Assembly (NCBI RefSeq): GCF_032191835.1
Contig: NC_083224.1
Coordinates: forward strand, 22,630,001-22,694,000
Source of the DNA: Heteronotia binoei
Taxonomy: Eukaryota
Length of the DNA stretch: 64,000 nucleotides
Reading direction: 5' to 3'
Part shown: one piece after another, positions 1 through 64,000 of the stretch
How positions within the stretch are numbered: the first letter of the stretch is position 1
How the letters are laid out: every line of letters begins with the position of its first letter
Program-made: the position numbers and the translations under genes
Notes under the pieces: generated by a model
The model's database searches: none
Told to the model about the DNA's origin: nothing
Seen by the model: only the letters and a program-made list of their open reading frames with translations

Positions 1-224
1 CATCTGCGTTCCATGGAGCCTACTTTCCATTGGGGAAGACAAGCTCCAAGGAGCACACGCACCGTGCATGGGGAGAGGGGGTGCCCTAGGCGGCTGTCTA
101 CATGCCCTACTCCCACACACTGGCCATGCTCAAGCGTGAAGGTAACAAACAGCATTTTGTTCTTTTAGTTGGGCTGGGGTGTGCAGTATATTTCAAGTTT
201 CATTGCATTGGTTTTGAAGCCAAG

Positions 225-1100
225 GAATAGAAAATCTTGACCAATTTCAGTTTCTCTATAACCTTAAATTTCTGTAATTCTCCACTAGTCATTATTTTTA
301 TCATCCTGATGTTCAGCTGTAATCTTCCTTTGGCACTTTCTGATTTAGCCTTCATTAGTAGTTATTTCAAGTCTTCGCTACTTTCTGCTAGTAATGTGAT
401 GTCATTGCATATGTCAGATTGTAAATGTTCCTTCCTACTGTTTTCACTCCACCGTCATCTAAATGTAACCCAGCTTTCCGTATGCAGTGTTCTACATATA
501 GATTGAAGAGACAGGGAGATAAAATGCATCCTAGTCTGGCAAACTTCCCAATTGGAAACCATTCTGTTTCTCCATATTCTAACAGTGGCTTCTTGCCCAG
601 AGTGCAGGTTGTACATCAAAACAATCAGATGTTGTGGCACACCCATTACTTTAAGCACCAACCATACCTTTTCTTCATCCCAACAGTCAAAAGCATTGAT
701 GTAATCTATAAATCACAAGCTGGTTATCTTTTGAAATTCTCTCCTATGCTCCATTAACCAACTTAAATGTGCACTATGATCTCAAATGCGTCTTCCTTTT
801 GTGAATTCAGCTGGAACATCTGACATTTCTGTTTCGATATATGATAACAGTCCTTGTTGTGAAATGCTAAGCATCACTTTACTTGAATGAGGAATTAATG
901 CAGCGGTCCGACAGCTACTACAGTCTTTGACGTCTCCCTTTTGTGGAATTGGAAAGTAAAGTGTTTCCAGGTTGTGGGCCATTGTTTTGTTTCCCTCTTT
1001 CATAGCAGATTCTTCTTAAGAGTTTGATAGGATTCCTTTTCTGTGGTTCTGATACCCCATCTACTCGCGGTGATTTCTTTCTCCCAATTGTACTCAGTGC
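225..1100 (-). mobile_element. RTE-BovB LINE fragment (RT region, degraded)
   Basis: Minus-strand ORFs 782..1003 (YFPIPQKGDVKDCSSCRTAALIPHSSKVML) and 455..661 (MGVPQHLIVLMYNLHSGQEATVR) match BovB ORF motifs PIPKKG..KECSNYRTIALISHASKVMLK and MGIPDHL..LLRNLYAGQEATVR. Paralogous copies lie at ~22670-24100 and ~49400-51850. Boundaries approximate. Confidence 0.85.
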
Positions 1101-1395
1101 AGCTTTACTTTCTAAAACTCTTCCTTCTTGTTCAGAAGATTATACTTGAAAGAAATCTGTCCTCCTTTCATCTCTTATTTATATTCCTTCAGTATATTGT
1201 TCCTATCTTTCCTTAGATATTTCTACCTCTAGATAGGTCACTAGGCTGGGAAGAAAACCCAGCTCTGGTTCTTGCCCTGTGGTTATAGCAGCTCTGATGG
1301 AGGAGTCAGTGATGAGGAGTCTGGGAGAGGGTCAGGATCCATCTCTCTCCCGGTTCCATTCCTTCTCTTATCCCTCTCCCTTTCTGTTGTTGCAG

Positions 1396-1510
1396 ATGTG
1401 GGGAGGATCCATGAAGGTGGAAGTGAAGTTCTCTGAGGCAGAAGGAGCTCCATCAGAGGCAGGTCAGAGGGCACAGGCCCAGGAGCATGCCCAAGAGACC
1501 CTGTCAAGTG
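1396..1510 (+). CDS. SCAN-KRAB-ZNF gene 1, exon after SCAN (115 bp, phase 0-1; MWGGSMKVEVKFSEAEGAPSEAGQRAQAQEHAQETLSS)
   Basis: Pyrimidine tract plus TTGCAG|ATGTGG acceptor and AAGTG|GTAAGG donor. Same 115-bp exon in gene 2 (24246-24360) and gene 3 (51998-52112), where it follows a SCAN exon. The SCAN exon of gene 1 is presumed upstream of the window. Confidence 0.8.
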
Positions 1511-2348
1511 GTAAGGGGGCCTCCTGCCCAGAGGGGATTGGGGCACTTGTTAGGCATAAGGTTCAGGACAGGAGAAAAGGGAGATACTTCTGAAGACTAT
1601 GTAGAATAGAGTTTTGGGAAATAGTGCCATATGATGTCATGGTGGCCACTCCACTTTAAGGGGAAGTATACAAATTCACAGAGAGCAATTCTGTTCTTAT
1701 TTATATCAATGGAAATATACATATCTCGCTATCCTTCCATTAGAAAGACTCCTTCCTTCCATTGGAAGGACTCAACGTGGCTCAAAAAAAAAAGGAAGAC
1801 AAATCTGGGTGCAGCTGTGAGCCAAGGTGAATAAATGGAACCTCCATGTTCTCCTGACCAGCATGGCCCAGACTTAACCAAGGTCATCATATCTCAGAAG
1901 CTAAGAACGTGGAAGCAAAGTGCTCTGAGGCAGAAGGAGCTCCGTCAGAGGAAGGTCAGAGGGCGCAGGCCTAGCAGCGTGCCGAAGATGCCCTGTCAAG
2001 TCGTAAAGGGGCCTCCTGTCCAGAGGGGATGACGGCACTTGTTGGGCACAAGGTTCATGACAAGAGAAAAGGGAAATACTTCTGCAGGCTACATAGGATG
2101 TTATGATGGCCACTCGACTTTAAGGGGAAGTATACAGATTCATGGAGAGCAATTCTATTCTTATGTGTATCAATGGAATTATGCATATCTCACTATCCTT
2201 CCATTAGAAGGACTCAAGATGGCTCAAAAAGAAAAGAAAGACAAATCTGGGTGCAGCTATGAGCCAAGGAGAATTAATAGAACCTCCATGTTTCCGTGAC
2301 CAGCATTGCCCGGCCTACCCAAGGTCATCAGATCGCAGAAGCTAAGAA
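1417..2348 (+). repeat. Local tandem duplication (~490/440 bp) producing a dead partial copy of exon 2
   Basis: 1909-2348 repeats 1417-1908. The copy lacks the acceptor, contains GCC TAG, and its donor is degraded (TCAAGTCGTAAAG). Genes 2 and 3 have a single copy. Confidence 0.8.
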
Positions 2349-3241
2349 TGGTCAGCCCTGATTAGTTTTTGGCTTGGGAGATCTTCAAAGAAATTCAGGG
2401 TTGCTTTGCAGAGGCACACTGCCTCTGAATGTCTCTTGCCTTGAAGAACTGGAGTCACCAAAAGTCAGCTGTGACTTGACAGCACTTTAGACACACACAC
2501 GCACACAACAGACACACACTGTTCTAGGGCAGCAAATCTAAAAAAGAAAAAAGAAACATCGCCAGAGGCCAGTAATTTGGGCTCTGTGTCCCATTTTGAA
2601 TACTTTTCAGGGGCATCTGGGTGGCAACATTCAGAAAGAGGACACTGGATTAGGGAGGCCAGGCCATGGCCTGGCCCCCCTTTGAGGGTGGAACACAGGG
2701 TGATGCCATTTTTATGTCTTGCCCGTTCAAATACCTGCCTGTGAAGTCAGAGCATCAGCAGACGCTCTGGAAACATATTGGCAGCACCCTAGAGTTTTAG
2801 CTGATGTGCTAAAATCACATGACTTTAGGACTGCATGCAATGGCTATGTGTCCTGTCACATGATTTCCAGTTACTTGTTTTTCTCCTGCCAGTCCAGACT
2901 CCAGGATGGGTAAGAAGGTCCAGGAGGTGCGAGAATGCCAAGCCTGGACAGCAGGGATACTGGAACCATTTATGCTCCCGGGTTCACAGGGCACATTTCA
3001 AGTTTCACAGACATTTGCAGTGTGTTGGCAACATTTATAACCCCCCCTGAGGTTCATGGGCACCTGGGGCTTCTATTCCACCTCTCCCACTTTGCTAAAA
3101 ATTACTACCAATTTTCTGTAGCATAATGAAGAAAAGTTTTCACAACCCTGAGAATTGGGATGCATAAACAAAATTGAGACAAGGAAACAAAATAGGAATT
3201 TGAGGCTTAGATTCTTCCTTTCCTTTCTGTCTTCCTTGCAG

Positions 3242-3312
3242 GCAGTGAAGAGATGTTATCAAGCCATTTTCTTTGGAGAGAAGTGGAAACGCCTCCTCGA
3301 CCTCTGGTCCAG
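3242..3312 (+). CDS. Gene 1 71-bp linker exon (phase 1-0; SEEMLSSHFLWREVETPPRPLVQ)
   Basis: CTTGCAG|GCAGTG acceptor and CCAG|GTAGGG donor. Open frame. Same length in genes 2 and 3. Confidence 0.8.
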
Positions 3313-3519
3313 GTAGGGGGGATGGATGGGAGATAGCCAGGGCCCTTGTTCCTTTATTAGGGAAGCTTTGGCTCCTGCTGTCTGAGGAACAGAGGCTCTG
3401 AACAGCACTGCCTTTACACATACTGAGTTCTGCATCCTGCACCCTCACAGACTACCCCGTGGAGAGTGTACTCTCAGCCGGGCGTGATCTGTGATGAGGG
3501 AATCTGTTTTTTCTTTCAG

Positions 3520-3646
3520 TCTCCATTTTCCTTTGAGGAAGTGGCCGTGTATTTCACCATGGCAGAGTGGGGCCTGCTGGATCTGGGCCAAAAAGCTCTC
3601 TACAGGGAAGTCATGCTGGAGAACTATGGAAGTGTGGCTTTTCTGG
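3520..3646 (+). CDS. Gene 1 KRAB-A exon ([42 protein letters not shown])
   Basis: Canonical 127-bp KRAB-A exon with TTTCAG acceptor and G|GTAAGA donor. Contains [23 protein letters not shown] motifs. Confidence 0.95.
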
Positions 3647-4023
3647 GTAAGAATCTTTCATAAGTGCTAAAGGTGCGAATCACTGCCATTGGGATGATGC
3701 ATGAATCAACAGCAATATATGCTTGTGAGGCCAGTGCAACTAATTGGCTGTCACTGGGTGCCTCAAGAAGTTGGGTCGGCTATGAAAGTGTTGTTCAGCA
3801 TGGTCCAGTAGAGTGATAGAAGCTACCCAACTGGTCCATGTGCAGCTAAGGCCAGTGTTTTGTCCATCACCCAAGCCAGAGAAGGTGACCGTGGTCCAAG
3901 AACAAGGCAGGGCTGAAAGACCCTCAGAAAGACTCTGGACAGAGCCTTTTCCTCTTTCTTGGATTTCTTCCCCTCAGAAAAATTATCTATCTCCTTTCCC
4001 TCTCCCCTCTCCCTTTCTCACAG

Positions 4024-4146
4024 AAGCCAGGAATGTACAAGATTTTTCATTAGAGACAGACAAAGACCTTGCATCTGAAGAGTGGCTGCACAGTTTCTCT
4101 GGAAAATTGGAAGGAACAATTTCCTTGCCAAATGAGCTTGCAGCAA
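4024..4146 (+). CDS. Candidate symmetric cassette exon in gene 1 (123 bp, phase 1-1)
   Basis: Long pyrimidine tract ending CTCACAG at 4023, open in the frame set by KRAB-A (EARNVQDFSLETDKDLASEEWLHSFSGKLEGTISLPNELAA), donor GCAA|GTGGGT. No counterpart seen in gene 2. Confidence 0.4.
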
Positions 4147-4283
4147 GTGGGTATCCTTTACAGCCGGGGTGTTGGACACATTTGTTATGAAGGCCAGATC
4201 TGACATAAATGAGGCCTTGTCAGGCCGGGCTGGGCTATATTGGGTCAGGCCATATATGTACCAATTTAAGATTAAGTAGCACA

Positions 4284-4470
4284 GCTGGGAAAGACAGAAG
4301 GCAAAAGAAGAAGGGGACGGCAAAAGATGAGATGGCTGGACAGCGTTACTGATGTAACAAACACGAATTTGAGCAGACTTCGGAGGTTGGTGGAAGACAG
4401 GAGGGCCTGGTGTGACTTGGTCCATGAGGTCGCAAAGAGTCGGACTCGACTGTGCGACTGAACAACAAAA
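4284..4470 (+). mobile_element. BovB LINE 3' end
   Basis: GGAAAGACAGAAGGCAAAAGAAGAAGGGGACGGC...GTCCATGAGGTCGCAAAGAGTCGGACTCGACTGTGCGACTGAACAAC matches the BovB/ART2A 3' terminus. Confidence 0.85.
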
Positions 4471-4720
4471 AAAGCAGAGAGATAAACTTTTTAAAGGACA
4501 CAGATAAATACAACTTAAGATTTTAAAAAAAACCCTTAAAACATTAGCGTTTGTTGGTCTTTGTATTTCTCTCATGGGTGCTTTCTTTGTATTTCTCCCT
4601 CTGGCTCTTTCTTTCCTTCCCCAGGGAACAGGAGGGGGAGGAGCCTCAACCAATGGAGAAAATCGAGGTTTTGTTCTGTAGCTCCTGTGCAATTGAGCAA
4701 GCCTGGCAAAGAAAACTTTT

Positions 4721-5175
4721 ATAGAATCATAGAGTTGGAAGGGACCTCTAGGGTCATCTAGTCCAACCCCTGCACAATGCAGGAAACTCACAAACACTTC
4801 CCCCTAAATTCACAGGATCTTCATTGCTGTCAGATGGTCATCTAGCCTCTGTTTAAAAACCTCCAAGGAAGGAGAGCCCACCACCTCCCGAGGAAGCCTG
4901 TTCCACTGAGGAATCACTTTAACAGTCAGGAAGTTCTTCCTAATGTTGAGCCAGAAACTCTTTTGATTTAATTTCAACCCATTGGTTCTGGTCCTACCTT
5001 CTGGGGCCACAGAAAACAATTCCACACCATCCTCTATATGACAGCCCTTCAAGTACTTGAAGATGGTGATCATATCACCTCTCAGCCGCCTCCTCTCCAG
5101 GCTAAACATCCCCAGCTCCTTCAACCTTTCCTCATAGGACTTGGTCTCCAGACCCCTCACCATCTTCATCACCCT
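4721..5175 (-). mobile_element. CR1 LINE 3' end
   Basis: ORF 4810..5172 (YEERLKELGMFSLERRRLRGDMITIFKYLKG...WNRLPREVVGSPSLEVFKQRLD) is the CR1 ORF2 C-terminus. (ATTCTATG)-type tail at ~4721-4735. Confidence 0.95.
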
Positions 5176-5516
5176 CTTCTGTTATGCAGAAGAAAGCAAG
5201 AGAGAGGGAGAAGGAAGCAGACAAGAGCCAGTTGCCTAGGGGCCTGTTAGGAGCCAGATTCTGCCCCCAGGCCGCATGTTTGAGACCCCTGCTTTACAGT
5301 TATGCCAAGGGAATTGGAAGGGAATACCTATTGAACCTTTCCTTTTCACTTCTAAGCAACTCTTGGTTTTGTAGAATTACCAAGACTGGTGGGTAAAAAG
5401 GGAGAGAGGCCTTCTGGAGGCTCAGAAGATCCTTTTGGGGCTTTGCTCACTTTGGCTCTTGAATGGCCACACTAGCCTTAAATACTGGATGCGGCAGTAT
5501 TTAAAGATAAAAAAAA

Positions 5517-5757
5517 GTAAAGGTAGTTCCTTGTGCAAGCACCAGTGTTTTCACGGCAGACTTTTTACGGAGCGGTTTGCCATTGCCTTCTCCAGTCATC
5601 TACACTTTCCCGCCCAGCAAGCTAGGTACTCATTTTACCGACCTCGGAAGGATGGAAGGCTGAGTCAACCTGGAGCCAGCTACCTGAACCAGCTTCCGCT
5701 GGGATCGAACTCAGGTCGTGAGCAGAGGGCTCCGACTGCAGTACTGCAGCTTTACCA
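5517..5757 (-). mobile_element. Sauria-type tRNA-derived SINE
   Basis: Reverse complement of the family also seen at 10731, 23541 and 46881 (GGTTGACTCAGCCTTCCATCCTTCCGAGGTCGGTAAAATGAGTACC core, ACCTTT tail). Confidence 0.8.
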
Positions 5758-7210
5758 GATAGGAAAGGACAAAGGCACATCACCCCTTTCCTTCATTCTT
5801 CATATGGATGCCTTTAGGCCTTCCTATTAGTTGGAAATGAGTCTGAGTGCTTCCTTAGGAACTGTTCTACCTTGCAGAGGTGTTCTGCAGCAGGTAATCC
5901 CACTAAACACTTCAACCCAAGGGAACTGGCTTAAGTTTAAAAACACAACAACCTCTGTTATCACGAGGTAGATCAATCCTCACCCCAAGAGGGTGGAAGT
6001 GTGTGTTGTTGAAGAGATTCAGTAGTGAATACAGAGAAAAATTCTCAGTTGAAGCACAGGTGGATAATCCACAAGAGGATAGAGAAAGCGCTGCAGCAAC
6101 CTCTAGTCTCCCCAAGAGGCAAACAACCAACTCCTTCCCAAAGGCTTAGTTTCTTCCACCCCCTTGAGGTAGTAAAGCGTCTGCCACAGAAAAACAGACA
6201 CAGAAAAGCCAGGAATACCTGTCCACGCAGTGTGACCCCAATGCCTGGGTTTATCGAAAGCCAGCCAGCACGATCTCCTCCATCCCCAGGGAAGAGGGCT
6301 AACAACAATGACACCCCTGTGCTGCGCTAAGGGTCTGCCAAACTAGCTCCCCCTTGTTTACATTACATCACCCCAGTCACACTGAACACGTATCGTATAT
6401 CTGCACATTCAGTGCATGTTCCCTGAGTGTTTCAGCTGTTTTGGGAAGATGAAACAGGAGTGACTCTTTTGAGGCCTTATCTGGAATTTTGGGCACTGTG
6501 TGTTCCTCTGGGATGGGCTTCCAGAAGCTCTTACTCTACTGTAACAAATTAATGACCCTGAGGCCCCATAAGGCAGTCCTCTGGCTGTCTCTTGCTGACA
6601 ATATGAAATGCATCTCTCAGATAAAAAGGCTGACTCGGTGCTTCTAGGAAAGGCAGAAATACCTGGGTGATTTATTTAATCGAATTTATATTTATTTATT
6701 TAATCAAATTTATATCCCGCCCTCAGGATTCAGAAATTGCTGTGCATTAGAGAGTATAGTGAGCCAGAGAATCCAGCTAAGGTATAGAGAGTGGCTCGGA
6801 AATAGAAAGAAAATGCAGCTGACCTTAGAGAAAGGTGGCCCAACAATACAGGGTTGGTTTTCTCATTGGTCATCACTTGCCCCCCTAACAAATGGCAACT
6901 CGTCCAAAAAAACATGGGGGTTCCCCTCTGAACTGTGGGGTTCATTTGGTTAGTTCCACAGAAAATGTGTATTTGGGGGAGGCCAAAAACCAGCTCCTTC
7001 TGGCTCTCTTCACAACTAGAAGACAAATTCTCAGTGCAGTTGCAGGACTAGATATCATGATAACATCTTGTATTTAATTGTCAAGAGCGGAGAGTTGAAA
7101 GAACTGTACAGCAAGTCAAATAGGAGCAGTGGGGGAATCATTCTTTGCCACCTTCCCACTTAAAATACATACAGGGAGTCTGAGGAGAGGAGGGATGGGA
7201 AGAAAACAAA

Positions 7211-7497
7211 GGGCGTTTTCGCACAGGGCTTACCCCGGAGCGACGTCCCTCTTCACCGCTCAGCGTCTGCGCGGATTTTGCACCAACTGCTCCGCAGAAC
7301 CCGTAAGAGCCGCAAAGAGCTGTGGCTTTTGCGTCGCAAATGTAAAGTTGGTTTTTGGCAGTTTACATTTGCGACGCAAAAGCCGTGGCACTACACGGCT
7401 CTTCCGGGTTCTGCGGAGCAGTTGGTGCGAAATCCGCGCAGACGCTGCGCGGTGAAGAGGGACGTCGCTCTGGGGTAAGCCCTGTGCGAAAACGCCT
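7211..7497. mobile_element. Palindromic MITE (fold-back, ~135-bp arms), PIF/Harbinger-like
   Basis: GGGCGTTTTCGCACAGGGCTTACCCC...GGGGTAAGCCCTGTGCGAAAACGCCT forms a near-perfect hairpin. AAA flanks on both sides. Absent from the paralogous intron of gene 2 (~27870). Confidence 0.85.
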
Positions 7498-7643
7498 AAA
7501 AACAGCTATATGAGAGAGCCAGGCAGGGATAAGGTTTGGTAGGAAATAAGATCTTATAACAGAAATGCAGACCAAGGAGTTAGGAGTGCCTGACTAGTGG
7601 CTTGGCTTCACACATGGGTGCTGATAGAAACTCCTTATTTCAG

Positions 7644-7763
7644 CAGCAGATGTAGAGGAGACAGCTGGGGAATTCCAGGGGTTTTCTATGGAAATAGTCA
7701 AGAACGAAAATGCCAAAGAAAACTATGGAGATGGACCCCAGAGGCAGGAGGAAAGCCACGCAG
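7644..7763 (+). CDS. Gene 1 120-bp linker exon (phase 1-1; ADVEETAGEFQGFSMEIVKNENAKENYGDGPQRQEESHA)
   Basis: TTATTTCAG|CAGCAG acceptor (NAGNAG) and GCAG|GTAAGA donor. Open frame. Paralog at 28044-28163. Confidence 0.85.
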
Positions 7764-8248
7764 GTAAGAGGAGGGAAGCGCATTCCTTTCTAAAGAGGCG
7801 TCCTCTGAGAAACCCCAGTCCATGTAGAAAGGGCAGTCAAAGAAAAGAAGAAATAAAGGTCTCTGTGTGAACCAGAGAATCCACTGCAGGGAAATGAAAG
7901 TGTGGAATTTCCATCTCTGACCTTCAGTTAGAGAATGAATGTCATTTAGCAGATGCTAATTCCCTTAGGAGAGCAATTTTATAACTGCTTGGAGTACAGA
8001 AATAGCTTCCATCATAAAACAGGCCTTACTTCAAAACTATACGGGTGGGGAGCCATAAAAACGAGGACTCCCAGTCTGTGTTGCAGGAGTTCCAACCAAG
8101 TGTCTCTGTAGCAAAAAATGTATATTATTGTATACTCCAGTGTGTACAACAGGAGGAAGGTACTGAAATATTTGGAGCATGGATGAAACTTCAGGAGCGC
8201 ATCTGACCTTGTGTGAATTCTAACAGGAGATCTCTCTCTTTATTACAG

Positions 8249-10398
8249 CAGAAGATGATCAGAGGAATGAGGAGGATGGGGAACTGCATAACCAGTTGCC
8301 AGATGAAACCAATAATGAACATGTGAGAAGAAACATCAGGACTGAGGGCAAGCTGAAGAGACAGAAAGTCGGTCATAGGGTGAAGAAGAGGAATAAATCT
8401 GTTTCTTACCAAGGGAGGCATTTCCAAGAAGTCATTCACATGTTGGAGGAAACATACAAGTGCTTGGAGTGTGGAATGAAATTCTCAGATCAAACCCAAT
8501 ATAATATACATTTTTCAAAACATGGCTTTATGAAGTCATGTAAATGCTTTCGATGTGGAAGGTACTTCAGATACAAATCACAACTCCTTGTGCACCAAAG
8601 GATCCACACAGTGGAGAAACCTTTTGAATGCTCAGAGTGTGAAAAGAAATTCAGTCGTAGTTTCCTCCTTAAACAGCATCGAATAACGCACACAGGTGAG
8701 AAGCCATTTGAATGCTCAGAATGTGGGAAGAGATTCAGTCGGAGTGGTGATCTTCAAAGTCATCTACGAATTCACACAGGGGAGAAGCCTTTTGAATGCT
8801 CAGAGTGTGGGAAGAAATTCAGTCAGAGTGGCGCTCTTCACCAACATCAAAGAACCCACACAGGAGAGAAGCCTTTTGAATGCTCAGAGTGTGGGAAGAG
8901 ATTCAGTCACAGTAGCACTCTTCAGCATCATCAAAGAACCCACACAGGGGAGAAGCCTTTTGAATGCTCAGAGTGTGGGAAGAGATTCAGTCAGAGTGGC
9001 AATCTTCAAAGTCATCTAAGAACCCACACAGGGGAGAAGCCTTTTGCATGCTCAGAGTGTGGGAAGAGATTCAGTCAGAGTTGCAATCTTCAAAGTCATC
9101 AACGAACCCACACAGAAGAGAAGCCTTTTGAATGCTCAGAGTGTGGGAAGAGATTCAATCACAGTAGCACTCTTCAACATCATCAAAGAACCCACACAGG
9201 GGAGAAGCCTTTTGAATGCTCAGAGTGTGGGAAGAGATTCAGTTGTAGTGTCCATCTTCAACAGCATCAAAGAACGCACACAGGAGAGAAGCCTTTTGAA
9301 TGCCCAGAGTGTGGGAAGAGATTCAGCCACAGTGGTCCTCTTCAAAAGCATAGACGAACCCACACAGGAGAGAAGTCTTTTGAATGCTCAGAGTGTGGAA
9401 AGAGATTCAGCCACAGTGGCCATCTTCAAAGTCATCTGAGAACCCACACAGGGGAGAAGCCTTTTGAATGCTCAGAGTGTGGGAAGAGATTCAGCCACAG
9501 TGGCCCTCTTCAAAAGCATCGAAGAACCCACACAGGGGAGAAGCCTTTTGAATGCTCAGAGTGTGGGAAGAGATTCAGTCAGAGTGGCCATCTTCAAAGT
9601 CATCGAAGAACCCACACAGGTGAGAAGCCTTTTGGATGCTCAGAGTGTGGGAGGAGATTCAGCCACAGTTCCTATCTTCAAAGTCATCTAAGAACACACA
9701 CAGGGGAGAAACCTTTTGAATGCTCAGAGTGTGGGAAGAGATTCAGTCGGAGTGACCATATTAAAAAACATCTAAGAACCCACACAGGGGAGAAGCCTTT
9801 TGAATGCTCAGAGTGTGGGAAGATATTCAGTCACAGTACCACTCTTCAAAAACATCTTAGTACCCACACAGGGGAGAAGCCTTTTGAATGCTCCAAATGT
9901 GGGAAGAGATTCAATGATAGTAGCACTCTTCAAAAACATCTAAGAACCCACACAGGAGAGAAGCCTTTTGAATGCTCAGAGTGTGGGAAAAGATTCCGTG
10001 ACAGTAGCAGTCTTCAAAAACATCTAAGGACCCACACAGGGGAGAAGCCTTTTCAATGCTCAGAGTGTGGGAAGAGATTCAGTCACAGTGGCAATCTTCA
10101 ACTGCATCAAAGAACCCACACAGGGGAGAAGCCTTTTGAATGCTCAGAGTGTGGGAAGAGATTCCGTCACAGTGGCCATCTTCAATGTCATCTAAGAACT
10201 CACACAGGTGAGAAGCCGTTTGAATGCTCAGAGTGTGGGAAGAGATTCCGTCACAGCAGTACTCTTCAAAGTCATCTAAGAATCCATACAGGGGAGAAGC
10301 CTTTTGTATGTTCAGAGTGTGGAAAGAGATTCAGTCACAGCAGTACTCTTCTAAGTCATCTAAGAATCCACACAGGGAAGACACCTTTGTTTATTTAG
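8249..10398 (+). CDS. Gene 1 terminal exon: ~23 tandem C2H2 zinc fingers
   Basis: TTACAG|CAGAAG acceptor in frame with ORF 8296..10398. Repeated F.CSECGKRF......L..H..THTGEKP units, 23 by manual count. Stop TAG at 10396-10398. Confidence 0.97.
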
Positions 10399-10640
10399 AG
10401 TGTGGGAAGAGTTTCAGAGTGACAATCTTGAACAATATCAAAGATCGCACACATTAAAGAAGTCTTTTGAATGCTCAGAGTGTGGGAAGAGATTCAGTCA
10501 GAATGTCCCCCTTCAAGAGCATCAAGGAATCCAGAGAGGGCAAAAAGTTTCCGAATACAAAGAGATTCAGTCAATGTGGTTACCTTCAACAACATCTAAA
10601 AACATACACAAGGAAAAACCATGTAACTTCTTAGCCTAGG
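10399..10640 (+). pseudogene. Frameshifted relict zinc fingers downstream of the gene 1 stop
   Basis: [37 protein letters not shown] and the AAACCATGTAACTTCTTAG ending shared with genes 2 and 3 lie out of frame after the stop. Confidence 0.8.
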
Positions 10641-10730
10641 GTGTTGAAGTCTTTTGTTACAACAATCTGACAGAAATGTCTCTTTGTTGGGCCGAGCTAT
10701 GTGTGCCCTACAATTTAATGCCAGGTACCA

Positions 10731-11028
10731 GAGATGCCCTGTGGTGCAGAGTGGTAAAACTGCAGTATTGCACTCCTGAGCTCTGCTCACAACCTAAGTT
10801 CGATCCTGGCGGAAGCTGGGTTCAGGTAGCCGGCTGGAGATTGACTCAGCCTTCCATCCTTCTGAGGTCAATAAAATGAGTACCCAGCTTGCAGTGGGGA
10901 AAGTGTAGATGACTGGGGAAGGCAATGACAAACCACCCCGTAAAAAGTCTGCTGTGAAAATGTGAAAGCAACGTCACCCCTGTCGGAAACGACTGGTGCT
11001 TGCACAGGTGACTACCTTTACCTTTTTA
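10731..11028 (+). mobile_element. Sauria-type tRNA-derived SINE
   Basis: tRNA-like head (GTGGTGCAGAGTGGTAAAACTGCAG; GTTCGATCC), conserved core, CTACCTTTACCTTT tail. Confidence 0.85.
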
Positions 11029-11452
11029 CCAGAGAATAGACTTTAGAAAGGACATAGGCCAACCCAATTAACAATATTATTTTTTTCTTAAACAAAGAAT
11101 GAACGGCCTTGCAGTATTTCCTTTATTTAGTAGTCTTTGATAACTGACACCTGTTTGTCTGAATTAAGTCAATTTCTGTGCTGTAGTAGTGTGCTGGTTA
11201 GGTGCATATCTGTAAACTGAGAATGTACTTTTGATGTATGGACATTTATTCCAGAATAAAGCTTTAGAACTTTTCACATGCATATGTTGTCCCAAACATA
11301 TATAGAGTTGTAGAAGCAAAAGTCTAAAGGTGGGGGTAATTTGGACCCAAAAAACTGTTAAAATTTACTAATGCCAACTTCAGAAAGCTTATCTTTCCAT
11401 ACAGCACCACACTGCTCCCCCACCTACCTGTAATTTGTAGCATCTTTTGATA

Positions 11453-11732
11453 GAAGAAGAAGATGATGATATTGGATTTATATCCCGCCCTCCACTCCAA
11501 AGAGTCTCAGAGCGGCTCACAATCTCCTTTACTTTCCTCCCCCACAACAGACACCCTGTGGGGTGGGTGGGGCTGAGAGGACTCTCAAAGCAGCTGCCCT
11601 CTCAAGGACAACCTCTGCCAGAGCTATGGCGGACCCAAGGCCATGCTAGCAGGTGCAAGTGGAGGAGTGGGGAATCAAACCCGGTTCTCCCAGATAAGAG
11701 TCCGCACACTTAACCACTACACCAAACTGGCT
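11453..11732 (-). mobile_element. tRNA-derived SINE, second family (GGGATATAAATCCAATA tail)
   Basis: Reverse complement of the copies at 13677, 18031 and 21003 (GTTTGGTGTAGTGGTTAAGTG head). Confidence 0.85.
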
Positions 11733-12541
11733 GTTTGATAGATAGGAGAGGAGCAGTGTGAATGTCCTTTTTTCCCAACTGTACTGACTCACTATGTATA
11801 ATCCACCTTCAGAATGCCTCTCACCTTACAGAAGCTTCTGTCCATTTATCTTCCTCTGCTCCTCAGCAGAAGTAGTCCTCTTCCCAGTCTGAAAATGCAT
11901 TCCCTCACTGCACAATCAACAACTTTTTTTCTCCACCACCCTGGAAGCATTTGTGCTTGTGAAGCAGGGTTTCTTCCCCATTTAGAGAGGTTCACCCAAA
12001 ATCATACACATAGAATATAAACTCTCCAAGGAACTGGAGCCACTGCCCTCATCAGTAGCTGAATCGACCACATAAATCATGAATCCTCCGCGGATTCATC
12101 AGCCACCAGGCCTCCTGAATCTGTCCTTTTCTTCCACCACGTTGGTGTAATTCATCCACACCAATCCACTCTCCGCCAATTTCAAACCTGCAGCCACTCT
12201 TTTACTTGCAGTTCATTCCCACTTAGAGACCTGACCTTCCACAAAGACACATATACTCCTTACAGTGCTGGTGTTCATGCATGGAGACTAACAACTAGGG
12301 GACCCAGGTTCATAAGCCCAACTCTGCCGTAGAAATTGCTGGGTGACTCTGGGCCAGTCACTCACTTTGCCTAATATACCCCACAGAGTTGGGCTTATGA
12401 GCCCTGTGTGAAACAATGGTGATATCAGGGTGTGTGGGCTAATATGCAAATAAGTTCATGCTGAGCTTTTTCTCCAAAAAAAGCCCTGGAATAAATGTCA
12501 GTTGTTTAAGAACTACAAGACATGAATATCAGATATTCGAG

Positions 12542-12605
12542 GGAAGGAAGGAAGGAAGGAAGGAAGGAAGGAAGGAAGGAAGGAAGGAAGGAAGGAAGGA
12601 AGGAA
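12542..12605 (+). repeat. (GGAA)n microsatellite inside a hAT-Charlie-like MITE (~12490-12935)
   Basis: Direct repeat visible. The host MITE ends GTTTGGCCACCCCTG at ~12935. Related copies at ~14400, 43835-44243 and 61228-61503. Confidence 0.85.
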
Positions 12606-12657
12606 CTTTAGCTTTAAATGCCTTCTCCAGGTCTGCCAACAGGGCAGTGGGGGCTTC

Positions 12658-12878
12658 ATGGGGAGGGATGGTGGCTCAGCGGTAGAGCATCTGCTTGGTA
12701 AGCAGAAGGTCCCAGGTTCAATCCCCGGCATCTCCAACAAAAAAGGGTCCAGGCAAGTAGGCATGAAAAACCTCAGCTTGAGACCTTGGAGAGCCGTTGC
12801 CAGTCTGAGTAGACAATACTGACTGATGGACTGAGGGTCTGATTCAGTATAAGGCAGCTTTGTATGTTTATATGTTCA
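12658..12878 (+). mobile_element. tRNA-derived SINE, third family (CR1-like tail)
   Basis: GGTGGCTCAGCGGTAGAGCATCTGC...GGTTCAATCCCCGGCATCTCCA head with A/B boxes, followed by GATGGACTGAGGGTCTGATTCAGTATAAGGCAGC tail. Confidence 0.8.
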
Positions 12879-13676
12879 CACAAAATGTATGAATGAGCCA
12901 CATGTGGCTCCTGAACCACAGTTTGGCCACCCCTGGCAATAGCAAGCTTTGTCTCTGCCTAAAACAGCACTTGTGTTGCAGAGAAAAGTGAAGAAGATGG
13001 TATTCTCCTTCTGTTTGGGTTGGTTCTTCTCTTCCATGGAGTGTGCAGCTTAGGGAGGGATGCACAGTGATGGAAGACGTGGAGACATTGCTTGCCAGGC
13101 AGATCAGCCAAATGAACCCTGTTCATCAACAGAGTAACAGAGGTCACAAGCAGATTGCCCTTACATCCAGAAGTGGGCAAGCAAAAAGATGAATGGGATA
13201 GAGCCCTTTCCTTCGAGTAAAGGTTACAGAGTCTGGGAATTTTCAGTGTATATAAAAAGGTGACTAAGCAGCAGGCAGACAGAGAGGTTAAAAAAAATTC
13301 TGCAGAAAGTAGAGAAAGTGGGTAGAGAGAATTTTTGTCCCTTTCCCACAATATTCAACTCAGGGGCTTCCAGCAAAAGTACCTCTTTACTCCACGAGTG
13401 ACTAAATTGTAGAATTCATTCATTGAGAATTTAATGATGGCCACAGACAAAGAAGGCTTTAAAAGAGAATTAGACAGTTATGGGGCAGAGGGCTATCAGT
13501 GGCTACTAGTCAATTTAAGTAAAAGGGGTTTTCAGATACAGAACCAACAAACCTCTGAACCCCAATGTTTGGAAGCAGCACCTGAGAAAGGCCTTTGCCT
13601 CTATACCGTGTTTGTTGGCCACCCAGAGCAGTCGACTACGCACTGTGTGAAACACGATTCTGGACTATATAACTTG

Positions 13677-13962
13677 AGAGCCCGTTTGGTGTAGTGGTTA
13701 AGTGCGTAGACTTTTACCTGGGAGAACCAGGTTTGATTCCCCACGCCTTCACTTGCAGCTGCTGGAATGGCCTTGGGTCAGCCATAGCTGTCGCAGAGCT
13801 GTCCTTGAAAGGGCAGCTTCTGTCAGAGCTCTCTTAGCCCCACCTACCTCACAGGGTGTCTGTTGTGTTTTGTGGGGGTGGGGGGAGAGGTAAAGGAGAT
13901 TGTGACTGCTCTGAGATTCAGAGTACAGGGGCGGGATATAAATCCAATATCTTCTTCTGTTC
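13677..13962 (+). mobile_element. tRNA-derived SINE, second family
   Basis: GAGCCCGTTTGGTGTAGTGGTTAAGTGCG head; GGGCGGGATATAAATCCAATATCTTCTTCT tail. Confidence 0.85.
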
Positions 13963-15279
13963 CTCACTGAGATGCTTCTGGACTTGAATTGAGCTGTTTT
14001 ACTGCAGACAGATGGTGGTCCTCTGAAACAATCACTTGCACATCAGTTTTTAACATGCAAGATGCATTGACCAGTAGCTTGGTATGGTTTTGAAGTACTC
14101 AGGAAGGCCTAGCGGGATATGAGTTCAAGACCCCCCTGCCGCCACCACCACCACCACCACCACCACCATGAAGCTCACTGGGTAACCTTTGGTCAGTTAC
14201 TTCATCTCAGCCTAAGTTACCTCACAAGGCAAGGGAGAAAAAGGTGACTCATATTCAATTATTTATAGTCTGCCTTCCTCACCAATACTCAAGGCAGATA
14301 GGAGGTTGGAGCACTCTCCCTATAAGGAAAGGCTGAAAGAGTCTGGGACTTTTCCGTTTAGAAAGGGGATGACTAAAGGGGGACAGGATAGAGCTTCCTT
14401 CATGTAAGAGCCACATAGAATAAACATCAGATGTTTGAGTGCAGGAAGGGAGGGAGGGAGGCAAATAGATGGGAGGGAGAGGTGGAAACAAAGGAACTTT
14501 AAATGTGTTTTCCAAGCTGCCAGCTGGCTTGGCTTGGAGAAGTGATTTTAAGAGAGAAATGCCTTCACCAGGCCTCCTCTTAAGAAGAGAATATTCCCAG
14601 CCCTTGAAAAAGATCTTTATTTTGAACATGGAAATGTTCATTGGGCAAAGGGACCTTGACTCTTTCTGCATCCATCTCCTGGTCTTCTTGGGTCTGGTGT
14701 TTTTGGAAAATTGTTATTTCAGGCTATAGCCTCCGTACACTTATGGACTCCTAGATTGTCAAGCGCCGATATTTCTCAATAAGCAGTCTTTTGTTTTAAA
14801 TCAAAGCTGTTTTATTGTTAGAAATTCAGAAGCTGTACCAAGGACACAAGCCTTGGGAGTAATGGCGTATACAGGGTTACACTGTTGCTATATAGGATAT
14901 TGTCAAAGGTTACATTACAGATGCATACTTGAGTCACGGGTTCAAAGGTTACTAAACACTATCTCTTTTATTACTAAGGAATTTAGGCTATTAAAAACAT
15001 CTCCCATTCTCACACTTCTCTAGCAGAAGATAAGAGCTGTCTGTGTGAACCTGTGGGAGAGGCGACTTGAAAGTGGTACCAGCCAGGCTATAGCATAAAC
15101 ATCCTTGGGCCAGATGGATTTATTACTTGCCCAATGGTTGTAAATAAGGGGGGAGCAGTAGAGAGCTGGTGACCTGCTGATGATTCATTAATACATGAGC
15201 AATCTCTGAATTTATATGTTCCCAGTATTTGTGGTTGTTTAGCTTAGTTCATTCACTGGGGGACCCCTTGTTTATTTTT

Positions 15280-16140
15280 TTCCGGCCACATACACCCAGA
15301 CAACACTGGACCTAACAGCATTAATTACACCATCTCAGGCTCATTCACTTGCTCAGCTTCCACTATTATATATGCAATTAAATGTCAACAATGCCCTTCA
15401 GTTCTCTACATAGGGCGAACAGGACAAAGCCTATGCCAAAGGATAAATGGACAGAAATCTGACTTCAGGAATTCCAAAACTGAGAAACTGGTAGGAGACT
15501 ACTTCAACCTTCCAGAACAATCAATCAACCAATTTCAATCAATTTCATTTACAGCAAAAGCCAGCATTCTAAACAAAAACAAATATCTATACACAGGCCT
15601 CAGATTCAACAGGAGCTCACAGGAGCACAGCTCCTGAACCTTGCTGAGGGTTCCCCCTTCTCCTCCCTACCTAGTCCATTGAATAGTAGGTGCAGCTGCA
15701 TAATAATCCCTGGATGAGCTCCAGCACCTATTTTTCTACAAAACGACCCCTGTCTATACATAACCATAAGAACTATCTTTGAAAACATAATAAAGAGTAT
15801 TATGACATTATTAAAATTGACAAATATAAATAAATGGCCAGTAAGACAGACATGCTTTGGCATTTTAAGCTGCTAACAATTTTCTCGTCCTAAAGGTGAA
15901 CCAACCAAATTTTGCTATTTTAAGAGTAACTGCAGGATATTTGCCCTCCAGGAGTTGTTTAAGTTGGTGTATTTTTTATTGTTGGTAGGGGGAGTAATCA
16001 GAAAAGACAGAAGGGAACAGAACAGAATAGAAAGGGAAATTGCAGAATTACAAGTTATTACGAAACTTGGAACAAACACCTCCCTGGGACCCTGGGACTG
16101 AACAGGGATATTGGTTTCTCATCTCATTACATATGCTAAA
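15280..16140 (+). mobile_element. Penelope-like element fragment (GIY-YIG region), interrupted
   Basis: Homologous to 40920-41290 (CACCATCTCAGGCTCATTCACTTGCTC...CTACATAGGGC.AACAGGAC). Interrupted at ~15520-15990. Confidence 0.7.
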
Positions 16141-17299
16141 CTCACTCTCACCAAGTAGAGCTATACATCCACTGTTTCACAACATATTTCTCTTTTAGAA
16201 CAATGTAGCAGAATAATGTCTCTTTTGTACTGACATACTGGAACACTGGATATTGGTTCTCTCATTACATATGCTATACCCATCTTCTACTATATTCTAG
16301 TATATTCTTTTGTATTGGCAAACTGGAATTATGTTTATAAAACTATGCTACACGTTAAAAAGTAAATTAGGTGTACAGAAACACCTCTAAGAGAAAGATG
16401 TTCTTAGTTTAACCCATGTTTGTAGAGAAATAAAGCAATTAACAGACTACATTTATTACCTTAGTCTAGGTTTCTGCATTTTGTAAGAAAGAATCTGATT
16501 CTGTACCTGTGCAAATTTCTTTGTAAGACTGATGGACTGTCAGCCATCATTCTCCAACTCTGACATGTTTATTGCCTTTGTTGTTTTCCCAAACAACTGA
16601 TACTATCCAGACCAAACTTATGATTCTTTCAGTTTGTTAATTTAGCTATTTTGCTAGCTAATGGATTCCAATTGTGTACTATTTTCATGCTTAATGACTG
16701 CCCACACAAGCTATATGCAGCACTGCTCACTGTGCCCCATTTCATCGTCTGACAAAGTGTGCATGCACACAAAAGCTTACATACATTCTGAATAAAACTT
16801 TGTTGGTCTTAAAGGTGCCACTGGACTCCAACTCTGTTTTAAGTGGGGACATTATGAAAGTTTATCACATTCTGCAAGAGGTGGAGACAGTGGGCAAAGA
16901 GAATTTTTTCTCCCTCTCCCAAAATACTAGAACTCAAGAGCATCCATCTGCAAAGAGTTATCCAGGATCTCCTTCTGGGGGCAAGCAGGGGGGGCAAGCA
17001 GGAAAACTGGGAGAGGAGGGTTCAATTTGTTCTCTGATGGCATTTCGCCAGACTCCCTGGAGGTTCAGGATGATGGAGGAGATGATGAACCCCCCCTTGG
17101 CCTGACCCAGAAGGGCCGATTCTCTGGTGGAACTATGAATTGCATGGATTCCCCAGTCCAGGTAGCCCCCTCCTACCATGGAGTTTCCCAGCCGTTGCTC
17201 GGTGGAGGAGGAAGTCTGGAGGCCAGGCGAGAAAGGGATTGGGGGGAGCCACTTGCTCTGCCTCCTTTGCCTGAGACTGGGGGCTGATGATCCAACCTG

Positions 17300-17880
17300 G
17301 GGTCCCCCTCCCCATGCGGAGTGACTCCCGAGCAGCCCCACTGAGCTGCACTGTAGGGCGCAGCTGACTACAGCCGGGCTGAATGAAGCCCAGTCCCACG
17401 GGGGAGGGGGTGTCTTTCCGGGGAGGGCAGGGAGCTTTTTTTCCGGGCTTTCTCTGCAGCAGCGAAAGGGTTAAAAGAGCTGAGCTGTTTGCTAGAGACG
17501 CCGAGCAGAGGAAGAGGGCGGAGAGAAGGAGGGGGCTGCAGACCGGGAAGATCCCCTCCCCAGTCAGTCCTTTAGATCTCCGCAGAGAGGGATTCGGTTC
17601 TCGCCACGTGTTTTGGGAAGGGGGGCTTTTAAACCCTTCCCAAAGGTGAAGTTCCTTTCTGTCGGGGTCTCCCTTTGCCGGGGGGGGGGGGGGGCGGAGG
17701 CGCCTGCCTTGGAGGGGGGATGGTCTGCAGGGCTTGCAAGGTGGCTCTTTCCCGGGCGGCCTCTGGGGGACCGGGACCCTCCAGGCAGCGGGGAGGTGAG
17801 GATGGGAGTGGGAGGAGGCCAGCAGCAGCCCTGCATCCGGCCCTTCTCGAAGGTGGATCGAATTTATTCGGGAGGAATAG
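17300..17880 (+). promoter_or_regulatory. CpG-island, putative promoter/non-coding first exon of gene 2
   Basis: GC/CpG-rich block ~2.3 kb upstream of the SCAN exon acceptor (20114). Paralogous block at 42700-43300 upstream of gene 3. Candidate donors at 17646 and 17796. Confidence 0.55.
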
Positions 17881-17892
17881 ATTACTAATAAA

Positions 17893-18775
17893 GGTCAAGG
17901 TAGTACCCTGTGCAAGCACCAGTCGTTTCGACTCTGGGATGAGGTTGCTTTCACAACGTTTGGCAGACTTTTTTCGGGGTGGTTTGCCATTGCCTTCCCC
18001 AGTCCTCTGCACCAGTGGCCCCCAACCTTTGATAGCCAGTTTGGTGTAGTGGTTAAGTGTGCCAACTCTTATCTGGGAGAACCGGATTTGATTCCCCATT
18101 CCTCCGCTTGCAGCTGCTGGAATGGCCTTGGGTGAGCTATAGCTCTGGCAGAGGTTGTCCTTGAAAGGGCAGCTGCTGTGAGAGTCCTTTCTGCCCCACC
18201 CACCTCACAGGGTGTCTGTTGTGGGGGAGGGAGGTAGAGGAGATTGTGAGCCGCTCTGGGACGCTGAGATTTGGAGTGTAGGGTGGGGTATAAATCCAAT
18301 ATACTACTACTAGTAGTAGGGGTATAAATCTGCAATTCTTCTTTTTGGCACCAAGGTCCGGTTTTGTGGAAGACAATTTTTCCATGCACCAGTGGGGGTA
18401 CTGGGGGTTTTGCTGCCCCAGGCTGCCCCCCCCCCGTCCCTGCCCCCCCCCAGGGGTCATCATCATCATAGTTTATTACAGTCTCAGGACCAGAATACAG
18501 TGTAAATATAATATGAAAAAGTCTTTAAATGAGGAGTAGGCAAAGGTCTCTGCCTCACTCCATGGCCCAGTTGCTAACAGGCCCCGGACCAGTACTGGGG
18601 ACCCCTGCTCTACACTTTCCCCCCAGCAAGCTGGGTACTCATTTTACCAACCTCAGAAGGATGGAAGACTGAGTCAACCTTGAGCTGGCTACCTGAGCCC
18701 AGCTTCCACCAGGATCGAACTCAGGTCGTGAGCAGACAGCTTGGACTGTAATACTGCAGCTTTATCACTCTGCAC
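17893..18775 (-). mobile_element. Sauria-type SINE split by a nested hAT-Charlie MITE
   Basis: SINE halves at 17893-18012 and 18608-18775 join as AGTC.TCT.CAC|TTTCCCCCCAGCAAGCTGGGTACTC. Confidence 0.8.
18013..18607. mobile_element. MER1-like hAT-Charlie MITE with a SINE (18031-18343) nested inside
   Basis: CAGTGGCCCCCAACCTTT...GGCACCAAGGTCCGGTTTTGTGGAAGACAATTTTTCC...GGGGACCCCTG. 8-bp TSD CTCTGCAC/CTCTACAC. Confidence 0.8.
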
Positions 18776-19278
18776 ATGGGACTTTTATAGATTGCTAATA
18801 GTTTTCTTATATTTTAAAAGTTTCTTGTATCTTTTGTACTGTTTTATCAGGTTCATCTTATGTTGTATGTCATCTCAAGCCTCATTCCGGGGAGAGGGAG
18901 CAGGATATAAATGGGATTGAATAAATACCTTCCATGGTGTCACGTGCAGGGGCTAAAAGGCAGTATCTAACCTTTGTAAACCAAAATACAGTCTGAGCCG
19001 CAGAGGCAGCCCAATAAGAATTCCCGGGATGATCACATGGGAGGAGTCATTCATGTTGATTGGCTGCCCCAAATATTACACATTTGGGCCCATGCTCCCC
19101 CATCTGCAGTTTTGGTTTTTTTGTGGGGAGTTCGTTTTATTTATTGCATTAATTAGAGAACAAAGTTTAAGTTCACAGATATCTTTAAGACAAAATTGTA
19201 TTTAAGGCATAAGTTTTTGTGTGCAAGTACACTTCTTCAGAATAGTCCAGGGTTCTGCATTTCGTAAGAAGAATCTGT

Positions 19279-19542
19279 GACCGATTTTGCACTCACCTTA
19301 CGCCGCTCTCACGTTTGTCTTCTCAGTACAGCTTCCTTCCGATTTCCCACTATCTGCCCTGGGGCTGCAGCAAGGACCGGCGTTTTCACGCAGAAAACAA
19401 AAACCGCTAAAAACCAATTTCTGTTTGCTGCGCGAAAACACCGATCCTTGCTGCAGCCTGGGGGCAGATAGTGGGAAATCGGAAGGAAGCTGTGCTGAGA
19501 AGACAAACGTGAGAGTGGTGTAAGGTGAGTGCGAAATCGGTC
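19279..19542. mobile_element. Palindromic MITE with 3-bp TSD (TGT), PIF/Harbinger-like
   Basis: GACCGATTTTGCACTCACCTTAC...GTAAGGTGAGTGCGAAATCGGTC near-perfect hairpin. TGT at 19276-78 and 19543-45. Not present in the paralogous region upstream of gene 3. Confidence 0.85.
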
Positions 19543-20165
19543 TGTATCTGCAAATATCTTTGTAAGATTGATGGAGTCCCATTCCAAGAGACTTAATGTG
19601 GTGTCCTCTGTGAAGATAGATTCAGGTGGGTATTCATGCTTGCACATGAAAGCTTACTCCTTGAATAAAACTTTTCTGGACTTAAAGGTGCCACTGGACT
19701 CAAATGTTGCTCTGCCACTTCATACCAACATGACTATCCACCTGAATCCACGTAGTCTGCCATCTAATGGTTAAGCCCCTACCAATGCCTTTGTCCTGGG
19801 CTCCAGTTTACCTTCAGATGTACCCACCAGAGAGAAATTGGAAACTGGAAGCCAAGCTCATAACATCCGCAACACATTTTAAAAAGGCAAATATTGGTGT
19901 ATTTGTTGCTTGAACGATCAAATAAACATATCTTTAAAAACCTGATACGCAATCTAGCACATGGACATTAATCCTGATCCACAAACTACAACAAGGATGC
20001 TCTTTCTGATCCACTGGGGTAATCCTTAGGTGTTTCTTCACCAGGGTCAGTGATGTAACTCCGTTCTCTTTTTCTTCCTGCCTCTCTGATATCTTTCCCT
20101 CTCCCTATTCACAGTGAAGAGAACAAGGGTGCCTCCAGAGTCAGAGGCAACCCAAGGGGAAGGAG

Positions 20166-20588
20166 ATGGAAGAGAAGGATTCAGAGTGCCCTGGAACTGG
20201 CAAGGCATCAAGGAAAGGTCCCCATCCTATCCAAGCAGGGAGTGGTGCTGAATATTGGGGAAGAGCTGTGCCAGAGATCTTGGTTCAGGACACTGTGACT
20301 GCAGATGTTCGCAGCCGATGCTTCCGGCAGTTCTGTTATCAGGAGGCAGATGGTCCCCGTGAGGTTTGCAGCCAGCTTCATGCACTTTGTAAGGACTGGC
20401 TGGAGCCAGAGAGGCACACCAAGAAGGAGATGGTGGACCTGGTGATCCTGGAGCAGTTTCTGGCCATCCTGCCCCAGGAAGTGCAGGGCTGGGTGAGAGG
20501 ATGCGGGCCAGAGACCAGTTCCCAGGCAGTGGCCCTGGCCGAAGGTTTCCTCCTGAGTCAGGCAGAGGAGAAGAAGCAGGCAGAGCAG
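20166..20588 (+). CDS. Gene 2 SCAN-domain exon (141 codons)
   Basis: ATG at 20166. [74 protein letters not shown] is a canonical SCAN domain. Acceptor at 20114, CAG|GTGAGG donor. Confidence 0.95.
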
Positions 20589-21002
20589 GTGAGGGACTTT
20601 CAGTCACTCCATTCAAGCAATGTCCTTATCCTATGGCTTCCTGCCAACTATTTCTATGTTTGTGTGTTAACTGCTGTCAAGCTCTCCCGACTTATGGCAA
20701 CCCTACAAAGTTCCTCTTGTTAAAAGCCTTGCTCATGTCTTGGACTGAAGGCTGTGGCTTCCTGAATTGAGTCAATCTATCATGTGTTTGGACTTTCTCT
20801 TTTCTTGCGGCCTTCAACTTTGCAGTGACACCTGTCTTCTTATAATGTCACCAAAATACAATAGCCTCATTTGATTCATTTTAGCTTCCAGGGAGATCTG
20901 AGGCTTGATTTGATCTAGAACCCACTAATGTGTCCTTTTGGTGATCCATGATACCTGTCAAAACTCTCCTCCAACACCAGAAAGAATGAACTTTCTTCCT
21001 CC

Positions 21003-21275
21003 CAGCTTGGTATAGTGGTTAAGTGTGCGGACTCTTATCTGGGAGAACCGGATTTAATTCCCCACTCCTCCATTATTAGCAGCTGGAATAGCCTTGGGTT
21101 AGCCATAGTTCTTGTAGGAGTTGTCCTTGAAAGGGCAGCTGCTGTGAGAACCCTCTCACCCCCACCCACTTCACAGGGTGTCTGTTGTGGGGGGAGAAGA
21201 TAAAGAAATTGTAAGCCGCTCTGGGTCTCTGATTCAGAGAGAAGGGCAAGGTATAAATCTGTTTTCTTCTTCTTC
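21003..21275 (+). mobile_element. tRNA-derived SINE, second family, inside a minus-strand BovB fragment (~20720-21530)
   Basis: GCTTGGTATAGTGGTTAAGTGTGCGGAC head. Flanking minus ORF contains NQKGDCKQEIRRLRLGK (BovB). Confidence 0.8.
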
Positions 21276-22024
21276 TTTCTTGTCCACCTTTCACCCCCAC
21301 ACATAGTAATGCAGAATATTAAGGCACAGATTAACTTGATCATGGTCACCAGTGGCACATCCTTACACTGAAGAATCTTTTCTAGCTCCTTCATGGCTAC
21401 CTTTCCTAGTCTCAGTCTCCTGATTTCTTGTTTGCAGTCTCCCTTTTGGTTGATCAAGTTAGAGTCCTGTGCAATACTCCCTCTAAGCTGTGGGATTTTG
21501 TGAGCAAAAAAATCTACTTTGTGAGCTATTGGCATTAAAGTTATGAGCTACTGCATAAATCAGTTTGCTCTGGGGCAAAATTGTGTGAGTAGGAGGCTAA
21601 AAAACTGTGAGCTAGCTCACACTAACTCAGCTTAGAGGGAATTCTGGTCCAGTGACACCTTTAAGACCAACAAAGTTTTATTAAAGGTATGACTTTTCCT
21701 GTGCAAACACACTTTTTCAGATACAATGAAATGGAAGAAGCCATTCGACCGATAAACAGGACTGAAAAGCAAATTAGTATATAAATTATGACACTTTGAG
21801 GCAAAACAGGAACAACAAGCCAAGTCTACAGGATCAACAGCAATATAGATTCAATTAAGGGGCAGCAATGGTGGAAGAAAAAAATATGTCAAAATAGAGA
21901 TAAGTGTGTAAGAGAATCTTTTCTAATTATGGTGAAATTAACTGCGATTCCTTTTCGATGCCCCATTCATTTCCCTTCAAGCATGAAGGTAACAAGCAAC
22001 ATTTTTTCCTTTTTAATTGGGGTG

Positions 22025-22657
22025 ATGACAACCCTCATCTACGGCTCCGAATAGTGGGTTTTATACCGTCATCACCTGCGACTCCTTGAGCGCTTTCATC
22101 AGCGCTGCCTTCGCACCATCCTCAACATCCACTGGAGTGACTTTGTGACCAACACTGAAGTTCTCAAGCGGGCGGAGGTTACCAGCATCGAGGCACTGCT
22201 GTTGAAGACGCAGCTGCGCTGGGCAGGGCATATTTCTAGGATGGAAAACCACCGCCTTCCCAAGATTGCCCTGTATGGCGAACTCTCCACCGGCCATCGA
22301 AATAGAGGGGCACCAAAGAAGAGGTACAAGGACTCCTTGAAGAAATCCCTTGGCACCTGTCGCATCAACCATCACCAGTGGTCTGACCTAGCCTCAGATC
22401 GCAAAGCATGGAGGCACACCATCCACCAGGCTGTCTCTTCTTTTGAGAACGCACGCATAGCTGGTCTTGAGGACAAAAGGAGATTGAGGAAGAATCACAC
22501 TGCTACAGCACCAAGCCTAAATCAGACTTTTCTCTGCAGCCACTGTGGCCGGACCTGCCTGTCCCGCATTGGTCTTGTCAGCCACCAGCGAGCCTGCAGC
22601 AGACGTGGACTATTGCACCCTTCTTAAATCTTCGTTCGCGAAGCCAAGCCGAGAGAG
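22025..22657 (+). mobile_element. RTE-type LINE 3' end (non-BovB, with C-terminal CCHC-like knuckle)
   Basis: ORF 22145..22627: QLRWAGHISRMENHRLPKIALYGEL...RYKDSLK...CSHCGRTCLSRIGLVSHQRAC. Near-identical copy at 58368-58783. Confidence 0.9.
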
Positions 22658-22669
22658 GGGGAGTGCAGT

Positions 22670-24100
22670 ATATTTCTAGTTTCATTTTTATGATGTTGGA
22701 GCCAAGGAAAAGAACAGAAACCTTGAACAATTTCAGTGGCTTCATCAGCAGCATTCAATTTCTGTGCTGCTCCTCTAGTCATTACTTTTGTCTTCCTGAT
22801 GGTCAGCTTTAATCTTCCTTTAGCGTTTTCTGCACTAGCCTTCATTCATAATTTTAAATTAAATTTAATTTTAAATGTATATCCCACCCTTTCCCGCTAG
22901 TGGGCTCAGGGCAGCTTACAACAGAATTCAATACAGTTACAAATAAAGATAAAACATCATTAAAACATATAGCTTAAAAGTCTGAGGGTAATAATGATTT
23001 CAGGTCTTTACTATTTTCTGCCAGTAATCAACCCCCTGCACAAGGCAGGAAATGTAATCCAGCTTTCTATAGAAATGTAATAAAACTTGTAAACAGCTTT
23101 CCTTATGATATGTCCTGCATATAGATTGAAGAGAGAAGGAGATAAAATATCTGGCACCCTTGCCAACTGGAAATCATTCTATTTTTCTGTATTGTATCCT
23201 AACGGTGGCCTCCTGCCCAGAGTACAGGTTGTGCTTCAAAACAATGAGATGTTGTGGCACACCCATTTCTTTTCAAACCAACCATACCTTTTCTTGATCC
23301 CAGCATGCAAAAGCATGGATGCAAGCTATGAATCACAAGCTGGTTATCTTCTGAAATTCTCTCCTTCACTCCATTAACCAACGTGAATTTGCAGTATGAT
23401 CTCAGGTGCCTCTTCCTTCTGTGTATCCACCTGGAATGTTCGGCATTTCTCTTTCAATAAATGACCACAGGCCTTGTTGTAAAATGTTGAGCATCAATTG
23501 ACTTGCATGAGGAATTAATGCAGCGGTCTGATAGTTGCTAAGAGCCCCGTGGTGCAGAGTGTTAAAGCTGCAGTACTGCAGTCCTAAGCTCTGCTCACAA
23601 CCTGAGTTTGGTCCCTGGAGGAAGCTGTGTTTTCAGGTAGACGGCTCAAGGTTGACTCAGCCTTCCATCCTTTTGAGGTCGGTAAAATGAGTACCCAGCT
23701 TGCTGGGGGGAAAGTGTAGATGACTGGGGGAGGCAATGGCAAACCATCCCGTAAAAAGTCTACTGTGAAAACGTTGTGAAAGCAATGTCACCCCAGAGTC
23801 AGAAACAACTGGTGCTTGCACCAGTGCTTTCCTTTTCCCTTATAGTTGCTAGTCTTTGATGTCTCTGCTTTTCAGAACTGGAATGTAAAATGAGCATTTC
23901 CAGCCTGTGGACCATTCTTTTGTTTCCAACCTTGTTTGCAGATTCTTGTTAAGATTTTGATGGACTCCTTTTCTACGGCTTGGAATACCTCCCCTGATAT
24001 CTCATCTACTCCTGGTGATTTGTTTCTCCCAGTGCAGCTTTACTATGCAAAACTTTTTCTTCTTTTGTTCATATTTTCCTTAGATATTTCTACTTCTAGA
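22670..24100 (-). mobile_element. BovB LINE fragment (paralogous to 225-1100), interrupted by a SINE
   Basis: Aligns by eye with 225-1100 and 49400-50250. Confidence 0.75.
23541..23841 (+). mobile_element. Sauria-type SINE, full length
   Basis: AGAGCCCCGTGGTGCAGAGTG head. 10-bp TSD ATAGTTGCTA at 23531-40 and 23842-51. Confidence 0.9.
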
Positions 24101-24245
24101 TAGTTCAGTAAGTTGGTTCTTGCCCCTGTTGTTATAGCAACTCTGGTGGTGGAGTCAGGGATGAGGAGTCTGGGAGTGGGTCAGGATCCATCTCTCCCCC
24201 CTGTTCCATTCCTTCTCTTACCCTTCTCCCTTGCTGTTGTTTCAG

Positions 24246-24360
24246 ATGTGGGGAGGATCTGTGAAGGTGGAAGCAAAGTTCTCTGAAGCAGAAGGAGCTC
24301 CATCAGAGAAAGGTTAGAGGGCGCAGGCCCAGGAACATGCCCGAGAGGCCCTGTCAAGTG
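24246..24360 (+). CDS. Gene 2 115-bp exon carrying an in-frame TAG (24315-24317)
   Basis: Same splice sites as paralogs. GGT TAG AGG here versus GGT CAG AGG in genes 1 and 3. Confidence 0.85.
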
Positions 24361-25632
24361 GTAAGGGGGCCTCCTGCCCAGAGGGGATTGGGACATGTAG
24401 TGAAGTTGTTGAGCAGAAGCTTCAGGACTGGAGAAAAGGGAAATACTTCTACGTACAATGGAGTTCTGGGGAAAATGCCCTAGGATGTTGCGATGGCCAC
24501 TCCACTTTAAGGGGAAGTATACAGATTCATAGAGAGCAATTCCATTCATATTTACATCTATGGACATATGCACATCTTACCTTCCTTCTATTAGAAAGCC
24601 TCAAGGTGGCTCAGAAAAAAAAAGGCAAATCTGGGTGCAGCTATGAGCCAAGGTAGATAAAAGGAAACGCCATGTTCCGCTGACCAGCATGGCCCAGTCT
24701 ACCCAAGGTCATCAGATCTCAGAAGCTAAGAATGGTCAGCCCTGATTAGTTTTTGGATTGTGAGACCACCAAAGAAATTCAGGGTTGCCATGCAGAGGCA
24801 GGCAATGACATACCACCTCTGGATCTCTCTTGCCTTGAAGATCTGGAGTCCCCATAAGTCAGCTATGACATGATAGTCCTTTAGACACACCCACCCATCG
24901 TGTTCTGGGGCAGCAGAAAATCTCAATAAACCCATTGGCACAGGCCAGTAATTTGGGCTTTGTGACCCTGCTTTAAAGGTTTTCCCAGGGCATCTGAGGC
25001 ACCACAGCAGATAAGGGATACTGGATTAGGATGCCAGTCCATGACCTGGAGCCCATATGAGGCTTGAGGATGGACAAGGGGTAGACAAGGTGTAATTTTC
25101 ATGTATTGTTTGGTCAAATTCCTGGATGTGAAGTCAACATCAGCAGACACTCTGGAAACACATTGGCAGTTCCCCACAGTGTTAGCTGATGTGCTGAAAT
25201 CCCAAGGGTTTGGATGTGATGGCGACATGTCGTACCACATGATTTCCAGTCACCTCTTTTTCTCCTGCCATTCCAAACTCCAGGGTGGGTAATAAGGTCT
25301 AGCAGGTGGGAGAATGTCATGCCTGAGCTTTTGGTCTGATCCAGCAGGGATGCTGCAACCGTTTGAGCTCCAAGGTTCACAGGGCACATTTCAAGTCTCA
25401 CAGAAGTCTGAATTGTGTTGACAGCATTTGTAACCCCCCAAAGCTCATGCGTATCTGGTGCTTCTCTTCCACCTCTCCTGCAGTTTACTAAACGTTATTA
25501 CAAATTTCATTGGGTGTAAAGAAGACAAGGTTTCAGGCCCTGGGAATGGGGATGTGTAAGCAGGATTCAGAGAAGCAAAGAAAATAGGAATTCCAGTTTA
25601 AAATCCTTCCTTCAATTTTGTCTCCCTTGCAG

Positions 25633-25703
25633 GCAGTGAAGAGATGTTGTCGAGCTGTTTTCTTTGCAGAGAAGTGGGAATGGTTGCTCAACCTCTGGTC
25701 CAG
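25633..25703 (+). CDS. Gene 2 71-bp exon (SEEMLSSCFLCREVGMVAQPLVQ)
   Basis: CTTGCAG acceptor, CCAG|GTAGGG donor, open frame. Confidence 0.85.
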
Positions 25704-25707
25704 GTAG

Positions 25708-26052
<345 letters not shown>

Positions 26053-28043
26053 TAGGTATCAAAGGTGCGAATTGTTGCCATTGAGATGATGCATGAATCA
26101 ACAGCAGTATTTGTTTGTGAGGCCAGTGCAGCTAACTGGCCGCCACTCGGTGCATCGAGCAGTTGGGGTTGCCGTGAAAGTGATGTTCAGCATGTCCAGG
26201 TAGAGCAATACAAGCCACCCCACTGATCCAGGTTAGCTGAGGCCAGTGTTGTGGCCATCACCCAAGCCAGAGAAGTTGTCCTGAGGCCAAGGCAGGGCTG
26301 AGAGGCCCTCCGAAAGACTCTGGAAGAATCCAGATCCTAATTTCTCAGTTGTCAGCCATTACAACATCCCCTTCCCTACATGGGATTATGGCCGTCCACT
26401 CTGACTGTAATCTGGAAAGATCCATCCCCCGTAGAGTGGTTAGGATTGTGGGCTTGGATCTTAACTACGGTTCCATCCTTCCAGAACAGCTCAGCTATGT
26501 GAAGCCGTAGGCACATCAACCCTTTCCTACAGTCTTCACATGGATGCCTTCAAACATTGCTGTTAAGTGGAGATGGGTTTGAGGTCTTTCTTTGGAGCTC
26601 TTCTGCCCTGTAAGGGTGACATGCAGCAGGTAGTCCTACCAGTTTACACAGCAACCCAAGGCGAACTGGCAGGTCAAACCACACAGCATACTCTGTTGCA
26701 GTGAGGAGGATCAGTCCTCACCCCAAGAGGGTGGAATTGTGTGCCATGGAAGCCCGCTGACTGTCAGCCCAATAAATACAGAGACAAGTTCTCAGTTGAA
26801 ACGCAGTTGGTTGAGCCACAGCCAGGTGGAGAATGTACTGGAGCAGCCATCTATCTCCCCAAGAGACAAGTGACCAACTCTTTCCCAAAGGATAATCCCC
26901 TTCCACCCCCTTGAGGCAGGAAAGCATCTGCCATAGAAAAACACAGAGGGACAGAAAAGCCAGGCATTCCTGTCCACTCAGTGCTCCCTGATGCCTGGGT
27001 TTCTCGAAAGCTGCCTGGCACCATCTCCCCCATCCCCAAGAAAGAGGGTTGACAACAACGACACCCCTGTGCTGCTCTCAGCTTAGAGCCATACTAGCTT
27101 CCCCATGTTTACATGACATCACCCTGGTCATGCTGAACACGTATTCCATTTCTGCACATTCAGTGTGTGTTACCTGCATATTGCAGGATGATGGAACAGG
27201 ACAGAGTCCTTATCTGGATTTTTCTTCACTGCTGTTTCTCTGGGAAGGGCTTCCAGAAGCTCTTACTCTACTATAACGAGTGAATGACTTTGAGACCATA
27301 TAAGCCTGCCTTCTGGCCATCTCTTACTGACAATAAAATACACTCCTTTCCAGAGGGACAGGTTGGCATGATGCTTCTAGAAAAGGCAGAAATCCTTGGA
27401 GGATTCAGAAACTGCTATTCATTACAATAGACAAGCCCAGCTAAGGGGTAGAGAATGGCTCAGAAATGGCAAGGAAATACAGCTGACTTTGAGAAAGGTG
27501 GCCCTACACTGCAAAGTTGTTTTTCTCATTAGTCATTACTTGCCCTCCTAAAAAAAAGGCACCTCTTTCAAAAACATGGTTGGTCCCCTCTGAACTGTGG
27601 GATTCACTTGTTTAGATCCTGGTTTGATCCCCAGGAAATAAGTATTTGGATGAGGCTAAAAACCAGCTCCTCCTGGCTCCTCATAACTAGCAGGAAACGC
27701 TCAGTGCAATTTGATGACCGCATATTGTGATAACTTTTTCTATTTAATTGTCAAGAGCAGAGAGTCAAAAGAGCTGCACAGCAAGTCAAATGGGAGCAGC
27801 AGGGGAATCATTCTTTGCCACCTTCCCCCTTAAAATACATACGAGGAGTTTTGGGAGAGGAAGCACAGGCAGAATATAAAAACATCTCTGCAGGAGCACC
27901 TGGTAGGGATAAGTGTGACCAGCGGTTCAGTTTGAAAGGAAAGAAGATCTTTTTTAAAAAATGCAGTCTCAAGAGAAAGGAGTGCCTGACAGGTGGCTTG
28001 GCTTCTTGCATGGGTGCTGATCAAATCTCTTTCCTTATTCCAG

Positions 28044-28163
28044 CAGCAAATATAGAGGAGACAGCTGGGGAATTCCAAGGGTTCTCTTTGGAGAAAGTCA
28101 AGAATGAAGATGCTGAAGAAAACTTTGGAAATGGACCACAGAGGCAGGAGGAAAGCCATGCAG
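28044..28163 (+). CDS. Gene 2 120-bp linker exon
   Basis: ATTCCAG|CAGCAA acceptor, GCAG|GTAAGA donor. ANIEETAGEFQGFSLEKVKNEDAEENFGNGPQRQEESHA. Confidence 0.85.
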
Positions 28164-28370
28164 GTAAGAGGAGGGATAAGCTCATTCCTTGCCAAGCGGG
28201 GTCCTCCCTGAAACCCCAGTCCATGAAGAAAAGTCAGTCAGCAAAAGAAGGAACAAAGCCCTCGGTGTGAACCAGAGAATCCACTGCAGGGAAAAGGGAA
28301 ATTAAAGTGTAGCATTTGCAAAGACCTTCAGTCAGGGCTTTTTTTGTAGCTGAAACTCCTTTGCATATTA

Positions 28371-29200
28371 GTTCAAGTTCAAGTTTATTTATATCCCGCC
28401 CTTCCCACCAAAGTGGCTCAGGGCGGCTCACAACACATAAAAATCTAACATAATTTGAATTTAAAACATCTTACACAGTTAAAATAGTAGAATAATAAAA
28501 CATATAACGGCGGTCTATCAGAACTACACTCAGCTTCCAATGCCAGTTAATTATAAGTCAGCCGGAAGAGGGCTGTCTTACAGGCCCTGCGGAACTGACC
28601 AAGGTCCTGCAGGGCCCTCACCTCTTCCGGCAGTTGGTTCCACCAGAAAGGAGCCGTTATGGAGAAGGCCCTGTCCCTGGTGGATTGCAAGCAGGCCTCC
28701 TTTGGCCCAGGGATAACAAGCAGATTTTGAGATCCCAATCTCAGTACTCTCTGGGGAACATGTGGGGAGAGACGGTCCCTAAGGTAGGCAGGTCCTAGGC
28801 CATATAGGGCTTTAAAGGTAATAACCAGCACCTTGTACCGAACTCGGTATATTATTGGCAGCCAGTGCAGAGTCCGGAGCCCTGGCTGAATGTGCTCCCA
28901 TCTTGGGAGCCCCAATAACAACCGGGCCGCAGCATTCTGCACTAACTGCAACTTCTGGGTTCGGCACAAGGGCAGCCCCATGTAGAGGGCATTACAGTAG
29001 TCCAGCCTCGAGGTGACCGTTGCATGGATCACCATTGCTAGTTCGTCGCGCTCCAGGAAAGGAGCCAGCTGCCTCGCCCGCCTAAGATGAAAAAATGCGG
29101 ATTTAGCAGTGGCTGCTATCTGAGCCTCCATCGTTAAGGAAGGCTCCAATAGTACCCCCTCACACCCCTGATGTAGCCCATCCTCCTGGAGCATACAGTC
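28371..29200 (-). mobile_element. L2 LINE 3' portion
   Basis: ORF 28547..29206: AFFHLRRARQLAPFL...IHATVTSRLDYCNALYMGLP...LQLVQNAAARLL...LHWLP is the L2 ORF2 C-terminus. Tail at ~28371-28400. Confidence 0.95.
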
Positions 29201-29918
29201 GTCCATTGTACGCAGCCAGCTGCCCTTGTGGTTTACTATATTTTGAGTGCTCAGTTAGACCAATTAAGGTGCGGATCCTTGAATTAGACACCAAAATGTT
29301 TCTGCTCCACTCATTCAGTATTTTATTAATTTTTCACACATGGAGGAGGATTTGAGGTTTAGTGTGGTATACAAACATTGATCTCGCAGATATGAAAAGG
29401 CAGACATACAAAAGAGCCTACTCCAACAGGAGGCTAAATTCAGATATAACACCATGGAACCCTATGGACTCAACCAAGAATTAGACTTGTCATGTTTTTA
29501 ATAACATCTTAAGTGATATGATTGATTTTTAAATTTTGGTCTCTTTAAGAGAATGGCTGGAATGTAATAGCCATCCCATGGCCATAAGAATGTACTGCAT
29601 TTAAGGGGGGTTTATTCACTTAGTGAACAGGACACCATTGAGCAAAAGCAGCAGACTGCAGTAATCAAATTTTGGAGACTCAGTACAATGGATTAATATT
29701 GGGTGAGAAATGGAAACTATAAAAATTTGAAAAAATAAGAGTACTTGGTTGGGATATAGGATTTAGTAGTTGCATATTTATATTTGTAGAGCATGACGTA
29801 ATTGTACCAGATAGTACAGTGAGAATGTGGTGAGGCTAATCAAGAATTGCCATTAAAAGACATTGAATTCTCAGAGAAATAAAACTGATTTCCCTGTGAA
29901 GAAGGAATGAAATGGACT

Positions 29919-30471
29919 TGTCATGATCCTGGGCCTAGTGAGGCCTGCAAGCCCCAGGGAAGCCTGCTTGGGAGCTATACTGAAAAGCCAACATTTCCCA
30001 GGATCCCTTCTGTCCCTCTGATTGGGTGGCCAGAGTTTGAAGGGAAACTGACTCAGAGAGTGGTGGGGCCTGGGAGGAGGAGATAAAAGGACCAAGCCCA
30101 GGAAGTGGGTGTTCTTTTCCTAGGAGGCAGAGCTGAGGAAGAGCTGCTGCCAGGAAGAGACCCTTGCCCTGTGAGGAAGGGTGAGTAGGCCCAGGTCTGA
30201 TTGAGACAGTTAGGGACAGTAAGTTCAGATGCATTAGGGCATCTGGTTATTTTTCCCTTCACCCTTTTACTGTTTTATTCACCTTGTTTGTTATATTTCA
30301 CTGACTTTAAAATAGATCTTTTTGTTGTTGTTCACTCTGCCTGGTCGTCACGCCTATTATTTGGCCTACAAGAGGCCTGAAGGGCTTGGGAGGGAACACT
30401 GGGCCTTCTCAAGGGAGACCCTTAACCCAGAGTGGTGGCAGCAATTGCTAATACCCACCTGAGTCATGACA
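29919..30471 (+). mobile_element. Candidate solo LTR (TGTCATGA...TCATGACA), sense to gene 2
   Basis: TG...CA ends with 8-bp terminal inverted repeat, TATA-like GATAAAA at 30082. Flanks GGACT/GGGCC match only 3 of 5. Perfect donor AGG|GTGAGT at 30181. Confidence 0.6.
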
Positions 30472-31009
30472 GGGCCATATAGATATTAATACCATCAGAC
30501 ACTGTTCTGCGAATATATTGGACTTTGGCTGTCACAGCTCTCATAGTTGTATAACTACTGTCAGACAGTATTGGATTGTATCACTGGTGATGAAGTAAAA
30601 TTATAAAATTGTCAATAATTTATTTATTAGTAAAAAGATTGTGGAAACAAAATAATTGAAATACATTATATGTTTTGTAACATGGAGAGTTTATTTATTT
30701 GTAAACAAATAAAGCCCTGCCTACAGTCAGGGAATAAATCCAGATGCTAATTCACTCAGGAGAGAAATTGCATACTTGCCTGGTGTACAAAAAGAGCTTC
30801 AGTCATAAAGCAGCCCTCAAAGAAGATTCAGAGGTGATCAGGGGTCTCTGATGCAGGAGGCTTAATATACTTTCAAAGTGTATCTTATTTTACAATTCAG
30901 TACACACTAGAAAGAAGGCATTGAACTATTTGAAGCATGGGTGGAAGTTAAGGAGTCAGCCGGACATCCTTGTGTGGATGCTAACAAGATCTCTCTCTCT
31001 TTATTCCAG

Positions 31010-33393
31010 CAGGAGATGATCAGAGGAATGAGGAGAATGACAAACCCTATCATCTATTGCCTGAGGAAGTCAAGAAGGAAGATGTGAGAAGAAATGTCAG
31101 GATTCAAGGCAGACTGAAGAGTCACAAAGTCAGTCGCGAGGGGATGAAGAGGGATGAATCCATTCCTTGCCGAAAAGGGGATTTCCAAGAAGTAATTCAC
31201 ATGTTGGAGGAAACATTCAGATGTTTGGAATGCGGAATGAACTTCTCAGATCAAATGCAATATAATGTCCATTTCAGAATGCACAGTGGAAAAAAGATCC
31301 ATCAATGTCTGGAGTGTGGAAAGGCCATGATTTGCAGAGCAGAGTTCCTTAGACATCAAAGAACACACAGAGGAGAGAAACCTTCTAGCTGCTCAGACTA
31401 TGGTAAGAACTTCTCAGAGAAATCAGACCTTGTTCAACACCAAAGAATTCCTACAAGACGGAAGCCTTTCATCTGTTCAGAGAGTGAAAAGATGTTCTTG
31501 CATGGAAAAAGTAATACGCCTTTTCCAAAGCACAGTATAATGAATGCATGCCAGTGCTTTCAGTGTGAAAAGTACTTCAGATACAAATCACAATTCCTTG
31601 TACACCAAAGGATCCACAGACTGGGGAAACCTTTTGAATGTTCAGAGTGTGGAAAGAAATTCAATCAGAATTTTCTTCTTATACAACATCAAAAAACCCA
31701 CACAGGGGAGAAGCCTTTTGAATGCTCAGAGTGTGGGAAGAGATTCAGGGACAGTAGCAGTCTTCAAAAACATATAAGAATCCATACAGGGGAGAAGCCT
31801 TTTGAATGCATAGAGTGTGGGAAGAGATTCAGTCACAGTAGCAATCTTCAAAAACATCTAAGAATCCATACAGGGGAGAAGCCTTTTGAATGCTCAGAGT
31901 GTGGAAAGAGATTCAGTCAGAGTGGCCATCTTCAACAGCATCAAAGAACCCACACAGGGGAGAAGCCTTTTGAATGCTCAGAATGTGGGAAGAGATTCAG
32001 TCGGAGTGGCCATCTTCAACAGCATCAAAGAACCCAGACAGAGGAGAAGACTTTTGAATGCTCAGAGTGTGGGAAGGGATTCAGGGACAGTAGCAGTCTT
32101 CAAAAACATCTAAGAATCCATACAGGAGAGAAGCCTTTTGAATGCTCAGAGTGTGGGAAGAGATTCAGCAACAGTAGCAATCTTCAAAAACATCTAAGAA
32201 TCCATACAGGGGAGAAGCCTTTTCAATGCTCAGAGTGTGGGAAGAGATTCAGTCAAAGTGGAAATCTTCAACAGCATCAGAGAACCCACACAGGGGAGAA
32301 GCCTTTTGAATGCTTAAAGTGTGGGAAAAGATTCAGTCGAAGTGGCCATCTTCAACAGCATCAAAGAACCCAGACAGGGGAGAAGACTTTTGAATGCTCA
32401 GAGTGTGGGAAGAGATTCAGTCGGAGTGACCATCTTCAACAGCATCAAAGAACCCACACAGGGGAGAAGACTTTTGAATGCTCACAGTGTGGAAAGACTT
32501 TCAGTCGGAGTGACCATCTTCAACAGCATCTAAGAACCCACACAGGGGAGAAGACTTTTGAATGCTCACAGTGTGGAAAGAGATTCAGTCGGAGTGACCA
32601 TCTTCAACAGCATCAAAGAACCCACACAGGGGAGAAGCCTTTTGAATGCTCAGAGTGTGGGAAAGGATTCAGTCGGACTGACCATCTTCAACAGCATCAA
32701 AAAACCCACACAGGGGAGAAGAAATTTGAATGCTCAGAGTGTGGGAAGGGATTCAGTCACAGTCAGCATCTTCAAAGTCATCTCAAAACCCATAGAGTGG
32801 GGAAGCCTTTTGATTGCTCAGAGTGTGGGAAGAGATTCAGTCGGAGTGACCATCTTCAAAGTCATCAAAGAACCCACACAGGGGAGAAGCCTTTTGAATG
32901 CTCAGAATGTGGGAAGAGATTCAGTCACAGTAGCAGTCTTCAAAAACATATAACAATCCATACAGGGGAGAAGCCTTTTGAATGCTCAGACTGTGGGAAG
33001 AGATTTAGTCGGAGTGGCTATCTTCATCAGCATCAAAGAACCCACACAGGGGAGAAGCCTTTTGAATGTTCAGAATGTGGGAAGAGATTCAGTCACAGTG
33101 GCCATCTGCAAAGTCATCTCAAAACCCACACAGGGGAGAAGCCCTTTGAATGCTCAAAATGTGGGAAAAATTTCAGTGACAGAAGCACCCTTCACCAGCA
33201 TCAGAGAATCCATACAGGGGAGAAGTCTTTTGAATGCTCAGAGTGTGGGAAGAAATTCAGTCGGAGTAGCCATCTTCAAAAGCATCAAGGAATCCACAGT
33301 GGGCAAAAATCTTTTGAACAGAAATTCAGTCAGCATTGTTATGTTCAACAACATCTAAGAACACACACAGAGATAAACCATGTAACTTCTTAG
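31010..33393 (+). CDS. Gene 2 terminal exon: C2H2 array (~21 intact fingers, 2 with His-to-Gln, 3 degenerate)
   Basis: ATTCCAG|CAGGAG acceptor in frame with ORF 31057..33393. Manual finger count. Confidence 0.95.
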
Positions 33394-33699
33394 TCTAGGA
33401 AGGCACATTGAACTCAATTGTTACTCGGATATGACATGAATTTTATAGACATTTCTTCCAGAATAGATTTGTTCACAGATGTATGTTGTTCCAAAACTAG
33501 ACAGACTTTTAGAAGCTAAAGTTTGGTTGTAATTTGAATCCAAAACCTGGTAAGATTTGCTCAGTCTGAAAGCTGATTCTTCCATACAGTATCACACTTT
33601 TCTGTGGTTCGATCATGGGAACGATTAGCTGGGAGTCCCAAAGGAGTCGCTGGGTGACTTTGGGCCTGTGTCTCTCTCAACCTGATGTACTCAGTGTAG

Positions 33700-35100
33700 T
33701 TGCTGTGAGGACAAATCCACAGATGAGGAAAATGATGTTTTTTCCAGAGTTTTGCATTGAATGTCACATATATGACTATCTGCCCACTGTACAGAAGTCT
33801 TGGGTGTGTGCTTGGTTCAAGGAGCTCCTGGTCCTCAGGGAACAAGTTTGCACTCTTGAGGCCGAGGTGGCTTACCTGGAGAAGCAGAGACAGTCAGTTA
33901 GGCACTTGGATAAGACTCATGGGGACTTGTTAGATGTGTTCCACTCCAAACATGGCAGCCTCGCTGCTGCCAGGGAGCATGAGGGTTGTGAGGGAACAGG
34001 GCACCATGCTGAGGATAAGGGGAATGTGCCCTCAGAAGGGACCTCTTCATCAGTTGGTGAGCAGGTATTGTTTCACACCAAGGAACCATCTCTGGGTAGG
34101 GAGGAGGGAGGTCTTGGTAGTTGGTGATTTGATCCTTAGAGAAGTAGACAGCTGGGTGGCAAAACCGCATGCTGACTGTATGATGACTTGCCTGCCTGGT
34201 GCGAAGATAGCGGACATTATGCATGTTGTCGATAGGCTGATAGACAGTGTTGGGGAGGAGCCAGTGGTCCCAAAAGACCAACACAACCACTTTTAACTTT
34301 AAAAGGGGTAGATTCTCTGAGATGAGGAGGCATGTGAAGAGGAAACTAAAAGGAAAGGTAAATAGGGTCAAAATCCTTGGGAAAGCTTGGAGGCTATTTA
34401 AAACTACAATCCTAGAAGCGCAGATAAAATATATACAAGTCAAGAAAGGCACAAATATGTATAAAAAAAGGCCAACGCTATGCTGGGAATTATTAGGAAG
34501 GGAACTGAAAACAAATCAGACAGTATCATAATGCCCCTGTATAAATTGATGATGCAGCCTCATTTTGAATACAGTGTACAATTCTGGCCAAAGCACCTCA
34601 AAAAAGATACTATAGCACTGGAAAAAGTGCAGAAAAGGGCAACTAGAATGATTAAAAGGTTAAAACGCTTGGGGCTCTTTAGCTTGGAAAAGCGTTGACT
34701 GAGGGGTGACAAGATCAAGGCTTACAAAATTATGCATGGGATAGAGAAGGTAGAGAAGTACTTTTCTCCGTTTCTCACAATCTGAGAACTCATGGGCATT
34801 CAATGAAATTGCTTAGCAGTCGGGTTAGAACGTATAAAAGGAAGTACTTCTTCAACCAAAGGGTGATTAACACATGGAATTCACTGCCACAGGAGCTGGT
34901 GGCGGCAGCAAGCATAGATAGCTTCAAGAGGGGATTGGATAAACATGGAGCAGAGGTCCATCAATGGCTATTAGCCACTGCATACTGTTGGAGCTCTCTG
35001 TCTGGGGCAGTAATGCTCTGTATTCTTGGTGCTTGAGGGGGGGGCACAGTGGGAGAGCTTCTGGTGTCCCGGCCCCACTGATGGACCTCCTGATGGCACC
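33700..35100 (+). mobile_element. Internally deleted CR1 LINE (ORF1 with SGNH-esterase remnant joined to ORF2 C-terminus and 3' UTR)
   Basis: CIECHIYDYLP..QKSWVC..FKELLVLREQV..LEAEV (ORF1 N-terminus). VLVVGDLILREVD...CLPGAKIAD (esterase). MLGIIRKG...LEKVQKRATRMI...WNSLPQELVAAASIDSFKRGLDK (ORF2 end). Confidence 0.85.
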
Positions 35101-35181
35101 TGGTGTGGTTTTTTTTAAAATGTCTTTTTTTTAAATTCACAAAATAGTCTATTAAGAAAAGTCATAAGAATACAGAGACAT

Positions 35182-35475
35182 GTATGAGTCATCAAGCAAA
35201 GTAATTTCACAATTGTAGAAAAAAATAAAGTACAGTTGATTCAGGTTATAAACTTAGCACAACATAAAAGGCTAAGAGCAACAGTTCTTAACTGCTTCAA
35301 GTATAATAATGCTTAAGTAAAGTTTTAAGAATAAAGAAACAAGTATGAGTCATCAAGCAAGACAATTCCCCAGTGTGAAAATCAAAATAAAGTTGATACT
35401 GGTTATACACTTAACTCATTGTAAAAGGCTAAGAGCAACAAATTGTAACTGCATCAGGTATAATAATGCTTAAAG
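35182..35475. repeat. Two ~160-bp direct repeats (probable L1 3' UTR region)
   Basis: GTATGAGTCATCAAGCAA...AAAAGGCTAAGAGCAACA...GTATAATAATGCTTAA occurs twice. Confidence 0.6.
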
Positions 35476-35559
35476 AGATGAGGCAGAATCAAAGAAATCC
35501 TAAGTAAACTGAGGAAACCCAAGAAGAACTAGAAATAGAAAGAAAATTACAATATAAAT

Positions 35560-36990
35560 AAAAAGGTGAATACTAATATATGGGGAGGCTAAACAAATTA
35601 GCAGGCAAACAGAGCTAAGATAAAAGCAACAAAAGTAAGCAGACAGACAACCACTCCTGTGCCTCAAAGAAGAGAAGGAAAGTTGGAGACATAAGGGAAT
35701 TAGAAATAAAGTAGGGACAGTTGTGAGAAGTTGTAAGGAGAAATTTCTTGGGAGGTGACATAGCTAACAAAATGAAACCACTTAGCATAGAAATTAGAGG
35801 AGTTGAATTGTTGAAGATTGGAGTTGATTTTGTCCATCATAAAGTATTCCCATACTTTGGAAAGTCAGTTGATGATATTTGGAGCAGCAGAAGCTTCCCA
35901 GAATTTGGCAGCAACTAACAGGCTGATAATCAGATCTTGACAAATAATTGGAACATCAATGGAGACCAAAAGTTCAGGAAAATCAGTGCAGGATTGAGAG
36001 GTATGCGATATGACGTAATAAGCTATATCAGTTGAAGAACCTCAGACCAAAATTTTGAAACAGCTGGACATTCCCACCAACAGTAAGCAAAAGTACCCGG
36101 TTGGCCACACTTTTTCCAACAGAAGGGAGATGTGGATTTGGAGAAGGATCCCAGTCAAATAGTTGTGAGATACCAACAATTTACGATTATAAAATCTGGT
36201 GTTGATCACTGGTGATGCATACAGAGAGGAATATAAATCGTTCTATTCTGGAGACAACTGCACTCTTGGTTCCAAACTAACTGGTGCCCTAATGGTTTAA
36301 GGCTTTCAATATGAAGTAGTATTCCATAGATTTTGGATATGAGGCCTTTATTATTGGAAGGTGACAAATGAAGCAATTGTTCAAAGTCAGTAGGAGGGGA
36401 ACTAAAAATTTTGCGTAAGTCCAATTTAGCAAGAGCTTGATTCAGTCACATAGAAAAGAGCCAGGGAATGGTATAGCCAGCTTTTTGCTCCACTATGTTC
36501 TTCAGAAGGAGCACCTTTGCAGAAGAGAGGTCCTTAATATGACACACCGTAGGGAAATGCCATGGTTGGAGGATTGAGGGAGATTGTCCCAGAGGAAACC
36601 ATGATTGGTTAGAGATTGAGGAATAACAAGAGACAACTGGCACCAGTTTTTATGGAGAGAGACCCAAGTTCTAAAAATGCAGTAAGCATAGGATTCTGGC
36701 TGATCCTGGAAGGACACATACTAGGGGCTGCCCATACAGCATCTTGAAGGGAGAGTGGAGAAAACAGTGAGCTAAAAGACTTAGACCATTCTGCAGAGTC
36801 ATCCAATCTGATTATCTTGACCACAGAAGCCAACAGAGCAGCCTTGTAGCAGAGCGTTAGATCCAGGAAGTTCACTCCTCCTGCCTGACACCGACGGTGG
36901 ATGATATGAAAACCAACCCTTGGTTTTTTTGTGATGCCACAGGAAGGAATTAAAAGGAACACAAACACAACACATTGTATTCATTATTCT
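35560..36990 (-). mobile_element. L1-type LINE ORF2 C-terminal fragment (degraded)
   Basis: Minus ORF 36609..36968 (KKPRV...QAGGVNFLDLTLCYKAA) resembles the KKPRI..GGL.LP..YY.A motif of L1 ORF2. Fragmented frames. Confidence 0.6.
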
Positions 36991-37271
36991 ATAGTATATT
37001 CATGTTTCCTTATTGCACACTATTTGTTCAAGCAAGAGAGAGAGTCTTAGGTCACTAATGGCATGAACTCAATCCACCTTTTCTAGTAAGTGTGGTCATG
37101 ATAGATAAATGGAAAAAGGGGGGGGTTGGACTTAGGACGAGTCTAAGATGGTCATATTCAAAATGGATTCTTCAATGTAAAAATGAAGTCCTCTGACAAT
37201 CTGAAGAGATGCCAAAAGAGTGGAGAAATAAATTTGGAAATAAAAAAGGGTTAGGATACATTTGGCAGAAA

Positions 37272-37932
37272 CAGCGCTGGCCCAATGGCGCATGGCACCC
37301 AGGCAGGCACCCCCCTGCCACCACCACCCTGACGCTGCCCCGCTGCACCCCCCCAGGGTGCCACACCAAGGCACTTGCCTGCGTACCCTCCTTCCCTTCC
37401 TGTCCTGTTGCTTCCTCCCCCCTCGAGCGATTACAGCACGCCGCAGTCAGCAGAGCCTAGGCGTAGTGGGGTGTGATTGCGCCGGGCCGGGGGAAGGGAG
37501 AGGACTTGGGAGGTGAAGGGAAAGAGGGGCCAGGTGGTGGCAGTGGCAGCAGCAGGCAGACTGCGGTGGGAGGTGTGCGGGTGGAGGAAGAGGCAGTCGC
37601 TCTGTGGACGGCAGGGCCAGGCACAGGAGGGGGGAGGTGAGGGGCGGGTGGTGGTGGTGGGTGCACAGGTGGAGGAAGAGGCAGGAACTTCATGCCGGGC
37701 CCGAAAGGCCCAGGTGGCATGCTGTGACCGTGCAGGGGTTAAGACAATGGAAAGGGAAGGAGGGGGCAGGCCGTGGCAGTGGCAGGCTGTGGCATGGGGG
37801 CGCGCAGGCGGTGGAGGCAGGCAAACTAGGCATTTGCCTGAGGCACTGGGAGAGGGGGAGTCCAATTTGGTGCTGCACCTTCACGGTGCACTAGGTAATG
37901 ACCTAATTTGCCTAGTGGGCGAGCTGGCCCTG
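37272..37932. mobile_element. Non-autonomous hAT element (GC-rich interior)
   Basis: CAGCGCTGGCCC...GAGCTGGCCCTG ends with exact 8-bp TSD GGCAGAAA (37264-71, 37933-40). Inserted in an L1-like fragment. Confidence 0.8.
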
Positions 37933-39109
37933 GGCAGAAAGCCTTCTCTGACGTGGAAGGTCCTTGATACTGAGAAAAATTCCAGGATATGTTGGTAATG
38001 GGGACTTTCCAGCCAAAGATGACCCTTTTATTTTTGATTGGTTGAATTAGGTGGTCAGATACCTCAGAGAGGCATATAAAGAGAGGAGAGAAAGACCAGT
38101 AGAGTCGGAAGTTTAGGAAGGTCTTGACTCCTCCATCTCATCACCGAAGACAACTACCAGAAGACCCTAGGAGTGGTGAGATACAAAATACTGCTGTACT
38201 GCTATACCATGGGGAAGGTGTTGCTTTGCTGATATAATAGGCTAAACACTGTAGATATAGGGAACATTATAGATATGGAAGGTTGCAACCAGGTGAAATC
38301 TATAACCATGTATTCATTGTAATTTTTTCCATGAAAATCTTTGGATTGTAATTAACTTTGATTTTTAGAACTGTGTATTAGCAATACTAAAATAAATTGT
38401 CATGTATCTAAAGACTGAGTCTGATGTTCTCTTTCCTCTAAGGGTATTTTCCCAGAGTCTTGGACTAACGATACCCTCTCGTAAATTTCGGCTGTAAATA
38501 AATTTGGCCTATAAACCACAGAGGTTAACACTGGACTAGAATTTTGCTCTCTCCAAATGGTATACTTTCCTCTTACTACTTAATGCATTGCCTGCCTTCA
38601 GGTTTCCCCCCACCCCCGTCAGGTGACAAAGATTAAAAGTTCAGCAGTTGCCCATGTTTTCTCAAGTACTGGGTATGCTTGCAAATTTCCTTATAGAAAA
38701 CAGCAATATCTATACTTATAAATTCCATAAATATGCCAAATAGTACAATGTTATATTTTAACACAGTGTAAAATAATGCATTGATGTTTTTCAATCAGTA
38801 AAAGATGTTTATGTTAGATAGGAAGTTAAGTTGTTTTAAATAAAGTACTGCTTTTCATAGGCCACCTTTCCCTCTGAGATTCAAGGTGGATTATATGCTG
38901 TAAATCAATGCTGTCAATACATAAGGTACAAGAAATCTGAAACAAATCATAAGTATTAAATCTGACATAGTAAACATTACAGAAAATGGTACTTTGTAAG
39001 TAGTGCAGTGAGAGCAAGATGATTCACTCAGCAGTAGATTATATATCTCCACTGACCTTTTCCCTTTATTCAAATACTTCCCTGAGCCTTTCCTTTATAA
39101 TACAGCCCT

Positions 39110-39500
39110 GTCACCTGTGTAAGAATGGAAAAAGGGGGGGTTTGCTATCCTGAGAAACTCAGTTTTGCAGAGTTTGCAGAAAGCCAGGAGGGTGGAAGCC
39201 TTCCTGACCTCAGAGACGTCATTCCATAATGTGGGGGCCACAACCAAGGAGGTACGTGTACACCCAGTTGTTGATCTTGCCCAAGTGGAAAATACTTTCT
39301 TTTTCCATGTCTTTAGACTTTCAAGAAATTTTATACCTATACCTCCACGCCTGATTCTGCAGCTGGTCAGAATGATTCCTCTGACCGTAGCTGAACATCT
39401 GACCACCAACATCATCCTAAGGTACTTCATCTCTCCTCGGCCTGCCTCCAGGTGCCAGGAACAAGCTCCAAGGGCATCTTCTGAAGGAAGCAGTTGCCAT
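39110..39500 (-). mobile_element. Old L2 fragment
   Basis: Minus ORF ends VVAPTLWNDVSEVRKASTLLAFCKLCKTEFLRIA, the L2 C-terminal pattern. Confidence 0.7.
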
Positions 39501-39596
39501 ACTGAGCCCACAGACACCTAACCTGAGCCCACTTTCTTTTATCTTCTTGTATTGCATGTGGTGATCTCAGAGAGAACTCCATTTTTCTGGGTTATA

Positions 39597-39637
39597 CCTC
39601 TGAGGATGCCAGTCACAGTTGCTGGCGAAACGTCAGG
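39597..39637 (+). ncRNA. Minimal type I hammerhead ribozyme of a Penelope terminal repeat
   Basis: CCT CTGAGGA TGCCAG tcacagttg CTGGC GAAAC GTC AGG: CUGANGA and GAAA cores, stem II GCCAG/CTGGC, stem I CCT/AGG, GUC cleavage triplet ending at 39634. Confidence 0.75.
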
Positions 39638-39655
39638 TCTCACAATGCCAAGACC

Positions 39656-40549
39656 CAGGGGCGTAGCTAGGACTTTGGGGGCCTGGGGCCCAAGATTTAT
39701 GTGGGCCCCCCAGACCCCCCACAGGACACTTTGGGGCTTTCGGCCCCCCACAGCTACCTGGAAGAACCAGCGTGGGCTTCGCTTCCGAGCCAGGCGCCCC
39801 CTCGGGTCAGCCCTTCCCGCGGCGCGCACCTGCCTTCGCCGTCCCTCACCTGTTCCGAGGAGGTGCCGCCTGCGCCAGCGGAGGGCTCTTCGAGTGCTGC
39901 GCGCCTGGGCCGCCTACAGCTGCTGCGCCGAAGGCGCCATGGGGCACTCCCAAGTCAGCGGCTGCCTTCGCTCCGGCGCCCGAGACGCCTCGGCTTTGGT
40001 CGAACACGAGGAGAGGGGAAGGCGAGGCGCTTCGAGCGGGACGAGGGGCAAAAAGCACCAGCCGCTGCCTCCCGCCGCCTCAGAGACCCGCTCCTCCGTT
40101 GCCAGTCAGCGCCTGCTCAGCCGGGCCAATGGGGAGTGGAGGGGCCGGCTGCAGCCAATTTCAGAGTTCGCGAGCAGAAAGGCGGGCCCGCCGAGGAGCA
40201 AGGAATGCCGCCTGGGGCTCCCGCTTGCTTGGGAAACAGGTGCCCACCGCCCAAGGTCACGGAGCCAAGGGGAAATTTCCTGCCCCGCACCAGACACGCT
40301 CAGCTTGTCACACGCGCTCGTGCACACCCAGGAAGGGGGGACTTGGGGACTCCCTGCTGCAACACGCCCTCAGCCTGCGCACGAAGAAACTCTGTGAGAG
40401 TTAGCAGCTTTCTGCAGGGAGAGAAGGGGAGGCAGGCGCTGGTTTTGTACATCCCAGGCAGCCGGCTTCTGAGGGGCCCCTTGGCATTGCCAAGGGGCCC
40501 CCCAGACCTGGGGCGACCCGCCCCCCCGCCCTCCCTCCCTACGCCACTG
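39656..40549. mobile_element. hAT-type element with CpG-island cargo (Pack-like element A, 894 bp)
   Basis: TIRs CAGGGGCGTAG / CTACGCCACTG. Exact 8-bp TSD CCAAGACC (39648-55, 40550-57). Confidence 0.85.
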
Positions 40550-40919
40550 CCAAGACCATGGCCACACAGCCTGGAAAATCTACAACAACCGGAAACTGTC
40601 ATTGGGCAAAAGGACTTCAGCATTACCTGCATCCATGTTTATGGTTTCTTCTGGTCTTCTTGGGTCTGGTGTTTTTGGAAAATTGTTCTTTCAGGCTATA
40701 GCCTCTCTATACCTATGGACTCCTAGATAAAGTGTCTATGTTTTGGAGTTGGAATTCCTTGTTGTTATAACTTACCTGTGTTGGTTGTTTAGACTCTGTA
40801 ATGTATAACTATACAGTGCCTTGATTCATTAATATATAAGTAACTCGTGAATTTATATGTTCCTAGTATTTGTACTTGTTCAGCTTAGTTCATTCACTGG
40901 GGGAGCTCTTGTTTGCTTT

Positions 40920-41290
40920 TTCTGGCCACATACACCCAGACAACACTGTACCTAACAGCAATAATTACACCATCTCAGGCTCATTCACTTGCTCAGCTTC
41001 CAGCATTCTATATGCTATTAAATGCCAACAATGCCCTTCAGTTCTCTACATAGGGCAAACAGGACAAACCCTGAGAAACCAGAAGAACACTTCAGCCTTC
41101 CAGGACATTCAACGGGTGACCTCAGAGTAGTTGTTTTACTGCCAAGGAATTTAAAGAACAGAATGGAAAGGGAAATTGCAGAATTACAAGTTATAATGAA
41201 ACTTGGAGCAAACACCTCCCTGGGACTGACCAGGGATATAATGGTTTCTTATCTCATTACATAGGCTAAACCCACTCTCACCAAGTAGAG
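40920..41290 (+). mobile_element. Penelope-like element, GIY-YIG endonuclease fragment
   Basis: TISGSFTCSASSILYAIKCQQCPSVLYIGQTGQTLR and EHFSLPGHS..DLRVVVL...NRMEREIAE match the PLE GIY-YIG C-terminal domain. Confidence 0.9.
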
Positions 41291-41713
41291 CTACATCCAC
41301 TGTATTGCAATGTTTTTCTTTCAAAAGAGTGTATCAGAATAATGTCTTTTTTGTTCTGACATACTGGAATAAGGGATGTTGGTTATCTCATGACATATGC
41401 TAAACCCATCTCCTAATATATTATTTTTTGTATTGGCAAACTGGAATGATGTTTATAATACTATGCTACATGTTAAATTAGGTGGACAGAAACACCCCTA
41501 AGAAAAAGATGTTCTTAGTTTAACCCCTGCTTGAGGAGAAATAAAACAGTTAACAGACTCTACATTTATTACCTTGTGATGATGGACTGATCATTCTCCA
41601 ACTGTGACAAGTTTTTTGCCTTTGTTGTTTCCCCACATAACTGATGTTACCCAGACCAAACTTATGATTTTAAAAAAATTGTTAATTTCACTATTTTGCC
41701 ATTGAATTCTAAC

Positions 41714-42223
41714 TAGGGTTGCCAAGTCCAATTCAAGAAATATCTGGGGATTTTGGGGGTGGAGCCAGGAGACTTTGGGGGTGGAGCCAAGATCAAGGCT
41801 GTGATGAGCATAATTGAACTCCAAAGGGAGTTCTGGCCATCACATTTAAAGGGACAGCACACCTTTTCAATGCCTTTCTTCCATAGGAAATAAAGAAGGA
41901 TAAGGGCACCTTCTTTTGGGGCTCACAGAATTGCACCCCCTGGTCCAATCTTTTTGAAACTTGGTGGGTACTTGGGGGACAGGCACTAGATGCTATATTG
42001 AAAATTTGGTGCCTCTGCCCCAAAAAACAGCCCTCCCCAGAGCCCCAGATACCCGCGGATCAATTCTCCACGATTTTCTATGGGAATAGATCTCTATAGG
42101 GAATAATAGAGTTCCCAAGCAGACATTTCTCTCCCCTCCCCCCGCTTTCTGATGACCCTGAAGCGGGGGGGGGGCCTCCAAACCGGGGGATCCCCTGCCC
42201 CCACCTGGGGATTGGCAACCCTA
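41714..42223. mobile_element. Non-autonomous hAT element (TAGGGTTGCCA termini)
   Basis: TAGGGTTGCCAA...TTGGCAACCCTA with exact 8-bp TSD ATTCTAAC (41706-13, 42224-31). Absent from paralogous block at ~16670. Confidence 0.92.
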
Positions 42224-42699
42224 ATTCTAACTTTGTATTATTTTTGCATACTTGACCACTGCCCACCAACTATATGTAGCAATACTCATTGTACCTTATT
42301 TCATCATCTGTTGAAGTGTGCATGCACACGAAAGCTTCCATTCCGAATAAAACTTTCTTGGCCTTAAAGGTGGAATGCAACTTTGTTCTAAGTGGGGACT
42401 TGATGGAGGTTTATCAAATTATGCATGAGGTGCAGATAGTGGGAAAAGAGAACTTTTTCTCCCTCTCCCGAATTACTAGAACTCAAGGGCATCCCACTGC
42501 AAATAGTTAAACCGGACTTCCTTCCGGGGTCAGAATGCTGGACCAGATGAACCCACCGTGGCCTAACCCAGGAGGGCCGATTCTCTGGTGGAACAATGGA
42601 TTGCATGGATTCCCCAGTCCAGGTCTAGCTCCCTCCTCCCATGGAGTTTCCCAGCCGTTACTTCGTGGAGGAGAAAGGATCGAGGCTAGGCGAGGAAGG

Positions 42700-43300
42700 G
42701 ACTGGGGGGAGCCCCTTGTTCAGCCTCTGCCTGAGACTTGGGGCTGATCCAGGCTGGGGTCCTCCCCTCCCCCCCCCCCCGTGCGGGGTGACTCCCGAGC
42801 AGCCCCACTGAGCTGCATTGTAGGGCGTCGCTGACCGCAGCCGGGCTGAATGAAGCCCAGTCCCGCGGTGTGTGTGTTTGCGGGGGGGGAGTTGTCTTTC
42901 CGGGGAGGGCAGGGAGCTTTTCTCGAGGCTTTTTCTGCAGCCGTGAAAGGGTTAAAAGAGGCGAGCTTTTTGCTAGAGAGGCCGACAAAGGAAGGGGGCG
43001 GGAGGGGAAAGAGGACGGAGGAGGGACTCCAGACACAGAAGAGCCCGGGAAGATCCCCTCCGCAGTCGGTCCTTGCGGTCTCCGCAGAGAGGGATTCAGA
43101 TGCCGCCACGTGTTCAGGGGAGGGGCCCTTTTAAATCCTTTCCAAAGGTGAAGTTCTGTCGGGATTTCCCTTTGTCTGCGCAGGTGGGAGGAAGATGGCT
43201 GGAGGTGCCTGCCGGGGGAGGGGTCTGCAGGGCTTGCAGGGGGGGGAGGCCAGCAGCATCCTGCCCTGCTGGAGGGTGGATGGAGTTTATCCGAGATGGA
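42700..43300 (+). promoter_or_regulatory. CpG-island, putative ancestral promoter of gene 3
   Basis: Paralogous to 17250-17880 as part of the duplicated block 14600-17880 / 40590-43310. Confidence 0.55.
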
Positions 43301-44054
43301 TTGCTAATAGTTTTATATTTTGTGTGCAAGCACCAGTGGCGTAGCTAGGGCTTTGGGGGCCCGGGGCCCAAGATTTATGTGGGCCCCCCATGTGTGTGCA
43401 CGCCTCCAGAAACAGGATATGATGTCACTTCCGGTGATGTCACTTCCGCAAGATGGCCACCACAGAGCACAGAGAATGCAAACTGAAACTGGCGCCCTCT
43501 GACGTTGCAGACCGCTCCTGCACACCACAGTGGCAAGCGAGCCAATGATCAGCAGGGGGCGGAGCCAGGGAGGCAGCTGAAGCCTGGTTTCGGCTAGGGG
43601 CAGGATGCCAGCAGGGCTCTTGCAGCAGGCACAAGTGACTTGGTGGCAGCAGCTGCCAGAGTCTCCAGTGGCGCAAAAAGCCACAAGGCTGACAGGTCTA
43701 ATGGTGCCTCTTGCAGCAGCCGAAAGATGCCTTTGGGTTTGGGCACCACACTGCACGCTCCTTCCTCTCCGCCCATGCAGTGTTAACAGTTCCTCATTGG
43801 GAAGGACCTGTAGAGAGATTTCTATGGCCATGGCAGGGGTGGCTTAACTGCGGCTCAGGAGACACGTGTCTCATTCACACATATTGTGTGGCTCTCAAAG
43901 CCCCCACTGACCTATTGGCTGGCTTGGAGAAGGCATTTGTCTCTTTAAATCACATCTCCAAGCCAAGCCAGCAGGCAGCTTGGACTTGGGAGAATTCATC
44001 CAAAGTGAAAGTTGCTTTCTTTCCACTTCTCCCTCCCTCTCTCCATCGATTTGC

Positions 44055-44140
44055 CTTCCTTCCTTCCTTCCTTCCTTCCTTCCTTCCTTCCTTCCTTCCT
44101 TCCTTCCTTCCTTCCTTCCTTCCTTCCTTCCTTCCTTCCG
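44055..44140 (+). repeat. (CCTT)n microsatellite within a hAT-Charlie-like MITE (~43835-44243)
   Basis: Direct repeat visible. MITE ends GTTTGGCCACTCCTG. Confidence 0.85.
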
Positions 44141-44829
44141 TCCGTCTTGTGGCTCCTCAAACATCTGATGTTCATGTCTTGTGGCTCTCAGACATCTGTT
44201 TATTCTGTGTGGCTCTTACATGAAGTAAGTTTGGCCACTCCTGGTATATGATCCCCTATATTGAAATATTGCTGTCTCTCTGTTGTTTGGTTTGGTCTCT
44301 TGAAAAAAACCTGTAATAATAATATTTATGCCTTCATTAAAATATCAATTTAAAAATATGATGCCATGGAGCACCAAGCAGCCATTTCATTCCTCCCAAG
44401 GGATGGAGATCAGCAGCAATTCAGGGACATCTCCAGGGGTCATACACGCTTGGAAGGATTTGTGTGCACTTGTAGGAGCTCCTGGATACTTTTCTGGTGT
44501 GGACATTGTGGAAGAACTTCAGACTCCCCTCTGAGAAAGGGATGTGAAACGTCGGAGGTCGACCTTGCGGAGTCTTCTGGAAATGGGCTTTCAAATGAGA
44601 ATCCGATCATTTTCTAGACGAGCACTTTTGCACCAAGCCCTTTATTTATTGTTGGAATCAATTTTCCTCTGAGGATTTGTGCGCTGCTAGAATTGCTGCC
44701 AAGAGTTAACCCACCCTGTGAAACATTGTACTAATGAGGGGTGTTGATATCACTGTGTGTTGGTATTATTTTGGTATTATTGTGTTGGTAAATCTTGGTA
44801 TTATTGGTATGGGATGTTTTTTGTTATTA

Positions 44830-44953
44830 CAGGGGTGGCCCACGGCAGCTCTCCAGATGTTTTTTTTTGCCTACCACTCCCATCAGCCCCAGCCAGCATG
44901 CTGGTAGTGGTAGGCAAAAAAAACATCTGGAGAGCTGCCGTGGGCCACCTCTG
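44830..44953. mobile_element. Short palindromic hAT-type MITE
   Basis: CAGGGGTGGCCCACGGCAGCTCTCCAGATGTTTTTTTTGCCTAC...GTAGGCAAAAAAAACATCTGGAGAGCTGCCGTGGGCCACCTCTG. No TSD recognisable. Confidence 0.75.
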
Positions 44954-45579
44954 CAATTAGATTCCTGTGTGTGTCTTTTGGGTTGCCACGTGGAAGTGCA
45001 GTGAAGCCCCCTTGGCGACGGGGCTGCTGCGGGGGTCCTGCCCCACGGCCCCTCAGATCTCGGGGACGCGCGTGTGGGGCAGCAGGGAGATATGTTGCCA
45101 GATAAAATAAAACAGCAGACCTGTGGCACCTCAAAGACTAACAAAATTAATTCCAGCATGCATAAGTCTGAGGTTTCATCAGAGGCATATGTGAGTTCTG
45201 ACTCATGCAAGTTTATGCTGGAATAAAAGGTGTTAATCTTTAAGTAGTCAATAGACTCCTGTTTTTTGCTGCTGCAGACAAACACAGGTATCCATCTGGA
45301 ATTCTAGGCTATCGGATTAAGTCATGGTGGAAGTGGAGTTCCCAGCATTCATTTATTTATATTTTATTTAGTACATTTAATCTCATCCTTCCTCCAAGGA
45401 GTTTAGGGTGGCATACATTGTTCTCCCCTCCTCCATGTTGTCCTCACAACAAACCCTATGAGGTAAATTAGGTGGAGTGAGTCGTGACTGACCCAAGGTC
45501 AACAAGCAAACATCATGGCAGAGGATCTGAACCAAGATCTTGGAGATTCGTGTTTGACAGTCTAAATGACCCTCCTCCT

Positions 45580-46800
45580 TTCCCCGTCTTCCGCAGCCAG
45601 TCAGTCACAGAGGACAGAGAGCCCGATCCCACTACAGCTGCTTACTCAAAAGTCGGCTAGTCCGCTTTCGGTGTTTCCAACCCCCTTACCGGAAAGCGCA
45701 TCGGATTCATAGCAGCTTTAAAGAAGCCGCGTTGACACCCTTGTATAAATCCCGCTTCGGTCGCTTCTAAGAAGGCGTGCGCAAAACGGCAATACTAACG
45801 CCCTATGCATTTTATCGGGAGTAACTTTCACTGATTTCAACTGGATTTACTCCTCAGTGGGCCTCTCAGGATTGCAGCAGCCGCCTTACAGCCCGATCCT
45901 TATGCTCATCATAGGCATAATTAGCCTGTCCTTCAGCACTGTTGATCCCGATCCCAGGATCAGGCTGCGCAAGGGTCTTGTAAAGCGGCTCCACGCGCAT
46001 CTTTCTCCCCCAGCTCCCGGCAGCAATCCTGGGCGCACTTGGGAACCCCTCTTGTTTCCGAAGTTTCAGGAAACTGACTTGGTCTAAAGACCCCCCCCCC
46101 CTTAAAAAAAAAAAAAGGCGTGAAGGTTTTGTTTTTTAATAAAAGCATCAAGACCAACCGAAACAAGACAAAACCAGCGTGCAAACTTTCGACTTCTCCA
46201 GAAATCTTCAGCAAGCTGGATGTTGTTTTTGGGGGGGGGGAGGGAGGGGAGAAAAACTGGTATAGCAAGCCACGATTGTTAACGCTTGCAGACGCCAGAC
46301 GCGGCGCCGGTCAGCCTTGCTAGACAATGCTGGGTCGGGTCTTCTTCCAGAGGAGGCGCGTCCCGCCCGACCCCGGCCAGTCAGTCAGTCAGCCAGTCAG
46401 ACCGGCGGTTGGCGGTTGCCGTCCACTCCCCTCTCCCCGCCGCGGGAGAAGCCCGAGAAGGAGGCTGGTGCGCACACACGCCTTCTGAGGCGAGGGAGCG
46501 AGAGAGGAGAAAAAGCGACCCGCCTTTCCCGCGCTTTGCTTTCAACTCGATTGTGTGAGAGAGTGAGGGGGGGAAAAAGGGGGGGAAGGGAAGGGAACGA
46601 GGAGCCCCGTGCGTGCGCGCGCCCCTCCCCACCCCCCTTCTTCCGCCGTGCGCGCGCGCTCCCCCTCGCTGTCGGGCGCCGCGGGCGCCTCCATTCTTTT
46701 TCTCCCCCCCCTTTCAGCGCAGCAACGTCACGGCCATTGTTTGGGGGGCCCCCTTGCCAACGCGGGGACCCCCAGGCCTGGGGCGGACCGCCCTCCCCGC
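45580..46800. promoter_or_regulatory. CpG island carried inside element B
   Basis: High CpG density (CGCGCG runs, GC boxes), 5'-UTR-like composition. No counterpart upstream of gene 2. Confidence 0.6.
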
Positions 46801-46880
46801 CCCCCCCCTCCCTACGCGTCTGGCAAGCACACTTCTTCAGAATAGTCCAGGTCTTTGCATTGTGTAAGAAAGGAAATATA

Positions 46881-47169
46881 AGAGCCCCGTGGTGCAGAGT
46901 GGTAAAGCTGCAGTAGTGAAGTCGGAGCCCTCTGCTCACGACTTAAGTTCAATCCCAGCAAAAGCTGGTTCAGGTAGCCAGCTCCAGGTTGAGTCAGCCT
47001 TCCATCCTTCCAAGGTTGGTAAAATGAGTACCCAGCTTGCTGGGGGGAAAGTGTAGATGACTGGGGAAGGCAATGGCAAACCACCCCGTAAAAAGTTTGC
47101 CTTGAAAACAATGTTACCCCAGAGTTGAAAACGACTGGTGCTTGTGCAGGGGATTACCGTTACCTTTTA
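46881..47169 (+). mobile_element. Sauria-type SINE, full length
   Basis: Exact 15-bp TSD AAGAAAGGAAATATA (46866-80, 47170-84). Confidence 0.92.
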
Positions 47170-47921
47170 AAGAAAGGAAATATAGGTCTACACTTGTGCA
47201 AATTTCTTTGTAAGACTGATGGAGCTCCATTCCATGCGACTTAATATAGTGCCTTCCATGAAAATAGATTCACGTGGGTAGCCATGATTGCACATGAAAG
47301 CTTATTCCTTGAATAAACTTTTTTTGGTCTTAAAGGTGCCACTGGACTCAAACATTGTTCTGCCACTTCAGGCCAACATGACTGTCCACCTGAATCTACA
47401 TTATAGTCCACCACCTAATGGTTAAGCCCTTACTGATGCCTTTGTCCTGGGTTCCAGTTTACCTTCAGATGTATCCACTAGAGAGACCAATCCCCAGAAA
47501 CTGGAAGCCAAGCTCATAACATCCACAACATATTTTAAAAGGAGAAGAGGCAGGCACAGCAGGTGAGGGGCTTTCAGTCACTCCATTCAAGCTATGACCT
47601 TATCCTAAGGCTTCCTGCCAGTTATTGTGAACTGCCATCAATTGGTGTATTTGTTGCTTGAAAGGATCAAACAAGCATATCTTTAAAAACTTGATATGTA
47701 ATATAGCACAGGGACATTAATCCTGATCTACAAACTAAACAAGGATGCTTTTTCTGATCCACCAGGGTAATCCTTAGGTGTCTCTTCACCGTGATCAATA
47801 TAACTCCGTTCTCTTTTTCTTCCTGCCTTTCTGATGTCTTCCCCTCTCCCTCTTCACAGCCAAGTGAATAAGAGTGTCTTTGAAAGAGTGTCAGAGACAA
47901 CCCAAGAGGAAGGGGAAAGAG

Positions 47922-48353
47922 ATGGAAGAGAAGGACCCCAAAGACCCTGGAACTGGCCTTCAAAAAAAGATATCAAAAAAAGGTCGCCATCCCATCCAAG
48001 CAGCGAGTGGTGCTGAATTCCAGGAAAGAGCTGTGCCAGAGATCTTGGTTCAGGACACTGTGACCACAGATGTACGCAGCCGATGCTTCCGGCAGTTCTG
48101 TTACCAGGAGGCTGATGGACCCCGAGAGGTTTGCAGCCGGCTCCATGAACTTTGTAAGGACTGGCTGGAGCCAGAGAGGCGCACCAAGAAGGAGATTGTG
48201 GACCTGGTGATCCTGGAGCAGTTCCTGGCCATCCTGCCGCAGGAAGTGCAGGGCTGGGTGAGAGGATGCGGGCCAGAGACCAGTTCCCAGGCAGTGGCCC
48301 TGGCTGAAGGTTTCCTCCTGAATCAGGCAGAGGAGAAGAGGCAGGCACAGCAG
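47922..48353 (+). CDS. Gene 3 SCAN-domain exon (144 codons)
   Basis: Acceptor TTCACAG at 47859, ATG at 47922 ([10 protein letters not shown]), intact SCAN ([30 protein letters not shown]...LEQFLAILP), CAG|GTGAGG donor. Confidence 0.95.
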
Positions 48354-49399
48354 GTGAGGGGCTTTCAGTCACTCCACTCAAGCTATGACCTTATCCTAAG
48401 GCTTCCTGCCAGTTATTCCGCTGTGTGTGTGAACTGCCATCAAGTCACTTCAGCCTTATGGCAACCTTACAAATGTCCTCTCCTTAATAGCCTTGCTCAC
48501 ATCTTGCAGACCGAAGGCCCTTGTGGCTTACTTGATTGAGTCAGTGCTTCACGTGTTTGCTTTTCTCTTTTCCTGCTACCTTCAACTTCTCTTAGCATTA
48601 TTGTCTTTTCCAATGACTCCCGTCTTCTCATAATGTCACTAAAATACGATAGCCTCAGTCGAGTCGAGCTTCCAGGGAGAGGTAAGGCTTGATTTGATCT
48701 AAAATCCACTTATTTGTCTTTTTTGTGGCCTGTGGTATCTGTAGAAACACTCTCCTCCAACACCACAAAGAATCAACTTTCTTCCTCCCAGCTTTATTCC
48801 TTGTTCTGCTTTCACGCCCACACATAGTAATGGGGGAGTACTGTGGCACAAATTAACATGAGCTTGGTCACCAGTGACACATCCTTAAGAATCTTTTCCA
48901 GCTCCTTCCTGGCTGCCCTTCCCAGTCTCAGTCTCCTGATTTCTTGTTTGCAGTTTCCCTTTTGGTTGATGAAGTTAGAGTCCAGGGGCACCTTTAAGAC
49001 CAAGAAAGTTTTTTTTCAACGTATGACTTTTCCTGTGGAAGCATACTTATTCAGATACAATAAAATGGAAGGTAACCATTCAATCTTATAAACAGGACTG
49101 AAAAGTAAATTCGCATATAACATGATGAAGACATTTTGAGACAAAACAGGAACAACAAGCCAAGTCCACAGGGTCAACAGCTTTATGGATCCAGTTAAGG
49201 GGCAGCAATAGTGAAAGCAATAAATATGTCCAAATAGAAAATAAGGGTGTAAGAGACTCTTTTCTAATTGTGGTGAAATTAACCGAGATTCCTTTACAAC
49301 ACCCCATTCATCTTCCCGCAAGTGTGAAGGTAGTATACAGCATTTTTTCCTTTTTAGCTGGGGTGAGGTGCAGTATATTTCAAATTTCAATGGATTGAT

Positions 49400-51850
49400 G
49401 TTGGAGGAAGGAAACAGAAAATCTTGAACAACTTCAGTTTCTTCATAATCAGCATTCAATTTCTGTAATTCTTCACTAGTCATTATTTTTGCCTTCCTGG
49501 TCTTCAGCTGTAATCTTCCTTTAACATTTTCTGCTCTAGCCTTCATTAATAATGTTTTCAGGTCTTTACTACTTTCTGCCAGTAATGTGGTCTCATCTGC
49601 ATATCTCAGATTCTTAATCTTCCTTCCTACCATTTTCACTTCCCCATCTTCTCAATGTAATCCAGCTTTCCTTATTCTATGTTCTGCATATAGATTGATG
49701 AGACAGGGAGATAACATGCATCCTACTCTGGCACCAATTGGAAATCGTTCTATTTCTGCATATTCTAACAGTAATCTCTTGCCCAGGATATGTATCAATA
49801 CAATCAGATGTTGTGGCACACTCATTTCTTTTCAAACCAACCATACCTTTGCTTGATCCCAGCAGTCAAAAGAATGGATGAAGGCTGTGAATCACAAGCT
49901 GGTTTTCTTCTGAAATGCTCTCCTTTGCTCCATTAACCAATGTGAATTTGCAGTATGATCTCAGGTGCCTCTTCCTTCTGTAAATCCACGTGGAACATCT
50001 GGCATTTCTCTTTCATTATATGACCACAGGCCTTGTTGTAAATTGTTGAGCATCACTTGACTTGCATGAGGAATTAATGCAGTGGTCCGATAGTTGCTCA
50101 GTCTTTGATGTCTCTGTTTTTTGGAATTGGAATTTAATGTGCACATTTCCATTCTGTGGGCCATTATTTTGTTTCCATCTTTGTTAGATTCTTATTAAGA
50201 TTTTGATGGACTCCTTTTCTGTGGCTTGGAATACCTCCCCTGATATCCCATCTACTTATAAGAACATAAGAGAAGCCATATTGGATCAGGCCCATGGCCC
50301 ATCCAGTCCAACACTCTGTGTCACATAGTGGCCAAAAAAACCAACTGCCATCAGGAGGTCCACCAGTGGGTCCCGGACACTAGAAGCCCTCCCACTGTGC
50401 CCCCCCCCCAAGCACCAAGAATACAGAGCATCACTGCCCCAGACAGAAAGTTCCAACGATAAGCTGTGGCTAATAGCCACTGATGGACCTCTGCTCCATC
50501 TGCTTATCCAATCCCCTCTTGAAGCTGTCTATACTTGTAGCCGCCGCCACCTCCTGTGGCAGTGAATTCCACATGTTAATCATCCTTTGGGTGAAGAAGC
50601 ACTTCCTTTTATCAGTTCTAACCCAACTGCTTAGCAATTTCATTGAATGTCCACGAGTTCTCGTATTGTGAGAAAAGGAGAAAAGTACTTTCTCTCCCTT
50701 CTCTATCCCATGCATAATCTTGTAAACCTCTATTATGTCACCCCTCAGTCGACGTTTCTCCAAGCTAGAGCCCCAAGCGTTTTAACTTTTCTTCCTAGAG
50801 AAAGTGTTCCAACCCTTTAATCATTCTAGTTGCCCTTTTCTGGACTTTTCCCAATACTATAATAGCTTTTTTGAGGTGCAGTGACCAGAATTGTACACAA
50901 TATTCGAAATGAGGCTGCACTAGCGATTTATACAGGTGCATTATGATACTGACTGAGTTGTTTTCAATTCCCTTTGTAATAATTCCTAGTATGGCGTTGG
51001 CCTTTTTTATTCACAGACTGTCTCGACATTTACAGTGAGTTATCTACCAAAATCCCAAAATCTCTCTCTTGGTCAGACTCTGCCAGTTCACACCCCATCA
51101 ACTTGTATTTATAGTTAGGATTTTTGGCCCCAATGTGCATTACTTTGCATTTGACCATGTTAAACCTCATTTGCCATGTTGATGTTCACTCGTCCAGCCT
51201 CGACAGATCCCTTTGGAGTGCCTCACAATCCTCTCTGGTTCTTGCCACCCTGAACAATTTAGTGTCATCCACAAAGTTAGCCACTTCACTGCTTACTCCC
51301 AACTCCAGATCATTAATGAACATGTTAAAAAGCATCGGACCCAGTACTGAGCCCTGTGGCACCTCACTGCTTGCTATTCTCCACTGAGAAAATTGCCCAT
51401 TTATACTCACTCTTCGTTTCCTATTAATAAGCCAGTTTTTGATCCACAAGAGGACTTGTCCTTTTACTCCATGACTCTCGAGCTTACTAAGGAGCCTTTG
51501 ATGAGGAACTTTATCAAAAGCTTTCTGGAAGTCAAGGTAAACAACATCTATTGGGTTCCCTTTGTCCACATGTTTGTTCACCCCCTCAAAGAACTCTTAA
51601 CAGGTTAGTGAGACAAGATCTTCCCTTACAGAACCTATGCTGAATCTTCCTCAATCACTCCTGGTGATTTCTTTCTTCCAGTTCTTCTCAGTGCAGTTAA
51701 ACTTTCTAAAACTCTTCTTTGTTGTTCAACATATTCTTCTTGAAAGGTATCTGTCCTTCTTTCATATGTTTCTTATAATGCTTAGATATATTGCTCCTAT
51801 GTTTTCTTCGATATTTCTTTGATATTTCTTCTTCTAGATAATTCAATAGG
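49400..51850 (-). mobile_element. BovB LINE fragment split by a CR1 insertion
   Basis: Minus ORFs LSNYRTTALIPHASQVML and KIKNLRYADETTLLAES (RT YADD-like motif). Continues after 51645. Confidence 0.8.
50258..51645 (-). mobile_element. CR1 LINE 3' 1.4 kb
   Basis: VDKGNPIDVVYLDFQKAFDKVPHQRLLSKL...SEVPQGSVLGPMLFNMFINDL...FVDDTKL (RT) and LRGDIIEVYKIMHG...WNSLP. (ATAAGAAC)n tail at 50258. Confidence 0.95.
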
Positions 51851-51997
51851 CTGGGAAGAAAATCCAACCCTGGTTCTTGCCCCTGTGGCTATAGCAGCTC
51901 TGGTGGTCAGGGATGAGGAGTTTGGGAGTGGGTCAGGATCCATCCCTCCTCCCTGTTCCATTCCTTCTCTTACCCCTATCCCTTGCTGTTGTTTCAG

Positions 51998-52112
51998 ATG
52001 TGGGGAGGATCCGTGAAGGTGGAAGGAAAGTTCTCTGAGGCAGAAGGAGCTCTGTCAGAGGAAGGTCAGAGGGCACAGGCCCAGGAGCATGCCCGAGAGG
52101 CCCTGTCAAGTG
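51998..52112 (+). CDS. Gene 3 115-bp exon (open)
   Basis: TTTCAG|ATGTGG acceptor, AGTG|GTAAGG donor. MWGGSVKVEGKFSEAEGALSEEGQRAQAQEHAREALSS. Confidence 0.88.
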
Positions 52113-52725
52113 GTAAGGGGGCCTCCTGCCCAGAAGGGATTGGGACATGTAGTGAAGTTGTTGAGCAGAAGCTTCAGGACTGGAGAAAAGGAAAATACTT
52201 CTATGTAGAATGGAGTTCTGGGGGAAAGTGCCCTAGGATGTTGCGATGTCCACTCCCACTTTAAGGGGTAGTGTACAGATTCATGGAGACCAATTCCATT
52301 CATATTTACATTAATGGAAATAGGCATATCTCACCTTCCATCCACTGGAAGGACTCAAGGTGGCTGAAAAAAGAAAAGGGAGAGAAATCTGGGTGCAGCT
52401 ATGAGAGAAGGTGAATCAATAGAAATTCCACACTCCCCTGACCAGCATGGCCCCAAATGACCAAGGTCATCAGATCTCAGAAGCTAAGAATGGTCAGCCC
52501 TGATTAGTTTTTAGATTGGGAGACCTCCAAAGAAATTCAAGGTTGTTCTGGAGAGGCAGGCAATGACATACCACCTCTGCATCTCTCTTGCTTTGAAGAA
52601 CTGGAGTCCCCATAAGTCAGCTGTGACTTGATAGTGCTTTAGATGCACCAACCCACCATATTCTGGGGTAGGAAATCTCATAAGTTCCATTGCCACAAGC
52701 CAGTAATTTGGGCTCTGTGTCCCTG

Positions 52726-53555
52726 CGTAGCAGGAAAACCCCACTTTGCCAATTAAAGCAGGTGCAGAGACAAAGGAGGTCTGAGGCAAGATCAGGAGAA
52801 CAGCTTTTCTTTTATTTGAATAGACACGTGCGGGCCAGACTTCCTCGGCATCTGCCCAAAAGTGGAAGTCTGAGCCCCGATTACAGTTAGGCAAGGCTTT
52901 TTATACCATTTCTCAACATAGATGTTTACATTCATGGTGCTCTTATACACGTCCTGCACTGATGGCACAAGTTGTCCACTTCCGTACCTTTTAGCACTGA
53001 CCCATTCTGTGGTTTGCTGTTTTGTCAGCACAGACCGTTATCCACGTGTTAACATGCTAGGTGGTTTTCTTGCTGGTGCCTATGCGGCTTACAGTGTCAG
53101 CTTACTGTAACTTCTGCTTTTTCCCTATACTATTTGTGCTGTTTTGTTAAGAGACACATTTGATCATACTTAAAACTCTATTTGGCCTACAGCCTGATTA
53201 TTACTTAGTAGGCTGTGCTATATACTCATTACAATGGCTTTTGGCTGGTCATGCATGAATTGCTTAGGCAAATGCATATATATATATATCAGCTTTCACA
53301 GAGTCAAAAAAGGGGAAGTGAAAAGGAAACCCACAGGCCTTCAGTAAACACACAGCTTGGTTGCTAAGATGTCACAATCCACGTTCAGTTAACCGCTAGC
53401 TAGTTCCTCTTTTAGCAGCTGCTTCACACAAAGCACACAGAGGCATTTCTAAAAGCATTTCTGTTTGCCTTATTGTCCCTACGTTGCCATTAGCCCCCCC
53501 AGCCCCCTTAATATAGATTATTGATATCGCTATTGTCTCTTGGCCTGTTGCCACA
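52726..53555 (-). mobile_element. Solo LTR (830 bp), antisense in gene 3 intron 2
   Basis: 4-bp TSD CCTG (52722-25, 53556-59). Minus strand starts TGTGGCAACA. Minus-strand TATAAAA (52899-52905) and AATAAA (52811-16). Empty site in gene 2 (GTGACCCTGCTTTAAAGG, ~24965). Confidence 0.78.
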
Positions 53556-54195
53556 CCTGCTTAAAGGCTTTTCCAGGGCATCTGGGGGGCCACAGTCAGA
53601 AAGGGGATACTGGATTAGGGATGCCAGTCCGTGGACTAGATCCATGTGAGGGTTCAGGATCGAGCATGGTGTCATTTTCATGTCTTGTTTGGCTGAAAAC
53701 CTGGATGTGAACTCAAAGCATCAGCAGACACTCTGGAAACGCATTGGCAGTTCCCCAGAGTGTTAGCTGATGTGCTAAAATCATATGGATTTGGGGCAGG
53801 ATGTGATGGTGACGTGTCATGCGATGTGATTTCAGGTCACCTCCTTTTCTCCTGCCATTCCTGACTCCAGGATGGGTAAGAAGCCCCAGCAGGTGGGAGA
53901 ATGTCACCGCTAGACTTTTGTTCTGATCCAGCAGGGATGTTGCAACCATTTGAGCTCCAAGGGCACATTTCAAGTCTTACAGAAGTCTGAAATGCGTTGA
54001 CAGCATTTATAACCCCCCGAGGCTCATGGGTACCTTTCTTACAGTTGACTAAAAGTTATGACAACTTTTCTTGAGTGTAAAGAAGACAAAGTTTCAGAAT
54101 CCTAGGAAAGGGGATGCATAAGCAGGATTCAGACAAGCAAAGAACATCGAAATATGAGGCTAAAATCCTTCCTTCCAATTTTGTCTCCTTTTCAG

Positions 54196-54266
54196 GCAGT
54201 GAAGACATTTTGTTGAACCGTTTTCTTTGCAGAGAACTGGAAACAGCAGCTCCACCTCTGGTCCAG
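54196..54266 (+). CDS. Gene 3 71-bp exon (open)
   Basis: TTTTCAG acceptor, CCAG|GTAGGG donor. SEDILLNRFLCRELETAAPPLVQ. Confidence 0.88.
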
Positions 54267-54350
54267 GTAGGGGGGGAAATGAACGGGGAATAGTCAGGGC
54301 CTTTGCTCCATTCTCAGGGATGCTTTTGCTCCTGTTGTCTGAGGAAGAGA

Positions 54351-55049
54351 TGCAAATTGATAGCCAACTGCTGGAATGGCATCAATTCAACCTACGATGA
54401 GTGCTTGTGTTTTCTCTTAATAATGCAACTTATTCTTAGGAATGCAACTTATTCACAGTGGAAAAAAAATATGTATTACAGAAACTTGACATTCAAAACA
54501 ACATCATATAATACAAAAACCTTACATCTGCCTGAGGCTATACCACAGGAAAAAGACACTGCTTAAGTCATCTGAAAAAATATGGATGGTGTCTCTTCCT
54601 CAGTAACTTTTTGTATGGCATAGACACTCAGAATCTTGGCAGAATATTGTTGGTCTTAGCCTGCTTTATTTCCTATGGTTCACTGAAGAAGGGAGACCAA
54701 AATGAGACAATTATCCAGAAATCTTGTGTGAACTTGAGAATTTGTGAACTTTGGATTGAATTTCTGATTCAGCAACTTTGTACTTTGTATCTGTTAACTG
54801 AGTAATTTTGATGTTGTAACTCTGTATTTTAGACTTACATCCCTTGAATGACACAAAACTTGTAAAGTTATTGATTTTTCAGGCAAATGTAAGATTTTTG
54901 TATCATGAAAATGTTGTCTTGAATGACCAGTTTCTGTAATCTCTATATTGTTCACTATGAATAAGTTACGTTATTAAGAGAAAACACAGGCACTCATGGT
55001 AGTTTGAATAACTTTATTTTGATGCCATTCCATCAGTTGGCTTTCAAAA
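54351..55049. mobile_element. Unclassified 699-bp insertion with ~170-180-bp imperfect terminal inverted repeats and 14-bp TSD
   Basis: TSD GTCTGAGGAAGAGA (54337-50, 55050-63). Arms 54357-54535 and 54879-55047 are reverse complements. Paralogous introns are ~207 bp with one copy of the TSD-like sequence. Confidence 0.85.
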
Positions 55050-55192
55050 GTCTGAGGAAGAGACACTCTGAATGGCAGTGCTGTTACAGATACCGAGTTC
55101 TCCCTCTTCCACCCTCACAAAATACCGTGGTCGAGAGGGTCAGATATCTTCCTGGCATGGTCTCTGATGAGGGAATCTGCTTTTTCTTTCAG

Positions 55193-56386
55193 TCTCCATG
55201 TTCCTTTGAGAAGCCTTTTGAATGCTTAGAGTGTGGGAAGAGGTTCAGTCACAGAAGCACTCTTCACCACCATCAAAATATCCATACAGGGGAGAAGCCT
55301 TTTGAATGCTCAGAGTGTGGGAAGAGTTTCAGTCACAGTAGCAATCTTCAAAAACATCTAAGAACCCACACAGGGGAGAAGCCTTTTGAATGCTCAGAGT
55401 GTGGAAAGAGGTTCAGTGACAGAAGTACTCTTCAGCGTCATCAGAGAATCCATACAGGGAAGAAGCCTTTTGAATGCTCAGAATGTGGGAAGAGATTCAT
55501 TCGGAGTGGCCATCTTCAAAGTCATCTCCGAGCCCACACAGGGGAGAAGCCTTTTGAATGCTCAGAGTGTGGGAAGAGATTCAGTCAGAGTGGCCATCTT
55601 CGACAGCATCAAAGAACCCACACAGGGGAGAAGTCTTTTGAATGCTCAGAGTGTGGGAAGAGGTTCAGTGACAAGAGCACTCTTCACCACCATCAAAGTA
55701 TCCATACAGGGGAGAAGCCTTTTGAATGTTCAGAGTGTGGGAAGAGATTCAGCCACAGTAGCAGTCTTCAAAAACATCTAAGAACCCACACAGGGGAGAA
55801 GCCTTTTGAATGCTCAGAGTGCGGGAAGAGATTCAGTCAGAATGGCAGTCTTCAACTGCATCAAAGAACCCACACAGGGGAGAAGCCTTTTGAATGCTCA
55901 GAGTGTGGGAAGAGATTCAGTCACAGAAGCACTCTTCACCACCATCAAAGTATCCATACAGGGGAGAAGCCTTTTGAATGCTCAGAGTGTGGGAAAAGAT
56001 TCAGTCACAATAGCAGTCTTCAGAAACATCTAAGAATCCATAGAGGGGATAAGGCCTTTGAATGCTCAGAGTGTGGAAAGAAACTTAGGGACAATAGCAG
56101 TCTTCAAAAACATCAAAGAATCCATACAGGGGAGAAGCCTTTTGAATGCTCAGAGTGTGGGAAGGGATTCAGTCAGAGTGGCAGTCTTCAACTGCATCAA
56201 AGAACCCACACAGGGGAGAAGCCTTTTGAATGCTCAGAGTGTGGGAAGAGATTCAGTCAGAGTGGCAGTCTTCAAAAACATCAAAGAACCCACACAGGAG
56301 AGAAGCCTTTTGAATGCTCAGAGTGTGGGAAGAGATTCAGTCGGAGTGGCAGTCTTCAGATGCATCAAGGAACCCACACAGGGTAG
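55193..56386 (+). CDS. Gene 3 chimeric terminal exon: KRAB-A acceptor + SPCSFE fused to 14 C2H2 fingers
   Basis: The KRAB-exon acceptor context (GATGAGGGAATCTGCTTTTTCTTTCAG|TCTCCA) is followed after 6 codons by KPFEC. Open to TAG at 56384-86. Confidence 0.9.
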
Positions 56387-56640
<254 letters not shown>

Positions 56641-58036
56641 GCCTAGGAAGGCATATTGAACTCTGTTGTTACTAGGATATGACATGAATTTTATGGACTT
56701 TACTAGTAATAAGGCCCATTGTAGGGAGATATACAGTGGATGCTAGAAATTTGCTATAGGTGGGTTTATGGCCTTGGCATGGGGCTGTGGGTGGGGGGAA
56801 AAGATAGAAAGAGGCAAGGTATGTCAAGAAGGCAGTAATTTGGAAGGGAAATGGAGAAAGTGGGGAAATGTGGGAAAGGTTATCAGAGAAGAGGGGTATC
56901 TTGAGAAAGAAGGGATGGGGGGCAAAAGAGATGGGGGTAGATTGCTTTCCATCTCTTCCCCCCTGCCTGCATCCTCTGTAAAGAAAAAGGGCAGTTTTTC
57001 TTCACAGTGGGGTCCAAAGCATTCTTCTCTTCCCTCTTTTGATCTGCACAACAACCCTCTGGGACAGGTTAGGCTGAAAGTCTGTGACTGGTCTGAAATC
57101 ACCCAGTCAGCTTCCACAGCAAGAGGCTGGGTCTGGCAGACCCTGCTCTGAAGTGCCAGCTGCCACATCATACTGGCTGTCATAGGTGGGAGACTTCAGC
57201 AGGTTATAATGATTCAGAGTGTACCAGTTTCTCTCAGGGAAATGATATCTGCCGATCTGGAGAGAAGTTGTAGTTCTGAGTGATCTCCAGGCCTCACCTG
57301 GAGATTGGCAACAATGGTTTCCTAGGAGGAGATGCCTGGTTTGGGATGGAGTCTATGGCATTGTTCTTGTCTGAGTTCCCACTCTTCCTCAAACCCTACC
57401 CTCTCCAGGCTTCACCCCTCAAATCTCCAAGAATTTCCAAATCTAGAGTTGGCAACCTTCTGTTTCTCAGCCAAACATCAACCTACCTTTATCTGACCCC
57501 TGACTTCAGTTTTCCATCTCCTCTCCCCACCCTAGTCTTTCTCCACATTGGGGACCAAAGCAGTTTACATAATTTTTCTCTCGCCTTTTTGATCTGCACA
57601 ACCCTGTGAGGTAGGTTATGTTGAAAGTCTGTGACTGGTCTGAAATCACCCAGTCAGCTTCCACAGTGGGAATCCGGGTCTGGCAGACCCCGCCCTAAAG
57701 TGCTGGCTGTTGTGTCACAGTGGCTGTCAAAGTGATTGTGGGCTGAAACCATATGTAATACTTCCACTTAAATGTACTTTAAATAGGATACTTTTAAGAG
57801 ATGAACTGGGCTCTATTTCTTACATTTGCTAAATAACTGCAGCACCATCCCCTTCAATTATATATCAATAAAATCATGCCAGAAACTTATTTCCCTGAGG
57901 ATCTAATGGAGCACCATTTATGAATCTTTACTATAGCTCTGTGTCTTATACCTTTAAGAAAAAGCTATCCAAGACACAGCTGCATGGAGTTACCTAAATT
58001 AGTTTTCTTTAAGTAGAATTTTCAAGCTTTTTGGAG

Positions 58037-58318
58037 AGAGCATTTTGCCAGTAAAATTTAGAAGGCTTTTGCATTTAGTTAGAAGAGGTTCAGGATTGGC
58101 TTGCTTCTAAATTAAACACTTATGTGGTATTGAGAGCATTTTGCCATCAAAATTCATTAGGCTTTTGCATCTGGTTAGAAAAGAGATTCAGAAATAGCTG
58201 GCTCCTAATGTAAATGTAATGCAGAGAGCATTTGGCCAGCCAAATCCAGAAGGCTTTTGCATCTGATTAGGGAAGAGGTTTAGAACTGGCTTGCTCCTAG
58301 TGTAGAATGTAGATTCAG
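58037..58318. repeat. Three diverged ~95-bp tandem repeats
   Basis: AGAGCATTT.GCCA...AGGCTTTTGCAT...GTTAG..AAGAG.TT.AG recurs at 58037, 58133 and 58225. Confidence 0.75.
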
Positions 58319-58367
58319 ATTTGCATTAGAACATGCACAGAGTACCATTTACATTTGCACTAACTCT

Positions 58368-58783
58368 CCCTCTCTCGGCTTGACTTCGCGAACGAAGATT
58401 TAAGAAAGGTGCAGTAGTCCACGTCTGCTGCAGGCTCACTGGTGACTGACAAGACCAATGAACAGGCAAGTCCGGCCACAGTGGCTGCAGGAAAAAGTCT
58501 GATTTGAGGTTGGTGCTGTAGCAGTGCGATTCTTCCTCAATCTCCTTTTGTCCTCAAGACCAGCTATGCGTGCGTTCTCAAAGGAAGAGACAGCCTGGTG
58601 GATGGTGTGCCTCCATGCTTTGCGATCTGAGGCTAGGTCAGACCACTGGTGATGGTTGATGCAACAGGTACCAAGGGATTTCTTCAAGGAGTCCTTGTAC
58701 CTCTTCTTTGGTGCCCCTCTATTTCGATGGCCGGTGGAAAGTTCGCCATACAGGGCAATCTTGGGAAGGCGGTGGTTTTCCAT
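58368..58783 (-). mobile_element. RTE-type LINE 3' end, 5'-truncated
   Basis: Near-identical to 22240-22657. Exact 10-bp TSD CACTAACTCT (58358-67, 58784-93). Confidence 0.92.
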
Positions 58784-59789
58784 CACTAACTCTAATCATA
58801 GAACATATGTGCACTAACTGATCACAGAACCTGCCTTAATATACATGACATGGGCTCATGGTGGTCTTTGAGAACAAAGAGGGAAAGTACATTGCATACC
58901 ACAAAGGCCTTTCTCCACTAAGAATATGTTATCTGGGTATGTCCTGTAAACATCTTCTAGAAGAAAGGAGATAATTTTCCTACCACCAGAAAAAGCCTAG
59001 CTTGAAGGTCAGAACACTCCCCACAGTAGAAATTTCACCTATTGATACATTCTCTGGAACCGAGCTGGAAATCTAAAACAAAGAACCCCTTGGCCATATG
59101 CACATCCCTAGAAGAACACCTAACCGCAGAGTTCCGTCCAGATGCTAGATGCCAGGAAGACAGGAGATGGGGAGTACAGAACAAAGAAATCCCCAAGGAA
59201 TTACTTCATCCTGAAAGAGACGGACTTTAAGCCAGTGAGATACCACAAAAGGCCTGTAATGCTTTAGGGCCTCCTAAAATCATTAGTAAATTTTGACCTT
59301 GGGATGCCCAGAGTCAGGCCAAGAATCTAGTGTTTTCTTAAATTGTAACTTAGACCTGGGGCCTGGAGTGTTAGTGTTTACATAAGCCTAGGCAGGGTTG
59401 GTATGTAACTTTGACAAATTGGGTTCAGCTGTGAGGGGTGCCAGGAAGAGAGAGCTTGTTTAATTGAGAGAAGATATTTTTCCACTGCAGGGGAGAGGTT
59501 TGGGATTAATCTAGATCACTCTGTGACTAAGGAGTGGATTTAACATCGCAGGTGAAATTGATTGCAAGGGCCCTGGCAATTAATGGGACCTGGCTATAAA
59601 GAATAGGTATTCCAAGCCCAATTTGAGTCTGACGCCTCTCAGACTTCCTTCATGCCTCAGTGTGTTGTTCTGCTGTTAAACTGAACTCGGAGTGATGGCA
59701 GTATTTTTGTGTTGTAACCTTGGTGTACCTGGCTGAACTTTAATATTATTATTATTAATACCCTACAGTCCTATTCTGACTGAAGTTCT

Positions 59790-60300
59790 ATATTTATTTA
59801 TTATTTATTACATTTGACTTATATCCCGCCCTCTCCGCAAGCGGACTCGGGGCGGCTCACAGTATCATATCTACACAGTTAAACCAATAAAATATATAAA
59901 ACCATAATTTACATTTACATTTTCCAGTTTAAAAACATATTACAATTTTTAAAACCATTATATAGTGCTGAATCCATACATTATAAGCGGCATTAAAAAA
60001 TTCCAAGCAGTGATCACCGGCATTCTGTGTGATGTCCGGTGGCAGCCATCTTTTCGTCAAGCATCGAAGGCCTGCTTGAACAACTCGGTCTTACAGGCCC
60101 TGCGGAATGCAGACAGATCCCGCAGGGCCCATATGGCTTCTGGAAGGGCATTCCAAAGCTCTGGTGCTGCCACCGAAAAAGCCCTAGATCTTGTCAAGCA
60201 TAACCTGGCTTCTTTTGGTCTGGGAGCAGAGAGTAGGTTTTTTGCCCCTGAACGCAGTGCTCTCTGGGGATATATGGAGAAAGGCGGTCCCGTAGATATG
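59790..60300 (-). mobile_element. L2 LINE 3' end
   Basis: RAFSVAAPELWNALPEAIWALRDLSAFRRACKTELFKQAF, plus (ATTT)n/TATATCCCGCC tail. Confidence 0.9.
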
Positions 60301-60311
60301 CAGGTCCCTGA

Positions 60312-60491
60312 CCAGTTCTTATAGCCAGCTTCAAGAGGGGATTGGATAAAAATACAGAGCAGAGGTCCATCAGTGGTTATTAGCCGCAGTGTGTGTGTGT
60401 ATGTATTTTGGCCACTGTGTGATACAGAGTGTTGGACTGGATGGGCCATTGGCCTGATCCAACATGGCTTCTCTTATATTCTTATGTTCTT
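60312..60491 (+). mobile_element. CR1 3' end
   Basis: GCTTCAAGAGGGGATTGGATAA...TGTTGGACTGGATGGGCCATTGGCCTGATCCAACATGGCTTCTCTTATATTCTTATGTTCTTA. Confidence 0.88.
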
Positions 60492-61227
60492 AAGTTGACT
60501 ACGTCTGGCAACTATGCTAAATGTTAGTAAGGCTGGTTAAGCATAGGTCTGTTACTTTCATGCCTTCCTATAACCTTAATGGTTAATTCTTCTTTGCACA
60601 CAATAAAATATCTCTTATCAGTTAAACTGTGTGGAGTCTTTGGCTTCAAGTCTCCAAAGGCTAAATTCAGTGTCTTAGACTGGGGCTACCTACTGAGATA
60701 AGAATTCTTTACTGAGAGCCTTCCTTGCAGGGTGATAATTAGTCTCCCAGGAAGGGCTGGAGTTTTTCTTTGAGACTCTGGCCTTGGGAACCTGTGGGGT
60801 GGTGGCAGCAATAGAGACACAGGCTGGACTCCTGGGGGCTAGCAAGGGTCCTTGGACACTGGAGCCTAGCCTAACTGGGACTCCCTGCCAGCCAGTAGTG
60901 GGAGCTGGCTGCTCACAGGGGGTGGAATTCCTTTACAAGGCCAAAAGTGAGGATTTTTGTAACCAATCAACTAGACCTGCTTTGTTATCCAAATTGTATA
61001 AATGTTGGGGCTTTGTGAAGATGGGTTTGAGGAAAAACACAGGAAGGATGTTGGTACAGAAAGTGTGGCTTTTCCTCCTGCCACTGGTGGTAATAAAGGA
61101 ATCTGAATCAACTCACTTGGATCTCTTGGTGTTGAGTCTCTTAAATTGGGCTGGAGGGGCTCAACTTTTGGCACTGATGTTGTTTGCAACACTAGTATAA
61201 ACACCTGAGGCTGAGAGGGATAGAGCA

Positions 61228-61503
61228 TGGGTGGCTAAACTTGCTTAACATAAGAGCTGCATAGAATAAACATCAGATGTTTGAGAGTTGGAACGAAAGA
61301 GAACAGATGGGAGGGAGGGAAAGGTGGAAAGAAAGGAACTTTAAATGTATTCTCCAAGCCACGGGCTGGCTTGCCATGGGGAAGTTATTTGAAGAGAGAA
61401 ATGCTTTAACCAGCTGATGGGGTTGGTGGGGGGGAGGTTTGGAGAGCCACACAATATGTCTGAAAGAACCACATGTAGCTCCCGAACTGCAGTTTGGCCA
61501 GCC
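61228..61503. mobile_element. hAT-Charlie-like MITE
   Basis: GGGTGGCTAAACTTGCTTAACATAAGAGC..CATAGAATAAACATCAGATGTTTGAG...GTTTGGCCAGCCCTG. Same family as ~14400 and ~43835. Confidence 0.7.
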
Positions 61504-61519
61504 CTGTTCAAGGCCACGT

Positions 61520-61961
61520 TATGTCAACAAATTATGCCAACAAATCTAGAAAACGCAACAGTGGCCACAGGATTGGAAAAGATCAGTTTATATTCCAATC
61601 CCAAAGAAGGGTAATGCCAAGGAATGTTCAAACTATCACACCATTGCACTCATTTCTCATGAGTTAACATGACCTTGCTGGCATAGGTCATGTTAACGAT
61701 CCTACAAGCTAGGCTTCAGCAGTATGTCGATCGGGAACTACCAGAAATTCGAGCTGGGTTTTGGAGAGGCAGAGGAACTAGAGATCAAATTGCCAACATT
61801 CACTGGATTAAGGAGAAAGCGCGGGAGTATCAGAAAAACGTCTATTTCTGCTTCATTGACTATGCTAAAGCCTTTGATTGTGTGGATCACAACAAACTGT
61901 GGCAAGTCCTTAAAGAGATGGGAGTACCTGACCACCTCACATGTCTCCTGAGAAACCTGTA
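61520..61961 (+). mobile_element. BovB LINE fragment, well preserved, cut by the Maverick insertion
   Basis: ILQARLQQYVDRELPEIRAGFWRGRGTRDQIANIHWIKEKAREYQKNVYFCFIDYAKAFDCVDHNKLWQVLKEMGVPDHLTCLLRNL ends abruptly at AACCTGTA. Confidence 0.95.
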
Positions 61962-62192
61962 AGTAGTAAATAGCCCCCCACGCATTTTTAAGGAAGGGGG
62001 CGTGGCCAGTGACATCACCAGAAGCTGTGTCAACCCATGCATAATTAATGAAGGGGGCATGGCCAGTGACATCACATCCGGTGACGTCACCGGAAACTCT
62101 CATCAGGTCATGACCCCAATGATGTCACACCCAGGTCATGACCCCACCCCCATGTGACCTAGCCCCCATCAATCACCATTTATGCCCCACCA

Positions 62193-62442
62193 TGACGTAG
62201 CTACCCCGCATATTTAATTAATTAAGCACCTCCAGGAAATGACCTTACTGACTCACACCACGTGATGCAGCCAGGCCAATCAGCATCTATGTCCACCCCG
62301 CTGTGACGTAGCTACCCCGCATATTTAATTAATTAAGCACCTCCTCCAGGAAATGACCTTACTGACTCACACCACGTGGCGTAGCCAGGCCAATCAGCAT
62401 CTATGTCCACCCCCGCTGTGACGTAGCAACCCTGCATATTAA
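62193..62442 (+). promoter_or_regulatory. 2.2 x ~111-bp tandem repeat in the Maverick terminal region, rich in TF motifs
   Basis: Units start at 62193, 62304 and 62419. Each full unit contains TGACGT, TGACTCA, CACGTG, GGCCAATCAG and TTAATTAATTAA. Confidence 0.7.
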
Positions 62443-62732
62443 TCGAGCAGGCTGGAAATCACACGTGTAGCCCCTTCCCCTGCCCCCTTCTCTACTGCCA
62501 CCCACTGCAGTGTCATTGAACTTCAGCCTGTGGCACCCCACCCCGGAAATTGGGGCCATCACTGAGAAGGCCTGAGTAGGTCTGTGTGACCCCTCTAACA
62601 ACATGCCCAGTCACCCCTGGCCAATAGCAAATGGGGCTGGGGTCCACCCCCACCCAGCCCACCCCCACCAGGTTTTTTTAGAAAAGGAGCCATTTGTGCT
62701 TGAACACACGTGCACAGGCTCTTGCTGAGAAC

Positions 62733-63385
62733 ATGAAAACTTCGGCCAGGTCCAAGGTATTCACCACACCACTGCCATTGGGGAGGCCTAGCTTCAACAA
62801 CATTGGCGCTTCTGGCAGGCAGCTGGTATTTGACATTCCTTCTGCATCTACTACGTACTTTGGCGGCGTCCCTATGCGCTGTACTTACCGAATCTCCAAT
62901 GAGGCTGCGGAGATGCCCGAGCACTCCGCAACTCCAGAGGTAAATGGCTGAACAGAAAACACAATGATGCCTGCATGGGGAAGCCAGCATGATGTGTGGA
63001 TGGCGCTTTCCAGCCGCCCTGAAGATGAGATGGACTTGGGAATGCCCAACCCGCTGTGGTGTATTTACCGGGACCCTGCTGAGCAGTTTGAAGATGATGA
63101 TGAAACTCAAGAGGGGGGTGAAAATGAAGAGGTTTTAGATGAATCCACGGAACAAGAGAATGTGGTTGTCAAACTCACAGGTAATCAGGTAAAGCAGTGT
63201 TTGTGAATGGGTGTGTAATGAAGGCGGGTGATGGGCTTTTTCACTGAGCTGCTTTTTTTTGACAGCTTGATGAGAATTTTATCCAGGCTTTCAGTAACCT
63301 TCGCATCGGTAACCCTGTTGACATGAATCTAACGTGTGTCATGTTTCTGTACCAAAGTTACCCAGTGCGACAAGAAGAAGAATAA
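62733..63385 (+). pseudogene. Candidate spliced Maverick accessory gene (62733-63188 + 63266-63385) with one internal TGA
   Basis: ORFs 62694..62951 and 62964..63206 share a frame, separated only by TGA 62949-51. CAG|GTAAAG donor, TTTTTTTTGACAG acceptor, open second exon to TAA 63383-85, AATAAA at 63420. Confidence 0.45.
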
Positions 63386-63474
63386 AATTAATAATAAGCA
63401 GAAGAGGTAGTTCTGATACAATAAAGACATTTGTTTTATAACCTTGTGTGATCATTTCTGAGTTAAGCGGGGCA

Positions 63475-64000
63475 ATGATGGAGGCAGTGGATGAAGAGGA
63501 GGCCTTAAGACACATGTATTATACACCCGGAAAAGCAGGGAGCTTTGGCGGGGTGAGGCCTCTCTTCCAGGCAGCCAAAAAGCAGTGTAAAGCTCTCACT
63601 CAAAATCATGTTACTAACTGGCTTTCAGAGCAAGATGCTTACACATTGCATAAGCAAGCCTGCGTCCGCTTTAAGAGAAACAAGACCATGGTTTCTGGTC
63701 TCGATGCCCAGTGGCAGGAGGATTTAGTTCATATGCAAAAATTTTCCAAAAATAATGACAGCTACATTTTAACAGTTGTTGACATATTGTCTAAATATAC
63801 CTGAGCTTTGGCCTTAAAAGACAAGACGGGGAGGGTGTCGAAAGCCCTTAAGGAAATTTTCAAACAAGGTAGAATACCTGCCAAGCTTCAGACTGATGCA
63901 GGTAAAGAGTTTCTAAACCAGTCTGTAAGCAGCGTGTTAAAGCAACACGGAGTCCACCACTTTTACACCCATAATGAAGTCAAAGCAGCTATTGTGGAGC
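63475..64000 (+). pseudogene. Polinton/Maverick retroviral-type (DDE) integrase, one nonsense codon, truncated by window end
   Basis: YYTPGKAGSFGG..L, WLSEQDAYTLHK, WQEDLVHMQ, LTVVDILSKYT* then in the same frame ALALKDKTG...KLQTDAGKEFLN...HFYTHNEVKAAIVE. TGA at 63802-04 replaces the usual Trp. Confidence 0.92.

What the first reader, a model, noticed from the sequence alone, without database searches (positions are those of the whole stretch)
55150..55260. Birth of a KRAB-less SCAN-ZNF gene by a single in-frame deletion
Seen: gene 3 keeps the KRAB-A acceptor and codons TCT CCA TGT TCC TTT GAG, then continues AAG CCT TTT GAA TGC. The junction uses GAG shared by KRAB FE(E) and linker (G)EKP, a 3-nt microhomology. 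The rest of KRAB, the 120-bp exon, two introns (several kb in the paralogs) and the N-terminal fingers are gone. All four exons stay in frame: 144+62+397 = 603 aa, SCAN + 14 fingers. Established: KRAB-A recruits TRIM28/KAP1, while SCAN mediates dimerisation. Inference: this protein could bind DNA and heterodimerise with its SCAN-KRAB siblings without repressing, acting as a dominant-negative or activator. It is a snapshot of the ZKSCAN-to-ZSCAN transition.
Basis: partly seen in the sequence, partly recalled or inferred. Interest (0 to 1): 0.75.

Follow-up and report, generated by a model that had tools for sequence, protein, structure and literature searches.

The report
KRAB-less SCAN zinc-finger gene by deletion
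One of three neighbouring gecko-type SCAN-KRAB zinc-finger genes lost its repressor (KRAB) domain through a clean in-frame genomic deletion and still reads as an intact 603-codon gene, a neat but ordinary example of a known way in which this gene family changes.

Summary
The window holds three tandem + strand SCAN-(KRAB)-C2H2 paralogues. Gene 3 shares with genes 1 and 2 the intron end, the acceptor and the first 18 nt of the KRAB-A exon (55193-55210). It then runs straight into a zinc-finger linker (AAGCCTTTTGAATGC) with 3 nt of microhomology (GAG).

The rest of KRAB-A, the 120-bp exon, both introns and the pre-finger region (at least 5.1-5.7 kb in the paralogues) are absent from 44000-64000. 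Four exons with canonical splice sites give a 603-codon ORF: an intact SCAN domain, 6 KRAB residues and 14 intact fingers.

- Constraint is suggested but not shown. SCAN core dN/dS is 0.21, and the two later stop codons lie only behind the TAG (p about 0.02-0.04).
- Expression and raw-read support could not be tested, because no run of the source species was served.
- The age of the deletion is unknown.
- Sibling gene 2 has a nonsense codon just after its SCAN exon.

Loss of KRAB from SCAN-KRAB genes by deletion or degeneration is already a published model, and SCAN-only ZNFs are common in lizards. This is a new member of a known kind, and the dominant-negative idea is untested speculation. 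The scan had earlier noted KRAB loss by degeneration on other pieces of this genome.

The parts
47922..48353 (+). Gene 3 SCAN exon, coding part (ATG to donor CAG|GTGAGG), 144 codons
   Evidence: Pfam SCAN E 1.8e-36, profile positions 2-89 of 90. It aligns to solved SCAN dimers ZNF24 3LHR and ZNF174 1Y7Q. dN/dS against gene 2 is 0.35 for the exon and 0.21 for the core.
51998..52112 (+). Gene 3 second coding exon (MWGGSVKVEG...), 115 nt, ends in phase 1
   Evidence: tblastn with Heteronotia binoei paralogue proteins. Acceptor tgtttcag and donor GTAAGG are identical in all three genes.
54196..54266 (+). Gene 3 third coding exon (..SEDILLNRFLCRELETAAPPLVQ), 71 nt, donor CAG|GTAGGG
   Evidence: The annotated paralogue P0044 reads ...PLVQ|SPFSFEDVAV, which is the same exon join.
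54337..55063 (.). About 0.7-kb insertion in the last intron of gene 3. The intron is about 210 nt in genes 1 and 2.
Evidence: There is a homology gap between 54350 and 50050-side match start at 55050 relative to both paralogues.
55050..55192 (+). End of the intron before KRAB-A, with polypyrimidine tract and AG acceptor, kept from the ancestor
   Evidence: 79% identity to gene 1 and 82% to gene 2. The last 40 nt or so are nearly identical.
55193..55210 (+). KRAB-A remnant: 6 codons, SPCSFE. GAG at 55208-55210 is the 3-nt microhomology at the junction.
   Evidence: Alignment A1. No KRAB hit in Pfam.
55211..56383 (+). Linker plus 14 C2H2 fingers (F1 at 55217, period 84 nt), read in frame with the KRAB remnant
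   Evidence: Pfam zf-C2H2 finds 14 stretches, E 1.6e-96. All Zn ligands are intact. F1 is 94-96% identical to F6, F9 and F15 of the same gene.
56384..56386 (+). Stop codon TAG, a GAG>TAG change in a TGEKP linker
   Evidence: Gene 2 has GAG at the aligned place.
56387..56641 (+). Former coding tail (fingers F15 and F16 plus a degenerate end), now behind the stop, with further in-frame stops at 56525 and 56567
   Evidence: Gap-free alignment to the coding tail of gene 2 with 30 differences in 255 nt.
46100..46999 (.). CpG island about 1 kb upstream of the SCAN exon; possible promoter, not shown to be one
   Evidence: GC 0.52-0.69 and CpG observed/expected 0.85-0.98.

Best explanation
Gene 3 is a tandem duplicate of a SCAN-KRAB-C2H2 gene and is closest to gene 2. 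A genomic deletion of at least 5 kb joined codon 6 of the KRAB-A exon to a finger linker.

The join has 3 nt of microhomology and no filler. That fits end joining or a replication template switch (inferred). It is in frame, and the KRAB-A acceptor is kept. The old KRAB-A exon and the finger exon therefore became one terminal exon, spliced to the unchanged upstream exons.

The predicted product is SCAN, a 62-residue spacer, 6 KRAB residues and 14 fingers. By what is established for these domains it could bind DNA and dimerise through SCAN, but it could not recruit TRIM28 through KRAB.

Shown here: the junction, the missing parts, the intact ORF and the intact splice sites. Inferred: that the gene is still expressed and under selection, which is likely but unproven. 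Not addressed here: any dominant-negative or activating role.
For: - Junction and flanking homology.
- KRAB is present in genes 1 and 2 and absent in gene 3.
- No remnant of the deleted parts in 44000-64000.
- 603-codon ORF over four exons, with six canonical splice sites identical to the paralogues.
- The same exon join (PLVQ|SPFSFE) occurs in an annotated H. binoei paralogue.
- SCAN core dN/dS is 0.21 at dS 0.16 against gene 2.
- All 14 fingers keep their Zn ligands.
- The two later stop codons both lie in the 84-codon tail behind the TAG and none in the 603 codons before it. Under gene-wide neutrality p is about 0.016, or 0.03-0.04 against the finger exon alone.
- A strong CpG island lies upstream.
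- An assembler cannot collapse two sequences that share only 3 nt, and the left flank is 18-21% diverged from both paralogues, so it is not a chimera of them.
Against: - There is no RNA evidence and there are no reads of the source species. The best run held 7% of the words. The runs laid were relatives whose contigs continue into a normal KRAB-A at 55210.
- No protein in the public collection carries the junction, and none matches gene 3 or gene 1 at about 100%. The locus is therefore unannotated or absent from the collection.
- The deletion cannot be dated. The constraint signals may come from the time before it, and an in-frame join has a 1 in 3 chance.
- The cluster shows decay. Gene 2 has a nonsense codon and the array of gene 3 is truncated.
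- dN/dS of the two spacer exons is 0.6-0.8.
- SCAN amino-acid changes are no fewer on the gene 3 branch than on the gene 2 branch, 10 against 7.
- Gene conversion among fingers could keep the array open without selection on the protein.
Confidence: 0.6

Rival explanations
1. Gene 3 is a young, non-functional relic in a birth-and-death cluster. The deletion (or the linker TAG) ended its useful life. The open frame is what remains after too little time for decay, helped by the 1 in 3 chance of an in-frame join and by gene conversion from intact fingers.
For: - Neighbour gene 2 carries an in-frame TAG at 24315-24317.
- The tail of gene 3 has three stops.
- Finger 11 has F>L at the conserved hydrophobic position, and two linkers are degenerate.
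- No annotated protein and no transcript evidence.
- Spacer exons have dN/dS of 0.6-0.8.
- There is no slowdown on the gene 3 SCAN branch relative to gene 2.
Against: - 603 codons and six splice sites are intact at about 12-18% divergence from the nearest paralogue.
- The later stops are confined to the region behind the TAG (p about 0.02-0.04).
- SCAN core dN/dS is 0.21.
- The CpG island upstream is not decayed.
Confidence: 0.3
2. The junction is real, but it is not a simple intragenic deletion. One possibility is that it arose during the tandem duplication itself, by a template switch from KRAB-A into a finger linker. Another is a larger deletion that fused the 5' half of one tandem copy to the finger array of the next copy. 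In either case the array was later rebuilt by internal duplications.
For: - Finger F1, which abuts the junction, belongs to a finger type specific to gene 3 (F1, F6, F9 and F15 are 94-96% identical). This type is much younger than the split of genes 2 and 3.
- The arrays are collinear with gene 2 only over the last three fingers.
- The locus shows another small templated copy: 87 nt at 99% identity, 47540-47626 against 48331-48417.
Against: Both halves of gene 3 have gene 2 as nearest relative, at similar divergence. A single deletion in one duplicate is therefore the simplest account. Nothing in one genome separates these variants.
Confidence: 0.25
3. Assembly artefact: a chimeric join or a collapse produced the junction.
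For: Zinc-finger arrays are hard to assemble. A 99% identical 87-nt local copy lies nearby.
Against: The two sides share only 3 nt, so there is no repeat to collapse across. The left flank is unique sequence, 79-82% identical to the paralogues. The join is clean, in frame and at a finger boundary.
Confidence: 0.04

Closest known systems
[quoted passage not shown] 2008, PMC2443715)
   Same: A SCAN-KRAB-ZNF gene becomes a SCAN-ZNF gene by losing KRAB within a tandem cluster, and the exon-intron frame of the SCAN-KRAB type remains recognisable.
   Different: The cases described there are mostly degenerated KRAB exons or KRAB left inside an intron, in mammals. Here the loss is in a squamate lineage-specific cluster. 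The breakpoint is resolved to the base, and the KRAB-A acceptor is reused as the acceptor of the finger exon.
Lizard SCAN-ZNF and SCAN-KRAB-ZNF expansions (Liu, Chang and Stubbs 2014, PMC3971581: 89 SCAN and 240 SCAN-KRAB models in Anolis carolinensis)
   Same: The same gene family and lineage-specific tandem expansion. SCAN-only members are common beside SCAN-KRAB members.
   Different: That survey counts domain architectures and does not give the events that convert one into the other. This locus shows one such event.
Predicted KRAB-less SCAN-ZNF proteins of geckos (P0083 Heteronotia binoei, P0118 Sphaerodactylus townsendi, P0068 Gekko japonicus)
   Same: SCAN plus a finger array without KRAB, in close relatives.
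   Different: In those proteins the spacer exon joins directly to the normal pre-finger region (DDQRNEE...). KRAB is missing as a whole exon, and the degenerate N-terminal fingers are kept. None has the SFE|KPFEC join.
Vestigial KRAB-A exons in SCAN-ZNF genes of this same genome (earlier notes s1-323889 and s1-318591)
   Same: Loss of KRAB function within SCAN-ZNF genes of the same genome.
   Different: Those are old, worn-down exons kept in frame (degeneration). Gene 3 lost the sequence outright by deletion, and its paralogues still have a canonical KRAB-A (VMLENY and EW motifs present).
Solved SCAN domain dimers (ZNF24 3LHR, ZNF174 1Y7Q, PEG3 4BHX, MZF1 2FI2, ZSCAN10 4E6S)
   Same: The gene 3 SCAN exon aligns over the whole domain, E 2e-24 to 5e-16.
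   Different: The match is by sequence only. The partner choice of the gecko domain is unknown.

Membership tests
SCAN-domain C2H2 zinc-finger gene without KRAB (ZSCAN-type architecture) | SCAN domain present and complete | tested here: met
   Pfam PF02023 E 1.8e-36, profile positions 2-89 of 90. Aligns to solved SCAN dimers.
SCAN-domain C2H2 zinc-finger gene without KRAB (ZSCAN-type architecture) | Tandem C2H2 fingers 3' of SCAN in the same reading frame | tested here: met
   14 fingers with intact C-C-H-H. The ORF of 603 codons over four exons is open.
SCAN-domain C2H2 zinc-finger gene without KRAB (ZSCAN-type architecture) | No KRAB box | tested here: met
   No Pfam KRAB hit at E 0.01 or below. 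Only 6 codons of KRAB-A remain, and there is no KRAB body elsewhere in the locus.
SCAN-domain C2H2 zinc-finger gene without KRAB (ZSCAN-type architecture) | Transcribed and spliced as modelled | not testable with these tools
   No run of the source species was served. The runs laid were relatives.
SCAN-KRAB C2H2 zinc-finger gene (ZKSCAN-type architecture) | KRAB-A box between SCAN and the fingers | tested here: not met
   Gene 3 has none. Genes 1 and 2 have full KRAB-A, profile positions 2-42 of 42, E 2e-20 and 6e-20.
Unprocessed pseudogene | Frame-breaking or nonsense changes, or lost splice sites, within the former coding region | tested here: inconclusive
   None in the 603 codons or the six splice sites. 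Relative to gene 2 the array ends early at a linker TAG, and the tail behind it holds two more stops.
Unprocessed pseudogene | Neutral evolution (dN/dS near 1) | tested here: inconclusive
   The SCAN core gives 0.21 and the spacer exons 0.6-0.8, but only pairwise against gene 2, and not split into time before and after the deletion.
Deletion by end joining with microhomology | Short microhomology at the junction, no filler, both parental sequences identifiable | tested here: met
   GAG is shared and there are no inserted bases. The parental KRAB-A and linker sequences are seen in the paralogues. Three nt is only weak evidence, since about 5% of random junctions have that much or more (own arithmetic).

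The most novel reading that the evidence does not exclude
The KRAB-less protein is expressed and kept by selection as a SCAN-dimerising partner without a repressor domain, which modulates SCAN-KRAB paralogues of the same cluster. Its array was rebuilt after the deletion around a finger type specific to gene 3 (HRSTLHHHQ; F1, F6, F9), giving it a new DNA specificity.
Probability: 0.15. Interest if true: 0.45.

Novelty: new member of a known kind. Interest (0 to 1): 0.25.

Why it matters
If the gene is live, it gives a base-pair-resolved example of how a SCAN-KRAB repressor gene turns into a SCAN-only factor in one step. The parental architecture is still present next door. That would allow a direct comparison of a KRAB-containing and a KRAB-less paralogue in a squamate, for example by reporter repression, TRIM28 binding and SCAN partner choice.

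It does not change the current picture of the family. Effector-domain loss by deletion is already part of the accepted birth-and-death model, and SCAN-only genes are numerous in lizards.

Tried and rejected
1. Raw-read and RNA tests. The one run search found no holder above 7% of the words. The four runs laid are relatives. Unique introns are uncovered, and only finger and exon-like parts are matched at 88-95%. Contigs that reach the KRAB-A acceptor continue into a normal KRAB-A. This neither confirms nor refutes the junction and says nothing on expression.

2. Looking for the protein or its orthologue. The finger exons of gene 3 and gene 1 found no match near 100% (best 72-78%, Heteronotia binoei and Euleptes paralogues). 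A search scored on the first 42 residues found no protein with the junction words.

3. Placing the 3' breakpoint in the ancestral array. The finger-by-finger identity matrices show no diagonal except for the last three fingers, so this was given up.

4. Relative-rate test on SCAN with 14 gecko outgroups. It gave 10 against 7 derived residues, which has no power.

The exons were searched one by one by reference, and the joined reading frame was only counted inside local scripts.

6. The large representative-protein search, structure prediction and fold search were not used, since the domains are unambiguous.

Full report
**What is in the window.**
Three + strand paralogues of one zinc-finger family lie in tandem. 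Their long finger ORFs are at 8296-10398 (gene 1, 23 fingers), 31057-33393 (gene 2, 23 fingers) and 55004-56386 (gene 3). Pfam finds a SCAN domain upstream of genes 2 and 3 (E about 2e-36). It finds a full KRAB-A box upstream of genes 1 and 2 (E 2e-20 and 6e-20), but none in gene 3. The SCAN exon of gene 1 lies before the start of the window.

The closest public proteins are predicted SCAN-KRAB zinc-finger proteins of geckos (Heteronotia binoei, Sphaerodactylus, Euleptes, Paroedura) at 65-83% identity. No protein matches at about 100%.

**Gene models.**
Gecko paralogue proteins laid on the window by tblastn, together with the splice sites read from the DNA, give the family plan:
- a SCAN exon;
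- a 115-nt exon (MWGG...);
- a 71-nt exon (...PLVQ);
- a 127-nt KRAB-A exon ([12 protein letters not shown]...);
- a 120-nt exon (AADVEETAGEF...);
- a last exon holding a spacer, a few degenerate fingers and the canonical array.

Gene 3 has the first three of these at 47922-48353, 51998-52112 and 54196-54266. Their acceptors and donors are the same as in its paralogues. Its last exon starts at 55193.

**The junction.**
The alignment of 55040-55330 with the KRAB-A regions of genes 1 and 2 shows homology through the intron end, the acceptor and 18 nt of the exon (TCT CCA TGT TCC TTT GAG; one mismatch, TTT>TGT). The paralogues then go on with GAG/GAA GTG GCT GTG TAT TTC, while gene 3 goes on with AAG CCT TTT GAA TGC, a finger linker and finger.

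GAG occurs in both parents and the neighbouring bases differ, so the microhomology is 3 nt. By my arithmetic about 5% of random joins have that much or more, so it fits end joining but proves little.

BLASTN finds no other trace of the KRAB-A body, the 120-bp exon, the two introns or the pre-finger region anywhere in 44000-64000. In paralogue coordinates at least 5.1 kb (gene 1) or 5.7 kb (gene 2) is missing.

The join keeps the frame. The four exons give 603 codons without a stop, then TAG at 56384-56386.

1. The stop is a GAG>TAG change in a TGEKP linker. Behind it the sequence stays collinear, without gaps, with the coding tail of gene 2 (30 differences in 255 nt). It holds two more in-frame stops, at 56525 and 56567.
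2. Gene 2, the nearest SCAN-KRAB sibling, has an in-frame TAG (24315-24317) 23 codons after its SCAN exon. It is either a young pseudogene or encodes a SCAN-only stub.
3. The finger next to the junction (F1) belongs to a finger type found only in gene 3. F1, F6, F9 and F15 are 94-96% identical, while gene 3 differs from gene 2 by 12-18% elsewhere. The array was therefore remodelled late, and the original 3' breakpoint cannot be placed.
4. The last intron carries an insertion of about 0.7 kb. Both splice sites are untouched.

**Is it a live gene?**
In favour:
- The ORF and all six splice sites are intact.
- All 14 fingers keep their zinc ligands.
- SCAN core dN/dS is 0.21 at dS 0.16 against gene 2.
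- A strong CpG island lies about 1 kb upstream (observed/expected 0.85-0.98).
- The two later stops both fall in the 84-codon tail and none in the 603 codons before the TAG. If the whole gene had drifted since the TAG arose, weighting codons by their chance of mutating to a stop gives p of about 0.016, or 0.03-0.04 against the finger exon alone.

Against:
- These are small numbers, and finger-to-finger conversion could also keep the array open.
- dN/dS is pairwise and cannot be split into time before and after the deletion.
- The SCAN branch of gene 3 is no shorter than that of gene 2 (10 against 7 derived residues).
- The spacer exons give 0.6-0.8.
- There is no annotation and no transcript evidence.

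I put about 0.6 on an intact, probably expressed KRAB-less gene, about 0.3 on a young relic, and a few per cent on an artefact.

**Artefact.**
Same-species reads were not available. The best run held 7% of the sampled words. The four runs laid are relatives. They leave the unique introns uncovered, and their contigs that reach 55147-55210 run on into GAGGTGGCCGTGTATTTCAC, a normal KRAB-A.

This is no test of the junction. Still, a collapse needs a repeat, and the two sides share 3 nt. The left flank is unique sequence, 79-82% identical to the paralogues. An artefact is unlikely.

**How it would work.**
From established knowledge of the domains, SCAN forms homo- and heterodimers, and gene 3 aligns over the whole domain to solved SCAN dimers. 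KRAB-A recruits TRIM28 in mammals. For lizard KRAB this has been called likely but untested (PMC3971581). The KRAB-A of genes 1 and 2 keeps the EW and VMLENY motifs. With only six KRAB residues left, gene 3 protein cannot use that route.

Whether it acts as a decoy partner, an activator or nothing is inference without data.

**Comparison with what is known.**
Tadepally et al. [quoted passage not shown] Liu et al. (PMC3971581) counted 89 SCAN-only and 240 SCAN-KRAB models in Anolis. Predicted KRAB-less SCAN proteins exist in geckos but lack the KRAB exon as a whole. None has this join. Earlier notes of this scan describe worn-down KRAB-A exons elsewhere in this genome.

Gene 3 is therefore a new, well-resolved member of a known kind of event.

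**Limits of procedure.**
The spliced model was never sent to a search tool. Exons were searched one at a time by reference, and the joined frame was only counted in local scripts.

Noticed in passing
window 24315-24317: Gene 2, the closest SCAN-KRAB paralogue, has an in-frame TAG where genes 1 and 3 have CAG. It lies in the 115-nt exon, 23 codons after the SCAN exon. Gene 2 is therefore a young pseudogene or encodes a SCAN-only stub, although its KRAB-A exon and its 23 fingers are still open.
   Followed up: partly
window 1396-1510 and about 1909-2001: Gene 1 carries a tandem second copy of the 115-nt exon region. The second copy has an in-frame stop.
   Followed up: no
window 47540-47626 and 48331-48417: There is an 87-nt direct repeat at 99% identity. 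A copy of the last 23 nt of the gene 3 SCAN exon, its donor and 64 nt of intron sits about 300 nt upstream of the same exon. The copy is absent from gene 2. It looks like a recent templated insertion and adds a spare donor site in the presumed 5' intron.
   Followed up: partly
window 54337-55063: An insertion of about 0.7 kb in the last intron of gene 3, which is about 210 nt long in genes 1 and 2. It lies 70 nt after the donor and 130 nt before the acceptor.
   Followed up: no
window 46100-46999: A strong CpG island (35 CpG in 300 nt, observed/expected about 1) lies about 1 kb upstream of the gene 3 SCAN exon and is much stronger than anything upstream of gene 2. Earlier notes ascribe it to a transposon-borne fragment.
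   Followed up: partly
window 55217-56476: Fingers F1, F6, F9 and F15 of gene 3 form a young gene-specific finger type (HRSTLHHHQ, 94-96% identical). F2 and F7 are 95% identical, and F8 and F12 are 96% identical. These are recent block duplications or conversions inside the array. F15 lies behind the stop codon.
   Followed up: partly
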